64,000 bases of DNA from an uncultured Pelagibacteraceae bacterium (GCA_902577075.1 CACGXV010000002.1:42858-106857), one strand, 5' to 3'. Positions 1 to 64,000 are shown, numbered from the stretch's first letter. The notes: a model not told the origin generated them from the letters alone. Numbers and translations: made by a program.

Positions 1-1309
1 TACTTTGCATCATACTATTTAGTCTTTCAGCCTCCTCAGACGTAAAAACAACTTTTCCACTTGCAGCACCAGGTGATGCAGGTAAGCCTAACCCAATTAC
101 TTCTAGGTTTGCTTTCTCATCTAAAGTTGGATGAAGCAAAGTGTCTAAAGAACTTGGTTCTATTCGCAATATTGCATCTTTTTTGGTAATCAACTTTTCT
201 TTAACCATATCTACAGCTATTTTAACAGCAGACTTAGCTGTCCGTTTTCCAGAGCGCGTTTGAAGCATCCAAAGTTTTTTATTTTCAACAGTAAACTCCA
301 CGTCCTGCATATCTTTGTAATGTTTTTCTAACTTATTTAAAATATTTTTAAGTTGCTTGTATGTCTCTGGCATTGTCTCTTCCATTGACTTAAGAGTTTC
401 TTTTGACTCAACTCTGGCTTTTTTTGTAATATGTTGGGGTGTTCTGGTTCCAGCAACTACATCCTCTCCTTGTGCATTTATTAAATATTCCCCATAAATA
501 TTTTTTGATCCATCTGATGGATTTCTAGTAAATACTACACCAGTTGCGCAATCATTTCCCATATTTCCAAAAACCATTGATTGTACATTAACTGCTGTAC
601 CCCAATGGGACGGTATTTGATTTAATTTTCTATAGACTTTTGCTCTATTACTTTCCCAAGATAAAAATACAGCACTTATAGCTCCCACCAGTTGTTCTTT
701 GACATTTTGAGGAAAATCTTTTTTTGTTTTTTCTTTTACAGTGTTTTTAAAATCTTTTATTAAAGCTTCCCAGTCATACTCGTCTAATTCTGTGTCTAGT
801 AATACTCCTTTTGTTAACTTATAGTTCTCGATTATATCCTCAAAGTGATAGGCTTCGATACCCAACACAACATTGGAATACATTTGAATAAAACGTCTAT
901 AACTATCATTTGCAAACCTTAAATTTGAAGTTTTTTTTGCAAGTGCTATTACCGTATTATCATTTAGGCCTAGATTTAAAATTGTATCCATCATACCAGG
1001 CATTGAAACCCTAGCTCCAGATCTTACAGAAACTAGGAGAGGATTTTTTATATCTCCAAATTTTTTCCCTGAGTCTTTTTCAATCAATTTTAATTCTTTA
1101 TTTATTTCATTAAGTATTTTTTTATTTAATTTTTTTTTATTCTTATAAAACAAATTGCATACCTCAGTAGATATTATAAAACCAGGGGGCACAGGTAGTC
1201 CCATTCTTCCCATTTCAGAAAGGTTTGCACCTTTGCCACCAAGAATATTTTTTGGTAGTTTAATTTTTTTTATTTCATTTGATTTAAAATTAAATATAAT
1301 TTTTTTCAT
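1..1309 (-). CDS. ppdK: Pyruvate, phosphate dikinase, N-terminal part (runs off window start)
   Basis: Not in ORF track. Manual translation from ATG at 1309 gives MKKIIFNF...LGGKGANLSEMGRMGLPVPPGFIISTE...LLVSVRSGARVSMPGMMDTILNLG. Follows glyS as in alphaproteobacteria. Confidence 0.96.
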   Translation of the reverse strand, partial: MKKIIFNFKSNEIKKIKLPKNILGGKGANLSEMGRMGLPVPPGFIISTEVCNLFYKNKKKLNKKILNEINKELKLIEKDSGKKFGDIKNPLLVSVRSGARVSMPGMMDTILNLGLNDNTVIALAKKTSNLRFANDSYRRFIQMYSNVVLGIEAYHFEDIIENYKLTKGVLLDTELDEYDWEALIKDFKNTVKEKTKKDFPQNVKEQLVGAISAVFLSWESNRAKVYRKLNQIPSHWGTAVNVQSMVFGNMGNDCATGVVFTRNPSDGSKNIYGEYLINAQGEDVVAGTRTPQHITKKARVESKETLKSMEETMPETYKQLKNILNKLEKHYKDMQDVEFTVENKKLWMLQTRSGKRTAKSAVKIAVDMVKEKLITKKDAILRIEPSSLDTLLHPTLDEKANLEVIGLGLPASPGAASGKVVFTSEEAERLNSMMQS

Positions 1310-1310
1310 A

Positions 1311-3374
1311 CTAGGCTTCTATTTTTGAAAAATTAAAATAGTTATCAAAAGTTTTACACAACATGTTTAATAATTCTAATCTATTTTTTTTAATTATTAT
1401 ATCTTCATCGTTAACAATAACATTATCGAAAAAATCGTTTACCTCATTTTTAATACTTGATAAAATTTTTAGACTTTCCTCATAATTTTCATCTTTTCCA
1501 ATGCTCAGAAAATATTTTCTTATATCATTTATTTTTTTATATAATTTTTTCTCATAATCATTTTTAAATAAGCCTGGATCTGCAAAACCGAGAGTTTCAA
1601 TAGATATCTTTTCTTCAGTATTTAATATATTTGAAGATCTTTTGTATACTGCAATAGTTTCAAAACCGATTTCTTTTTTTATATTTTTATTTAAACATAA
1701 AGATTTTTTATAAGCCTTTAATAAATCATCCAATCCAAGCAAAAATGTTGCACTTTCAATTATATCTTGTCTTATTTTTTTTTCTTTTAAATAATTTTTT
1801 AATCTCTCAATTATGAAATCGCCTAATTCGTTTTGTATCTTTTTGGTGTCAAAATTATAGCCCTGATCTTTATATGCTGAACAAGTGTAAACAATTAAAT
1901 CTTTTAATTTGATTTTTGTTTCATTTTCAACAATTAATCTGACAAGACTTATAGCCATTCTTCTTATAGCATATGGGTCTTTTGAACTAGTAGGTTTCAG
2001 ATTTATTCCAAAAAAACCTACTAATGAATCTAGTTTATCGCTTAAAGATAAAGCAACACTGTACATTTTTTTTGGTAGTTTGCTTTCCATGCCGTTAGGC
2101 AAATATTGTTCAGATACAGCAAGACAAACTTCTTTATCAAATCCTTGAAACTTTGCAAAGTGACCACCAACAATACCTTGGAGTTCTGGAAATTCCCCAA
2201 CAAGATCGGACATTAAATCAACTTTACAAATTGATGAGGCTATTTCAATTTTATCTTTACTAATTAAAAAATCATCAGAAATTAATGATGATAACTTTCT
2301 CATTCGTTGAATTTTATCAAAGTAGGATCCTAAACCTTTAAAGTAATTTATATTTTTCAATTTATCTACTTGTTTAACTAAATTTTGAGTTTTATTTTTT
2401 TCCCAAAAAAACTCAGCATCGCTTAATCTTGCTTCAATCACTCTCTCATTTCCTAATTTAACAAACCCTTTAGTGTCTTTCATATCTGAAACTACAAAAA
2501 AATTATTTGTAAGATTATTTTTTTTGTCAAAAATTGGTAAATATTTTTGATGACTCTGCATAGTCGTAATCAATATTTCACTAGGTACATTCAAAAATTT
2601 TTTGTCGAAATTACAAACAATTACTGATGGTTTTTCAACTATATTTACTATTTCATCTATAAGTCTTTCATTCTGCTCGATATTTAAATTTTTTTTATTA
2701 ATTATTTCATTAATCTTATTCTGTATTATTTTTTTTCTTAAATCTTGGTCAATTAAAATACCTCTTTGTTTAAAAAATTTTAAATACGAATTAAAGTCGT
2801 TAAAAATTTTCAAACCTTCTTCTAGTGATTTATCTATAAAAGTTTTGTTAGAGCTATTTATATGGTTAAAAACAAAATTAAGAGGTTTTTTATTAAATAT
2901 TGCTAAAATGGATTTAAGAGGTCTTCCCCAGTAAAGATCATAATTTGCCCATTTCATTGATTTTTTCCATGTTATCTTTGATAAGATTTCACTTAAATTT
3001 TTTTCTAATAAATCTGAAACTTTTATTTTTCTAGTCTCTTTTTTAAAAAAGTAGAATTCACCTTTCTCAGTACTTTTTTTAAAGATTTTTTCTAACGTTG
3101 TATTATTAGATCTAATAAATCCCTCCAAAGCTTTTTCAGGAGCATTTACATTTGGACCTCTTATTTCCTGCGAGTTAAGTTTAATTTCATTAGGGATTTT
3201 ATCAATATGAAGAACTAGTCTATTTGGTGTTGAAAAAACGTTGAAATTTTCGTTAAATTTAATTTGGTTATCAATAAAAAAATTTTTAATATTTTTCTTT
3301 AACTCATTCCGTGCATTAATTTGAAGCTTTGCAGGAATTTCCTCACTAAATAGCTCTACAAATAATTCTGACAT
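1311..3374 (-). CDS. glyS: Glycine--tRNA ligase beta subunit
   Basis: ELFSEEIPA, TPNRL, EFPELQG, SKDPYAIRR motifs; adjacent to glyQ. Confidence 0.97.
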   Translation of the reverse strand: MSELFVELFSEEIPAKLQINARNELKKNIKNFFIDNQIKFNENFNVFSTPNRLVLHIDKIPNEIKLNSQEIRGPNVNAPEKALEGFIRSNNTTLEKIFKKSTEKGEFYFFKKETRKIKVSDLLEKNLSEILSKITWKKSMKWANYDLYWGRPLKSILAIFNKKPLNFVFNHINSSNKTFIDKSLEEGLKIFNDFNSYLKFFKQRGILIDQDLRKKIIQNKINEIINKKNLNIEQNERLIDEIVNIVEKPSVIVCNFDKKFLNVPSEILITTMQSHQKYLPIFDKKNNLTNNFFVVSDMKDTKGFVKLGNERVIEARLSDAEFFWEKNKTQNLVKQVDKLKNINYFKGLGSYFDKIQRMRKLSSLISDDFLISKDKIEIASSICKVDLMSDLVGEFPELQGIVGGHFAKFQGFDKEVCLAVSEQYLPNGMESKLPKKMYSVALSLSDKLDSLVGFFGINLKPTSSKDPYAIRRMAISLVRLIVENETKIKLKDLIVYTCSAYKDQGYNFDTKKIQNELGDFIIERLKNYLKEKKIRQDIIESATFLLGLDDLLKAYKKSLCLNKNIKKEIGFETIAVYKRSSNILNTEEKISIETLGFADPGLFKNDYEKKLYKKINDIRKYFLSIGKDENYEESLKILSSIKNEVNDFFDNVIVNDEDIIIKKNRLELLNMLCKTFDNYFNFSKIEA

Positions 3375-4246
3375 TAACTTTGGCTTTCAATCCAAACTTT
3401 CCCAATTGATTTAGTTAGTTCTCTTATCCTTGCAATATATTCAGCCCTTTGTGCTACACTAATCACCCCTCTAGCATCTAGAATATTAAATACATGGCTA
3501 CATTTTAAACATTGATCGTATGCTGGAAGTGAAATTTTTTTTTCAACTAATAATTTTGTTTCTTCTTCAAGCATATCGAATATTTTAAATAAATTGTCAG
3601 TATTGGCATATTCAAAATTATAAGCTGAAAATTCTCTTTCTGATTGATGGAAAACATCCTTATATAAGATGCCCTTATTATTCCAATTCAAATCAAAAAC
3701 GTTTTTTTTATCTTGAATAAACATACACAATCTTTCCAAACCATAAGTAATTTCTACAGACACAGGATTACATTCAATACCAGCCATTTGCTGGAAATAA
3801 GTAAATTGTGTAACTTCCATTCCATCACACCAAACTTCCCATCCAAGGCCTGCGGCTCCTAAAGTAGGACTTTCCCAGTCATCTTCTACAAATCTAATAT
3901 CATGATCTTCATGATTAATTCCAATCGAATTTAAACTATTTAAATACATTTTTTTAATATCTTTTGGAGAAGGTTTAATTAAAACTTGAAATTGATAGTA
4001 ATGTTGTAATCTATTTGGATTGTCTCCATATCGACCATCAGTAGGTCTACGTGATGGTTGCACATAAGCAGTTTTCCATGGTTTTGGTCCTAGAGACCTA
4101 AGAGTGGTTGCAGGATGAAATGTTCCAGCTCCTACCTCTAGATCGTACGGTTGTAATATTACACAACCTTTTTTTGCCCAAAATTTTTGCAAATTAAAAA
4201 TAGTATCTTGAAAAGAAAAATTATTTTTTTTTATTTTAGAGGCCAT
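3374..4246 (-). CDS. glyQ: Glycine--tRNA ligase alpha subunit
   Basis: [41 protein letters not shown]. Confidence 0.98.
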
Positions 4247-5045
4247 ATCTTTGCCAGATTGATCTCTCCTCTAACACACTTAAAATCTTCTCAGCATAAT
4301 TTTCTGAGGATGATAATTTTTTTGACAACCATCCCTTAGATTTTTCAAACTTCTTAATCTCAATTTGATCTCCAAATTTTTCTCTTAATATTTGCTCTGC
4401 ATTACCCAATCCATCAATTAAACCTAGTTCTTTTGCTTTTTTTCCTGCCCAAAATTCACCAGAAAAAAGTTCAATACCAGATTTTTTATTGAGTTTATTT
4501 TTTCTACTTTCCTCAACTACATCAATAAAGTCCTGATGTATTTCTAATTGGATATTTTTTAAACGATTTATATCTTCCTCTTTTTCATCCAGAAAAGGGT
4601 CTAAAGTGCTTTTATTCTTGCCAGCTGTGTATACTCTTCTTTGAACCCCAATTTTTTCTATTAAGTTTTTAAATCCGAATGATGCAGAAATAACTCCAAT
4701 TGATCCTATTATCGAACTTGAATTCGCATAAATCTCATCGCCAGCACACGCAATTAGATATCCACCAGATGCAGCTACATCTTCAGCAAAAACTATAACT
4801 TTTTTTTTTGTTTTTTTTGATTGCTCTTTAATGAGTTTATATATCAGATGAGATTGTACTGGAGATCCTCCTGGTGAGTTTATTGTAATTGCCACTGCTA
4901 AGGCTTTTTTTATTGAAAAAGCTTTTTTTATAATTTCTTCTTGGCTTGAAAAATCTATACCTTGTCTAAATCTTCCAGCATTTCCTATAACTCCAGATAA
5001 TTTGAGATGGCTAATTATCTTTTTTTTTTTTAAAAATGAAAACAT
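4236..5045 (-). CDS. S49 family peptidase (SppA/SohB-like)
   Basis: [32 protein letters not shown] motifs. Confidence 0.92.
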
Positions 5046-5156
5046 AAGAATTTTTATAAGTTTTTTAAAATATTTAATAAACTCTAGTTATAATTAAAGA
5101 ATGAGGTGCGTCAATTGATAAGTATAATAATAATTTGTATATAATAGTTTTAAAAT

Positions 5157-6170
5157 ATGGGAACTGTAATACAACTTAAAAAACAAATTAATAACTCTTA
5201 TACAGACTTAAAAAACTCAGTTGAAGATAAGTTGATTCTAGTTGAAGAAAAAATTAATTCCAGATTAGCAAGTAAAGTTGAATTAGTTCAAAAGATGACA
5301 AAATATCATTTAAGCACTAGAGGTAAAAGACTTAGAGCTCTATTAACATTGCAATGCTCAAAAATTTGTGGATACGAGAAAGGATTAAGAGATGTTAATC
5401 TGGCTGCATGTGTTGAATTAATCCATGCAGCAACTTTAATGCACGATGATGTAATTGATAACTCTAAAATTAGAAGAGGAAAAAAGACCTTAAATAAGAT
5501 CTGGGGAAATCACTCGTCAATTTTAGTAGGCGATTATCTCTTAAGTAAATGTTTTGAAATGATGGTTGAAGATGGAAATTTAGAATTACTTAAACTTTTG
5601 GCTAACACATCATCAGAAATTGCTCAAGGTGAAGTTCTACAATTGCAACACAATAAAGAAATAGACATGTTAGAGGAGACATATCTTAATATTATTTCCT
5701 CAAAGACTGCATCATTATTTGCAGCAGCTACTAAAGTTGGCGCAATTATTTCAGAAAAAGATTTAAAATTTAAAAATGCTTTAGAATTTTATGGAAAAAA
5801 CCTAGGTCTCACATTTCAAATTGCAGATGACACATTAGATTATAATTCTGAATTAAAATTATTTGGAAAAAACATTGGTAATGATTTTTATGAGGGAAAA
5901 GTAACTTTACCTATAATTCTACTTTATCAAAAATTAGATGATGTTGAAAAAGAAAAATTAAAATTTTTATTTGAAAAACAAATTCGTGAAAAGAAAGATT
6001 TAGAATATGTTCTAAGTCTAATAAAAAAAAATAACATAATTAAAGAGTGTTATAAAAAAGCAGAGCATTATGTAAATTTAGCCTCTAATTCTTTAAGTGT
6101 ATTTGAGGAGTCTGATGAAAAAAATGTGCTTAAAAATTTAACATCTTTTAGTATAGAGAGAAATTTCTAA
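5157..6170 (+). CDS. ispB: Long-chain polyprenyl diphosphate synthase
   Basis: ELIHAATLMHDDVID...RRG and FQIADD aspartate-rich motifs, KTASLF, EGKVTLP. Confidence 0.9.
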   Translation: MGTVIQLKKQINNSYTDLKNSVEDKLILVEEKINSRLASKVELVQKMTKYHLSTRGKRLRALLTLQCSKICGYEKGLRDVNLAACVELIHAATLMHDDVIDNSKIRRGKKTLNKIWGNHSSILVGDYLLSKCFEMMVEDGNLELLKLLANTSSEIAQGEVLQLQHNKEIDMLEETYLNIISSKTASLFAAATKVGAIISEKDLKFKNALEFYGKNLGLTFQIADDTLDYNSELKLFGKNIGNDFYEGKVTLPIILLYQKLDDVEKEKLKFLFEKQIREKKDLEYVLSLIKKNNIIKECYKKAEHYVNLASNSLSVFEESDEKNVLKNLTSFSIERNF

Positions 6171-6791
6171 GGGCTTAGCAATACTTTTTTCCAACTTTGA
6201 GTTTTTTTTAATGTATTTCAATCTTTCATGAATTCGATTTTGACCATCAAGCCAGAATTCTATTTCTTTAGGTTTTATTCTCCAGCCTGACCAGTACTCT
6301 GGTCGTGGTACTTTTTTTTGATTTGGGAATTTTTTTTTAAATTCTTTTATAGATTTATATAAATCGTCTCTTTTTTTTAAAATGCTGCTCTGCTGTGAAG
6401 CCCAAGCACCAATTCTACTTCCATATGCTCTTGATTTATAATATTCATCAGCTTCTTTTTTTGAAACTTTAGATGCAATACCAATTACTCTGATTTGTCT
6501 TTGTAGGCTTTTCCAATGAAAACACATGGAAATTTTTGAAGAATTTTTAATGGCTTTACTTTTATCACTTTTTAAATTTGTATAAAAAACGAAACCATTT
6601 TTATCAAAATCTTTAAGAAGAACCATTCTGACTGTTGGAAATCCTTTTTTATTAACAGTACCTACAGCAAACGCATTTGGGTCATTAATTTCAGTTTTTT
6701 TTGCTTTATTGAACCATTCTTCAAAAAGTTTTATTGGGTTATTATGATCTTTAAAGCAAAGATTTAATCCAAGTGAGTTTTTTTCGTTCAT
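6167..6791 (-). CDS. pdxH: Pyridoxamine 5'-phosphate oxidase (one extra base in A8 run near 3' end)
   Basis: RMVLLK, FVFYTN, QRQIRV, AWASQQS, PEYWSGW, EFW...RIHER. Likely start is ATG 6791. Removing one T from the run at 6202-6209 restores a ...WKKVLLSP* end at 6167. Confidence 0.93.
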
Positions 6792-6823
6792 AATTTTTAA
6801 AAAATAATTTATACAGTAAGATA

Positions 6824-7909
6824 ATGTCATTTAATACTTTTGGAAAGTTATTTAGATTTACTACTTGGGGAGAGTCTCATGGTCCTGCAATTGGGTGTGT
6901 TGTGGACGGATGCCCGCCAAATGTTCCAATAAAGGAAAGTGATATTCAAAAAGAACTTAATAAACGAAAACCAGGTCAATCTAAATTCACAACACAAAGA
7001 AAAGAGGATGACAAAATTAATATTTTATCTGGTGTTTTTGAGGGAAAAACTACTGGAACTCCAATATCTTTGATAATTTATAATAAAGACATGAGATCTA
7101 GAGATTATGAGACAATAAAAAACAAATTTCGACCAGGACATGCAGATTACACTTATTTTAAAAAGTATGGAATTCGGGATTATAGAGGAGGTGGAAGGCA
7201 ATCAGCCCGTGAGACTGCAGCAAGAGTTGCAGCAGGGGCAATTGCAAAAGTAGTTTTGAAAAATAAGATTGGTGCTAAATATCAAGCAGTCGGTGCAGTT
7301 ATACAATTAGGAATTTTAGGGTGCGATATAAACAAATGGAAAGACAAAACTATATCCACAAATCCATTTTTTTGTCCTGACAAATCTGTAATAAAGCTCT
7401 GGGAAAAATATTTACTCAGCATAAGAAAAGCTGGTTCATCTTGTGGAGCAATAATTGAGATAAGAGCAAGAGGAGTACCTTTAGGACTTGGAGCGCCAAT
7501 ATATTCCAAATTAGATATGGATTTAGCAGCTGCGATGATGAGCATTAATGCTGTAAAGGGGGTAAATATTGGATCAGGAATGGATTCAGCTATGCTAACT
7601 GGGGAAGAAAACTCTGATGAGATTTCACAAAGAAAAGGTAAAACTAGTTTTAAATCAAACAATGCTGGTGGAATTTTGGGTGGAATTTCAACAGGTCAAG
7701 AAATAAAAATTTCATTTGCTGTTAAACCAACTTCATCGATTTTATCATCTAGAAAAACAATTGATAAGTTCGGCAAAAATACAACAATATCTGTTAAAGG
7801 AAGACATGACCCGTGTGTAGGAATTAGAGCAGTCCCAATAGGAGAAGCTATGATGCATTGTGTAATTCTTGACCACTATTTAATGAACACTGCTCAAAAT
7901 AAAATTTAA
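6824..7909 (+). CDS. aroC: Chorismate synthase
   Basis: [40 protein letters not shown]. Confidence 0.98.
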
Positions 7910-9820
7910 TTAGATTTTTTTATTAAAACTTTTGAATTTAATGTATCTAAAATCTTATTTTCTATACCAATTGAATCAAGATTTGCAAATTTATACATTA
8001 ACTCTGGTTTATCATGATCTATAAATCTATCAGGCAATATCATTGATCTAAATTTTAAATTGCTATCTAGAAGATTTTTTTCACTAAGAAATTGGCTAAC
8101 ATGAGATCCAAATCCACCAATAGATCCCTCCTCTATTGTGATTATAACTTCATGCTCTGTTGCAATTTGCCAGATTAAATTTTCATCTAAGGGTTTTGCA
8201 AATCTTGCATCAATTATAGAAATATTAATTCCTTTTTTAGATAAATTTTCAGATGCTAAAATACACTCATGAAGTCTTGCACCAAAATTTAAAATTACAA
8301 CTTTTTTTCCAGTTTTAATAATTTTTCCTTTACCCAGCTCAATTTTTTCATTTATTTCTGGTAATTCAATCCCTAGACCATTTCCTCTTGGATATCTAAA
8401 AGCTGAGGGTCTATCATTGATATCTATTGAGGTATTGATCATTCTTACAAGCTCAGCTTCATCGCTAGCCGCCATTACTACAAAATTTGGTAGTGTTGAT
8501 AAGTATGTTATATCAAACGAGCCTGCATGTGTTGGTCCATCAGCGCCAACTAGTCCAGCTCTATCAATTGCAAATCTTACTGGCAAGGATTGAATTGCAA
8601 CATCATGAACAACTTGATCATAAGCTCTTTGAAGAAAAGTTGAGTATATTGCTGCATATGGTTTAAATCCCTCTGTAGCCATTCCAGCGGCAAAAGTTAC
8701 TGCGTGCTGTTCTGCTATTCCAACATCAAACATTCTGTTAGGAAATTTTTTTTCCAAATAAATCCATACCTGTTCCTGATGGCATAGCTGCTGTTATACC
8801 AACAACTTTACTATCCTTTTCAGCATGCTTGATTAAGGTGTTAGCAAATACTTTTGTATATGATGGTGCATTAGATGAAGACTTTATCTGTTCTCCTGTT
8901 TTTACATTAAATTTTGAAACTCCGTGGAACTTATCCTCTGACTTTTCAGCAAACTTATATCCTTTCCCTTTTTGAGTTTTAACATGAATTAAAATGGGAC
9001 CATCATAATTAATTTCTTTTGCATTTTTAAATACAGAAACCATTGTATCAATATCATGTCCGTCTATTGGCCCAATGTAATAAAATCCCATGGAATTAAA
9101 TAAAGTACCACCAGTAACTGCGGATCTTAAAAAATCCTCTGCTTTCCCTGCTTTATTTTTAAATCTTTTTGAGAAGGCAGATATGATTAATTTTAATGTC
9201 TCTCTAAAACTAAAATAAATCTTACCTGACAAAATTTTTGCAAGATACTTTCTCATTGCTCCAACAGGTTTTGCAATTGACATGTCATTATCGTTTAAAA
9301 CGACTATCATTTTTGTCTTACTTTCTCCTGCGTTGTTCATTGCCTCATATGCCATACCAGCACTTATCGCTCCATCACCTATGACTGCAATTACATTATC
9401 AGATTTATTTGACAATTTATTAGCAACAGCCATTCCTAGTGCCGAAGATATAGAAGTTGAACTATGTGCAGCGCCGAAAGGATCATACTCGCTTTCTGAT
9501 CTTTTTGTAAAACCAGACAATCCCATCCCTTTTCTTAGTGTTCTAATTTTATTTTTCCTACCAGTTAATATTTTATGAGGATAGGTTTGGTGCCCAACAT
9601 CCCAAATTAATTTATCATGTGGAGTATTAAATATATAATGCAAAACCACAGTGAGCTCTACAACTCCAAGACCAGCTCCTAGGTGTCCACCAGTTTCTGA
9701 AACAACATCAATTAATTCTTGCCTGACCTCGTCAGCCAAAACTTTTATCTCAGATTGAGATAATTTTCTGATATCACTTGGAAAATTGACGTTGTTTAAA
9801 AATTTGTAATTATTGCTCAT
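7906..9820 (-). CDS. dxs: 1-deoxy-D-xylulose-5-phosphate synthase, split by a one-base frameshift into ORFs 8738-9820 and 7906-8757
   Basis: [47 protein letters not shown] | [25 protein letters not shown]. Break is in the T8 run at 8746-8753. Confidence 0.95.
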
Positions 9821-10686
9821 TTTGTTCTACTTAAAATATAATTTATGGTTTCTTTTAGATCTCTACTTTTTTTTCCAAATTTATTTAAACTTTTAAATAT
9901 ATTTAATTTCAGGTTATTTGCATATTTAATAGTATTTTTAGTACCTAGTAAACTTATTAAAGTAGCTTTTCCCATTTTTAAATCTTTTCTAGTTTTTTTT
10001 CCAACGCTTGATGTTTTTCCCTTTAAATCTATTAAATCGTCAGCAATTTGAAACAATAAGCCTATTTCATTACCAATTTTATTAAACATTCCTAAATATT
10101 TTATTTTACCTGACATAATAATTGGTGCCACGCAGCAAAAACTAAAAAGCTTACCAGTTTTCTTAATTTGCATATCAATAATTTGTCTTTTATTTTTTTT
10201 TATTTTTTCATAACTTAAATCTAGATATTGGCCTCCAGCTATACCAGAATGACCAGAACTCTCTGATAGTAAGTTTATTAATTTTATTTTCTTCTTTTCG
10301 CTTAAATTTAATTTTTTCTGGCTCAAAATTTGAAAAGCTATTGTAAGTAAAGAATTACCAGCAAGTATTGCTGTGGACTCACTAAATTTCTTATGGGTCG
10401 TTAACTTTCCTCTCCTTAAATTATCATTATCCATACAGGGTAAATCATCATGAATGAGTGAGTAAGCATGAATGCATTCTACTGCAGCGGCTACTTGCAA
10501 GATATTTTTTTTATTTATTTTAAATATTGAACCAACATCAAATAATATTTTTGATCTTATTTTTTTTCCTCCAGGAAGAAGTCCATATAACATCGGTTTG
10601 ATTAAATTTGTATTTTTTTCTTTAGAAAAATATCGATAAAGATAATCGTTAGTTTTTTTAACAATTCTATTTAGTTTTTTTTTCAT
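9817..10686 (-). CDS. ispA: Farnesyl diphosphate synthase / geranyltranstransferase
   Basis: [43 protein letters not shown]; xseB-ispA-dxs synteny. Confidence 0.93.
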
Positions 10687-10921
10687 CTTTCTTTGATTTT
10701 ATCTCTTTGATTTTTGAATTTGATTTTTCTGATATTTCTCTAAAGTTTTTTTGAAATTTTTTTTCTATAAGTTTGTTTATTTTAATCAAATTTGCATAAT
10801 CCTCTGATTTGTTTTCTAAATTTATTTCATTTTCCAAATTTTTAATAATTTTATCAGCTAAATCCGTGAGCTCATTTAAAGATTTTGATGCAATATCATC
10901 TAGTAAATTTTTTTCATTCAT
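10667..10921 (-). CDS. Small helical protein, divergent exonuclease VII small subunit (XseB)-like
   Basis: Occupies the xseB position upstream of ispA-dxs. SLNEL...IIKNLE..I.LE....Y pattern weakly resembles XseB. Confidence 0.55.
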   Translation of the reverse strand: MNEKNLLDDIASKSLNELTDLADKIIKNLENEINLENKSEDYANLIKINKLIEKKFQKNFREISEKSNSKIKEIKSKKDEKKTK

Positions 10922-10941
10922 ATATTAGTTGGTAATATTAT

Positions 10942-11874
10942 ATGAAAAATAGTGATTCAAATATTAAAAAAGCAATAAAATATTTAAATAATGATGAATG
11001 TGTAGCAATCCCCACCGAAACTGTTTATGGGTTGGCTGCAAATGCTTACTCAAAAAAGGCTGTATCTAGAATATTTAAATTAAAAAAAAGACCAAATAAC
11101 AATCCTTTAATTGTTCACTATTATGATCTCAATGAATTAAAAAAAGATTGTAAAATAAATAACATTTTCATCAGTCTTTATAATAAATTTTGCCCAGGAC
11201 CAATATCGTTTGTTTTAAAGTTAAAAAAAACAAGTAAAATTTCAAAAAAAGCTACGAACAACTCAAATTTAATAGCTGTTAGATTTCCTAGTCATAATTT
11301 AGCAAGAAAGCTATTAAAAAAAATAGATTATCCTCTCGCAGCACCGAGTGCAAATATATCATCAAGTATAAGTCCTGTATCAAAGCAAGACGTATACGAT
11401 GAATTTGGCAATAAAATTAAATTTATTTTAGATGGTGGATCTTCTAAAGTTGGTTTGGAATCTACTATAATAAATCTTATTGGAAAACCTAATATTTTAC
11501 GATTAGGTGGAATAGATAGTAAATCAATTTATAAAACTATAAATTCTTTTAAAAATAAAAATAAGAGAAAAATTAATGTAAAAATGCCTGGAAATAGTAA
11601 ATTACATTACTCACCTGGTATACCTGTGAGACTAAATGTCAAAAAAAATAAAAAAAAAGAAGCATTTATTTTGATAAAAAAAAGAAAAAAAATAAATAAA
11701 AATTATTTTTATTTAAGTAAAACTAATAATTTAAAAGAGGCAGCAAAAAATTTATACAAAACACTAAGGAAAATAAAAAAAAAAAATTACAAACAAATTG
11801 CGGTTGAGAGGATACCTAATATTAACATTGGTGAAGCTATTAATGATAGACTTTTAAGAGCATCAAAAAAATGA
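10942..11874 (+). CDS. tsaC: L-threonylcarbamoyladenylate synthase (Sua5/TsaC)
   Basis: PTETVYGLAANA, KKRPNNNPLIVH, AAPSANIS, GLESTII, PG...HYSP, AINDRLLRA. Confidence 0.94.
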   Translation: MKNSDSNIKKAIKYLNNDECVAIPTETVYGLAANAYSKKAVSRIFKLKKRPNNNPLIVHYYDLNELKKDCKINNIFISLYNKFCPGPISFVLKLKKTSKISKKATNNSNLIAVRFPSHNLARKLLKKIDYPLAAPSANISSSISPVSKQDVYDEFGNKIKFILDGGSSKVGLESTIINLIGKPNILRLGGIDSKSIYKTINSFKNKNKRKINVKMPGNSKLHYSPGIPVRLNVKKNKKKEAFILIKKRKKINKNYFYLSKTNNLKEAAKNLYKTLRKIKKKNYKQIAVERIPNINIGEAINDRLLRASKK

Positions 11875-12608
11875 AAAATTTAATTGAGGTCAAAAACATA
11901 AAAAAAAATTATGGAAAAAAAGAAGCAGTAAAGGGAATATCTTTTAATGTTCAGGAAAATGAAATTCTCGGTTTACTTGGACCAAACGGTTCTGGAAAAA
12001 CCACCACAATTGGAATGTTGCTTGGTTTATTAAAACCAACAAGTGGTCAAATTTTTATTAATGATCTCAAACTAGAAGATAATAGAATAAAAATTCTTGA
12101 GATAATTAATTTTATATCACCCTATATTGAATTACCAAAAAAGCTTACAGTTAAGCAAAATCTATATGTTTATTCAAAACTTTATAAAGTTCAGAATATT
12201 AAAGAGAGAATTGAATATCTTTCAGAAAAATTAAGAATAGCAGAATTATTAGATAGTATTACAGGAGAATTATCCTCAGGCCAAAAAAACAGAGTAAGTT
12301 TAGCAAAAGCGTTAATTAATGAACCAAGAGTATTATTACTTGATGAACCAACAGCTTCATTGGATCCAGAAGTTGGGGATTTTGTTAGAACTTTTTTAGA
12401 GGAATACAAAAAAGAAAAAAAAATTTCTATACTTTTAGCTTCTCATAATATGAATGAAGTTACACGTTTGTGTAAGTCAGTACTTATGATGAAAAATGGA
12501 GAAATTATAGATAAAGGTAAACCACAAGATTTAATCGATAAGCATGGAAGAAATAATTTAGAGGAAGTTTTTTTAAAATTATCAAGGAGTAAAAATGAGC
12601 TTAACTAG
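11871..12608 (+). CDS. ABC transporter ATP-binding protein (ABC-2/NodI-like)
   Basis: Walker A GPNGSGKTT, LSSGQ signature, LLLDEPT. Confidence 0.93.
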   Translation: MKNLIEVKNIKKNYGKKEAVKGISFNVQENEILGLLGPNGSGKTTTIGMLLGLLKPTSGQIFINDLKLEDNRIKILEIINFISPYIELPKKLTVKQNLYVYSKLYKVQNIKERIEYLSEKLRIAELLDSITGELSSGQKNRVSLAKALINEPRVLLLDEPTASLDPEVGDFVRTFLEEYKKEKKISILLASHNMNEVTRLCKSVLMMKNGEIIDKGKPQDLIDKHGRNNLEEVFLKLSRSKNELN

Positions 12609-13386
12609 AATGTACGGTCTATTTTTGAGACATTTTTATCTAATTACAAGATCATTTCCTAGAGTTTTGGATTTAGTATATTGGCCCACAATTCAAATTA
12701 CCTTATGGGGATTTATTTCAAATTTTTTTGCAACACACACAACTTATTATAATAACGCAGTTGGGGTAATACTCACTTGTGCAATTCTTTATGATTTTTT
12801 ATTTAGAACAAGTATTGGTTTCAATATGCTTTTTTTAGAGGAAATTTGGAGCAGAAACTTCACAAATCTTTTCATAGCTCCCATGAAAATTGGAGAGATT
12901 TTAATTTCACTTGTTATTACAGCTTTAATAAGATCTTTAATTGGCCTAGTCCCAGCAATTTTGTTAACTTCACCTTTATTTGGAATATCAATTTTAGATT
13001 TAGGGATATTTTTATTTTTTCTATTTTTAAGTCTTTATATTTTTGGTATTACACTTGGTATTCTTGTCTCGTCAGGCTTGCTTAGGTTTGGTCCATCATT
13101 TGAAAATATAGCATGGTCAACAATGTTTTTACTTGCTCCATTTGGATGTATTTATTACCCAATAGATACTTTACCAGAAATTTTTCAAAAAATAGCTTAT
13201 GCACTACCTCTTGTTTATATATTTGAGGAAGCTAGAAATATTTTAATTAACCAAAATGTTAATATTGAGAATGTCTATTATGCTTTCGTTTTGAATGCAG
13301 TCTATTTTACAATTTCGATTATTCTTTTTTATTATTCCTTTAATGCTGCAAAAAAAAAAGGAACGTTAATTAACATGGGTGAGTAA
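12595..13386 (+). CDS. ABC-2 type transporter permease
   Basis: About six hydrophobic segments, YYPIDTLP motif, overlaps ATPase gene. Confidence 0.88.
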   Translation: MSLTRMYGLFLRHFYLITRSFPRVLDLVYWPTIQITLWGFISNFFATHTTYYNNAVGVILTCAILYDFLFRTSIGFNMLFLEEIWSRNFTNLFIAPMKIGEILISLVITALIRSLIGLVPAILLTSPLFGISILDLGIFLFFLFLSLYIFGITLGILVSSGLLRFGPSFENIAWSTMFLLAPFGCIYYPIDTLPEIFQKIAYALPLVYIFEEARNILINQNVNIENVYYAFVLNAVYFTISIILFYYSFNAAKKKGTLINMGE

Positions 13387-13397
13387 ATCAACTTAAT

Positions 13398-14102
13398 TTA
13401 TTCAAAAAATTTTACTTTAATTATTTGGTATAAAGCATTGGCCATATGGTAATATTTTATTTTTTTTTCACTACTGTTTTCTCTAGGTTTGTATTTTATT
13501 GGAATTTCTCCAACTTTAAGTCCTCTTTTAAAGATTCTGCTTATAAATTGAAAATCAAAACCCATATAAAATGAAGAGATAGGTATTTTTTTTACTGCTT
13601 CAGTTTTATAAAGTTTTCCTCCAATAATATCTGTGAAATTATGATTGTAAAACTTATTTGTTAAAAAAGTACAAATAATTGTGGCTAAATAAGATGGTTT
13701 TTTTATCAAACTCCTAATTTTTGATTTTTTTTTAAAATCCTCAGTAATTAATCTTGATCCTAAAACAACATCAAGCTTATTTTCTATTGCATAATTCATC
13801 ATGTTTAAACTTTGTAAATGATCATATTCTAAGTCTGAATATTGAATAAAAATATAATCTGTATCAAGTGAACTAATTCCTTCTTGAATTGTTTTTCCAA
13901 AACCTTCATTTTTTGACCTTAAAATCATTTTTATGTTATTATTTTTAAAGCTTTCTATAATTTGTCGACTTCCATCAGTTGAGGCATTATCTATAATTAA
14001 AATTTCTTTGTTTGGATAATCTATATTAATCACATCGTTTATAGACTGTCTTACAGTTTTAATTTCGTTATATACAGTTATTAAATATCCAATAGACTTC
14101 AT
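13398..14102 (-). CDS. Glycosyltransferase family 2, polyprenol-phosphate-sugar synthase (DPM1)-like
   Basis: VYNE, IIDNASTDGS, SDLEYD, DVVLGSR, EIPIKYKPR, KKIK. Confidence 0.85.
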   Translation of the reverse strand: MKSIGYLITVYNEIKTVRQSINDVINIDYPNKEILIIDNASTDGSRQIIESFKNNNIKMILRSKNEGFGKTIQEGISSLDTDYIFIQYSDLEYDHLQSLNMMNYAIENKLDVVLGSRLITEDFKKKSKIRSLIKKPSYLATIICTFLTNKFYNHNFTDIIGGKLYKTEAVKKIPISSFYMGFDFQFISRIFKRGLKVGEIPIKYKPRENSSEKKIKYYHMANALYQIIKVKFFE

Positions 14103-14170
14103 GAAATTATTTATTTTAAAAATTTATAAGTATATATTAAGTTAGTTATCAAATTAAATAAATTAAAAAA

Positions 14171-15955
14171 ATGAATCTTTCAGATTATGTTCTCAAATTT
14201 TTAGTAAAAAAAAAGATTAAAAAAGTTTTTTTAATTACAGGTGGAGCCATATCTTTTATGGTAGATGCTTTTTCAAGAAATAAAAATATTAAATACATTT
14301 CTGTGGGGCATGAACAAAGTGCAGCAATGATGGCAGATGCTTACTCTAGAATTGGTCCAAATTTTTCATGTACAATGGTTACATCAGGACCTGGTGCCAC
14401 AAATCTACTTACAGGTATAGGTTGCTCGTATTTTGACTCTATTCCATCACTTCATATATGCGGCCAGGTAAATACCTACGAACAACAAAGCTCAAATAAA
14501 AGCACTTTAAATGTAAGACAGGTTGGCTTTCAAGAGACAGACATAGTAAGTATTTCAAAACCAATTACGAAATTTTCCTACAAATTAAAAAAAGCAAATG
14601 AAATAAAATATATTTTGGAAAAATGTTATCATTTAGCAACTACTGGTAGGCCAGGACCTGTTTTACTTGATATACCAATGGATTTGCAAAGGAAGAAAAT
14701 AAATATTAAAAATTTAAGTTCTTTTAAACCTAAATTAGAAAAAATTAAAATTTCTAAAATAAAATTAAATTTTTTAGTAAAAAAAATAATTAATTCAAAA
14801 AAACCTGTTATTATTTTAGGAGGTGGTATCAAATATGCTAAAGCAGAAAAAAACCTAAATAAGTTTTTAAGGCGATTAAGTATACCTATAGTTACGACTT
14901 GGAGTGGAGTTGATTTAATAGATCATTCAAATAAAAATTACATTGGAAATATTGGAGTATATGGAAGTAGAGCTGCAAACTTTACTATTCAAAATTCTGA
15001 TTTAATTTTATCTCTAGGATCTAGATTGGACACAAGAGTAACTGGAGGAGTTCCAAAAAACTTTGCCAGAAATGCCAAAAAAATTGTAGTAGATATTGAT
15101 AAAAATGAATTAAAAAAAAAGAGAGGATTACATATAGATTACAAGATAAATTTAAATGTTAAATATTTTTTAGAAGAATTAAATAAAATATCTTTTAAAA
15201 AAATATCAAAAGAACAATGGACAAAAAAGTGTCTTGTTTGGAGGAGTAAATATCCAATTGTTTCAAATTCTTATTACAAAAATAAGAAATTTGTAAATCC
15301 TTACGTATTTATAGAATATTTATCAAAAAAATTAAAAAAAAAGGATATTATAATTGCTGATGACGGTGGTCATTTAACGTGGACATTACAAGCATTTAAA
15401 ATAAAGTATGGTCAAAAACTTTTTTCTGCTTTTGGCAACTCCCCTATGGGCTATGCGCTACCTGCAAGTATTGGTGCATCAATTGCAAACAAAAATTCTA
15501 GAATAATATGCGTAGATGGTGATGGAAGTTTACAAATTAATCTTCAGGAACTTCACACTATAGATAAACTTAAAATACCAATTAAAATTTTTGTTTTAAA
15601 TAATGATGGTTATGGAATTATAAAACAGTTTCAAGAATTGTATTTAGAAAAGAGATACGAAGCATCTGGAAAAGGTGTAAGCAACCCAAATTTTAAAAAA
15701 ATAGCCAAAGCTTTTAATATCAACTATAATTTAATTAGGAACCATAATAATTTAAGCAAAATACCAAAAATTTTAGAGTCAAGATGTTCCGAAATTATTG
15801 AAGTAAAAATTAATAAGAGTCAGAAAATAATTCCCAAATTACAGTTTGGGAATCCAATAGAGGATATGTCACCATTGCTTCCAAGAGAAGAATTCTGGAA
15901 AAATATGGAAGTAAAATTAATAAGTAGAGATAAAAAAATTTTTGAGGCAAATTGA
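14171..15955 (+). CDS. ThDP-dependent enzyme, acetolactate synthase large-subunit fold, YerE-like carboligase
   Basis: HEQSAAMMADAY, TSGPGATN, RQVGFQETD, RPGPVLLDIP, GDGS...NNDGYG ThDP motif, C-terminal PIEDMSPLLPREE. No ilvH/ilvN next to it; flanked by glycan genes. Confidence 0.85.
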   Translation: MNLSDYVLKFLVKKKIKKVFLITGGAISFMVDAFSRNKNIKYISVGHEQSAAMMADAYSRIGPNFSCTMVTSGPGATNLLTGIGCSYFDSIPSLHICGQVNTYEQQSSNKSTLNVRQVGFQETDIVSISKPITKFSYKLKKANEIKYILEKCYHLATTGRPGPVLLDIPMDLQRKKINIKNLSSFKPKLEKIKISKIKLNFLVKKIINSKKPVIILGGGIKYAKAEKNLNKFLRRLSIPIVTTWSGVDLIDHSNKNYIGNIGVYGSRAANFTIQNSDLILSLGSRLDTRVTGGVPKNFARNAKKIVVDIDKNELKKKRGLHIDYKINLNVKYFLEELNKISFKKISKEQWTKKCLVWRSKYPIVSNSYYKNKKFVNPYVFIEYLSKKLKKKDIIIADDGGHLTWTLQAFKIKYGQKLFSAFGNSPMGYALPASIGASIANKNSRIICVDGDGSLQINLQELHTIDKLKIPIKIFVLNNDGYGIIKQFQELYLEKRYEASGKGVSNPNFKKIAKAFNINYNLIRNHNNLSKIPKILESRCSEIIEVKINKSQKIIPKLQFGNPIEDMSPLLPREEFWKNMEVKLISRDKKIFEAN

Positions 15956-15963
15956 GGTAACTA

Positions 15964-16833
15964 TTGAAAAAGATAATAATAATAGGTAGCTCAGGTTTCA
16001 TTGGAAAGAGTATTAAAGATTATATAAAAAAAAAAAGAATTAATATCTCAAAAGTATTTTCATACTCTAGATCAGAAAAAAAAAATATTATTACAATTAA
16101 AAAACTACCAACAGCTAATTATATTGTTTACTGCATTAATAGTAAAAAAATTGAAGAAAGTAAGAAATATTTTAACCACTTTAAGCAATTACTGGTAGGA
16201 TACTCAAAGAAAACAAAAATTCTATTTTTAAGCTCAGGAGCGGTTTATGGAAAAAATATTAAAAATAAAAAATCCTCAGAAAATCTTAAAATAAATATTA
16301 ATTTAATAAATAAATTTACTGGTTATAAAAAAAATTATGCTAAAGAGAAAATTTTTTTAGAAAAAAAATTTATAGAATTATCAAAAAATGGTTACAAAGT
16401 ATCTATTGCAAGATGTTTTACTTTTGTTGGAGCAAATATTCCAAGAAATTCACATTTTTTAATTGGAAATTTAATAAATAATATTCTTACAAAGAAGGAA
16501 CTTTTTGCAAAATCAAAGTTTAAGGTAATAAGGTCTTTTATGCATACAGATGATTTATCAAAGTGCCTTTTTATGATTATGAATCGAACTAAAAATAATT
16601 GTGATATTTATAATGTAGGTTCTGATGATCAAATTGATATAAAATTGCTATTAAAAAAATTATCAAAAAAATATAAATTAAAAGCTAAAATTTTAAAAAA
16701 ATTTTCCGAAAAAAAAATTGATTACTACGTGCCAAACATAGATAAAATAAAAAAAGAGTTGAGATGGAAGTCTAAATTCAACAGTTTTGAAGCTATAGTA
16801 AATACTATAAAAGAAATAAATTCTATTAAATAA
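15964..16833 (+). CDS. NAD-dependent epimerase/dehydratase/reductase (extended SDR)
   Basis: GSSGFIG, LSSGAVYG, YAKEK (YxxxK), ARCFTFVG, YNVGS; TTG start. Confidence 0.88.
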   Translation: MKKIIIIGSSGFIGKSIKDYIKKKRINISKVFSYSRSEKKNIITIKKLPTANYIVYCINSKKIEESKKYFNHFKQLLVGYSKKTKILFLSSGAVYGKNIKNKKSSENLKININLINKFTGYKKNYAKEKIFLEKKFIELSKNGYKVSIARCFTFVGANIPRNSHFLIGNLINNILTKKELFAKSKFKVIRSFMHTDDLSKCLFMIMNRTKNNCDIYNVGSDDQIDIKLLLKKLSKKYKLKAKILKKFSEKKIDYYVPNIDKIKKELRWKSKFNSFEAIVNTIKEINSIK

Positions 16834-16879
16834 CTAAAAAATTTAATGATTTAATTTAGGTATTTTATTTTTATTGAAT

Positions 16880-16956
16880 TGGTGCGCCCGCAAGGAGTCG
16901 AACCCTGAACCTCCAGAGCCGAAATCTGGCGCTCTATCCAGTTGAGCTACAAGCGC
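16880..16956 (-). tRNA. tRNA-Arg (anticodon UCG), CCA encoded
   Basis: Reverse complement: GCGCTTGTAGCTCAACTGGATAGAGCGCCAGATTTCGGCTCTGGAGGTTCAGGGTTCGACTCCTTGCGGGCGCACCA; anticodon arm CCAGA-TTTCGGC-TCTGG. Confidence 0.95.
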
Positions 16957-16977
16957 TTATTTTATAAGTATAACAAT

Positions 16978-17952
16978 ATGAAAAAATTAATAAATATAAA
17001 AATTGGAAATAATGAAATAAATTTAAGAGTAGATATTTTACTATCTAACCAAAATATTAAACTCAGCAGATCAAGAGTAAAAAATTTAATCTTGGAAAAT
17101 AAACTAAAAATAAATAATTTAATCGTAAATGATCCATCAAGAAAAGTAAAATTAGATGATAGAATTTATTTCGAAATTATCGATGAAAAGAAAGAAAGTC
17201 TTAAACCGTTCAAGTATTCTCTCAATATTATATATGAGGATAACGATTTAATAGTAATAGATAAGCCTGCAGGTATATCTATGCATCCTGGACCAGGAAA
17301 TTATGATAATACAATTGTAAATGCCTTAATAAATTATGTTGGTAACAATTTATCAAATATTGGGAGCAATTTAAGGCCTGGTATAGTTCATAGAATTGAT
17401 AAAGACACATCTGGATTAATTGTTGTAGCCAAAAATAATTTCTCTCATGAATATTTATCTAGGCAATTTTCTGATCATTCAATTGAAAGAATTTACCAAG
17501 CTTTAGTTTGGGGTAAATTAAGACCACAAAATGGAAAAATAGAAACTTTTATAAACAGAAGTTCACGGAATAGACAGTTGATGGAGGTTTCATCAATAAA
17601 AGGTAAAAAAGCAATAACTAATTATAAGACTTTAAATATTTTCGAGGCTGAAAAAATTCCAACTCTAAGTCTTGTAGAATGCAAACTAGAAACTGGCAGA
17701 ACTCATCAAATTAGAGTTCATCTATCTAATACCGGAAATCATATTTTGGGTGATAAAAAATATAAGAAAAAATTCAAAAAAATTATTAATATTGACCCTA
17801 ATATCGAACAACTCATCTTAGGGTTAAAAAGACAATTTCTTCATGCAAAAACATTGGGGTTTAATCACCCAAAGAAAAATGAAAGATTAAATTTTTCCTC
17901 AAAATTGCCTAGTGATCTTGAAAATATATTAAAAATACTACGTAAAGCTTGA
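16978..17952 (+). CDS. rluD: RluA-family 23S rRNA pseudouridine synthase (RluD)
   Basis: N-terminal S4 domain, DKPAG, RPGIVHRIDKDTSG, LETGRTHQIRVH. Start moved to ATG 16978 because the ORF-track start lies inside the tRNA; rluD-rpoH synteny. Confidence 0.9.
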   Translation: MKKLINIKIGNNEINLRVDILLSNQNIKLSRSRVKNLILENKLKINNLIVNDPSRKVKLDDRIYFEIIDEKKESLKPFKYSLNIIYEDNDLIVIDKPAGISMHPGPGNYDNTIVNALINYVGNNLSNIGSNLRPGIVHRIDKDTSGLIVVAKNNFSHEYLSRQFSDHSIERIYQALVWGKLRPQNGKIETFINRSSRNRQLMEVSSIKGKKAITNYKTLNIFEAEKIPTLSLVECKLETGRTHQIRVHLSNTGNHILGDKKYKKKFKKIINIDPNIEQLILGLKRQFLHAKTLGFNHPKKNERLNFSSKLPSDLENILKILRKA

Positions 17953-18001
17953 TAATTAAACCATTGTAAAAATTTAATTCTTCATTAAATAAATATTTCT
18001 T

Positions 18002-18892
18002 ATGGATAATAATACTTACAATCTACCAGCACTTTCTAACGAAGGAGGTTTAGCTGCATATCTTGCTCAGATTAAGAAGTTCCCTATGCTTGCAGCAGAG
18101 GAAGAATACATGTTAGCCAAAAACTGGCAATCAACTGGAAATGTTAAATCTGCTGAGAAACTTGTTACTAGCCACTTAAGACTAGTTGCAAAGATTGCAA
18201 TGGGTTACAAAGGTTATGGGTTACCACTTAACGAAATGATCTCTGAGGGAAATGTTGGATTAATGCAAGCTGTGAAAAAGTTTGAACCAGAAAAAGGTTT
18301 TAGACTGGCAACTTATGCCATGTGGTGGATTAAAGCATCTATACAAGAATATATATTAAGATCATGGAGTTTGGTTAAAATGGGAACTACTACAGCACAA
18401 AAAAAACTGTTTTTTAATTTAAAGAAAATTAAAAACCAAATTGCACCTCGAACTGAAGGAGATCTAAAAAAAGAACATGTTGAGGATATAGCTAAAAGAC
18501 TGTCAGTAAGTGAAGAAGAAGTGGTTTCAATGAATAGAAGACTTTCTGGCAAAGAACAGTCTCTTAACGCACCTATTGGAGAAGATGGAGATGAGTGGCA
18601 AGACTGGATAATTGACAATGAGATGGATCATGAATTAAAAGTCGCACAAAGTGAAGAAATGGAGCAAAGAAAAGACTTGCTTGAAGACTCTATAAAAATT
18701 TTAAACGATAGAGAGAGGAAAATTCTATATTCAAGACGGTTAACTGATGATCCCTTAACTTTAGACGATTTAAGTAAAAAATATAAAATTAGTAGAGAGA
18801 GGGTTAGACAAATAGAAAATAAAGCTTTTGAAAAACTTCAAAAGCACATGCTTAATTCAGCTAAATCAAAAAACTTATTACCAGCAAACTAA
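18002..18892 (+). CDS. rpoH: RNA polymerase sigma-32 factor
   Basis: RpoH box [38 protein letters not shown]. Confidence 0.97.
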
Positions 18893-20181
18893 AGTTTAAA
18901 AGGATCTTGAATAAGAATTGTATCATTTCTCTCAGGACTAGTTGAAATACTAGAAATTTTTGTCTCAATAAATTTTTCTAAGTCTTTTACGTAATTTTTT
19001 GCATGTTCTGGTAATTGGTCAAAATTTTTAACACCTACTGTCGAAGATTTCCAACCTTTAAATGATTTATATATTGGTTTAGCATTTAGTTGATCATCAA
19101 CTGAAGCTGGGAGGTAATCAAATTTTTTTCCATTAATCTCATAAGCTATACACATTTTTATTTCCTCAAGTTCATCTAAAACATCTAATTTGGTTAATGC
19201 AATTCCATTTATACCAGAAATTTTTAAAGTTTGTCTTACAAGAACTCCGTCGAACCAACCACATCGTCTTTTTCGACTTGTTACAGTTCCAAATTCTTTA
19301 CCTCTAGTTCCAAGTATTTCACCTATTTCATCTTTAAGCTCAGTAGGAAATGGTCCTTCTCCTACCCTTGTTGTATACGCTTTAGTAATACCCAAAACAT
19401 AATTAATAGAATTTATTCCACAGCCTGTTCCTGTGGCGGCAGAAGAGGCTACTGTATTTGAGGAAGTAACAAATGGATAGGTTCCATGGTCAACATCTAA
19501 AAGAACTCCCTGCGCACCTTCAAATAATATTTTTTTATTTTGAGATTTAAATTCGTCAATTTTTTTCCATACTGGTTGAGAAAACTGAAGAATTTTTGGT
19601 GCAATTTTTAATAAATCATTTTTTAATTTTTCTTTTTTAAACTCAGGTTTTCCAAGACCATTTCTAATTGAATTATGATGATGTAATACAGAGTCAAGTC
19701 TGTTATCTAAATTATTTTCTGAAGCAAGATCCATAACTCTAATGGATCTTCTGCCAATTTTATCTTCATATGCAGGCCCAATTCCTCTTCTTGTTGTGCC
19801 TATTTTTGATTTTCCTGCCGTGTCCTCTCTTATCTCATCCATTTCTTTATGGAAAGGTAAGATGAGTGTTGCGGCTTCAGATAAAATTAGATTATCTGAA
19901 TTTACTTCTATACCTTTAGATTTAATCTCTTCTATTTCATCTAATAAAGCCCATGGATCTACTACCACTCCATTTCCAATTACTGAAATTTTGTTTTTTC
20001 TTACAATTCCTGAAGGTAATAGTCTTAATTTATAAACTGTACCATCAATCACAAGAGTATGACCAGCGTTATGGCCACCTTGAAATCTTGCTATAATATC
20101 AGCTTGACTTGATAACCAGTCAACGATTTTACCTTTTCCTTCATCTCCCCATTGAGAACCGACAACAACTACATTTTTCAT
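18889..20181 (-). CDS. purA: Adenylosuccinate synthetase
   Basis: [42 protein letters not shown]. Confidence 0.98.
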
Positions 20182-20990
20182 CTAAAAATTTTTTTTATTT
20201 GTATACTGTTTAAATGGTTAACAGGACCGTGACCTTTCCCTAAGTTTGGTTGTGTTCTTAAAGAATGATTTACATACTTAATTGCCATTTCACAAGATCT
20301 CTTTAAAGTTTTTCCACACGCAAAATATGTAGTTATAGCACTTGATAGCGTACAGCCAGTTCCATGGCTATTTTTTGTATAAATTTTCTTATTTTTAAAT
20401 ATCACTATTTCTCTTTGATTAATAAACACATCTTGAATATTTTTAGATTTCAGATGTCCTCCTTTGATTAAAACATTTTTTGCACCTAGTTTTAATAGTA
20501 ATTTTCCTGCTGAAATTATATCTTTGACAGTGATTATTCTTGAATTAGTTAATACCTCTGCTTCAGGTATATTTGGTGTAATTAAATCAGCTTTAGATAG
20601 ATATTTATTTTTTAATATTTTTATAGCCTGATTGTCAATTAATTTTCTTCCACCTTTGGCAACCATCACAGGATCCAATATAATTTTTTTTGCATTAATC
20701 TTTTTTAAAGACTTCATGACAGATTTTATTACTTCTTTGGAGTGAAGCATTCCAATTTTTACAGCATCAGGTTTTATGTCTTTGGCTGTAAACTCAATTT
20801 GATTGGAAATTTCTTTACTATTGACAGGAAAAATTGACATAACACCAGTTGTATTTTGAGAAGTTATAGCTGTTATAGCTGTCATAGCATATGATCCGAG
20901 CGTTGTAATAGTTTTAATATCTGCCTGTATACCAGCGCCTCCGGAAGAGTCTGAGCCAGCAATAACTAATATTTTAGAATTTATCTTCAA
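20178..20990 (-). CDS. thiD: Hydroxymethylpyrimidine/phosphomethylpyrimidine kinase
   Basis: [37 protein letters not shown]. Confidence 0.96.
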
Positions 20991-20991
20991 T

Positions 20992-22323
20992 TTAATTAAT
21001 TGATTTTTTTACAATGTTTATGCATTTTATTAGTATATCCTCATTTTCAGTTTCGCACATAATTCTTATTACAGGTTCTGTTCCAGATTTTCTAACTAAC
21101 ATTCTCCCCTGTCCTTTTAACAAAATATTTGCTTTTTTTATTGCATTTTTACATTTCAAACTGTTTATTATTGATTTATCTTTTACTCTCACATTTTCTA
21201 ATATTTGTGGTGTGGGGATAAAATTTTCAAATATTTCGCTAGCTTTTTTACCTTTTCTCATCGAAAACAAAATTTCCAATGCAACTAGTAAGCCATCCCC
21301 TGTTGTTGCAAAATTACCCAATATTATATGACCAGACTGTTCACCACCTAAATTAAATTTGCTTTTCTGCATAAGTTCTTTTACATACCTATCACCTACT
21401 TTAGATCTTAAAAATTTTATCTTATTATTTAAAAAAAACTTTTCTAATGCATAATTAGACATTAAAGTTCCCACAACACCACCTTTCAAGATTTTTTTTC
21501 TTTTCCATCTTTGTGCTAACATTGCAATTATTTTGTCGCCATCAATAATTTTTCCATTTTCATCACAAACTATTATTCTGTCTGCATCACCATCTAACGA
21601 AATTCCAATATGAGATTTATTTTCAACTGTGTGATATTTAATTTTATTTGGAAATGTAGATCCAAATTTTTTATTTATATTAAAGCCATTTGGTGAAGTT
21701 CCTATCTCGTAAACTGTCGCTCCTAATGATCTGAGTAGTTTTGGTCCAACTTTATATGCAGCTCCATTAGCACAATCAATTGTAATTCTCAAACCTCTCA
21801 GATTAAATTGTTTAGGAAAATTTGTTTTTAATATCTCAATGTATTTTTCTGATCCATCCTCTAATCTTTTAACTCTACCCAACACTTTTGGATTTAAAAG
21901 GTTTTTTGATACTTTCAAATCAATTAGTTTTTCTATTTTTTTTTCAATTTTATCTGACAATTTTAGCCCATCAGGTCCAAACAATTTTAAACCATTATCA
22001 TCAAATGGATTATGAGATGCAGTTATCATAATTCCCATATTAGCTTTCATTTTTTTTGTAAGCATTGCCAAACCATTTGTAGGTAATGGACCTAAAGTAA
22101 AAACATGCATTCCAGCGGAAGTTAAACCTGAAACTAAGGCTGGCTCAAGTGTGTATCCTGATAATCGTGTATCTTTAGCAATAATTGCAATTTGTTTAGT
22201 TTTTCTTTGATTATTAAAATAAGTACCAGCAGCTAATCCGAATTTGAAAAACATTTCACCATTTATTTTATCATGGTTTACCTTTCCTCTTATTCCATCT
22301 GTTCCAAAATATTTTTTAATCAT
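20992..22323 (-). CDS. glmM: Phosphoglucosamine mutase
   Basis: FGTDGIRG, ITASHNP, DGDADR, GGEQSGH, RKSGTEP. Confidence 0.96.
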   Translation of the reverse strand: MIKKYFGTDGIRGKVNHDKINGEMFFKFGLAAGTYFNNQRKTKQIAIIAKDTRLSGYTLEPALVSGLTSAGMHVFTLGPLPTNGLAMLTKKMKANMGIMITASHNPFDDNGLKLFGPDGLKLSDKIEKKIEKLIDLKVSKNLLNPKVLGRVKRLEDGSEKYIEILKTNFPKQFNLRGLRITIDCANGAAYKVGPKLLRSLGATVYEIGTSPNGFNINKKFGSTFPNKIKYHTVENKSHIGISLDGDADRIIVCDENGKIIDGDKIIAMLAQRWKRKKILKGGVVGTLMSNYALEKFFLNNKIKFLRSKVGDRYVKELMQKSKFNLGGEQSGHIILGNFATTGDGLLVALEILFSMRKGKKASEIFENFIPTPQILENVRVKDKSIINSLKCKNAIKKANILLKGQGRMLVRKSGTEPVIRIMCETENEDILIKCINIVKKSIN

Positions 22324-22328
22324 TAATA

Positions 22329-23375
22329 TTAATTTAATTTTTTAAATACTTTTATCCCTTGACTCACTTCATTTACATCATGGACTCTTAAAATTTGTAC
22401 TCCTTTTAACATGCTGAATATACTTGAAGATACAGTCCCACCTATTCTTTCTTTGCTATCATTTTTTCCAGATAAATCTTTTATAAATCTTTTTCTTGAA
22501 AGACCCAACATTAATGGGTATCCCAATGAATGAAAAATAGAAATATTATTTATAAGAGTAATATTATGTTTCAAATTTTTACCAAAACCTATTCCTGGAT
22601 CTAAAACAATATTTTTATGTTTTATTCCTGCTTTTCTTATTACTCTTAGCTTCTCGTCAAAATAATCATATATATCAAGTAAAACATTTTCATATTTTGG
22701 ATTTCTCTGCATATTTTTTGGAGAACCTTTCATGTGGTGTAGCACAAATGGTAACTTACTTTCTTTCAAAAAATTAATAGTCTCCTTATCATAACTAAGA
22801 CCTGACACATCATTTATTAGATTTAATTTAAAATCTGAAGCATTTTTCATTACAAAACTTTTTCTTGTATCTAAGGAAACAAAAATATTTTTAAATTTTA
22901 CATGATTTAAAACTTTTTTTACTCTAATCCATTCTTTTGCAGCTGTTACTTCTTCTGATCCAGGTCTTGTGGACTCACCCCCTATATCAATTATTTTTGC
23001 ACCATCATTAATTAATTTATCAATCTGTTTTTTTGCAGAAGCCTTACTATTATATTTGCCTCCATCTGAAAAACTATCAGGTGTTATATTTACTACCCCC
23101 ATGAGAATTGGTAAATTTTCAAAGTTAAGTTTAGGAAATTTTTTTATTTTACATATATTATTAATATCACCCAAAACTTTTTTTTTAATAGATTTTGGAA
23201 GTTCTTTTATTTTTTTTATATTTATTTTTTTTTTTTTCGTTCTAGAAATAATCTCAATTGTATCAAATGAGATTAATTTATTTCCTCCAACCGGAAGAGA
23301 AATTTTCTTTCTAATATTTTCTAAAGATGTATTGTTATAATAAAAATTACACGCTCTTGTGTAATATTTTATCAT
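22329..23375 (-). CDS. folP: Dihydropteroate synthase with N-terminal extension
   Basis: MGVVNITPDSFSDGG, IGGESTRPG, DPGIGFGK, SRKRF, RVHDV; ftsH-folP-glmM synteny. Confidence 0.95.
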   Translation of the reverse strand: MIKYYTRACNFYYNNTSLENIRKKISLPVGGNKLISFDTIEIISRTKKKKINIKKIKELPKSIKKKVLGDINNICKIKKFPKLNFENLPILMGVVNITPDSFSDGGKYNSKASAKKQIDKLINDGAKIIDIGGESTRPGSEEVTAAKEWIRVKKVLNHVKFKNIFVSLDTRKSFVMKNASDFKLNLINDVSGLSYDKETINFLKESKLPFVLHHMKGSPKNMQRNPKYENVLLDIYDYFDEKLRVIRKAGIKHKNIVLDPGIGFGKNLKHNITLINNISIFHSLGYPLMLGLSRKRFIKDLSGKNDSKERIGGTVSSSIFSMLKGVQILRVHDVNEVSQGIKVFKKLN

Positions 23376-23381
23376 TAAATT

Positions 23382-25274
23382 TTAATGAACAATCTTTGGT
23401 TTAAGTCCAATTGATCCTAAAGCTGAACCTTGATCATCTTCCTCTACTTTTAGATCTTCTTTATTTGTTGGATATATATTTTTGTTTACTATATCCTCTA
23501 TTTCACTTCCTGTTAAAGTTTCGTATGTTAAAAGAGCTTTTGCAAGTTTGTGAAGATCATCAATTTTTTCAGTTAAAACTTTTTTAGCCCTGTCATATCC
23601 TTGATCGACAAATTTTCTTATCTCGCTATCAACTTTCTTAGCAGTTTCCTCTGACATATTTTGTTGTCTTGCTACAGATCTACCAAGGAAAACTTCTTCC
23701 TCATTTTCTCCATATGCAACTGGGCCAAGTTCCTTACTTAATCCTGCTCTCATGACCATAGCTCTAGCTCTTTTAGTGGCTTGTTCAATATCACTTGCAG
23801 CACCTGTTGTTACTTTATCATCTCCAAATATAATTTCTTCCGCAACTCTTCCGCCCATTGCAATGGCCATTTGTGCGTGGAGCTGTTCCCTTGTTTGGGA
23901 AACTTCATCTCTTTCAGGAAGTTGCATTACCATACCCAATGCTCTTCCTCTTGGAATTATTGTTGCTTTATGGATTGGATAAGCTGCCTTTTCATTTATG
24001 GTAACTATAGCGTGGCCAGCTTCGTGATAAGCAGTAAGTTTTTTCTCTTCCTCACTCATGACCATTGACCTTCTCTCTGATCCCATCATTACTTTGTCTT
24101 TTGCTTCCTCAAATTCAAGATAAGTAACTATCCTTTTATTTTTACGTGCTGCTAGCAAAGCTGCTTCATTAACTAAGTTTGCTAGATCAGCTCCAGAAAA
24201 TCCAGGAGTCCCTCTCGCAATTGTTCTTAAATTAACATCAGGTGCCATTGATATTTTTTTCGCATGTACTTTAAGGATTTTTTCTCTTCCAATGATATCT
24301 GGATTAGAAACAACTACTTGTCTATCAAATCTTCCTGGTCTTAATAAAGCTGGGTCTAAAACGTCAGGTCTATTTGTTGCTGCAATAATTATTACACCTT
24401 CATTTGTGTCAAACCCATCCATTTCAACTAAAAGCTGGTTAAGAGTTTGCTCCCTCTCATCATTTCCTCCTCCTAGTCCTGCACCCCTACTTCTTCCTAC
24501 AGCATCAATCTCATCTATGAATATAATACATGGAGAATGTTTTTTACCTTGCTCAAACATATCCCTGACTCTTGAAGCTCCAACTCCAACAAACATTTCA
24601 ACAAAATCAGAACCTGAGATCGTGAAGAAAGGAACACCAGCCTCTCCTGCTATTGCTCTAGCCAACAAAGTTTTCCCAGTGCCTGGAGGTCCAACCAATA
24701 GGCATCCCCTTGGAATTTTACCACCAAGTCTACTAAATTTTTTAGGGTCTTTTAGAAATTCTACTACTTCCTCAACTTCCTCTTTTGCTTCTTCTACTCC
24801 TGCAACGTCGTTAAATGTTACTTTACCTTTTAGCTCATTCATCATTTTAGCTTTAGATTTTCCAAAACCCATTGCTCCACCTTTTCCTCCTTGCATTTGT
24901 CTCATAAAAAAAATCCAAACAGCTATTAATAGTAACATAGGAAACCAAGATAAAAGAATTCCAAATAATGAAGGCATTTTTTCTTCAATAGGACTAGCTG
25001 AGATACTGACACCCTTTTCACTTAATTTTTGTATTAAAGTTGGATCTTCAGGTGCATAAGTATTAAATATTTCACCATTTGACATAACTCCTTTAATATT
25101 TTTTCCCTGGATCTCTACTTGAACAACTCTTCCATTTTCAACTTGGTTCAGAAATTCTGAAAATATAATATTATTTTTTTGATTTACTGCTCCCTGAGGA
25201 TTTTTAAACATGTTGTAAAGTCCAATAGTTAAGATAACTATGACAGCCCACATTACTAGATTTTTGAAATTCAT
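23382..25274 (-). CDS. ftsH: ATP-dependent zinc metalloprotease FtsH
   Basis: Two TM segments, [29 protein letters not shown]. Confidence 0.98.
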
Positions 25275-25308
25275 ACTTATAAATTAAGAATTATTATAGA
25301 TATAACAA

Positions 25309-25326
25309 GTGCCAATATGTGCCAAT
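25309..25326. promoter_or_regulatory. 8-bp direct repeat GTGCCAAT-N2-GTGCCAAT upstream of ftsH; candidate transcription factor site
   Basis: Exact repeat with 10-bp period in an AT-rich 66-bp spacer. Confidence 0.35.
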
Positions 25327-25340
25327 TTTAAATTATTTTT

Positions 25341-26390
25341 CTATTTTTCTTGTGAAATAACGACGGATTTCTCTATTTTTTGGATTATACATCCTGAAAG
25401 TGTTTTTTTACTATAATTGTTCGAAGATTTTAAATATTTTAATAAATTAACTACCTTAGACCCTCTGGTAAAAGTTTTTTTTTTTCCAATCTTATGAATG
25501 ATTTCTGAAAAAGACCTAAAGACAATTTCATTGGGCTGATTAAGAAAATCTTTTTTTAAAATAATTTTTTTCGATAACTTTAAATAGATTGAATTATCAT
25601 AAATATTTTTTTGAACAAAATAATCAATAGCATCATTGCTTTTACTTAAATTTGTAAGGGACACTTTAAATTTATTGAAAGTTAAACCATCTTTCTCTAA
25701 TTTTGAAATCAATTTTCTTACTTTTACTCTTAAAAATTGATCATCTTCATTAGAGGGGTCATAAACATTAAAATTAAAGGTATTTTTTGTAATATAAACC
25801 AAATCTTTTTTTGAGACATCGATTAATGGTCTTAAAATTGAAATTTTATGATCTGATTTTACTTTTGATTTAATTTTTCTAAAAGATATTAAACCTTTTA
25901 ATCCTGAACCTCTAAGCAATCTAATAAAAAAATTTTCTAACAAATCATCTTCGTGATGAGCTGTTAAAACTAAGTCAAATTTTTTCTTTAAACTTTGGTT
26001 AATGATTAGGTTATATCTATTTTCACGAGCAAAGGATTGTAAATTTGATATTTTTTTCTGTTTTTTAAAAGTAAGTATCTCACTGACAATTTGAAACCGT
26101 TTTAATTTATTTTTTACAATATTAGACTCCAAAGTAGAGTTTTTTCTTATCTTATGGTCTACGATAAAAAAATAAGCTTTTGTATTTTTTTCCAAAGAAT
26201 AACATTTTGCCAAAAACGTTAACGCTAGGCTATCTTCACCTCCCGAAACAGCTACACAAAAATTGTTTATATTATTATCATCCAACTTTTTTTTAAAGGA
26301 AAGATAAATTTTTTTTATTCTTGGATCTTTTAATTTCTTGAAATAAAAATTATGAATTTTCTTTTTTGCATTCAAATTCTTTTTCCTCAT
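25341..26390 (-). CDS. tilS: tRNA(Ile)-lysidine synthetase
   Basis: AVSGGEDS PP-loop, VDHKIR, ARENRY, TAHHEDD, RGSG, LRPL. Likely start is ATG 26390. Confidence 0.94.
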   Translation of the reverse strand: MRKKNLNAKKKIHNFYFKKLKDPRIKKIYLSFKKKLDDNNINNFCVAVSGGEDSLALTFLAKCYSLEKNTKAYFFIVDHKIRKNSTLESNIVKNKLKRFQIVSEILTFKKQKKISNLQSFARENRYNLIINQSLKKKFDLVLTAHHEDDLLENFFIRLLRGSGLKGLISFRKIKSKVKSDHKISILRPLIDVSKKDLVYITKNTFNFNVYDPSNEDDQFLRVKVRKLISKLEKDGLTFNKFKVSLTNLSKSNDAIDYFVQKNIYDNSIYLKLSKKIILKKDFLNQPNEIVFRSFSEIIHKIGKKKTFTRGSKVVNLLKYLKSSNNYSKKTLSGCIIQKIEKSVVISQEK

Positions 26391-27372
26391 AATACTTTGC
26401 TTTTTGAAGTACAGATTGAGTCGCATCAGGATACTGTTTTTTTACTCCTGCAATCATCAAGCATCCTTGATCTTTTTCACCCATCTGAACCAATGATACT
26501 CCTAATTTAAGTAAGTTCTCAGGAGCAATTTTGCTTTTTGGATATTTTTGATATCCTTCCAAATAAGCAGTAGCAGCATCAGTGTACATTTGTCTAATTC
26601 TGTAAGTTTCTGCATACCAATATTGTGCATTACCTGATAATTCATCATCAGGATTGGTTAAAACAAATTCTCTGAATGCTTTTTCAGCATTATCATAATC
26701 ACCAACTTTTAAAAAATTTCTTGCAAATTGATATTGTTCTTTTGGACTTGTATCTGGTAGTATTTTTTCTTCTTGGTTAAAAACCTCAGAAATAATAGTT
26801 TCTGTTTGTTCTACAGTTTCAATGACCTGCGTTTCCTCATTAGTTGTCATGTCTTTGTAAGAAAGTTCTCCAAGTGATTGTGGTTTTGATGAACCAGGCA
26901 TAACTTTATTTTTAGTATTTTGATCATTATTTGTTAATAATTTTTCAGTTTTGGGTAAAGAAGTAAGTGAATTACTTTTTTCATTGTTCATTGAATTTTG
27001 TTCAATTTGCTCAAATCTTAATTGATTATCTTTTTGAACGTTAACAATTTCGTTAGATAATTTATCTAATTTAAAATTAATTTCCTCAAATTTATTTGTC
27101 AATTCCTGGAACTGGATCTCAATTTCACTTAATTTCAATAAATGTCTTGTTAAAGCTTGCTCAGACTCTTTTGTAGATGCTCTTTGAGTTGTATTCGAAC
27201 TGTCAGTTTTAGAAAATGATTGTGAGTATACCGCTCTTTCGAGAGTTCTTAAATCCTTTTGAATTATTTCTAAAATTTCTCCAACCTCTTTATCTTGTGA
27301 AAAAGAAGCGTTTACAGAAAATGTTAGAAAAAAAATGAGGATAAAAGAAGCAAACTTAATTAATGATCTCAT
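26350..27372 (-). CDS. cpoB: Tol-Pal system protein YbgF/CpoB
   Basis: Signal peptide, coiled coil, TPR domain (NAQYWYAE, YPKSKIAPENLLKLG); downstream of pal. Confidence 0.9.
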   Translation of the reverse strand: MRSLIKFASFILIFFLTFSVNASFSQDKEVGEILEIIQKDLRTLERAVYSQSFSKTDSSNTTQRASTKESEQALTRHLLKLSEIEIQFQELTNKFEEINFKLDKLSNEIVNVQKDNQLRFEQIEQNSMNNEKSNSLTSLPKTEKLLTNNDQNTKNKVMPGSSKPQSLGELSYKDMTTNEETQVIETVEQTETIISEVFNQEEKILPDTSPKEQYQFARNFLKVGDYDNAEKAFREFVLTNPDDELSGNAQYWYAETYRIRQMYTDAATAYLEGYQKYPKSKIAPENLLKLGVSLVQMGEKDQGCLMIAGVKKQYPDATQSVLQKAKYYEEKEFECKKENS

Positions 27373-27400
27373 CAAAACATTTGTAATTATAATAATGGCA

Positions 27401-27435
27401 AAAAGAAGACCCTAACATTTGTAATGTTAGGGTCT
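27401..27435 (-). terminator. Intrinsic terminator after pal
   Basis: Perfect 13-bp inverted repeat AGACCCTAACATT-tgt-AATGTTAGGGTCT (27407-27435), followed by TCTTTTT on the minus strand. Confidence 0.75.
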
Positions 27436-27447
27436 AAAAAATTTGTG

Positions 27448-27996
27448 TTAATTTGCTTTTACAGTTACAGATCTTCTATTTTTTGACCATGAGAGTGGAT
27501 TTGATCCTGAGTCAACAGGTCTCTCTTTTCCATAACTCAATACTTTAATTCGATCTGAAGATACTCCATAAGTCATAAGATAGTCTTTTGCAGCATTAGC
27601 TCTTCTCTCACCTAGAGCCAAATTATACTCTCTGGTACCTCTCTCATCGGCATGACCCTCAACCACAACTGTTACTTCAGAGTTCTGTCTTAACCATGCA
27701 GCTTGTTTTCTTAATGTTTCTCTTGATGCAGTTGTTAAAATTGTTTCATTTGTTGCAAAGAACACTCTGTCAGGTACTCCACTAGCTAACTCACCTACAG
27801 TATCTGATCCTATATAAACATCTCCTTGCATTAACGCATCTAGTTTTTCAATTGGATCTGCTTTTTGAACGGTTTCCGCTGCTTTAGTTGTTTTGGTTTC
27901 CGTTGTTTTAACAGACTTTTTAGTTGCACACGCTGTAACAATCAATCCGAACATGACAACAACAAGCGCGTTTTTAAAAATTTTGCTTAGATTCAT
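27448..27996 (-). CDS. pal: Peptidoglycan-associated lipoprotein
   Basis: Lipobox VTAC, EGHADERGTREYNLALGERRA, SYGKERP, NRRS. Confidence 0.96.
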   Translation of the reverse strand: MNLSKIFKNALVVVMFGLIVTACATKKSVKTTETKTTKAAETVQKADPIEKLDALMQGDVYIGSDTVGELASGVPDRVFFATNETILTTASRETLRKQAAWLRQNSEVTVVVEGHADERGTREYNLALGERRANAAKDYLMTYGVSSDRIKVLSYGKERPVDSGSNPLSWSKNRRSVTVKAN

Positions 27997-28091
27997 TTTT
28001 GCTCCTTAAATAGAATATTATGAATTTAATCATTTAATTAGATGTTTTGTCTACAAAAATCAACCTAATTTAACAAAATTGTTAATTTTCC

Positions 28092-29456
28092 TTAGTTTCC
28101 TAATAAAGAGGACCATGATGGGTCTGATGCATCTGTCTCAGTTTTTACCAACCTCTCGTTGTATCCAGTTAAATCAATTGACCATAATTTTGCTGAAAAT
28201 CCCTTACCTTCATCATTAGTTTTTGTCTCTCTATAAAATATAATGATTCTTCCATTTGGTGACCAGGAAGGTGCTTCTTGATAGAAGTTCTCTGTAAGCA
28301 ATCTTTCACCAGATCCGTCGGTTCTCATAACTCCAATAAAAAACTTTCCCTTATGCAATTTTGTAAATGCTATTAAGTCACCTCTTGGAGACCACACTGG
28401 TGTTCCGTAAATTCCTTTACCGAATGATATTCTTTTGACTTTTGAACCATCGCTCCTCATTACATAAATTTGCTGATAGCCACTTCTGTCAGAATTAAAT
28501 GTGATGAATTTTCCATCAGGTGAATAGGAAGGTGATGTGTCTATTGATGGATGATCAGTTAATTTTTCTTGAATATTGGTTTCTAAATCTCTTACCCAAA
28601 TTTCAGAGTTACCATCTTTTGCTAAACTCATTATTAATTTTTTTCCATCAGGTGAAAATCTTGGTGCAAATGTCATGCCTCTAAAGTCACCCACTACTTT
28701 CTGTTCACCTGTTTGAAGGTTTACGATATAAACTCTAGGCATGTTTCTAAAGTACGACATGTAAGTTATTTCTTTATCATTTGCTGGATTAAATCTTGGG
28801 GTTAATACCAATTCATTTCCTAAAGTTATATACTTTGTGTTAAAACCGTCTTGGTCCATTAGAGCTAATTTTTTAACTCTTTGAGTTTTGGGTCCCTCTT
28901 CTGCAACGTAAATTATTCTTGTATCAAAATAACCATTTTCGCCAGTTAAGCGTTCGTAGACCTTATCTGATATTTTATGGCCTACCCTTCTCCAAGATCG
29001 AGGTGTAGTTGTCAAAGAGAAACCATCAACCATTTTTGCACCTAATACATCCCAAAGTTTGAATTCTATATTTATATAATCTTTATCATTTATGATTTTA
29101 GATGTAACTTTACCGGTAATTAAAACTTGGGATTTTATCAAAGCCCAATCTTCAAATCTTGGTTTTAAATGAGCTATATCAGGTTTTTGTAAAAATGCCT
29201 CTTTCTCAATTGCATCAAATAGACCAGTTTTTTCTAAATTATTCTCTATTATTTTCGAGATTTCTAAACCTAAATTTTCAATATTAATGTTATTTTTAAT
29301 CTTAACATTAGTATTTTCGTCAGAGAAGAAAGGTGATACTGAAATAGGCATTGGGTCAAGATTGCCTCTGGTGATATCAATTTCAACAAGTGAAAAACCA
29401 ACACTTGGTTTTAAAATTGCAAAAAAAATAAAAATAAAAATTAATTTTTTTTTCAT
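28092..29456 (-). CDS. tolB: Tol-Pal beta-propeller protein TolB
   Basis: GYFDTRI, repeated PxxSPDG/WSP motifs, DPSWS end. Confidence 0.96.
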   Translation of the reverse strand: MKKKLIFIFIFFAILKPSVGFSLVEIDITRGNLDPMPISVSPFFSDENTNVKIKNNINIENLGLEISKIIENNLEKTGLFDAIEKEAFLQKPDIAHLKPRFEDWALIKSQVLITGKVTSKIINDKDYINIEFKLWDVLGAKMVDGFSLTTTPRSWRRVGHKISDKVYERLTGENGYFDTRIIYVAEEGPKTQRVKKLALMDQDGFNTKYITLGNELVLTPRFNPANDKEITYMSYFRNMPRVYIVNLQTGEQKVVGDFRGMTFAPRFSPDGKKLIMSLAKDGNSEIWVRDLETNIQEKLTDHPSIDTSPSYSPDGKFITFNSDRSGYQQIYVMRSDGSKVKRISFGKGIYGTPVWSPRGDLIAFTKLHKGKFFIGVMRTDGSGERLLTENFYQEAPSWSPNGRIIIFYRETKTNDEGKGFSAKLWSIDLTGYNERLVKTETDASDPSWSSLLGN

Positions 29457-30520
29457 TCCCCAACCATCATTCCTTCTGGATTAAATCTAAGTATCATAAT
29501 ATTCCAATTTTCATAAGTTTTAATTGGTAGATTTCTAAGAGGGTTGCATTTTAATATTGCTCGATCAACAGCTTCTGCAAAGATTCTGTATTTTCCATCT
29601 ATACCCATTCTATTTCTCTCAATAATTTCCCTACTTTTTACCGTTCCATCTTGTTCTAAATTTAGTTTTACCGTCACTAGATAATCGTTTTTTTTATATT
29701 CAGCTCCCATCGGTGGGGACCAGCAATCTTTATACTGCATCTGAATAGAGTACTCAGTTGTAACTGATAATTTAGTTAATCTCATCGATTTATCCTCTGA
29801 TTGTGTAATTCCATCAGTTTTTTTTTTAACCTCTCCAATATTTTCATATTGCTTAGCAATTAGCCCCTTGATTAAATCTAAATCTAACTCTTTTTTTTCA
29901 TATTCAGAGGATTGTATTGCTTTATCCTCTTTAATTGGTTTATTTTTTTTGACAAATTCTTTAATTACCAAATCTTTTTCTACTTCTTTTTCAATTTTTT
30001 TTTTCTTTTCCTTCTCAACTTGTGTTTTTGTAACTTCCTTAGATGGTTGTTGCTCAGTTTCTTGCTTTGTTTCAATTTTCTCTGTTTTTTTGTTAGGTAA
30101 AGGTATTGCCTCGGACGTATCCAGTTTAATTTGATTTTGCTTTTTTTCTGGAACAGGTACTTTTTTTGATTTTGATATATCTACTTTATCCTTTTGATTA
30201 TTCAACTGTGCTTGCTTTTTAATCTCTTGTTTTACTTCTTTTGGAGGTGCTTGCTCTGAAAGTAATTTTTTATTGTCTTTTTTTGCCTCTTCAATAATTT
30301 TAGCTGCCTTAGGCGCATATGGAATAATCATTTGATCAGAAATTTGAATTAATTCAACCGAAATACTTGGGAGTAATTCTATTGGTTTCTTTGCAACAAA
30401 AGGAAGGGCAAAAATTGTTGCCATAAATATCGACCCATGGAAAATAACTGATAACAACATACTAAACGAAAAATTATTAAGCTGATTTGGTAAGCCACTG
30501 AATGCAAACTTATTAAACAA
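29453..30520 (-). CDS. tolA: TolA-like cell envelope integrity protein
   Basis: N-terminal TM segment with SxxxH, Lys/Glu-rich linker, C-terminal CW..P / C.PL..LP / FNP domain; lies between tolR and tolB. Confidence 0.82.
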   Translation of the reverse strand: MFNKFAFSGLPNQLNNFSFSMLLSVIFHGSIFMATIFALPFVAKKPIELLPSISVELIQISDQMIIPYAPKAAKIIEEAKKDNKKLLSEQAPPKEVKQEIKKQAQLNNQKDKVDISKSKKVPVPEKKQNQIKLDTSEAIPLPNKKTEKIETKQETEQQPSKEVTKTQVEKEKKKKIEKEVEKDLVIKEFVKKNKPIKEDKAIQSSEYEKKELDLDLIKGLIAKQYENIGEVKKKTDGITQSEDKSMRLTKLSVTTEYSIQMQYKDCWSPPMGAEYKKNDYLVTVKLNLEQDGTVKSREIIERNRMGIDGKYRIFAEAVDRAILKCNPLRNLPIKTYENWNIMILRFNPEGMMVGE

Positions 30521-30522
30521 AT

Positions 30523-30939
30523 TTATCTCTCTTTGTATGGTTCTGATATTAAGGCAACTTTAGTGAAGCCTGAACCTGAAAGTTTTCCCATTACTTCTAG
30601 TACTCTTCCATAATTAATTGTTTTGTCACCTCTAACATATATCCTTGTATCAGTTCTATTGTTCGATACTGCTAGAATTTTTTTGATTAAATTATTATAT
30701 TCAATTTTTGTTTCTTGAATAAATACCTCACCTTTTGAATTTATAGTCAATGTAAGTGGTTCGCTTTCCTCAGGTAATGTATCCGCTGATGTTTCAGGTA
30801 GATCTACTTGCACCCCAACAGTAAGTAATGGCGCTGTAACCATAAAAATAATTAAAAGAACAAGCATAACATCTACAAAGGGGGTTACATTTATTTCACT
30901 CATCGGTTCTCTTTCTGAACGCTTTAGGTTAAATGCCAT
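30523..30939 (-). CDS. tolR: TolR
   Basis: SEINVTPFVDVMLVLLIIFMVTAPL, VRGD..INYG. Confidence 0.95.
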   Translation of the reverse strand: MAFNLKRSEREPMSEINVTPFVDVMLVLLIIFMVTAPLLTVGVQVDLPETSADTLPEESEPLTLTINSKGEVFIQETKIEYNNLIKKILAVSNNRTDTRIYVRGDKTINYGRVLEVMGKLSGSGFTKVALISEPYKER

Positions 30940-30940
30940 A

Positions 30941-31615
30941 TTAAATAATTGAGATGAATCTCTTAGAAAAATTTTCTAGTTTTTGTGAATACTTTTTAGA
31001 GTCATTACCAAATTTGTTGTAGGCAATTACCGCAGGTATTGCAGCCAACAAACCTAAGGCCGTAGCAAACAGTGCTTCTGCAATTCCTGGTGCAACTATA
31101 GCAAGACTTGTGTTTCTTGAAATGGCAATAGATTGAAATGAATTCATTATCCCCCAAACTGTTCCAAACAATCCAATAAATGGTGCAGTGGAGCCAACTG
31201 TTGCAAGAAAAGTAAATTTTTGATTAACAATATTCATTTGCTTTTCTATATTTACTTCTAAAATATTTTCTAGTCTTTGACTTATGTTAGTTTTTGATCT
31301 TGATTTCATAACAACTTGCATGGAATCTTTGAATAATTGTGCCATTGGATTATCTAATTTTGTGGGTAAGCTGTTGTAAAATGTTTCTGCTGATTTAGAT
31401 TTCCAAAATCTTTCCTCAAAATCTTCAGACTCTCTATTAATTTTTCTGAACATTTTAATTTTATCGAATATTATCGCCCAAGAATAAACTGAACTAGCAA
31501 TTAAAATTAATATAACAGATTTGACAATAAAATCTGCTCTTAAAAATAAACTTAAAATTGAAAAATCTGTGTTACTTGCAAGTCCAACTACTTGAGAAGT
31601 TATATCTGCATCCAT
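30941..31615 (-). CDS. tolQ: TolQ
   Basis: LATVGSTAPFIGLFGTVWGIMNSF, VAPGIAEALFATALGL. Confidence 0.97.
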   Translation of the reverse strand: MDADITSQVVGLASNTDFSILSLFLRADFIVKSVILILIASSVYSWAIIFDKIKMFRKINRESEDFEERFWKSKSAETFYNSLPTKLDNPMAQLFKDSMQVVMKSRSKTNISQRLENILEVNIEKQMNIVNQKFTFLATVGSTAPFIGLFGTVWGIMNSFQSIAISRNTSLAIVAPGIAEALFATALGLLAAIPAVIAYNKFGNDSKKYSQKLENFSKRFISII

Positions 31616-31672
31616 TTGATTGATTTCACACTAAAATGTGTCATGAATTTGACTAGAAAATTCAACTTACCT

Positions 31673-32161
31673 CTATTTTTCGTATGTATTTTGATGATAA
31701 TTAGCAATTAATATTGCATCTGCTTTATTTGAGTCTTTTTTTTTGGATAACATTGATGAAAACCTAGGGAACATTTCAATTGCTTTGACTCTGCTCGAAT
31801 CTTTTTGAGAATTTATTAAATCAAAATGTTTTTTCCATTTTGCCGGTCTAACAAAAAAGATCGGCAGTTGCATAGCGGCACATACTCCTTTTATTACACC
31901 GAAAGATTGACCAAAATTAAACATACTAGTCACACCCTGTCCAGGCATTGCTGAAACCTGCTCAACTACCACATTTACATTTTCAGATTTGTAGTTTTTA
32001 GTTCTTATAGATATTTCGTTAAATATTTGGCTACCATTAATTTGCTTTTTATTTTTATTACCTGAAGCCATTGTAGGCATATCAATTACATCTTTAATAA
32101 CTCCATCTTCAAAAAAACAAATCGCTCCTGTGATTCCTGGATCTATTCCAATTATAAGCAT
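31673..32161 (-). CDS. RuvC-fold Holliday junction resolvase, MOC1/phage-type subfamily
   Basis: IGIDPG, VVEQ, VRPAKWKK, ADAILIA catalytic elements; EQVSAMPGQGVTSMFNFG loop is unlike canonical RuvC. Confidence 0.78.
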   Translation of the reverse strand: MLIIGIDPGITGAICFFEDGVIKDVIDMPTMASGNKNKKQINGSQIFNEISIRTKNYKSENVNVVVEQVSAMPGQGVTSMFNFGQSFGVIKGVCAAMQLPIFFVRPAKWKKHFDLINSQKDSSRVKAIEMFPRFSSMLSKKKDSNKADAILIANYHQNTYEK

Positions 32162-32170
32162 AAATTAAAA

Positions 32171-32884
32171 TTAAATTGAATTTGTGAAAATATTTTGTAC
32201 ATCATCATCTTCTTCTAAAATTTCTAAAAAACTTAACATTTTTTCTTTTTCTTCCTCATTTAATTTGATTTTATTTACTGGTATCCATTCGATTTCAGTA
32301 GATATAAAGTTAACAATTTCTTTTTCCATTATATTTTTCACGTCATATATCTCATCTTTATTTGTGCGAATTTCGTAATAATCATCATGGAATAAACAAT
32401 CATTAGCGCCAGCTTCGGTAGCAAGATTAAAAATTTTCTCTTCATCCTTTTCATTTTTACTAATTTTTATTATTCCTTGTTGAATAAAATTGTGTGATGC
32501 GGACCCTTGTGTGCCAAGACCTCCCCCATACTTTTGAAAAATTGTTCTTATATTTGCCGCAGTCCTGTTTTTATTATTCGTCAAAGTAATGACTACAACT
32601 GCAGTTTTTGCTGGTCCAAATCCTTCATATCTTATACTTTCAAAATTAGAGTCTGAAGCAATTGAAGATTTATCAATTGCTCTCTCGATATTATCTTTGG
32701 GCATATTTGCAGATCTTGCTGCCTGGATAGCTGACCTTAATCTTGAATTCATGTCTGGATTTTTATCTCCAAGTTTGGCAGCAACTGTAATCTCTCTTGA
32801 TAATTTTGAAAAAATTGCTGATCGTTGTTTATCAGCTTTTCCCTTTTTGTGTTTTATGCCCGCCCAATGTGAATGACCTGCCAT
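32171..32884 (-). CDS. yebC: YebC/PmpR family protein
   Basis: MAGHSHWAGIKHKK, NMPKDNIERAI, YEGFGP, TNNKNRT, DDDVQNIFTN. Confidence 0.96.
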   Translation of the reverse strand: MAGHSHWAGIKHKKGKADKQRSAIFSKLSREITVAAKLGDKNPDMNSRLRSAIQAARSANMPKDNIERAIDKSSIASDSNFESIRYEGFGPAKTAVVVITLTNNKNRTAANIRTIFQKYGGGLGTQGSASHNFIQQGIIKISKNEKDEEKIFNLATEAGANDCLFHDDYYEIRTNKDEIYDVKNIMEKEIVNFISTEIEWIPVNKIKLNEEEKEKMLSFLEILEEDDDVQNIFTNSI

Positions 32885-32887
32885 GTT

Positions 32888-33694
32888 TCAATTAACTTTC
32901 TGAAGTTGACCGCCTAATATAAACTGGGTAATGCTTAATGCCAAACCATTTTCAGGATTAGCTTCAATTATCGCTCCACAAAGAGAAGCTTCTCCCTCTG
33001 CTGGAAAATGCTTTACCGAAGTTCTTTTAAAGAACCTATTAAGAGAATTTTCAGTGTTCATTCCAATAACTGAATTATAATCACCGCACATACCTGCATC
33101 AGTTAAATATGCAGTCCCTTTATTAAGAATTCTTCCATCATTCGTAGGTACATGAGTATGGGTACCAACTACAAAAGTTGCATTTCCATCAAATACATGA
33201 CCAATAGCCATCTTTTCACTTGTAATCTCACCATGAAAATCAACAATTAAAAAATCAAATTTTTCTTTTAATTTATTTTCGTTAATAAATTGTTTGCTTT
33301 TTATGAACACATCATCACATTTTTTCATAAAGACATTGCCCATTAAATTTAAAACTCCAACTTTAAATCCTCCGATTGTATCATAGATCCCAAAGCCTTG
33401 ACCTGGAACAACACCTGATAAATTTAATGGTCTTAATAATCTCTTTTGTCCTTTTATAAATTCTAATGTTTCCTTTTGATCCCATACATGATTACCAGTT
33501 GTAATTACATCAATACCACAACTTAGTAATTCATTTACAATATTTTCTGTTATTCCAACTCCTTCCTTTGCGGCATTCTCTCCATTTACAACAACAAAAT
33601 GAATATTTTTTTTTTTTATTATATTTGGTAAAAATTTTTTAATGGCAACACATCCACTATTTCCTACTATATCTCCTAAAAATAAAATATTCAT
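32888..33694 (-). CDS. YmdB-like metallophosphoesterase
   Basis: GDIVG, NGEN, TGNHVWD, DFHGEITSEK, GTHTHVPT, TDAGMCG. Confidence 0.93.
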   Translation of the reverse strand: MNILFLGDIVGNSGCVAIKKFLPNIIKKKNIHFVVVNGENAAKEGVGITENIVNELLSCGIDVITTGNHVWDQKETLEFIKGQKRLLRPLNLSGVVPGQGFGIYDTIGGFKVGVLNLMGNVFMKKCDDVFIKSKQFINENKLKEKFDFLIVDFHGEITSEKMAIGHVFDGNATFVVGTHTHVPTNDGRILNKGTAYLTDAGMCGDYNSVIGMNTENSLNRFFKRTSVKHFPAEGEASLCGAIIEANPENGLALSITQFILGGQLQKVN

Positions 33695-34236
33695 TTAATA
33701 ATTTTCTTATCAGTTAAAATTATATCTAATTTTTGATCAAATTTATTTATAGGAATCGATTTCAATTCTTGAAAAGAGAAAGCAAATCCAACAGTCAACA
33801 CCTTTTTAAAATTTAAAACTTTATTAATATATCTATCATAATACCCTCCCCCGTAACCTAATCTGAATTTATTTTTATCAAACCCGACTAGAGGAACAAT
33901 CAAAACATCTGGGAAAACTTTTTTTTTGCGATTAGGCTCTGGGATGCCTCGCTTATTTACTTTTAAAGGTTCTTGAAAAGACCAATCATAAAAATCCATA
34001 CTGTTGTTTTTCTTTACCACAGGTAAGGAAATTTTAAATTTATTTTTTTCTAATTCTTCTAAAACCTCTAAACATCCGATCTCACTATTAATTGGAAAAT
34101 AGCCACCAATAAAAATTTTTTTTTTTAAATAAAATTTATTTAATATCTTTTCAAATTTTGGAAAACTTATTTTTTGCCCTGCAAAATAATTTTTTCTTAA
34201 ATCAATTAATTTTTTTCTTAAAATTTCCTTAGACAC
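33691..34236 (-). CDS. ygfA: 5-formyltetrahydrofolate cyclo-ligase
   Basis: GIPEP, VPLVGFD...RLGYGGGYYDR; GTG start. Confidence 0.94.
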   Translation of the reverse strand: MSKEILRKKLIDLRKNYFAGQKISFPKFEKILNKFYLKKKIFIGGYFPINSEIGCLEVLEELEKNKFKISLPVVKKNNSMDFYDWSFQEPLKVNKRGIPEPNRKKKVFPDVLIVPLVGFDKNKFRLGYGGGYYDRYINKVLNFKKVLTVGFAFSFQELKSIPINKFDQKLDIILTDKKIIK

Positions 34237-34241
34237 ATTAA

Positions 34242-34688
34242 TTACTGGGTCTTGGTATCTGGATCATTTCTTTTAATAAAATTCTCAATTTCAATTGTAG
34301 TCTTATCGACTAAATTTTCATAATCATTTCTATTAGATTCGAGTTCATTCTTAAGATTATTTTGGTTAACACTTAATTGAGAAATTTCTTTTTCCTTCAG
34401 ATCTTTATAATTATAAACCAAAGTTTTAAGTTCTTTAAACTTCTCAGTTATATTATTAATTTCACTTTTTTGCATATCAATTTTTTTTTTTGTTTCATAA
34501 TATTCATCTAAAACTGAAATTGATGTGATTAATAAAAGCTTACTTTCTCCAATATTTCCTAATGAATTCTTAAGACTGATAAATTTTTCATTTAAATAAA
34601 AAGACAATTCCTCTAAATGTTCCTCTTGACCATCATCACATGATAACAAAAATTCTTTTCCATTAAATTTAATATTTACATTTGCCAT
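34242..34688 (-). CDS. zapA: Cell division protein ZapA
   Basis: MANVNIKFNGKEFLLSCDDGQEEHL, IGESKLLL; zapA-ygfA synteny. Confidence 0.88.
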   Translation of the reverse strand: MANVNIKFNGKEFLLSCDDGQEEHLEELSFYLNEKFISLKNSLGNIGESKLLLITSISVLDEYYETKKKIDMQKSEINNITEKFKELKTLVYNYKDLKEKEISQLSVNQNNLKNELESNRNDYENLVDKTTIEIENFIKRNDPDTKTQ

Positions 34689-34999
34689 TTATCAATTTCT
34701 TCCATCAAATTATCTGTTTCTTGATTTAATTCATCAATTTTCTCAGAAAATTCATCTTCTTTTTTTTTTTCCTCAAAATCTCTTTTCTTAAAATCTTCAA
34801 ATTTCTGCTTAAGTATCTCATTTTCTTGATGTAATAAGTTATATCTTTCCTCAATTTCTTTCTTTTCAATTTCTAATTGATTTTTTTGGCTCGCTAGATT
34901 TTCTAACTCTAAAATTTTATTTGGTTTTATATTTTCAAGATTCTTCAATTTTTTTAAAGTTTCTAATAATTTTTTTTCTTTTTCACTAATTGATTTCAT
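34676..34999 (-). CDS. Coiled-coil hypothetical protein upstream of zapA
   Basis: Continuous E/K/L/Q heptads. Likely start is ATG 34999; overlaps the zapA start. Confidence 0.7.
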   Translation of the reverse strand: MKSISEKEKKLLETLKKLKNLENIKPNKILELENLASQKNQLEIEKKEIEERYNLLHQENEILKQKFEDFKKRDFEEKKKEDEFSEKIDELNQETDNLMEEIDKWQM

Positions 35000-35052
35000 A
35001 TATATATCTATAATAATAAATAGATTCACCTAAGTCTACAAAGGATAAATTT

Positions 35053-37011
35053 TTGAGAGAAATAAATAAAATCTTGTCTAACTCAATACGTGCTCTATCA
35101 ATGGATGCTGTACAGAAAGCTAATTCTGGACATCCAGGTATGCCTATGGGGATGGCAGATGTATCAACAATTCTTTTTAAGTATTTTTTAAAATTCAATC
35201 CTAAAAATCCTAGTTGGCTGAATCGAGATAGATTCGTTTTATCTGCAGGTCACGGGTCAATGCTATTATATTCTTTGCTTTATTTGACAGGTTATAAAAG
35301 TGTTAAACTTAAAGACATAAAAAATTTTAGACAGATTAATTCAATTTGTGCAGGTCATCCTGAATATGTTAAAAATTCTGGAATTGAAACTACAACTGGG
35401 CCTTTGGGACAAGGAATTTCCAATGCTGTTGGTTTTGCATTAGCTGAGGAAATTTTAAAAAAAAAACTCGGAAAAAATATTATAAATCATAAAACTTATG
35501 TAGTTGCAGGCGATGGTTGTCTTATGGAGGGTATTAGCCACGAGGCAATGAGTTTGGCAGGTCATTTAAAACTAAAAAATCTAATAATGCTATTTGACAA
35601 TAATTCTATATCTATCGATGGACCAACAAATTTGGCTGTTTCTGATAATTTCAAAAAAAGATTTGAAAGTTATGGTTGGAATTACATTTTAATTAATGGT
35701 CATGAAGAAAAAGAGATATTTGAAGCACTAAAAAAAGTTCAAAAAGCAAAAAAACCAACTGTAATCTCTTGTAAAACTAAAATAGGTTATGGATCGCCTA
35801 ATAAATCTGGAAAAGCCTCTTCTCATGGAAGTCCTCTGGGTGCCGAAGAAATTAAATTAGTTCGAGAAAAATTATCATGGAGTTATAAACCTTTTGAAAT
35901 ACCTAAAAATATATTAAAGCATTGGAGAGAAATCGGGAGAAAAGGAGAAAAAATTGAATATAAATGGCACAAAATTTTTAAAAAGAAGAAAAATAGAATA
36001 AATAAATTTTTCAAAAATAATTTTAAAACGTCTTTGGTTGATGAAAAAAAAATAGCTTTAAAAGAAAGTAAAACTCAGGCTTCAAGAAAATCTTCAGAGT
36101 CAGTAATCAGTTCTCTTATAAAAAAAAGCAATACACTTATTGGAGGATCTGCTGATCTTGCTGGATCTAATAATACCAAAACAAAAATTCATACAATTGT
36201 AAAACCAGGAAAATTTGGTGGAAACTATATACATTACGGAGTAAGAGAACACGCAATGTGTGGGATTATGAATGGATTAGCCTTACATAGCAAATTAATA
36301 CCTTATGGAGGAACTTTTTTAATTTTTTCAGATTATTGCAAACCATCAATAAGACTAGCAGCAATGATGGAACAACAGGTAATATATATAATGACACATG
36401 ACTCTATAGGACTTGGAGAGGATGGACCAACACATCAACCTATAGAACAATTGTCCGGCTTGAGGGCTATTCCAAACCTTAATGTTTTTAGACCTGCAGA
36501 CAGATTGGAAACTGTTGAATGTTGGGATTATGCACTTAAGAGTTTAAAAACACCTAGTATTCTATCCTTAACCCGACAGAATCTCAAACCTATAAGAAAT
36601 AAATATTCTACAATTAATAAGTGCTCTTTAGGAGCATATGAAGTTCTAAGAACTAACAAAAAAATAAAATTAACTATTTTGGCAAGTGGTTCAGAGGTAA
36701 GCTTAGCTATTGAGGCTAGCCATAAATTAGCCAAATATAAGATATATTCAAAAGTTATTTCGGCACCATGTATGGAACTTTTTGATTTACAATCAAATGT
36801 ATATAAAAATAAAATTCTTAACGAGACTAAATTCAAAATATCGATTGAGGCTGGATCGATCGATTATTGGAAAAAATATGTTGGTGACTTTGGAATGACT
36901 TTTGGAATTGACGAATTTGGAAAAAGTGCACCTTATAAAGATATTTATAAGTATTTTGGATTAAGTGCTTCAAATATTGCAAACAAATCAAAAAGTTTAA
37001 TAAAATCCTAG
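35053..37011 (+). CDS. tkt: Transketolase (housekeeping)
   Basis: [48 protein letters not shown]. Confidence 0.97.
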
Positions 37012-37018
37012 TTTAGAT

Positions 37019-38026
37019 ATGACAATTAAAATCGGAATCAATGGAATGGGAAGAATTGGACGAATGGTAATTAGATCAATTATTGAAAATCAAAATAATA
37101 ATTTAAAAATTAATCATATAAATAATAGATCGAGAGCAGAGTCTACTTACAAATTAATTAAATACGACTCTATTCATGGAAAATTTAATGCAGATGTAAA
37201 ATTTGATGAAAAGCATTTAATGATAAACAAAAATAAGATTACTTTTTCTCAAGAGTCGAAAATTGAAAATATTAACTGGCAAAAGTATGATGTTGACTAT
37301 GTGTTCGAATGTACAGGAAAATTTAATTCTAAAGAAAAATTACTTGGTCACATAGAAAATGGAGCAAAAAAAGTAATTGTCTCTGCTCCATGTAAAAATG
37401 CAGATAAAACAATAGTTATTGGAGTAAACGAAAAAATCTTATCTAAAAACGATAAAATAATTTCTGCCGCTTCATGTACTACTAATTGTTTAGCACCAGT
37501 TGTAGATGTTCTGAACAATAATTTTGAAATTGAAAAAGGATTTATGACTACGATCCATGCATTTACAAGCGATCAAAGAATTTTGGATAACTCACATAAA
37601 GACCCAAGAAGAGCAAGGGCGGCTAGTCAATCAATTATTCCTACATCGACTGGTGCATCAAAGGCGATAGGAGATATTATTCCAAGTCTTAAAGGGAAAT
37701 TAGAGGGAGTGGCAATGAGGGTGCCTACTCCTAACGTGTCATTGGTTGAGCTGGTATTCTGTACAAAAAAAACAATTAGTATAGAAAAAATAAATCATGT
37801 ATTTGAGAATGCGTCTAAAAATAATCTAAAAAAAATTCTAGAAATTACCAATGAAAAGCTAGTTTCAATTGACTTTAATCACAATGCAGCTTCAGCAATA
37901 GTTGATACTTCATTGACAAGTGTTGTTGGTACCAATATGGGTAAAATATCTGCCTGGTATGATAATGAATGGGGTTTTTCAAATAGAATGTGCGATATTG
38001 CTGAAAAATTGCATAAAATCTCTTGA
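37019..38026 (+). CDS. gap: Type I glyceraldehyde-3-phosphate dehydrogenase
   Basis: INGMGRIGR, ASCTTNCLAP, TSTGAS, RVPTPNVS, WYDNEWGFS. Confidence 0.95.
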   Translation: MTIKIGINGMGRIGRMVIRSIIENQNNNLKINHINNRSRAESTYKLIKYDSIHGKFNADVKFDEKHLMINKNKITFSQESKIENINWQKYDVDYVFECTGKFNSKEKLLGHIENGAKKVIVSAPCKNADKTIVIGVNEKILSKNDKIISAASCTTNCLAPVVDVLNNNFEIEKGFMTTIHAFTSDQRILDNSHKDPRRARAASQSIIPTSTGASKAIGDIIPSLKGKLEGVAMRVPTPNVSLVELVFCTKKTISIEKINHVFENASKNNLKKILEITNEKLVSIDFNHNAASAIVDTSLTSVVGTNMGKISAWYDNEWGFSNRMCDIAEKLHKIS

Positions 38027-39213
38027 TGAGAAGTATTACAAAAGAGAAAAATCTTAACGGAAAAGTAATATTGTTAAGGTTAGATTTAAATGTACCGTTA
38101 AAAAATGAAAAAATAAGCGACACAACAAGAATTGATAAAATTTTACCTACTTTAAATTTTTTAATTCAAAAAAAAACAAAAATCGTAATTTTATCTCATA
38201 TTGGAAGACCAAAAGGAAAAATTATTAAACAACTGTCTCTGAAACCAATATCTGAAAATTTGGAAAAAAATTTGAATTTAAGAGTTAAATTAATAGATCA
38301 AAATATAAATGAAATCAAAAATAAAAAATTCTTTGATAATTTTGATGAAGAAATTTTTATATTAGAAAATATTAGATTTTATGCTGAGGAAGAAATGAAT
38401 GATCTTAAATTTGCAAAACAATTGGCTAACCTTGGTGATATTTATGTAAATGATGCGTTTTCTTGTTCTCATAGATCGCATGCTTCTATTCAACAACTTC
38501 CAAAGTTATTACCATCATTTTCAGGATTACAATTTGACTTAGAAGTAAATGCTCTTAATAAAATAACTTCCAAAATTATAAAGCCAATAACCTGTATTAT
38601 TGGGGGATCTAAAATTTCGACCAAAATAAATATAATTAAAAATTTAATTCCAAAATTTGACAGTATTATTATTGTTGGTGGTATGGCAAATAATTTTATT
38701 AAATATTTTGGCAATAATATTGGAAAATCAGTAATTGAAAAAAATTGTGATGAAATTGTTGCAGAAATTAATTCACTTTCAAAAAAAGAGGGATGTAAAT
38801 TAATTTATCCTGAGGATGTGCTTGTATCAAAAGATTTTAATGGTTCTTCTCAAATAAAAGCAATAGATCAAATTGAGCCTGACGAAATGATCTTAGATAT
38901 TGGTCCTAAAACTATTGATCAAATAACAAATATTATTGATAAAAGTAAAACAGTTTTATGGAATGGTCCAGCTGGATATTTTGAAAACCCAAATTTTGCC
39001 AAAGGAAGTATTAAAATAGCAAAAAAAATAATTGAAAATAATAAAACCAACAATATATTTTCAGTTGTTGGCGGTGGAGACACTGTTTCATTATTAAACA
39101 GCTTAAAGGTTGTTAATAATTTTAATTTTGTTTCAACTGCAGGTGGAGCTTTTTTGGAATATCTTGAAGGTAAAAAGCTTCCTGGTATAACCGCTCTAGA
39201 TCAACATGTCTGA
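38026..39213 (+). CDS. pgk: Phosphoglycerate kinase
   Basis: RLDLNVP, SHIGRP, LENIRF, VNDAFSCSHR, WNGPAG, GGGDT, STAGGAFLE. Confidence 0.97.
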   Translation: MRSITKEKNLNGKVILLRLDLNVPLKNEKISDTTRIDKILPTLNFLIQKKTKIVILSHIGRPKGKIIKQLSLKPISENLEKNLNLRVKLIDQNINEIKNKKFFDNFDEEIFILENIRFYAEEEMNDLKFAKQLANLGDIYVNDAFSCSHRSHASIQQLPKLLPSFSGLQFDLEVNALNKITSKIIKPITCIIGGSKISTKINIIKNLIPKFDSIIIVGGMANNFIKYFGNNIGKSVIEKNCDEIVAEINSLSKKEGCKLIYPEDVLVSKDFNGSSQIKAIDQIEPDEMILDIGPKTIDQITNIIDKSKTVLWNGPAGYFENPNFAKGSIKIAKKIIENNKTNNIFSVVGGGDTVSLLNSLKVVNNFNFVSTAGGAFLEYLEGKKLPGITALDQHV

Positions 39214-40216
39214 GTTAAATAAAATTGCACTTAAGATAATATCTAATGGCAAAGGTATCCTAGCCGCTGATGAGAGTAATGGAACCATGACAAAAAGACT
39301 TGAAGCGGTAAATGTTAATTCAACCCCTGAAAATAGACTTTTATTTAGAGAAATACTCTTTTCATCGGAGAGTATGAAAAAGTATATTGGTGGTGTAATT
39401 CTTTTTGATGAGACTATAAATCAAACAACCAGTTCGGGAAAATTAATTCCTGATTTAATTTCCTCTTCAGGTGCATTACCAGGAATAAAAGTTGACACAG
39501 GTGCAAAAATTTTAGCGAACTCCTCTGATGAAAAGATCACTGAAGGATTGGATGGGCTAAGAGAAAGATTAAAAAAATATTACAAACTTGGGGCTCGATT
39601 TACTAAATGGAGAGCAGTTTATATTATAACTGAAAAATATCCTAGTATATTAGCAATTAATTGCAATGCTCATTCACTCGCAAGATACTCTGCATTAGTT
39701 CAGGAGAGTGGAATGGTTCCTATAGTAGAACCTGAGGTACTAATGGAAGGAAATCACTCTGCAGAGATATGCTTTGAAAAAACATCGGAAGTTATAAAAA
39801 AGTGTTTTGACGAATTGATTTTACATAAAGTTGATCTATCAGGAATTATTTTAAAACCGAATATGATATTAAGCGGTGACCAATCAATAAATAAAATTTC
39901 AAATGAAGAGGTTTCATATAAAACGCTTGAATGTTTAAAAAATTCAGTTCCTAGTGAAGTGCCTGGAGTTGCTTTCTTGTCTGGTGGACAATCAGAACTA
40001 GAAGCAACAAAAAATTTAAATTTAATAAATAAAAACAACAATACTAATTTCATTATGACTTATTCATATGGAAGGGCTCTTCAACAAAGCGCTCTAAGAG
40101 AATGGTCAAAAAATATCAAAGATAAAGTTTCAACTCAAAATATTTTTAACCATAGAGCTAAAATGTGCTCCTTAGCTTCAAAAGGGGAATGGTCAAGCAA
40201 TCTTGAAAACCTATAA
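39206..40216 (+). CDS. Class I fructose-bisphosphate aldolase
   Basis: GKGILAADES, PGIKVD, ARFTKWRAV, VPIVEPEV, LKPNM, FLSGGQSE, SYGRALQ. Confidence 0.96.
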   Translation: MSELNKIALKIISNGKGILAADESNGTMTKRLEAVNVNSTPENRLLFREILFSSESMKKYIGGVILFDETINQTTSSGKLIPDLISSSGALPGIKVDTGAKILANSSDEKITEGLDGLRERLKKYYKLGARFTKWRAVYIITEKYPSILAINCNAHSLARYSALVQESGMVPIVEPEVLMEGNHSAEICFEKTSEVIKKCFDELILHKVDLSGIILKPNMILSGDQSINKISNEEVSYKTLECLKNSVPSEVPGVAFLSGGQSELEATKNLNLINKNNNTNFIMTYSYGRALQQSALREWSKNIKDKVSTQNIFNHRAKMCSLASKGEWSSNLENL

Positions 40217-40817
40217 AAAAAAATTTATTTATCTTATTTCTCCAAATAAATTAAATAAGGAATTTTTTAAAAATCTTAAATTAGTATTAAGAACAAAGAA
40301 AGTAGGCCTGTTTCAAATGAGATTTAAAAATTATTCTTTTAATAAGAAATTAATTATTGGAAAAAAAATAAAAAAAATATGTAAAGATAACGAAGTCAAA
40401 TTTATAGTAAATGATGACCCTTGGTTGACACAGAAACTTGACGCTGATGGTTGCCATTTGGGTCAAAAGGACATGATTTTAGAAGAAGCAAAAAAAATTA
40501 TTGGTAATAAAATAATCGGTATTACTTGTCATAATTCAATTAGACTTGCTAAAAAGGCCATTAATGCAGGAGCTGATTATTTAGCATTTGGAGCTTTTTA
40601 TGCTACAAAAACAAAAGACACAAAATATAAATCATCGACAAAAATTATTAATAAAGTAAAGAAAATTACCAATATCCCGATTGTTGCAATTGGTGGGATT
40701 AATTCTAAAAATTATAAAAATCTATTATTGAACAAAGCTGATTTTTTGGCTATCTCAAGCTACATTTGGAATAATAAAAAAAATAAACCAAAACAAGCGA
40801 TTGAACTATTAAAATGA
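40203..40817 (+). CDS. thiE: Thiamine phosphate synthase
   Basis: QMRFK, IVNDD, DGCHLGQKD, GITCHNS, ADYLAFG, VAIGGI. Confidence 0.9.
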   Translation: MKTYKKKFIYLISPNKLNKEFFKNLKLVLRTKKVGLFQMRFKNYSFNKKLIIGKKIKKICKDNEVKFIVNDDPWLTQKLDADGCHLGQKDMILEEAKKIIGNKIIGITCHNSIRLAKKAINAGADYLAFGAFYATKTKDTKYKSSTKIINKVKKITNIPIVAIGGINSKNYKNLLLNKADFLAISSYIWNNKKNKPKQAIELLK

Positions 40818-41374
40818 AAATTAATGCTAGTGAAATTAGAGTTGGAATGCTTTTAGAATATAAAAATGATTTATGGCAGGTTCTTAAAACTCAACACGTC
40901 AAGCCAGGTAAAGGTGGAGCATTTGCTCAAGTGGAAATGAAAAGTGTAGGTAAAAATACTAAATTAAATGAAAGATTTAGATCAAGTGAGTCAGTTGAGA
41001 AAGCTTCATTGGATGAGACAAACCATACTTACCTTTATGAAAACGAAAATAATTATTTTTTTATGAATCCTAAATCGTTTGAACAAATAGAAATTAAAAA
41101 AGAAATTATTGGTGAAAAAGGCAAGTTGCTTACTGAAAATTTAGAAGTACTAGTTAGTTTTTACAATGAAAATCCAATATCAGTGGAACTTCCAAATCAA
41201 GTTAAATGTAGAATAAATACAACGGATGCAGCGATAAAAGGACAAACAGTTTCATCATCTTATAAACCTGCTGAGCTAGATAATGGAATAAAGATTCAAG
41301 TCCCACCATTTGTTGAAGCAGGCGATGAAATTTTCTTAGATACAAGAACTTTAGAATACGTAAAAAAAATATAA
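40814..41374 (+). CDS. efp: Elongation factor P
   Basis: HVKPGKGGAF, KGQTVSSSYKPA, VPPFV. Confidence 0.97.
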   Translation: MKINASEIRVGMLLEYKNDLWQVLKTQHVKPGKGGAFAQVEMKSVGKNTKLNERFRSSESVEKASLDETNHTYLYENENNYFFMNPKSFEQIEIKKEIIGEKGKLLTENLEVLVSFYNENPISVELPNQVKCRINTTDAAIKGQTVSSSYKPAELDNGIKIQVPPFVEAGDEIFLDTRTLEYVKKI

Positions 41375-41378
41375 TTTT

Positions 41379-42125
41379 ATGAATTCAATTTCACCAATTC
41401 TTAATATAATGATTAAAGCTGCAGAAAAAGCATCCAAAACTATTATAAGAGATTTTGGTGAAATAGAAAATTTACAGGTTGCAAAAAAGGGACCAAGAGA
41501 TTTTGTAACCAAAACGGATAAACGAGTTGAAGAAATATTAGTAGATGAATTATCTAAAGCAAAAAAAAATTATTCATTTTTAACTGAAGAGAGTGGTAAG
41601 ATAGAAAAAAATGATAAAGATAAAGTTTGGATAATTGATCCAATCGATGGGACTACGAATTTTCTACATGGAATACCACATTTTGCAATTTCAATTGCAC
41701 TTCAAATTGATAACGATATTAAATCAGCACTAATCTACGATCCTATTAAAAATGAAACTTATTTTGCTGAAAATAACTTTGGTGCATATTTTAATAATCA
41801 AAGAGTTAGAGTTTCAAGAAAAAATAATTTAGATGATTGCCTATTTTCCTCTGATGCAAAAGGACTTAAGTCTATTTTCCCCTTATTAAATATTAGGAAT
41901 TCAGGTAGTGCAGCTTTGGATTTGGCATATGTTGGATCTGGAAGATTAGATGGATGTTTTCAAAATAATCTAAATTTATGGGATATAGCTGCAGGTATTT
42001 TAATCGTAAAAGAAGCAGGAGGAATTATAAATAATATAGGTGAGTTTGATGACAATAATATAAATATTAGAGCAGCAAGTAGTGATATTTATCATAAAAT
42101 GATGGAAAAATTAGATAAGTTTTAA
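41379..42125 (+). CDS. suhB: Inositol monophosphatase family protein SuhB
   Basis: [33 protein letters not shown]. Confidence 0.92.
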
Positions 42126-42160
42126 TTGTTTTTGTTAAACTTTTTGCTATAAGACCGCCT

Positions 42161-42388
42161 ATGAAAAAAAACTTACATCCTGACTATCATTCAATAAAGG
42201 TTGAAATGACCGATGGAAGTCAATTTGAAACCAGATCTACATGGGGTAATGAGGGTGATATATTAAAACTTGAGATAGACCCTAAATCACATTCAGCATG
42301 GACTGGTGGAAAACAAAAAATATTAGACAAAGGCCGTGTAAGTAAATTTAATAAAAAATTTCAAAATTTCAGATCAGAGGATAAGTAA
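42161..42388 (+). CDS. rpmE: 50S ribosomal protein L31 (Cys-free)
   Basis: [40 protein letters not shown]. Confidence 0.96.
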
Positions 42389-42963
42389 TGAGCAATGCAC
42401 CACTAATGCCAATGGCAACCGCTGTTTGGTTGGTCGAAAATACATCTTTAACATTTAATCAAATAGCAAACTTTTGTAAATTACACGAAGTAGAAATTCA
42501 GGGTATTGCTGATGGAGATGTAGCAAAAGGAATAGTAGGATATAATCCTATAATAGCAGGTCAATTAACAAGAGAAGAAATAAACCTTTCATCTGAAAAT
42601 CCGAATAGACCTTTAAGTTTAAATGTTAACGAGATCGAAATAAAAAATAATGAAAAAAAATCTAAAAAATATATCCCATTATCTAAAAGACAAGATAAAC
42701 CAGACTCTGCTCTTTGGTTAATCAAACAACATTCAATTTTAAAAGACTCACAAATAGCTAAGCTTGTTGGTATTACCAAAAATTCAGCTACTGCGATTAG
42801 AAACAAAAGTTATTGGAATTTCAACAATCTTAATGCAAAGGATCCTGTGGCGATGGGACTTTTTAGTCAAAAAGATTTGCTAGAAGCCTTAGAAAAAGCT
42901 GAGAGAAGGATTAAAAGAGAAAAAAAAGAGAAAGAAAAAAAAGAAATTTTAAATAAAACATGA
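42388..42963 (+). CDS. DUF1013 family protein (TrcR-like)
   Basis: PLMPMATAVWLVENTSLTF.QIA.FC.LH..E, Y.PLSKRQDKPD, KDPVAMGL. Confidence 0.9.
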   Translation: MSNAPLMPMATAVWLVENTSLTFNQIANFCKLHEVEIQGIADGDVAKGIVGYNPIIAGQLTREEINLSSENPNRPLSLNVNEIEIKNNEKKSKKYIPLSKRQDKPDSALWLIKQHSILKDSQIAKLVGITKNSATAIRNKSYWNFNNLNAKDPVAMGLFSQKDLLEALEKAERRIKREKKEKEKKEILNKT

Positions 42964-42970
42964 ATTTAAA

Positions 42971-42999
42971 TAGACAAATAATTTATAAAGTGTTACCAA
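42971..42999 (+). promoter_or_regulatory. Putative sigma70 promoter for rpsU-tRNA-fMet
   Basis: TAGACA-17 nt-TACCAA with extended TG. Confidence 0.45.
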
Positions 43000-43020
43000 A
43001 CTTTCTTTTTGGAGGTAGTT

Positions 43021-43215
43021 ATTAAAATAGAGGTTAAAGATAATAATATTGAGCAGGCATTGAGAGTTTTGAAAAGAAAACTCCAAAGAGATGGTTTTTT
43101 TAAGATTATAAAACTTAAAAATACTTACGAGAAACCATCAGAAAAGAAAAAAAGAATTCTTCAAGAAAATATTAAAAGAGTAAAGAAATTAAACAAGCTC
43201 AAAAATAGAATTTAG
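43021..43215 (+). CDS. rpsU: 30S ribosomal protein S21 (probable ATT start; alternative TTG at 43009)
   Basis: IEVKDNNIEQALRVLKRKLQRDG...YEKPSEKKKR; SD GGAGGT at 43011-43016. Confidence 0.93.
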   Translation: MKIEVKDNNIEQALRVLKRKLQRDGFFKIIKLKNTYEKPSEKKKRILQENIKRVKKLNKLKNRI

Positions 43216-43219
43216 ACAC

Positions 43220-43296
43220 CGCGGGGTGGAGCAGCCTGGTAGCTCGCAAGGCTCATAACCTTGAGGTCGGCGGTTCAAATCCGTCCCCCGCAACCA
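43220..43296 (+). tRNA. Initiator tRNA-Met (CAU), CCA encoded
   Basis: CGCGGGGTGGAGCAGCCTGGTAGCTCGCAAGGCTCATAACCTTGAGGTCGGCGGTTCAAATCCGTCCCCCGCAACCA; C1:A72 mismatch. Confidence 0.97.
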
Positions 43297-43298
43297 AT

Positions 43299-43991
43299 TT
43301 ATAAACTGAATTTTGATTTATTTGAATCTTTTAAAAAACCTTTCACTGTAGTAATAGTCAATTTCTTAAAACTGTTTCCAAATTTTTCAATCTTTTCAAT
43401 TATTGTTGGTGGAATAGTTATAATTTGGCAACCTAACTGTTTTGCTTGCAAATAATTATAAGGTTCTCTAGTACTTGCCCAGAGAATTTGAACATTTTTA
43501 TATTTTTGAGAAAGTTTTAAACTTTTTTTGAATTGAGGTATTGGATCTTTGCCAGTATCAGCCATTCTACCTGCAAAAATTGAAATTATAACTTTCGTTT
43601 TTTTATTAATATTTTTTAATATTTGTTTAGTTTGTTCTGAAGTGTAGACAGCCGTTATATTTAATTTAATATTATTTTTATTAAGAGTTTTAATAACTTT
43701 TCTCATGAATTTGCCTTGAGAATTTATTACAGGTACTTTTACGTAAACATTTTTACCCCACTTACTAATTTTGTGACCTTGCAAAATCATATTTTCTTCA
43801 TCGTCAGCAAAAACTTCACACGAAATTGGTTTTTTTGTAATTTTTATAATTTTTTTCAAGTAATCTTTATAATTTTTGGCTCCAGCTTTCCTCATTAAAC
43901 TCGGATTTGTTGTAAAGCCTTTTACTATTTTCTTTTTATTGAATTTTTTAATAATTTTAAAGTCAGCAATGTCGCAATAAATCTTAGTCAA
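43299..43991 (-). CDS. tal: Transaldolase family protein (short form)
   Basis: GFTTNPSLM, VYVKVP, LNITAV, SIFAGR.AD, LWASTRE, IITIP. Confidence 0.88.
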   Translation of the reverse strand: MTKIYCDIADFKIIKKFNKKKIVKGFTTNPSLMRKAGAKNYKDYLKKIIKITKKPISCEVFADDEENMILQGHKISKWGKNVYVKVPVINSQGKFMRKVIKTLNKNNIKLNITAVYTSEQTKQILKNINKKTKVIISIFAGRMADTGKDPIPQFKKSLKLSQKYKNVQILWASTREPYNYLQAKQLGCQIITIPPTIIEKIEKFGNSFKKLTITTVKGFLKDSNKSKFSL

Positions 43992-45386
43992 TTATAAACT
44001 CTTAACTATCTCTTCTGTCATTTTTTTTGCATCAGCAAATAGCATTAAGGTGTTGTCTCTATAGAATAGATCGTTATCAATCCCTGCATATCCTGGTGAT
44101 AAACTTCTTTTAACAAACAAAACTGATTTGCTTTTTTCTACATCTAAAACTGGCATACCATATATTGGACTTTGCGGATCTGACTTTGCAATTGGATTAG
44201 TAACATCATTTGCACCAATAACATATGCAACATCACAGTTAGCAAAATCATTATTAATGTCTTCTAACTCGAAAACTTCGTCATACGGCACATTTGCTTC
44301 AGCCAACAAAACGTTCATATGTCCTGGCATCCTTCCTGCTACTGGATGTATTGCATAAGAGACTTTTACTCCATTTTTTTTTAAGACATCTACCATTTCT
44401 CTTAATGCATGTTGAGCCTGCGCTACTGCCATTCCATATCCTGGAACAATAATTACAGAGGAAGCGTTTTTCATTAAAAAAGCAGCATCATCTGCATTAC
44501 CATTTTTTACGGGCTTTTGCTCAGTGTTTTTAGAACTTGTTGATTGATCGGTTGCTCCCCATCCTCCTAGTATTACGTTAAAGAATGACCTGTTCATACC
44601 TTTACACATTATGTAGGAAAGAATTGCACCCGAGGAGCCAACTAAAGCCCCAGTTATAATTAAAGCTGAATTCTCAAGTGTAAAACCAATACCTGCAGCT
44701 GCCCAACCTGAATATGAATTTAACATCGAGATAACAACAGGCATATCCGCGCCTCCAATTGGTATTATCAACAATATACCGACTAAAAAAGATATTAATA
44801 CTATTGACCAAAATATATTTGATGATTGAGATACGCATAAATAGTATATCAAAAATATTATCAAAATCCCTAAAAACAAATTTAAATAATGCTGTCCTTT
44901 AAAAGAAACTGGAGCACCAGACATGATTCCTCTTAATTTCAAAAATGCAATTATTGAACCAGAAAATGTAATTGCTCCAATTGCTGCACCTAAAGACATT
45001 TCAATTAAACTAGCTAATTTAATATTTCCAACAATTCCTAGATTAAATGCCTCTGGTTTTAAAAATGCAGAAATAGCGACAAAAACAGCTGCAAGACCTA
45101 CTAAACTATGAAAGCCAGCAACAAGTTCGGGCATTGCTGTCATAGGAATTTTAAAGGCTATATAGGCCCCAATTGAACCTCCAACTAGAAGAAATACTAA
45201 AACATACACAAATGCAGATCCGAAAGTTCCTACAGTAAGAAAGGTTACAATAATAGAAATCGCCATACCAGCTATTCCAAAATAGTTTCCTCTTCTTGAA
45301 GTCTCAGGTGAAGATAAACCACGCAGAGCCAAAATGAATAAAATTCCTGATACTAAATAGAATAGTGATGATAAGTTAGGTGACAT
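43992..45386 (-). CDS. pntB: NAD(P) transhydrogenase beta subunit
   Basis: [56 protein letters not shown]. Confidence 0.98.
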
Positions 45387-45388
45387 AT

Positions 45389-45691
45389 TTATTTTTTCTT
45401 CTTTTTATACATTTGCAACATTCTTTGGGTTACTAAAAATCCTCCAAAAATATTGACTGCGGCTAAAATTATAGCAAGGTATCCGAATATATTTGAAGTT
45501 TCAAAAATACTGAATGTTGAGCTAGATAAAGCAGCTATAATAGCTCCAACAATAATTACAGAGGATATTGCATTTGTAACTGACATAAGCGGTGTATGAA
45601 GAGATGGAGTGACACTCCATACGACATAGTAACCAACAAATATTGATAATATAAATATACTTAATCTAAATATAAAAGGATCTATTTCCAT
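45389..45691 (-). CDS. pntAB: NAD(P) transhydrogenase alpha subunit part 2 (membrane)
   Basis: [27 protein letters not shown]. Confidence 0.96.
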
Positions 45692-46779
45692 TATTTTACC
45701 ATAGTTTTCTCAATTATTTCATCTTCAAGATTTATTTCAAAATTTTTTTTTTCTTTATCATATAAATTGTTAACAAAATTAAACATATTTTTTGCAAAAA
45801 GATTAGATGCAGAAACGGGAAGTTTATTTAAGATATTAGCTTCACCCATAATTTTTACACCATTACTATCAATAATTTCATTAACTTTTGTTAATTCAGA
45901 GTTCCCCCCTTGAGATGCAGCTAAATCATAAATAACTGAACCATTCTGCATGACAGCAATCATATCTTTTTTAATTATAATAGGTGCTTTTTTTCCAGGT
46001 ATTAAAGCTGTACATATAACAATATCAATTTTCTTTAAAGTTTCTTTTAACAATTCTTCTTGTCTTTTTTTAAAGTCATCTGAAGTCTCTTTAGCGTAAC
46101 CACCTTCAGTTTCTAAATTTTCTGCTCCCTCTACAATTAAGAACTTTCCACCTAAACTCTCAACTTGTTCTTTGGAAGCTAATCTTACATCTGTGGCAAA
46201 AACAATTGCTCCCATTCTTTTTGCAGTTGCAATCGCTTGTAAACCAGCAACACCAGCACCAACAACCAAAACTTTAGCTGCAGAGATTGTGCCTGCCGCT
46301 GTCATCATCATTGGAATTGCTTTTTGAAAATAAGCAAAAGAGTCAACTACAGCCTTGTATCCTGCTAAATTCGCTTGTGAAGATAAAATATCCATCGACT
46401 GGGCTCGTGTTATTCTTGGAAGCAATTCAAGCGAAAAACAATTAATATTTTTAGATGTAATTTCTTTAAGTTTTTTTTCATTTAAATATGGGTTCAAGAC
46501 ACCTATCAAATATTGATTCTCTTTAAGTTTATTTAAATTTTCATCACTTAGAATATTCATTTGCAGTAAAACATCTGATTTTTTAATTACATCTTCATCA
46601 CTAACTAATATATTTGCTCCCTCCACTTTATAGTCATCCTCATTAATACCTAAATGTGAAGCGTAATCTTTTGACAAATTAATTTCTAAACCTAGTGATT
46701 TATACTTTTTTACAACATCAGGAGTTATTGCAATTCTACTCTCAACGTTTTTATCTTCAGATATGGAACCAACTATCAT
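45691..46779 (-). CDS. pntAA: NAD(P) transhydrogenase alpha subunit part 1
   Basis: PRITRAQSMDILSSQANLAGY, GAGVAGLQA, GGYAKE, TALIPG. Confidence 0.96.
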   Translation of the reverse strand: MIVGSISEDKNVESRIAITPDVVKKYKSLGLEINLSKDYASHLGINEDDYKVEGANILVSDEDVIKKSDVLLQMNILSDENLNKLKENQYLIGVLNPYLNEKKLKEITSKNINCFSLELLPRITRAQSMDILSSQANLAGYKAVVDSFAYFQKAIPMMMTAAGTISAAKVLVVGAGVAGLQAIATAKRMGAIVFATDVRLASKEQVESLGGKFLIVEGAENLETEGGYAKETSDDFKKRQEELLKETLKKIDIVICTALIPGKKAPIIIKKDMIAVMQNGSVIYDLAASQGGNSELTKVNEIIDSNGVKIMGEANILNKLPVSASNLFAKNMFNFVNNLYDKEKKNFEINLEDEIIEKTMVK

Positions 46780-46805
46780 AGTCTAATTAAGATATGATCT
46801 ATTCA

Positions 46806-46931
46806 TTACTTCTGTCGAGCTTTAAATTTTGGGTTTTTTTTATTGATTATATAAACTCTTCCTCTTCTTCTAACCAATTTAGAATTTAAATCTCTTTTTT
46901 TTAATGATTTTAATGAACTTGCGATTTTCAT
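46806..46931 (-). CDS. rpmJ: 50S ribosomal protein L36 (type B, Cys-free)
   Basis: Not in ORF track. Manual translation: [41 protein letters not shown]. Confidence 0.96.
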
Positions 46932-46933
46932 AA

Positions 46934-47818
46934 TTAAATTTTAGTCTTAATAAACGAACTTATGTAATGTTTCAAACTTATTTTTCCAAATCTTTTAAAA
47001 ACTCTGTTATTTATTGAAATATTTGTCAAAGCTGATGCATATCGCTCTCCTTCTCTATAGGGCAAATATTTAATTTTGCACTTAAACATTTTGGCTACAT
47101 CAATAATTTTATATGAATTTTTATGAGAAATACTGTAATGAGCGTTTTTATTAAGTTTCCAGGCATCGTAGCACACCCTCACAGTATCACTTACATGTGT
47201 GAAAGTTCTTGACTGTGTTCCTGGCTTTACAATTGTTAAAGGTTCACCTTTTTTGTATTGATTTTCAAAAATTCCAATCACCGTTGCCATTTCTCCTTTG
47301 CTAATTTGTCTTTTTCCATAAACATTATAAAAATATATTACTTCAAATTTTAGGTTAAACCATTTTTTTAAGTTTTCTAGTAACTCAAGGTTTTTAGACT
47401 TAGTAAAAGCATATGGTGATAAATTTTTGTCACTTCCATGATTTCCTAAACTAGCTGATGTTGCTGAATAAATTAACTTTATTTTATTATCTAAACAAAA
47501 CTTAAAAACTTCTTTAGTGCCTATTGAATTTGAGTGGAAACATTGATTAAAATATTTGAAACTTTGAAAAATTCTAGAAAACTCACCAAAATGGAAAATA
47601 CTATGTATATTTTTTTTTAATTTTCTAAGTAAAAAATATATTTTTGATGTATCACCTTTAATATATTTAACACGTTTTGAATTTATGTGGTTTTTTTTGG
47701 ACCCGCTAGAATAATTATCTAAACTTATTATTTTAAAATTTGTCTTTTCAATTAATAATTCGATTAAGTTTGAACCTATAAAGCCAGCTCCACCAGTTAT
47801 TATTATATACTTTTTCAT
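46934..47818 (-). CDS. NAD-dependent epimerase/dehydratase (extended SDR)
   Basis: [35 protein letters not shown]. True start is ATG 47818; the ORF-track extension reads through the 5S rRNA. Confidence 0.9.
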
Positions 47819-47828
47819 GAAGGAATTA

Positions 47829-47944
47829 GCCTGGCAACGTCCTACTCTTCCATGTCTTAAGACAAAGTACCATCGGCGCAGAAAGGCTTGACTTCCGAGT
47901 TCGGAATGGGATCGGGTATTACCCTTTCGCAATAATTACCAGGC
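47829..47944 (-). rRNA. rrf: 5S ribosomal RNA (solitary)
   Basis: Reverse complement: GCCTGGTAATTATTGCG...CCCGATCCCATTCCGAACTCGGAAGTCAAG...GCGCCGATGGTACT...GAGTAGGACGTTGCCAGGC; terminal helix GCCTGG/CCAGGC. Confidence 0.97.
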
Positions 47945-47949
47945 ATGGT

Positions 47950-47978
47950 TTTATACTTACTTATTTTAATTCTGTAAA
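47950..47978 (-). promoter_or_regulatory. Putative sigma70 promoter of the 5S rRNA gene
   Basis: Minus strand TTTACA-17 nt-TATAAA, ending 5 nt before the 5S 5' end. Confidence 0.6.
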
Positions 47979-48029
47979 GAAATCTTATTGTATAAAAAAC
48001 CAATAAAATTTAATCTATTTAGGTAAAAA

Positions 48030-49217
48030 TTAAGATTTTATGAAATTATGTATTTTTTTATGTATGTAATTGATTTCTTTTTTTCCCAATCCCTGGTGAC
48101 AACCAATTAATAAACCATTTTTCATAATATAGTCTGCATTGGGAAATTTATTAACTTTATTTTTGCTATTATTTAAATTTGAAAATGCGGGGTGTCTTAG
48201 TATATTTCCTGAAAATATCGGCCTTGTTTGTATTTGTTTTTTCTCCAAGTACATTTGTAGATCTTTTCTTGAAAATTGATTATTTTTTTTAATTATAATT
48301 GGATAGGCCAAAAAATTTGTGTAAACCCCCTTTAAAATTTTAGGTAGTATAAAAAAATCTTTAAAATTATTAAAAAAATTTCTATGTAAATAAAAATTTT
48401 TATTTCTAATATTAGAAAACTTTTTGAACTTTTTTAGTTGAATAAGTCCAAATGCTGCACCTATTTCTGAAGGCTCAAAATTATAACCTGCCTCTGAAAA
48501 TACAAATTTTTTGTCATATTCAATACCTTTGAGTTTTATATTAAGTCTTTTTTTTATGTTTTCTGAATCTTTTATCAAAGTAGACATTCTTCCCCAGCTT
48601 CTTAAAACTTTTGCTCTTTCATAGTATTTTTTATTGTTAGTAAGTAAGATTCCCCCATTACCTGCGCAACTTATTACATGAGACCCATAAAAACTTGTGA
48701 TAGAAATATCGCTAAAATAACCAGTAGTTTTTTTATAAATTTTAGCTCCTAAGGTATCTGCGGAGTCCTCAACAATTTTAAGATTATACTTATTTGCAAG
48801 TTTCTTAATACTTTTCCAATCAGGAATATTTCCTATTAGATTTGGAATCAATAATAACTTTGTCCTTCTTGAAATTTTATCCTCAATTTTTTCAATATCT
48901 ATTTGTAAAGTTTCAATATTAACATCCACTAAAATTGGTTTTAGATTATAATGTAATAAAGATGAAACTGCAGTTCCAAAATTTAGACAAGGAGTTATTA
49001 CCTCATCTCCAGGTTTTAAATTCAAAACTTTTAAAGCCAACATAATTGCTGAGGAGCCAGAATTTACCATTAAACCAAAAGATTTAGAAAACTTTTTAGA
49101 AATGTTTTTTTCAAACTTAGTCACAGATTTACCCATTTGAGTTGTTTTTCTTAATTGACTTGTGACAGCTTCTATTTCTTTTAATCCATAAACATTTTTT
49201 CCATAGGATATTTTCAT
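48030..49217 (-). CDS. DegT/DnrJ-fold PLP/PMP enzyme, His-type NDP-4-keto-6-deoxyhexose 3-dehydratase-like (RfbH/ColD group)
   Basis: VNSGSSA, PNLIGN, EDSADT, SFYGSH (His at the Schiff-base Lys position), LRSWGR, YDKKFVF...GYN, TRPIFSGNI.RHP. Confidence 0.82.
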   Translation of the reverse strand: MKISYGKNVYGLKEIEAVTSQLRKTTQMGKSVTKFEKNISKKFSKSFGLMVNSGSSAIMLALKVLNLKPGDEVITPCLNFGTAVSSLLHYNLKPILVDVNIETLQIDIEKIEDKISRRTKLLLIPNLIGNIPDWKSIKKLANKYNLKIVEDSADTLGAKIYKKTTGYFSDISITSFYGSHVISCAGNGGILLTNNKKYYERAKVLRSWGRMSTLIKDSENIKKRLNIKLKGIEYDKKFVFSEAGYNFEPSEIGAAFGLIQLKKFKKFSNIRNKNFYLHRNFFNNFKDFFILPKILKGVYTNFLAYPIIIKKNNQFSRKDLQMYLEKKQIQTRPIFSGNILRHPAFSNLNNSKNKVNKFPNADYIMKNGLLIGCHQGLGKKEINYIHKKIHNFIKS

Positions 49218-49229
49218 TTTAATTTTTAT

Positions 49230-50222
49230 CTAATAACTACGTGTATACTTATTTGAATTATCACCAGATATAATTTGATTATGTATCCATTTATAGGTTT
49301 TTTTCAAACCATCTTTAAGTTTTGTACTTGGTACCCAATTCAAATCTTTTTTAATTTTGACATTATCGCTAGATCTACCTCTTACTCCCTTTGGTTTATC
49401 TAAAAGATAATTTTTATTTACTTTAATATCGGCAATATCTTCAATGGTAGATATCATCTGATTTATACTGACTTGTTCATCACTTCCTATATTATACACA
49501 TCTTTTAAATTTGAATTAAATAATTTTTTTGTTCCTTCAATACAATCGTCGATAAACATAAAACTTCTTGTTTGCTCTCCATCACCCCAAACGTCAATCT
49601 CTTTTTGTTTATTTATTTTTGCCAGACATATTTTTCTACATAGTGCAGCAGGAGCTTTTTCCCTTCCACCATCGTAAGTCCCTAAAGGTCCATAAACATT
49701 GTGATATCTAACAACTCGAGTTTCTAAACCAAAGTCTTCATAAAAATGTCTACACATTCTTTCGCTAAAAAGTTTTTCCCAACCATATCCATCTTCTGGC
49801 TGAGCAGGATAAGCATCATCTTCTTTTAATCCTGGTACAAAAACATCCATTTGTTTATCAGCATTATAAACACATGCGCTCGATGAGAAAAAATATTTTT
49901 TTACTTTATTTTCAATACATGCTCTTAATAGATTTGTATTTATTAAAACTGACAGCATACACTCCGCTTTATTATTTTCAATAAAGCCCATTCCTCCCAT
50001 ATTGCATGCCATATTATATATATAGTCAATATTCTTTGTTACCTTTAAACAATTTTGATAATCTTTAAGATCTAATGAATAATTTATATTTTGTTCAAAA
50101 GTTTGAAACCAAAATTCCAATGGTTTAACATCGGCACAAACTACCTCATGACCTTCATCCATTAAAGATTTTACGAGATGACCTCCTATAAAACCACCGG
50201 CACCTGCTATTAAGTATTTCAT
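49230..50222 (-). CDS. GDP-mannose 3',5'-epimerase-like extended SDR
   Basis: GAGGFIG, NMGGMGFI, SSSACVY, AYPAQPEDGYGWEKL, HNVYGP.GT.DGGREKAPAALCRK, GVRGRSSDN. Confidence 0.85.
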   Translation of the reverse strand: MKYLIAGAGGFIGGHLVKSLMDEGHEVVCADVKPLEFWFQTFEQNINYSLDLKDYQNCLKVTKNIDYIYNMACNMGGMGFIENNKAECMLSVLINTNLLRACIENKVKKYFFSSSACVYNADKQMDVFVPGLKEDDAYPAQPEDGYGWEKLFSERMCRHFYEDFGLETRVVRYHNVYGPLGTYDGGREKAPAALCRKICLAKINKQKEIDVWGDGEQTRSFMFIDDCIEGTKKLFNSNLKDVYNIGSDEQVSINQMISTIEDIADIKVNKNYLLDKPKGVRGRSSDNVKIKKDLNWVPSTKLKDGLKKTYKWIHNQIISGDNSNKYTRSY

Positions 50223-50245
50223 AAAAATTTAATATAATTGTTTTT

Positions 50246-51127
50246 TCATTTTGGTCCATATAATTTATTTAAATAATTTTCTGAACCAACCTTTCCAATT
50301 ACTTTTGAATTAATAAATTTATTTTGAACAAAAATTTTTTTTTTTGTTTTGTTTACACTTAAAACTTCATTTATCCAAGATCCAAATCCACCATCTTGAA
50401 TATGATTTTCAAAAGTGACTATTTCGTTATACATTGATAATTTTTTGTATTGACTAGTTTTAACTTTCATACCCCACATTGGGATTGAATACCAATTGAA
50501 TTGTAATTCTTTTTTTTTAAGAAACTTTTTACAATCATTATAGGTAGATCCTGTTGATAATATTAGTTTTTTTGTGTTTTTTTGTTTACTCATTAAATTC
50601 CATTCACCTGGATAAAGATTTTTCTTATCACTTTTTATCTCTATATTTAATGATTTATCTAATCTAAGATATGAAGGCTGGGGATTTTTAAATAAATATT
50701 TCAATGAACTTTTCAATTCATTGTTATCTAAGGGTGAACATATTAGTGTATTAGGTAAAGATCTTATCAAAGAATAATCTTGCAAACCATGATGTGTATA
50801 TCCCAAATTTCCATATCCCAAACCTGAGCCAACAGAAACTATAGTAACTGGCAAGTTATGAAAATCTATATCATTTCGAATTTGCTCAGCACATCTGAAA
50901 GTTGGAAAATTTGCAATGGAATACACAAAAACCTTAAATCCACTCATTGAAAGACCAGCCGCAATACCAATCATAGATTGTTCAGAAACTCCAGCATTAA
51001 AAAATCTATTTGGAAACTCTTTTTTAAAGGGTTCAACTACATTGAAACCTAAATCTCCAACTATTAAAACTATTTTTTCATTCAATCTTGCTTCCTTAAC
51101 GAGGATATCTATAAACAAATTCCTCAT
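50246..51127 (-). CDS. Transketolase-like C-terminal subunit (split TK)
   Basis: GDLGF, NAGVSEQSMIG.AAG, RCAEQIRND, LGYTHH, PSYLRL, ENH...GGFGS. Confidence 0.88.
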   Translation of the reverse strand: MRNLFIDILVKEARLNEKIVLIVGDLGFNVVEPFKKEFPNRFFNAGVSEQSMIGIAAGLSMSGFKVFVYSIANFPTFRCAEQIRNDIDFHNLPVTIVSVGSGLGYGNLGYTHHGLQDYSLIRSLPNTLICSPLDNNELKSSLKYLFKNPQPSYLRLDKSLNIEIKSDKKNLYPGEWNLMSKQKNTKKLILSTGSTYNDCKKFLKKKELQFNWYSIPMWGMKVKTSQYKKLSMYNEIVTFENHIQDGGFGSWINEVLSVNKTKKKIFVQNKFINSKVIGKVGSENYLNKLYGPK

Positions 51128-51131
51128 ATTT

Positions 51132-51905
51132 TTATTTATTGAGTTCCTCTAAACCTAGTTTTAATTCATGATCATTTGGTGGTTTGTAATGCCATAGTAC
51201 TTTATTTTCCATAAAACTTATTCCTTTTCCTTTTATAGTATTTGCAATAATCACAAGTGGTCTATTTGAACTATTTTTTAAAGATTTAAAAATTTCTTTA
51301 TGGTTATGACCATCAATCTCTAATACTTTACATCCAAATGAGGTAAATTTTTTTTTTAATGGCTGTAATTTAAGAGTTTTATTAACAAAATCTAGACTTT
51401 GGATTTTATTATAATCTATTATGATAACTAAATTATTCAAATTGTGGTGAGATATGAAGAGTAAAGATTCCCAATTTGAACCTTCATTTAATTCACCATC
51501 ACTTAAAAGAACAAAAACTTTGCCATTTTTATTTATTATTTTTTTTGATAAAGCGATACCAGCTGAAACAGGTAATCCGTGTCCCAATGAACCTGTCGAT
51601 AAATTTACACCTGGTACTTTATGACTAGAATGTGACATTAAAATTGTTCCATTTTTACCGAAAGTATCAAGTGTTTTTTTTTTAATATAACCCAACTCAT
51701 AAAGCAGGCAATATTGTGCAAGACATGCGTGTCCTTTACTCAGGATGAAAATATTTCTTTTATTTTTTTGCATAAAATTAAAATAGATATTTACTATTAA
51801 ATCTACAATTGAGAGGGAGCTAGCTATATGAGCCGATTTGGCTGCATGTGAAATTTTTAATATGTTTTTTCTGATTTTTTTTGATATTTGATCAATATTT
51901 TTCAT
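51132..51905 (-). CDS. Transketolase-like N-terminal ThDP-binding subunit (split TK)
   Basis: HIASSLS, FILSKGHA, STGSLGHG, SDGELNEGSNWE...DYNKIQ, TIKGKG.SFMEN...WHY. Confidence 0.9.
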   Translation of the reverse strand: MKNIDQISKKIRKNILKISHAAKSAHIASSLSIVDLIVNIYFNFMQKNKRNIFILSKGHACLAQYCLLYELGYIKKKTLDTFGKNGTILMSHSSHKVPGVNLSTGSLGHGLPVSAGIALSKKIINKNGKVFVLLSDGELNEGSNWESLLFISHHNLNNLVIIIDYNKIQSLDFVNKTLKLQPLKKKFTSFGCKVLEIDGHNHKEIFKSLKNSSNRPLVIIANTIKGKGISFMENKVLWHYKPPNDHELKLGLEELNK

Positions 51906-52015
51906 TTTTACATACTATATCAATCTAGTTTAATAACAATTATCTTTGATAAAATTAAAATATAAAAAGATTTTGATTAATCAATGATTTTAATATCTAA
52001 TTTAAAAGAAAAACA

Positions 52016-52735
52016 ATGTTTAAAAAGTTAAAATATAAAATTAAAAAAACAAATTTAGGAATATTAATTTTAAAATTTAAATTTCTTTTAAACTTAGGAT
52101 TAGAAAAAGAAGCAAAGTACCTGAAAAAAAATTATACATTTGAAAACTCCGCAGATATTGGTTCAAATGCAGGATACTATTCAAACACTCTTTTAAAAAT
52201 TAGTAAAAGGGTATTTTCATTTGAACCTATAAAATACCATTGCATTAATCAGAAAAAAATATTTAAAAATAAAAATATAATAGTTTATAATTTTGGTCTT
52301 GGTAACAAAAAAGGTAAGAAAAAACTTTTTATTCCAAAAAATAATGATCCAGAAGCATCCTTTATAAATTCAAATACTGAATTTGATAGTATATTTGTAA
52401 ATCTAGAAAGAGGAGATTACTTTTTCAAAAGTAAAAAAGTTGATTTCATTAAAATTGATGTAGAGGGTTATGAATTAGATGTACTTAAAGGTTTAAGTTA
52501 TCAATTTAGCAATTTTAAACCCTTACTCCTTATAGAAATTGAAAAAAGACACAACAAAAATTTTTTAAAAGTTTTTAATTTTTTAAAGAACCTAAATTAT
52601 AAAATATTTTATTTAAGAAATGAAAATGAATTAAAAGAAATTCCAATAAATGATATTAATAAATTCTTAGAAAATAAACAAAAAATTGAATTTTTAAATA
52701 GTGAAAAATATGTAAATAATTTTTTTTTTAAATAA
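52016..52735 (+). CDS. FkbM family methyltransferase
   Basis: DIGSNAGYY, SFEP, FIKIDVEGYE..VLKG. Confidence 0.9.
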   Translation: MFKKLKYKIKKTNLGILILKFKFLLNLGLEKEAKYLKKNYTFENSADIGSNAGYYSNTLLKISKRVFSFEPIKYHCINQKKIFKNKNIIVYNFGLGNKKGKKKLFIPKNNDPEASFINSNTEFDSIFVNLERGDYFFKSKKVDFIKIDVEGYELDVLKGLSYQFSNFKPLLLIEIEKRHNKNFLKVFNFLKNLNYKIFYLRNENELKEIPINDINKFLENKQKIEFLNSEKYVNNFFFK

Positions 52736-52737
52736 AT

Positions 52738-53688
52738 CTACTTTTTTGATTTTGAAAATAAATAATAGTTATTTTTAATTTTTGGAACTTCAATTAATCT
52801 AGAAACTCTTTTTTTTTTTAAATTAATATTATTTAATTTTTTAAAATATTTTAAATTATCAATATTTTCAAAATTTTTTTGAAATGAGATTAATTGGTAA
52901 TCAAACTTACTTAATAATATATCAATATTTTTTCTCAACTTTAGAGGAGTTTCAGATAAAGACCAATTTGCAATAAATAATTTTTTTAAATTTTGATTTT
53001 GATAAATTATTTTTTTTAGATCTTTAAATGAATGGATTAATACAATTTTTTTATTTCTATTCTTATAACCGATTCCGACATCCAAATTATTTTTTTTGAT
53101 ATAATAGTATTGGAGCACATTAATTTCAGGAGTATCAAAAATAACATATTTTAATTTTGGGTTAATTTTAAAAAAAGTAGTAGCCATATTTCCATATCCT
53201 CCACCAAATTCAAAAATAAATTTATAATTTTTGATTTTCTTATCTGAGAATTCTTGATATTTTTTTAAATGATAAGTTTGAAAAATTTTATTTCCACTTG
53301 TCTGTGGATCCAAAAAATATCTTACAGGGTTACCAATATTATTTTCGTTAATAAGTTTTTTCCAGAAAGACCAGTTTTTTGATCTCTTCAATTCATTTAA
53401 ATATTGATTTAAAAATAGTCTGTTGTGTACAAAAAACATTTTTTGAATAAAAGAGTATTGTAAAAAATTCAGAAGTTTTTTATTTAAAATTATATTCAAT
53501 GTTTTATTACTAAATATTTTATGTGTTTTTTTATAATTAGATTTCTTAGATTTTAAAATGTTCTCCCCTAATATTTTTGCTTCCTCAGATAATTTTTTTT
53601 CTCTTTCGTTATTTAATTCATTTTTATTATAGAAAATACTTAGAGAAGCTCTAATCTTTCTTTGGATATCTATTATCTGACTAATCAC
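52738..53688 (-). CDS. Putative sugar O-methyltransferase
   Basis: FEFGGGYG, YVIFD.PE...LQYYY, ANWSLSE. Confidence 0.72.
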   Translation of the reverse strand: MISQIIDIQRKIRASLSIFYNKNELNNEREKKLSEEAKILGENILKSKKSNYKKTHKIFSNKTLNIILNKKLLNFLQYSFIQKMFFVHNRLFLNQYLNELKRSKNWSFWKKLINENNIGNPVRYFLDPQTSGNKIFQTYHLKKYQEFSDKKIKNYKFIFEFGGGYGNMATTFFKINPKLKYVIFDTPEINVLQYYYIKKNNLDVGIGYKNRNKKIVLIHSFKDLKKIIYQNQNLKKLFIANWSLSETPLKLRKNIDILLSKFDYQLISFQKNFENIDNLKYFKKLNNINLKKKRVSRLIEVPKIKNNYYLFSKSKK

Positions 53689-54773
53689 AAATTATCTGTT
53701 TTTTTGATTACAAAATTATATAGCTTTCTACAGTTTTCTTCCATTGAAATACTCTTAATTTTTTGTTTAGAAATTTTGTAATTTTTTTTTTTAGCTTGAA
53801 ATAAATTAATTGCTTTTAAAAATTTTATTTTATTATTAGCGATTATTATATCTCGATTTTTTTCATAATTGATTCCTTCTATGCCTTTTTCAGTTGATAT
53901 AATTCTATTATTCCAAATTAATGCCTCTAAAATTTTTATTCTTGTTCCATAACCTTCAAATATCGGTACTAATAAACATATTGACTTTCTATGTAAGTAT
54001 TTAAGTTCACTTGTAGATACAAAATTTAAATTAATAACATTTTTACTATAAAATTTAATTTTATGATTTCCGGTTATAACTAGAAAAATTTTCTTTTTTA
54101 TAAGCTCTGGTATTAAATATTTAATAATATAATCAATTGCTACTTTGTTAGGTCTATAATCATATGATCCACTAAATAAAATAAATTTTTTGGGTAATTT
54201 TCTTTTAGTTTTTTTTTCCTTAAAATTTTTAAGTTTTTTAATATTGAGCGAGTTTGGAAAAAGATATGTATTTTTGTTATACAGTCTCTTAAACCCCATT
54301 TTTTCTTTATTAGAGACAGATGTACTTATATTTGAGTAATTTATAACAAAATTTTCAAAAATATTTGTTAAGTAACATATTAATAAATTGGAGTTTGCTT
54401 TTCTAATTTCGTATTCAATACTATGAGATCTATAAATAATAAATATATTTTTTTGGAAGTATTTAAAAAACAAAATTGTTACAAAGGAATAGAAGATCCA
54501 GCTTGGCCCCTCTAATATTAGTATTTTTTTTTTTTCATTTTGAAAATATTGTTTGATAGCTAAGATTAAATTTAAAATTTTAAAAATTTTAAAAATTGGT
54601 CTATTTTTTTTTATTGTTATTGTTTTAATACTTTTACTATTTAATTTTTTTTCTGAAAGTTGAAAAAGTTTTTTTTCTTTTATTGGCCAAGATAAAAAGA
54701 AATCAGAACATACTCTTCCAGAACCTGTTTTGGGTGGATAACTATCAAAGAATGTTACAATCGCACATTTCAT
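53685..54773 (-). CDS. Glycosyltransferase (GT-B, family 4-like)
   Basis: YPPKTGSG, HSIEYE, FSGSYDY.PN, VPIFEGYGTRIKILEA, STEKGIEG. Confidence 0.82.
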   Translation of the reverse strand: MKCAIVTFFDSYPPKTGSGRVCSDFFLSWPIKEKKLFQLSEKKLNSKSIKTITIKKNRPIFKIFKILNLILAIKQYFQNEKKKILILEGPSWIFYSFVTILFFKYFQKNIFIIYRSHSIEYEIRKANSNLLICYLTNIFENFVINYSNISTSVSNKEKMGFKRLYNKNTYLFPNSLNIKKLKNFKEKKTKRKLPKKFILFSGSYDYRPNKVAIDYIIKYLIPELIKKKIFLVITGNHKIKFYSKNVINLNFVSTSELKYLHRKSICLLVPIFEGYGTRIKILEALIWNNRIISTEKGIEGINYEKNRDIIIANNKIKFLKAINLFQAKKKNYKISKQKIKSISMEENCRKLYNFVIKKTDNL

Positions 54774-56008
54774 AAATTATAATAAAAGTAAGATCCTATT
54801 AAAAATATTGTGTAATAAGAAACTGAAAAATATATATAGTTAAATATTTTTTTGGTTTCTGTAGATTTTGATAAAAAAAGAATATTAATGGCTATAAAGG
54901 TGATTGGATCAAAATATTCTTGAAAAACAATATCAATTGTTGAAAAAACTAATGTTATTAGCGAAAATAGTATCAAAATTTTCTTTTCGAAGAAACAATT
55001 TAAGTAAATAAGAAATGTCCCTGAAAATATAGATAAAATTAAACTTAAAAAAAATTTATTTAAATTAAATAAGTATATAATTTTTGTTAATACTCCACCA
55101 CCAATTGTAATTAAATCGGAGAAAAATATGAGGATTAAAAAGCATGCAGAGGATAAAAATATATAAATATATTTTTTTTTTATAAATTTAACTAAATCAA
55201 ATAGATCTTTAAAATTTAACAACATTGTTGGCACAAAATATATAAACAAGATTGATAAAATAAATGGTAAATTTACTAAACTTATACTTAAACCTCTTTG
55301 ATCTTGAGCCATTGGTGGTAATAAGCCATTCCAAATGTAAAAAAAATAAAGCATAGGTAAATTAAAAATTAACAAAGCAAAAAATATTAAAATATTTTTT
55401 TTGTCAAAAATTTTGTTGAAATTGAAAAATTCATAACAGTAGAAAATAAGTAAAAATATATAACTTTGTCTAGAAAGCACTGTTAGTGAGGCAGCTAGCA
55501 AACATAGTATTTGATTTGAAAAGTTTTTATTAGAATTAGATTTTTCATAAAAAAATAGGCTTAAAACAAAGAAGAAAACTCCAATTATTTCTTCTAATCC
55601 CCAAAATGTTGAGCTTCTTAGATAAGGACTTAATAAAACAATACTTGACAAGAGTAATAAACTAGAATTTTCAATTTTATTACCTGATAATTTTTTTTTT
55701 AAAGTTAGATAAAAGAAAAAAAATATAAAAATTGAAAAAAATATATTTGTGGTTACCAACTCAATAAATTCGATGTCTTTGAATATAATTTTATTAAAAA
55801 TATAAAATAAAGGTAGAGAAGTAGATTTGTATATATCCCATGGAATTTCCCTCAGAGAGTAGATATTAAATAAATTAACATTATTTAAAATTGAGACAGA
55901 ATCGTTTTCTGCTCCTCCTGATGAATTTTCACCTATAACTAAGCCAAAGATAAAAGAACTAATTATTAATAAAACTAATAAATAATTTATAAAAATATAA
56001 TTTTTCAA
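54770..56008 (-). CDS. Polytopic membrane protein, probable GT-C-type glycosyltransferase
   Basis: About 11 TM segments, acidic first loop (SSGGAEND), LSPYLRSS.FW, RQ and FQEYFDP motifs; adjacent to a GtrB-like gene. Confidence 0.55.
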   Translation of the reverse strand: MKNYIFINYLLVLLIISSFIFGLVIGENSSGGAENDSVSILNNVNLFNIYSLREIPWDIYKSTSLPLFYIFNKIIFKDIEFIELVTTNIFFSIFIFFFFYLTLKKKLSGNKIENSSLLLLSSIVLLSPYLRSSTFWGLEEIIGVFFFVLSLFFYEKSNSNKNFSNQILCLLAASLTVLSRQSYIFLLIFYCYEFFNFNKIFDKKNILIFFALLIFNLPMLYFFYIWNGLLPPMAQDQRGLSISLVNLPFILSILFIYFVPTMLLNFKDLFDLVKFIKKKYIYIFLSSACFLILIFFSDLITIGGGVLTKIIYLFNLNKFFLSLILSIFSGTFLIYLNCFFEKKILILFSLITLVFSTIDIVFQEYFDPITFIAINILFLSKSTETKKIFNYIYFSVSYYTIFLIGSYFYYNL

Positions 56009-56016
56009 ACTGAATA

Positions 56017-56943
56017 TTAAAAATTAAATCTTTCTTTTTCTACTACCATAGGAAGATTTCTAACATGTAATAGTATAATATTTATATATTCTCCCAATAG
56101 TCCTAAAAACAAAATTTGAAATCCACTTATTGCGAACAACCCAATTAACAAAGGTGCTTTACCCATTTCAAATTCAGTCCAAAGAAATAATTTTAGTAAA
56201 AGAAAAATTATAGCACAAGAGAAAGAGACAATACTTATTAAAAGTCCACAAATCGTCATAAACCTCAAAGGAACCTTTGAATGTTTTATTATCCCAAGTA
56301 TTGCAACATCAGCAAGCGAGAAAAGATTATTGCTTGATTTTCCTTTTTTTCTTATAGGTTGATTAAATTTTAGTAAGTTAATTTGGGGACCAAGTTCAGC
56401 TAACAAACCTCTGAGGTATGGAATTGGATCATTAATTTTTTTTATAATATCAACAATCGATTTATCAATTATTCCTGATCCTGTTGTATTTTGTGTAAGT
56501 TTTACGTTTGAAATTTTACTCAAAAACCAATAATAAAATTTTTTTAAAATACTGATCACATTTTTTTCTTCAGAGCTTTCTTTTTGCAACAATGTAACTT
56601 TATTTCCATTTTCCCAAGACTGGATTAAATCCGGAATTAATTCAGGTGGATCTTGAAAATCTGCGTTTAATAAAATAACTGCATTTCCAGAGGTTTGCTT
56701 TATAGCATGCACTGGGGAAGCTAATTGGCCATAATTTTTGTTGTTAACAATTAATTTTACTGAATTATTTTTTTTTATTATCTCTTTTACTATTTGGACT
56801 GTTTTATCTAACGAATTATTATCGATTATTATATGTTCATATCTTACATTTAACTTGATAAAGATTTTTTCTACTCTTAAACATAACTCTTTTATATTTT
56901 CTTCTTCATTAAATGTTGGTGTAACAATACTTATAAATGACAT
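56017..56943 (-). CDS. GtrB-like polyprenol-phosphate glycosyltransferase (GT2 with two C-terminal TM segments)
   Basis: PTFNEEENI, IDNNS.D.T, NYGQ, ADFQDPPELI, R..GKS, LGLLGEYI. Confidence 0.88.
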   Translation of the reverse strand: MSFISIVTPTFNEEENIKELCLRVEKIFIKLNVRYEHIIIDNNSLDKTVQIVKEIIKKNNSVKLIVNNKNYGQLASPVHAIKQTSGNAVILLNADFQDPPELIPDLIQSWENGNKVTLLQKESSEEKNVISILKKFYYWFLSKISNVKLTQNTTGSGIIDKSIVDIIKKINDPIPYLRGLLAELGPQINLLKFNQPIRKKGKSSNNLFSLADVAILGIIKHSKVPLRFMTICGLLISIVSFSCAIIFLLLKLFLWTEFEMGKAPLLIGLFAISGFQILFLGLLGEYINIILLHVRNLPMVVEKERFNF

Positions 56944-56989
56944 ATAATTTTTTTTTAATATACTAAATTTAATTATAAATATTCTAAAA

Positions 56990-57916
56990 ATGGAAATGTT
57001 AAAACAAAAAAAAATTGTATTAATTATATTTCTTATAACAATTTCTTTAATAACATTAAAAGTAATTGATATAATATTATATAAATATTATGGTCTCGGA
57101 AAGCCTATTTTATATTCTAGCTCAAAACAATATGGGTATTTTATTAAACCTAATCAAAATATAATCAGAAGAGGGAAAAATATATATATTAATAATTTGG
57201 GTATGCGATCAACAAATTTATCAAATAATGAAAAAGATAAATTTAGAATATTGTTTTATGGAGACAGCGTAACTTATGGTGGCTCAATTGTTAACAATGA
57301 AGATTTATTTTCTGAGAAAGTTTGTAACAATCTAAACGAAAATGGTATTATGTTTGAATGTGGCAATTATGGAACAAATGGGTATAGTTTATTTTCAATA
57401 ATTAGAAGAATTAAATATACAGAATTAGATAACACTGACTTAATCATTTTGACATTAATTGGAAACAATTTTCCAAGAACATTTCATAGTGTGTTAAGCC
57501 AACCGTTCTGGTCAAAGAATATTAACAACTTTTTCCCAGCACTAACTGAGGTTTTGTTTATATATATAGATAAGTACAGAAATGAATTAAAATATGATTT
57601 AGGTAATGAGGAAATTCATAAAAATATTGATTTAAAATATTATGATGACCTAATCAAAGAGCTAGATCAAACTCTAGAAGACAAAAAGATAAACTACATG
57701 ATTTTTTATTCGCCTTCTCTTATTGAAATAAAAAATAAAGACTATTATAACTTTAAAAACTATTTTGATAGCTTTGAAAATTTCTATGATCTTTCAGAAA
57801 TTCCAATTCAGAACAAAAAAAAATTTTATTTTGATAATGTTCACTTAAATAAATATGGTCATAGTGTTTATTCAAAATATATGGCAGAAAAAATTTTATT
57901 ATTATTAGAAGGCTAA
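56990..57916 (+). CDS. SGNH/GDSL hydrolase family membrane-anchored protein
   Basis: N-terminal TM segment, INNLGMR, YGDSVTYG, N.GTNGY, DNVHLN..GH. Confidence 0.78.
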   Translation: MEMLKQKKIVLIIFLITISLITLKVIDIILYKYYGLGKPILYSSSKQYGYFIKPNQNIIRRGKNIYINNLGMRSTNLSNNEKDKFRILFYGDSVTYGGSIVNNEDLFSEKVCNNLNENGIMFECGNYGTNGYSLFSIIRRIKYTELDNTDLIILTLIGNNFPRTFHSVLSQPFWSKNINNFFPALTEVLFIYIDKYRNELKYDLGNEEIHKNIDLKYYDDLIKELDQTLEDKKINYMIFYSPSLIEIKNKDYYNFKNYFDSFENFYDLSEIPIQNKKKFYFDNVHLNKYGHSVYSKYMAEKILLLLEG

Positions 57917-58983
57917 ATTTTATTAATATAACTTTTAACAAACCTCATGCTTACTTCGAAAACAGTTTCATTTTTTGTCATTTGATTCCAATTTAAAATT
58001 ATATCAACTGTTTCTGGAAGTGAAAATTTAGGCCTCCAATTAAGTTTTTTCTTTGATTTTAATGCACTGAGTTTTAAAGTGGAAGTTTCTTTTTCGATTT
58101 GTTTTTCTTTTTTTGTTTTGACAATAATTTTTTTTCTATTTAATTTCGATTTTTGAAAAAGATTTACTAATTTTTTTACGCTTATAGAGTCTTTATTGTT
58201 AGGAGCAAAATTCCAAGAGTCAAAAATTTCATTATTTTTTGAAAAAAATTTTTTTTTGGCTAATAAGGTATATCCATAAACAGGTTCCAAAACATACTGC
58301 CAGGGTCTTATATATCCAGGATTTCTTAGCAATAATGTTTTATTAAAATTCAGTGCATCTAAATAATCAGGAACAATTCTATTTTTTGAATAATCACCTC
58401 CACCAATAACATTTCCAGCTCTTGCTGTTGATATACTTGGTTTTTTTTCTTTAAAATAAGAGTATTTGTAGCTTTCTGAAACTAATTCAACACACGTTTT
58501 TGAAGTACCATATGGGTCAGATGCGCCAAGATTATCTCTTTCTGAATAAAATGGGTCATTTTTTTTTATTTTATAAACTTTATCTGTTGTAATAATTATT
58601 ACTGTTTTGATGGTATTTATTTTTTTTATTGACTCAAGTAAGTTTAATGTTCCTATCACATTAACATTAAAAGTATCTTTTGGATTTTTATAAGAATCCA
58701 CAACTAAGGGCTGGGCCGCTAAATGGAAAATTATTTGGGGTTTTATTTTCTTAATATTATAACTTAATCTATTATAATTTAGAATATTTGAATAAATTGA
58801 TTTAGCAAAAATTCTACTTAGTTTAGCTTTTTGAAATAAATGACCATTCTCTGGTTTTAATGAGTATCCATATAATTTTGCTCCAAAATTGTATAACAAT
58901 AAAGATAGCCATGACCCTTTAAATCCTGTGTGACCTGTAATTAAAACTTTTTTATTTCTCCAAAAATTATAATCATTGTTCAT
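57913..58983 (-). CDS. rfbG: CDP-glucose 4,6-dehydratase
   Basis: FW..K.VLITGHTGFKGSWL, HLAAQPLV, TTDKVY, DPYGTSK, RAGNVIGGGD, RPWQ.VLEP. Confidence 0.94.
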   Translation of the reverse strand: MNNDYNFWRNKKVLITGHTGFKGSWLSLLLYNFGAKLYGYSLKPENGHLFQKAKLSRIFAKSIYSNILNYNRLSYNIKKIKPQIIFHLAAQPLVVDSYKNPKDTFNVNVIGTLNLLESIKKINTIKTVIIITTDKVYKIKKNDPFYSERDNLGASDPYGTSKTCVELVSESYKYSYFKEKKPSISTARAGNVIGGGDYSKNRIVPDYLDALNFNKTLLLRNPGYIRPWQYVLEPVYGYTLLAKKKFFSKNNEIFDSWNFAPNNKDSISVKKLVNLFQKSKLNRKKIIVKTKKEKQIEKETSTLKLSALKSKKKLNWRPKFSLPETVDIILNWNQMTKNETVFEVSMRFVKSYINKI

Positions 58984-58984
58984 T

Positions 58985-59746
58985 CTAAGTTTTCCAAGGA
59001 CAATTTGGCATTCTCCATAAATTTTCCAAATGTTCTTTGTCCCTTATTGTATCCATTGGATACCAAAATCCTGAATGTTTGTAACCTAACAATTGACCTT
59101 CTTTAGAAAGATTAGAAAGTGGTTCTTTCTCCCATACTGTATTATCATCAACAATATAATTAAGAATTTTTTTATTAAGTACAAAAAACCCGCCATTTAT
59201 CCAGCCACCATCTCCTTTTGGTTTTTCAACAAAATTAGTAACAATATTTTTTTTTAAATTTATTGATCCAAATCTACCAGCTGGCTGAACTACTGTAATT
59301 GTAGCTAGTTTTTTATTTCTTTGGTGAAATTTTATACTTTCAGTAATGTTTACGTTAGAAAGTCCGTCACCATAAGTCAAACAGAATGTACCTTTTAAAT
59401 ACTTTTTAATTCTTTTAATTCTTCCACCAGTTTGTGTTTCTGCTCCAGTATCAATTAAAGTAATTTTCCATTTTTCAAAATTATTCTTATGATAGGTCAA
59501 TTTATTTTTTTTTAAATCAATTGTTATATCCGAAGAATAAATTCCAAAATTTGAAAAATATTCTTTAAGTAATTCTCCTTTATATCCACAACATATAATA
59601 AATTCATTTATACCGTGATGCGAATAGTGTTTCATAATATGCCAAATAATTGGTTTTCCACCAATTTCGATTAAAGGTTTTGGCCTTAATAGGCTTTCTT
59701 CAGATATTCTGGTTCCTCTTCCACCTGCTAAGATTACTGACTGCAT
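58985..59746 (-). CDS. rfbF: Glucose-1-phosphate cytidylyltransferase
   Basis: LAGGRGTRISEES..RPKPL.EIGG.PI.WHIMK, TGGRIKR, TYGDG, WINGGFF, FW.PMDT.RD. Likely start is ATG 59746. Confidence 0.95.
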   Translation of the reverse strand: MQSVILAGGRGTRISEESLLRPKPLIEIGGKPIIWHIMKHYSHHGINEFIICCGYKGELLKEYFSNFGIYSSDITIDLKKNKLTYHKNNFEKWKITLIDTGAETQTGGRIKRIKKYLKGTFCLTYGDGLSNVNITESIKFHQRNKKLATITVVQPAGRFGSINLKKNIVTNFVEKPKGDGGWINGGFFVLNKKILNYIVDDNTVWEKEPLSNLSKEGQLLGYKHSGFWYPMDTIRDKEHLENLWRMPNCPWKT

Positions 59747-59784
59747 TAAAGATATATACAATTAAAATGATGAAATTGAAAATT

Positions 59785-60978
59785 TTATTTATTATATTTA
59801 TCAACAAAATCACTAATTAATTCATCTAGTTTTTTTTGCTTTTTTATAAGATTGAATAATCTTGACTGATTATTTTTATAAAATTGATATTTTTTTTTAT
59901 TATTAGATAGTTCAATAATTTTTTTAGATGAAATCCTAAAGTCCTCAATATTTTTAAACTGAAGAATGGGACCGAGTTTATATTTCTTGTTATACCATCC
60001 AAGTAAACCTAAATTGTTGGTAATTACAGGTTTCTGATAACTAATTGATGAATGAAATACACCACTAGACCCGAGGGGTGTATTTTTATAAACGCACCAG
60101 ACTGCATTTATATTAGAAAATAAATAAGTTTCTTCAGCAGGATAAATAAACCTATTGAGTATTTTAAAATTAGCGTCAACACTTTTCTTAACAAGATTTT
60201 TTTTATTTAGAATTTTTTTTGCCTCAATATTTTGTTTTCCTGCAACTATAATATTTATTTTAATATAATTTTTTATTTTTTTGGTAATTTCTATCAATTC
60301 CTCTAAAGACTTTGAATTTCTAATAGCTCCATAAACTAAAACATTAAAAAATCCTTTAGCAATCGATGATTTAATTCTAGATTTTTTATTAACTTTATTT
60401 ACCGGTTCATTAAAGAAAATTATTTTGTTATTAAATTTTTTATTAATTGAGAAATTATAAAATAAAATATCATTACTAAAAATTTTTTCTAAATATTTAT
60501 TAGAAATTAACTTATATAATAGGTATTTATATAAAAAATATTTGATACCTATTTTTTTATTTTGATATTGATGAACTCTAGGATTTACTAAGATTCCTGA
60601 AAATTTCACAGAGTCAAAAGGATTACTAAAAAAACATAAAACTTTATCTATGTGATCAAGATTTGTAAAAAAAATTTTATCGAATTTTAATTTTCTATTG
60701 TATTTTTTTATCTTTAAATTAAGATTTTTATAATTCTGAAATTGATTAATTAACAGATTTAAGAAGAACTTATTTTTTGAATAAATTAAATCGTCGCAAA
60801 ATATTATTTTTATTTTTTTATTTTCTCTTCTTAAAACTTTTAAAATTTCAAGTTTTAAAATTTTTTTTGAAGTTAAAATATAAATATCTACTTTTCCTTT
60901 AAGAGATTTTAAAACTGTGTTTACGTATAATGAAATAAAATGTCCTTTAGTCTCAGGTTCAACTATTAGAATTTTCAT
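59785..60978 (-). CDS. Glycosyltransferase (GT-B)
   Basis: EP...GH, YGAIRNSK, AGK, SSGVF......KPVI. Confidence 0.75.
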   Translation of the reverse strand: MKILIVEPETKGHFISLYVNTVLKSLKGKVDIYILTSKKILKLEILKVLRRENKKIKIIFCDDLIYSKNKFFLNLLINQFQNYKNLNLKIKKYNRKLKFDKIFFTNLDHIDKVLCFFSNPFDSVKFSGILVNPRVHQYQNKKIGIKYFLYKYLLYKLISNKYLEKIFSNDILFYNFSINKKFNNKIIFFNEPVNKVNKKSRIKSSIAKGFFNVLVYGAIRNSKSLEELIEITKKIKNYIKINIIVAGKQNIEAKKILNKKNLVKKSVDANFKILNRFIYPAEETYLFSNINAVWCVYKNTPLGSSGVFHSSISYQKPVITNNLGLLGWYNKKYKLGPILQFKNIEDFRISSKKIIELSNNKKKYQFYKNNQSRLFNLIKKQKKLDELISDFVDKYNK

Positions 60979-61742
60979 TAAAGTTTTTTTACCTTTGAGA
61001 CTATAAAATAAATAAATGAAAAAAATAATCTAAAATACTTTAATAAAGGTATTATACATTTATTTTTATTTAATTCTTTATAATAAAAAGTTAAATTTTT
61101 CTGCATTTGTCCATCCCATTTTCTTTGAACACCCAACGGTAAATTTAAAGGATAAGGTTTTGATATCTCTGAAAATTTTTTCCACAAGTAGAAATCCCCA
61201 GCCATTTTATAGTTCTTGTTAAACCCTCCAACTTTATTAAACAAATCTCTACTAAACATTGTGCTCTCTTGTTGTATAAACCCCCATCCACAATTATGAG
61301 CAAATCCATTTTTAATTATTTGTCTTGGATAAACATATGGAAATAGTGAAATAGAAAATTTCATCTTTTCATATTTAAAACTAGTTTTGCAATTTATCCA
61401 ATTAATATTTTGATTACTCATTAGAAATTTTTTAATATTTTCTAAAACATAATCATTCTTTAAAAAGTCATCTGAATTAAGCCAAAAAAAATATTTTCCA
61501 TTACAATTTGAAAAACCTTTGTTTAAAGCATCGTACATGCCATCATCTTTTTCTGAAATGAATTTAGTAATACCAGAAAGATATTTTTCAATTATTTTTT
61601 TTGAATTATCGCTCGATCTATTATCAACAATTATGTATTCATAATCTTTTATTGATTGATTAAGAATACTTGTAATAGTTTTTTCTAAATATCTTTCACC
61701 ATTTGAGACAGGTGTTACTATAGAAAAAAAAGGACGTTCCAT
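60978..61742 (-). CDS. Glycosyltransferase family 2 (WcaE-like)
   Basis: FSIVTP, SEKDDGMYDALNKG, WLNSDD, IQQES. Confidence 0.88.
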   Translation of the reverse strand: MERPFFSIVTPVSNGERYLEKTITSILNQSIKDYEYIIVDNRSSDNSKKIIEKYLSGITKFISEKDDGMYDALNKGFSNCNGKYFFWLNSDDFLKNDYVLENIKKFLMSNQNINWINCKTSFKYEKMKFSISLFPYVYPRQIIKNGFAHNCGWGFIQQESTMFSRDLFNKVGGFNKNYKMAGDFYLWKKFSEISKPYPLNLPLGVQRKWDGQMQKNLTFYYKELNKNKCIIPLLKYFRLFFSFIYFIVSKVKKL

Positions 61743-61756
61743 CTTTCCTCTTATAA

Positions 61757-62674
61757 CTATAAACCAGAATTTAAGAAATAATTATAATATTCTCTTAGAC
61801 CATTTTTAATTTTAATTTTTGCTTTCCAACCTAAATTGTCTAGAACTTTAGTGTCTAACTTTCTTTTTTTAACACCATCAGGATATAATTTGTTATAAAA
61901 TACTTGGCCTTTGTATCCAGTTATTGATTTTATTATTTTGACCAGATCTCTTATTTTTAAATAATCTTTACTACCAACATTAATATAGGGTTTATTAATT
62001 TTTTTATTTATTACAAATTTTACAGCGGAGGCTAAATCATCCACATTTAAAAATTCTCTTTTCACATTTCCAGATCCCCATACTTCCACAGATGTATGAG
62101 ACTTAATTTTTGCAATATGAAATTTTTTTATTAAGGCTGGGATAACATGACTTGATTTTAAGTTAAAATTATCTCCCTCCCCATATAAATTTGTTGGTTG
62201 TAACGTAATAAAATTTTTTTTATATTTTAAATTTAAGTACTCACAAAATTTTAAAGATGAAATTTTAGCTATTGCATATCCCTCATTTGTCTTTTCTAAC
62301 CTAGAAGATAATAAATATTCCTCCTTTATAGGTTGCTTAACATTTCTAGGGTATATGCATGCAGAACCTAGATTTATAAACTTTTTTACGTTATACTTGT
62401 TAGCTGCTGCTATCAAATTAAAACCAATCATTGTATTTGTGTAAATATATTCATCTATATATGTTGCATTATCCAATATGCCACCTACTCTTCCTGCTGC
62501 ATTTACCACAATGTCAGGCTTATTTTTTTTAAACCATTTGTCTACTTTATTTTGATCAACTAAATCTAATTCTTTTCTCAAACAATTTATGATCTTAAAT
62601 TTTTTTTTTAAAACTTTCAAAATTGCACTACCAACCATTCCCTCTTGACCTGCAATATATAATTTTTTTTTCAC
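61757..62674 (-). CDS. fcl: GDP-L-fucose synthase family reductase/epimerase
   Basis: [49 protein letters not shown]...REF. Confidence 0.92.
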
Positions 62675-63756
62675 TTATATTTTTTAATAGAATTTAGAAC
62701 TTCTTTTCTATCGGATACCATCATTTCCCTAATTAGGTCTTCTATGTTTGTTTTTGGTTTCCACCCCAACTTTTTTTGTGCTTTTTTTGAGTTACCTATT
62801 AAATTTTTAACATCAAGTGGTCTAAAATACTGTTTACTCACTCTTATAATAACATCATTTTTTTTAACTTTAAGTTTTTTCTTAATATCTAAATCAACAA
62901 TTACTGCTTTTTCATTTGTTCCTTTACCAACCCATTTAATTTTTATACCTAAAAATTTACAGCATCTTTCAACAAAAAATTTAACACTATACTGTTTTCC
63001 TGTTGCCACGACATAGTCTTCCGGTTTTTTTTGTTGAAGAATTTTCCATTGCATTAAAGCATAATCTCTCGCATGACCCCAATCTCTAAGAGAATAAATA
63101 TTTCCTAAATAAAGGCATTTATCTAAGCCTAATGCTATTCTGTTTAACCCTAATGTAATTTTCCTTGTTACAAAAGTTTCTCCTCTACGAGGAGATTCGT
63201 GGTTAAATAAAATTCCGTTACAAGCATAAATATTAAATGACTCTCTGTAATTTTTTGTTATCCAGAAAGCATAAAGCTTTGATACTGCATAAGGACTCAA
63301 GGGATAAAATGGCGTGCTCTCAGATTGTGATTTCTCCTGGATTTTTCCATAGAGCTCTGAAGAGGATGCCTGATAGAAACGTGTTTTTTTTAGTTTTAAA
63401 CTCCTTATTGCCTCTAATATTCTTAGGGCCCCTAAAGCATTTACATCAGAAGTATATTCTGGTATTTCAAAACTAGTTGCGACATGGCTTTGAGCTGCAA
63501 GATTGTAAATTTCTGTTGGTTTAATTGTATTTATCAAATTTAAAACTCTTAAAGAGTCAGAAATATCTCCATAATGTAAAAAGAATTTTTTTTTATATTT
63601 TTTATTTTCATAAATATGGTCTATTCTCTCTGTGTTAAATGATGACGATTTCCTTTTCATCCCATGAACTATATAATTTTTATTTAATAATACTTCAGCA
63701 AGATATGAACCATCTTGACCAGTTATTCCTGTAATAAATGCTATTTTTTTTTTCAT
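62671..63756 (-). CDS. gmd: GDP-mannose 4,6-dehydratase
   Basis: [58 protein letters not shown]. Confidence 0.97.
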
Positions 63757-63812
63757 GATTAAGTTAATAGAATTTTTGTGTAATAGTACTATAGATTTTT
63801 AAAAATAATATA

Positions 63813-64000
63813 ATGAAAATATCTATCATAACAGTTTGTTTAAATTCAGAAAATACTATAATTTCAACGTTGAATTCAGTATTATCTCAAACTTACCAAA
63901 ATATCGAGCATATTATTGTAGATGGTGGATCAACTGACAAAACAATTCAAATAATTAATAATTATGATCATAGAGAGAAAAAAATAATTACTGTAGAAAA
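63813..64000 (+). CDS. Glycosyltransferase family 2, N-terminal part (runs off window end)
   Basis: Manual translation: MKISIITVCLNSENTIISTLNSVLSQTYQNIEHIIVDGGSTDKT. Confidence 0.88.
   Translation, partial: MKISIITVCLNSENTIISTLNSVLSQTYQNIEHIIVDGGSTDKTIQIINNYDHREKKIITVE

Follow-up and report, generated by a model that had tools for sequence, protein, structure and literature searches.

A small insertion beside a tRNA-Arg gene, in a 64,000-nucleotide stretch of DNA from an uncultured Pelagibacteraceae bacterium (hereafter the window), appears to encode the branching steps of a yersiniose-type route to a C-branched 3,6-dideoxyhexose, a reading drawn from sequence comparison to which we assign a probability of roughly 0.7. 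The ThDP-dependent enzyme of this islet most likely adds a carbon side chain to a rare surface sugar, and the CDP-sugar genes that would supply its acceptor lie 31-46 kb away, in an island behind the 5S rRNA gene at 47829-47943 (Table 1). The kind of pathway is ordinary, while its split layout is unusual. Since SAR11 relatives carry these genes in one-piece operons, and since the 3-dehydratase of the window is of the same subtype as theirs, the split-pathway reading can be regarded as well supported by computation. The original prediction of a C-branched dideoxysugar pathway divided over two loci therefore stands in its core; a DdhC-like mechanism does not fit the dehydratase, and lipid loading is better ascribed to another glycosyltransferase than that of the islet.

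Table 1 Features of the window that bear on the proposed pathway
Feature	Coordinates	Strand	Basis
Islet, a 3.49-kb insertion	13387..16879	.	ABC-2 permease stop to tRNA-Arg 3' end
Small soluble GT2 glycosyltransferase, 234 aa	13398..14102	-	Pfam Glycos_transf_2, 93.5 bits
Putative YerE-like ThDP-dependent carboligase, 594 aa	14171..15955	+	Three TPP domains, tree, profiles
Extended-SDR NDP-sugar oxidoreductase, 289 aa	15964..16833	+	GxxGxxG and YxxxK motifs, Pfam Epimerase
tRNA-Arg(TCG), 3' end is the insertion point	16880..16956	-	ARAGORN and Rfam; empty sites in relatives
Empty tRNA-fMet/transaldolase junction	43220..43301	.	Holds the whole one-piece cassette in L124
ColD-type (His, no Fe-S) NDP-4-keto-6-deoxyhexose 3-dehydratase	48030..49217	-	E1-like PDB match, motif alignment
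Second NDP-sugar SDR, 330 aa	49230..50222	-	Pfam Epimerase 144.7 bits; co-oriented with dehydratase and transketolase
Split transketolase (C half 50246-51127, N half 51132-51905)	50246..51905	-	NCBIfam transketolase halves
GT-C-fold polytopic glycosyltransferase, 412 aa	54770..56008	-	AF2 model fold match
GtrB/ArnC-type polyprenyl-phosphate glycosyltransferase, 308 aa	56017..56943	-	Full-length GtrB similarity
rfbG, CDP-glucose 4,6-dehydratase	57913..58983	-	TIGR02622, 387.6 bits (cut-off 278.45)
rfbF, glucose-1-phosphate cytidylyltransferase	58985..59761	-	TIGR02623, 407.3 bits (cut-off 300.25)

The three glycan-type genes proposed for the islet, encoding a GT2, the ThDP enzyme and an SDR, are indeed present as open reading frames between a core ABC-2 permease, which ends at 13386, and the tRNA-Arg(TCG) gene, whose 3' end points toward them. 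In all 11 same-genus genomes examined, the permease stop is followed within ~3-6 bp by tRNA-Arg(TCG) and then by RluD, so the islet is an insertion. A tRNA-derived direct repeat was looked for at the islet and not found. The same layout recurs in two metagenome contigs (L123 and L129), with 85-88% identity between the ThDP proteins. Between two islet-type copies, dN/dS is 0.09-0.15 for all three genes (0.09 for the GT2 against L123), which indicates that they are under purifying selection in the islet layout itself; values for the ThDP gene span 0.09-0.17.

The 594-aa protein has the acetolactate synthase-like architecture that had been described for it, with TPP_enzyme_N, M and C domains, a canonical GDG...NN motif at residue 450 (GDGSLQ...NN), a catalytic Glu48 that is invariant in a 41-sequence alignment, and a C-terminal end that carries ...GNPIEDMSPLLPREEFW... 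The SDR gene starts 8 bp after its stop codon and, as had been noted, no small subunit (IlvH/IlvN) adjoins it, the neighbours being GT2, SDR and tRNA. Its top NCBIfam matches are large-subunit models of acetolactate synthase (ALS) and databases label its homologues 'acetolactate synthase', so that it could be read as an additional isozyme of acetolactate/acetohydroxyacid synthase, or as a small-molecule carboligase of some other kind, with no connection to sugars. We consider this highly improbable. The protein does not reach the cut-off of any ALS model (434.5 bits on TIGR00118, cut-off 538.35), whereas the genome's true IlvI, encoded in a complete ilvI-ilvH-ilvC operon elsewhere (G000:C2, ~29.7-34.4 kb), reaches 790.6 bits on TIGR00118 and 1066 on NF006581. 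Top PDB matches of the islet protein are 5ahk (342.6 bits), which we take to be PpYerE and whose entry is titled 'acetolactate synthase II', and 8rph (304.1 bits), with AHAS chains at 263 bits or less. The second of these entries is JanthE (PMC12188165).

In a tree of 89 proteins, which does not include the sequences of YpYerE, ErwE and MMAR_2332, an IlvB clade of 20 rows (99% SH-aLRT) excludes the islet protein, which falls in the sister, non-IlvB clade of 65 rows (99% SH-aLRT). The YerE-like grouping anticipated by the original prediction thus emerges, here as a YerE/JanthE-like clade. The two clades differ in their genomic surroundings: CDP-sugar genes occur at none of 19 foreign loci of the IlvB clade, while at 22 of the 64 other loci of the YerE-like clade, across phyla, the ThDP gene is found with rfbF, rfbG and an RfbH-like gene together, and at 32 with at least one of them. 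On a profile built from ThDP proteins that have rfbF/G/H neighbours the islet protein reaches 668 bits, against 454 bits on an IlvB profile, and its orthologues show translational coupling to a sugar 3-dehydratase. A biosynthetic large subunit (IlvB/IlvI/IlvG) was accordingly rejected, and the sequence comparisons support a YerE/JanthE-like carboligase, whose predicted reaction is the attachment of a C-acyl branch to a CDP-4-keto-3,6-dideoxyhexose. Against a role in such a pathway, about half of the YerE-like clade loci have no CDP genes within the DNA examined, and in the 16-row subclade of the islet protein any CDP genes occur at only 2 of the 12 loci outside SAR11.

The islet SDR carries GSSGFIG (GxxGxxG) and YAKEK (YxxxK) motifs, and its AF2 model (pLDDT 91.6) is closest in fold to a CDP-glucitol-forming reductase (8v4g) and to RMD (6x3b), both at a TM of ~0.74. 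Orthologues with 41-72% identity come after the ThDP gene in L123-L128, and more distant relatives (28-35%) lie 0.1-0.8 kb from a ThDP gene in Pedobacter, Mucilaginibacter and an Acidimicrobiaceae MAG. The SDR is therefore a candidate YerF-analogue that would reduce a branch or ring ketone.

The CDP-sugar genes were predicted to lie in the 5S island, and profile scores confirm that rfbF, rfbG and a 3-dehydratase-like gene are all found there and that none of the three is within the islet. The dehydratase is RfbH-like, with 303 bits on NF011936 (under the cut-off of 423), and its top PDB match is E1 (3bcx, 202.8 bits); it scores 171 bits against ColD (2gms/3gr9). Its SFYGSHVIS aligns with SFYPAHHIT of E1, so that an active-site His at the His220 position replaces the PLP lysine; the E1 H220K mutant (3bb8) has Lys at this position. 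However, where E1 has EDCCDALG and RDWGRDCYCAPGCDNTC, the window enzyme has EDSADTLG and RSWGRMSTLIKDSEN, with no Cys at the cluster-cysteine positions. With the His present but the [2Fe-2S] cysteines absent, the E1/DdhC-type 3-dehydrase of the original prediction was discarded. The combination points instead to ColD-type cofactor logic, for which DdhD is not needed, and no recognisable E3/DdhD was found within the window.

In related SAR11 DNA these genes form one operon, in the order rfbG-rfbF-dehydratase-ThDP-SDR-GtrB-like GT2. L124 has rfbG, rfbF, dehydratase (69% identical to that of the window), ThDP (78%), SDR (47%) and GtrB-like GT2 (52%), followed by tRNA-fMet, and four further loci (L125, L127, L128 and L131) are arranged similarly. 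G133 combines rfbG, a dehydratase (71% identical) and the ThDP gene, the last two overlapping by 4 bp, and in L030, a Pelagibacterales MAG, the ThDP gene has all three CDP genes within 4.4 kb. Thus a neighbourhood of 4,6-dehydratase and 3-dehydratase, absent from the islet, is present at all seven of these loci. The window dehydratase is 69-72% identical to those immediately preceding the ThDP gene in five of them (G133, L124, L125, L127 and L131). The L124 cassette, eight genes long, sits between pntB with a transaldolase (70% identical) and tRNA-fMet; the corresponding junction of the window is empty, with tRNA-fMet ending at 43296 and the stop codon of the transaldolase gene beginning at 43299.

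Co-occurrence across SAR11 favours the linkage in part. The three ThDP-gene carriers among 150 family genomes all have CDP-sugar genes, and the dehydratase subtype with at least 69% identity is found, among these 150, in G133 only, which is one of the carriers. Yet the 3/3 count is weak as stand-alone evidence, as CDP-glucose 4,6-dehydratase occurs in 57 of the 150 genomes; most SAR11 CDP-sugar pathways must therefore run without a ThDP gene. The shared operons bear on whether the islet module, while real, might draw its acceptor from another route, the link to rfbF and rfbG in this genome being coincidental. The acceptor could then be a GDP-4-keto-3,6-dideoxy sugar produced jointly by gmd and the ColD-type dehydratase, or a keto-sugar of the split-transketolase cassette. 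The dehydratase is of the ColD and not the E1 type, and ColD-type enzymes classically act on GDP-sugars; gmd and fcl are present at 61757-63756, and the rfbF and rfbG of the window are only 36-50% identical to the copies in one-piece SAR11 operons, compared with 69-72% for the dehydratase. In every one-piece SAR11 operon examined, however, the partners are rfbF and/or rfbG and never gmd, and the pairing of the YerE-like clade with rfbF and rfbG at 22 loci extends across phyla, so a separate acceptor route seems to us unlikely.

The layout in this genome itself leaves room for doubt, as the two modules are on different strands as well as far apart. The 5S island could be self-contained, since a second SDR, with weak similarity to GDP-fucose synthase and GalE, and the split transketolase lie beside the dehydratase. 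The transketolase is possibly a second C-C-forming enzyme: in G083 its orthologues (62-67% identity) immediately precede the GT2 and ThDP genes, and its N half occurs in 8 of the 150 family genomes, including G014, where it is near rfbG and there is no ThDP gene. It is conceivable that the islet was left stranded as a piece of a one-piece cassette and no longer contributes to any glycan, while the 5S island yields an unbranched or transketolase-branched dideoxyhexose. The gene content of the 5S island, the arrangement in G014 and the scarcity of the ThDP gene among rfbG-bearing SAR11 genomes fit such a view, but no islet gene is disrupted and all three keep their catalytic motifs, and the recurrence of the islet layout in two further contigs under purifying selection argues against a relic. 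We judge this explanation to be unlikely, and prefer an islet that supplies the branching step.

The original prediction further assigned loading of the lipid carrier to a DPM1-like islet GT2. Its matches to polyprenol-phosphate transferase models in NCBIfam are all below cut-off (AglJ, 62 bits against 325; dolichyl-P hexose transferase, 31.5 against 375; PpgS, 28 against 370), its PDB match to Pyrococcus DPMS is weak (E 1.2e-5, residues 4-208) and level with TarP-like and other GT2s, and no hydrophobic or membrane segment was found in its 234 residues. Relatives with 44% identity adjoin the ThDP gene in G083 and lie near it in L127, and we regard it as a putative accessory transferase. A better candidate for lipid loading is the GtrB-like GT2 of the 5S island with its GT-C partner, as a GT2 of this type is a conserved member of the one-piece operons (51-54% identity between the window protein and the GT2 after the SDR in L124, L126 and L128). 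It matches Synechocystis sll0501 (5eke) with 159.6 bits over residues 4-301 and ArnC with 96 bits, has C-terminal hydrophobic helices at 223-295, and stays below the PgfS and ArnC equivalog cut-offs, which makes it a member of the family but an orthologue of neither. The adjacent polytopic protein has no Pfam match. Its AF2 model (pLDDT 94.2) resembles Pmt4, ALG12 and ArnT in VIA (Z 16-17, rmsd 4.8-5.8 Å, 313-323 residues aligned); nearly all of the top 48 entries are GT-C enzymes, three being PIG-U of the GPI transamidase, and the next has a Z of 3.6. Two acidic residues of its first periplasmic loop, Glu27 and Asp36, are the same in all of 40 homologues and may be catalytic, and homologues travel with the cassette in L128 and L124. 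From the modelled fold, the enzyme is predicted to move a sugar from a polyprenyl-phosphate carrier to a surface glycan.

Taken together, we infer the following route, including its substrates, donor, operation in trans and glycan target. RfbF and RfbG would produce CDP-4-keto-6-deoxyglucose, from which the ColD-type His dehydratase would remove the 3-OH by PLP/PMP chemistry without an Fe-S reductase, giving CDP-4-keto-3,6-dideoxyhexose. The YerE-like ThDP enzyme would then decarboxylate a 2-oxo acid and add the acyl anion to C4, and the islet SDR would reduce the ketone left by this addition. The cassette is not accompanied by any gene for making a donor, which leaves pyruvate as the simplest guess; a pyruvate-derived C2 branch is only one possibility, and the branch length would vary with the donor. 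Transfer of the CDP-sugar to polyprenyl phosphate would most likely fall to the GtrB-like GT2, and after flipping (no GtrA-like flippase was identified) the GT-C enzyme would attach the sugar to the surface glycan.

The closest known counterpart is CDP-yersiniose A synthesis in Yersinia pseudotuberculosis O:6/O:12 (DdhA-D, YerE, YerF), which follows the same logic of cytidylyltransferase, 4,6-dehydratase, 3-dehydratase, ALS-like ThDP-dependent C4 branching and reduction; YerE and YerF of Yersinia were compared by pathway and gene order rather than by sequence. The chemistry of YerE has been described (PMC12247030, PMC4753412), and the ddh and yer genes of Yersinia share one operon, as in the SAR11 relatives (PMC5399914, PMC12247030). 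The window differs in dividing the pathway between two distant loci, in a 3-dehydratase without the E1 Fe-S cysteines or an accompanying recognisable E3/DdhD, and in a delivery step that seems to use a GT-C enzyme with a GtrB-like GT2 as its partner instead of an O-unit glycosyltransferase. This last step recalls Gtr-type modification (Synechocystis GtrB, ArnC/ArnT), in that a GtrB/ArnC-like GT2 gene is directly upstream of the GT-C gene and the one-piece SAR11 operons end in a GtrB-like gene, but the donor here would be a CDP-linked branched dideoxyhexose and not UDP-glucose or UDP-Ara4FN. Two-gene transketolases adjoining keto-sugar-forming genes are likewise known from Streptomyces (miharamycin and amipurimycin, with proposed hydroxyacetyl branching). 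The window pair belongs to a Gram-negative surface-glycan island, and the G083 pair is directly beside a YerE-like gene; by contrast, the 13 putative sugar-branching transketolases of a survey cited in a review are, according to that review, all from Streptomycetes (PMC12247030). JanthE (8rph/8rpi/8rpj) and 5ahk share the three-domain decarboxylase-superfamily fold with the islet ThDP protein. They are only distant kin, as over 150 clusters, defined at 50% identity, lie nearer to the islet protein than 5ahk does, and JanthE has CDG where the islet protein has GDG (PMC12247030). L071, which shares the clade of the islet protein in the tree, matches JanthE with 412.7 bits.

The islet beside tRNA-Arg(TCG) probably encodes a YerE-type sugar-branching module, with the genes for its precursor at a distance of 31-46 kb, behind the 5S rRNA gene. 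The original prediction of such a split branched-chain deoxysugar pathway is well supported computationally, by the phylogeny of the ThDP enzyme and by operon structure in SAR11 relatives; we place its probability at about 0.7, since function in trans is what we infer and the support is computational. The elements first described for the islet all proved correct, including the C-terminal PIEDMSPLLPREE of the ThDP enzyme and, in the SDR, both GxxGxxG and YxxxK, and the source genome (SAR11 family) measures 1.36 Mb with roughly 29% GC. We searched the neighbouring permease against 20 same-genus genomes and fetched 11 loci, in all of which (one with a permease 94% identical to that of the window) tRNA-Arg(TCG) follows the permease stop after about 3-6 bp, with RluD next. 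Since the permease directly abuts the tRNA gene in 11/11, the islet represents a 3.49-kb insertion at the tRNA 3' end. Neither a tRNA-derived direct repeat nor an integrase was found for this insertion, only AT-rich chance repeats, and promoter and terminator scans gave signals not above shuffled expectation. SAR11 islands are tied to tRNA and tmRNA genes and carry almost no mobile-element genes (PMC11796062).

Features of the window discussed in the text
Feature	Position	Strand	Remark
TsaC/Sua5	10942-11874		upstream flank of islet
ABC ATPase	11871-12608		upstream flank of islet
ABC-2 permease	12595-13386		adjoins islet
Islet	13387-16879		insertion
GT2, 234 aa	13398-14102	minus	islet
ThDP enzyme, 594 aa	14171-15955		islet
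SDR, 289 aa	15964-16833		islet; 8 bp after ThDP gene
tRNA-Arg(TCG)	16880-16956	minus	3' end towards SDR
RluD, RpoH, PurA			beyond tRNA-Arg(TCG)
tRNA-fMet/transaldolase junction	43220-43301		tRNA-fMet 3' end at 43296, transaldolase stop at 43299
Dehydratase	48030-49217		
Split transketolase, SDR, ColD-type dehydratase	48030-51905	minus	co-oriented cassette
GT-C enzyme (by fold), 412 aa	54770-56008	minus	gene after GtrB-like GT2
GtrB-like GT2	56017-56943	minus	
GDP-mannose 4,6-dehydratase and GDP-fucose synthase-like genes	61757-63756	minus	just past rfbF

An acetolactate synthase identity for the ThDP enzyme was rejected on model scores, the gene content of the genome, the tree and profile comparisons. 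The protein falls under the cut-off of every acetolactate synthase model (434.5 vs 538.35 bits for TIGR00118). Five further ThDP paralogues are encoded elsewhere in the genome, one of them a true IlvI (790 bits for TIGR00118, 1066 for NF006581) followed by IlvH and IlvC. The top PDB match is 5ahk (342.6 bits), which we take to be PpYerE, and every AHAS chain scores 263 bits or less. Next after 5ahk comes 8rph (304.1 bits), that is JanthE, a YerE-like enzyme (PMC12188165). In a maximum-likelihood tree built on 89 proteins (80 from species-genome scan loci, three from SAR11 loci, the islet enzyme and its paralogues in the same genome), an IlvB clade of 20 rows, including the genome's IlvI, separates from a 65-row clade that includes the 594-aa protein, both with 99% SH-aLRT; the tree is anchored indirectly, by PDB scores and neighbourhoods rather than by YpYerE, ErwE, MMAR_2332 or YerF sequences. 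Against a YerE-type profile built from the 21 non-SAR11 clade members that have rfbF, rfbG and an RfbH-like gene in their locus, the window protein scores 668 bits vs 454 on the IlvB profile, whereas the genome's IlvI shows the reverse (433 vs 820 bits). Both Glu48 and the GDG...NN motif are preserved, and a P-[ILVM]-E-[DN]-x-x-P-x-[LMIV] tail is present in 35 of the 65 members of the window protein's clade and in 0 of the 20 IlvB proteins. Eight ThDP relatives (P0126, P0137, P0148, P0150, P0152, P0170, P0198 and P0271) carry fused domains or N-terminal extensions of ~250 aa without a Pfam match; the fusion partners are radical SAM/SPASM, GNAT, HAD phosphatase, methyltransferase and cupin domains, which are compatible with sugar tailoring, though not decisive.

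The ThDP gene is scarce among species representatives: of the other family genomes 3 of 150 have it, and the genus sample of 20 lacks it altogether. Metagenomes contain hundreds of proteins 74-86% identical to the enzyme, and the contexts of such homologues, taken from 10 loci, were compared along with those of the family genomes. Within SAR11, the link between the ThDP gene and CDP-sugar genes is direct. In one family genome (G133), the order is tmRNA, a DUF6044 membrane protein, rfbG, dehydratase, ThDP, SDR, GtrB-like GT2 and thyX, the dehydratase being 71% identical to that of the window and overlapping the ThDP gene by 4 bp. A metagenomic contig (L124) carries rfbG, two membrane-protein ORFs, rfbF, dehydratase (69% identical to that of the window), ThDP (78%, 1-nt overlap), an islet-type SDR (47%) and a GtrB-like GT2 (52%), of which L125, L127, L128 and L131 present variants, and in a Pelagibacterales MAG (L030) rfbF, rfbG and dehydratase lie at most 4.4 kb from the ThDP gene. 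The window's own arrangement (permease, GT2, ThDP, SDR) recurs in two metagenomic loci (L123 and L129; ThDP 85-88% identical), the former with tRNA-Arg also on the contig. A second family genome (G083) has tmRNA, split transketolase, a small GT2 (44%), ThDP and thyX in order, with rfbF, rfbG and a 445-aa RfbH 31 kb upstream. Across phyla, rfbF, rfbG and an RfbH-like gene occur together within the DNA examined at 22 of the 64 other loci of the ThDP clade, and at least one of the three at 32, vs 0 of 19 foreign IlvB loci. The anticipated co-occurrence with CDP-sugar genes stands as operon linkage in SAR11 relatives and not at genome level: since rfbG is present in 57 of 150 family genomes, plain co-occurrence is uninformative, and 3/3 against a background of 38% is too weak as evidence alone.

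The layout of the window is a split version of this one-piece operon, with ThDP, SDR and the small GT2 at tRNA-Arg, and dehydratase, GtrB-like GT2, GT-C enzyme, rfbG and rfbF behind the 5S gene. Comparison of the window with L123, where the islet layout recurs, gives dN/dS values of 0.11 (ThDP), 0.15 (SDR) and 0.09 (GT2), ratios that are approximate since dS is high (0.5-1.1); such low values indicate that the split module is under purifying selection. Cassette genes occupy at least four sites: tRNA-Arg/permease, tRNA-fMet/transaldolase, tmRNA/thyX and the 5S hypervariable region. On L124 the eight-gene cassette lies between the transaldolase (70% identical to that of the window, and preceded by pntB) and the tRNA-fMet 3' end, while another metagenomic contig, L126, reaches the tRNA-fMet side only. 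In the window these two gene ends are 2 bp apart with nothing between them, which makes the junction an unoccupied version of a second glycan hot spot.

The dehydratase aligns best with E1/DdhC (3bcx, 202.8 bits) and shares with it a His at the His220 position (SFYGSHVIS); however, at the positions of the [2Fe-2S] cluster ligands of E1 the alignment with 3bcx shows no cysteines. It is thus ColD-like rather than DdhC-like in its cofactor logic, and the lack of a recognisable DdhD in the window leaves no gap in the pathway. In relatives, this dehydratase subtype was found only beside the ThDP gene; of the 150 family genomes, G133 alone has a match of at least 69%, while 13, all without the ThDP gene, have a 48-52% type and four a 35-36% type.

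Lipid loading had been assigned to a DPM1-like GT2 in the islet, but this protein has no hydrophobic segment and its similarities are weak and tied, and we prefer the GtrB-like GT2, which shows full-length similarity to Synechocystis GtrB (159.6 bits; ArnC 96 bits) and has C-terminal membrane helices. The 412-aa membrane protein encoded next to it has no Pfam match, and Foldseek alone gave weak E-values; VIA re-alignment of its model (pLDDT 94) settled the GT-C fold, with Z of 16-17 to Pmt4, ALG12 and ArnT over about 320 residues. GT-C enzymes make up almost all of the top 48 structural entries, three of which are the GPI transamidase subunit PIG-U, and the next entry has Z 3.6, so the modelled fold identifies a GT-C glycosyltransferase. 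Together, the two genes look like a Gtr-like glycan-decoration pair within the 5S hypervariable region. The one-piece operons end with the GtrB-like gene, and GT-C homologues are present in L128 and L124. Given these matches and this operon position, a Gtr-like polyprenyl phosphate route is our best guess. The L124 homologue (3153-4428) is spread over two ORFs (168 and 189 aa), which a frameshift, gene disruption or faulty sequencing could explain.

The islet SDR is modelled (pLDDT 91.6) as an extended NDP-sugar SDR, with a CDP-glucitol-forming reductase and RMD as top folds in a flat ranking that does not discriminate among extended SDRs. Its putative YerF-like role follows mainly from its position after the ThDP gene, which is conserved also in Pedobacter and Mucilaginibacter, and not from the fold match. 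Donors differ among known enzymes, being pyruvate for YerE and longer hydroxy-2-oxo acids for ErwE and MMAR_2332 (PMC12247030). Since no aldolase or other recognisable donor-making gene accompanies the SAR11 cassettes, a common metabolite such as pyruvate would be favoured as the donor here. One candidate for a second branching enzyme is the split transketolase, which adjoins the dehydratase in the window and the ThDP gene in G083. Relatives of its N-half occur in 8 of 150 family genomes, one of which (G014) has it near rfbG and has no YerE-like gene. According to a review, the putative sugar-branching transketolases of a survey that it cites are all from Streptomycetes and untested (PMC12247030).

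It is conceivable, at even odds in our view, that the islet serves as a sugar-branching plug-in beside a tRNA gene, turning the CDP-3,6-dideoxyhexose of the hypervariable region C-branched and varying phage-exposed glycans in trans. Such a module would consist of the YerE-like enzyme, the reductase and a GT2, and might also combine with the split transketolase. SAR11 is the ocean's most abundant bacterium, and its glycan islands are thought to control phage susceptibility; mixing modules in trans would give it a means of varying the glycans that phages meet. A detailed account of these islands did not analyse gene function (PMC11898729), and our literature search found no paper joining branched sugars with SAR11; the islet would offer a first indication that SAR11 has C-branched sugars. 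It would further (i) assign a specific predicted chemistry, a C-branched 3,6-dideoxyhexose delivered via a lipid carrier, to genes that databases call 'acetolactate synthase' and 'epimerase', (ii) imply that a glycan pathway can have some of its genes at a tRNA hot spot, away from the main hypervariable region, and (iii) supply candidates for a sought-after class of biocatalysts, the ketone-accepting ThDP lyases. This is no new kind of system, as the yersiniose pathway is characterised and YerE-like clusters are widespread, with >200 in a survey cited in a review (PMC12247030); distinctive here are the SAR11 host, a layout split in two and cassette genes placed at several tRNA/tmRNA hot spots.

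Three further observations concern relatives and neighbours of the module. A more distant ThDP relative in a family genome (L010/L013, G013:C53:12393-14156; 46% identical) has two in-frame TAA codons, which may mark it as a pseudogene or result from faulty assembly; its genome shows 8% contamination and has no rfbG above cut-off. On L127 (4456-7982), one SAR11-like CDP-sugar operon holds tandem ThDP paralogues whose identities to the window protein are 65% and 42%, which suggests two distinct branching steps or donors. Just past rfbF in the window, a GDP-mannose 4,6-dehydratase (515 bits) accompanies a GDP-fucose synthase-like gene (364 bits, below the cut-off of 500), and the island would accordingly feed both CDP- and GDP-deoxyhexose routes.
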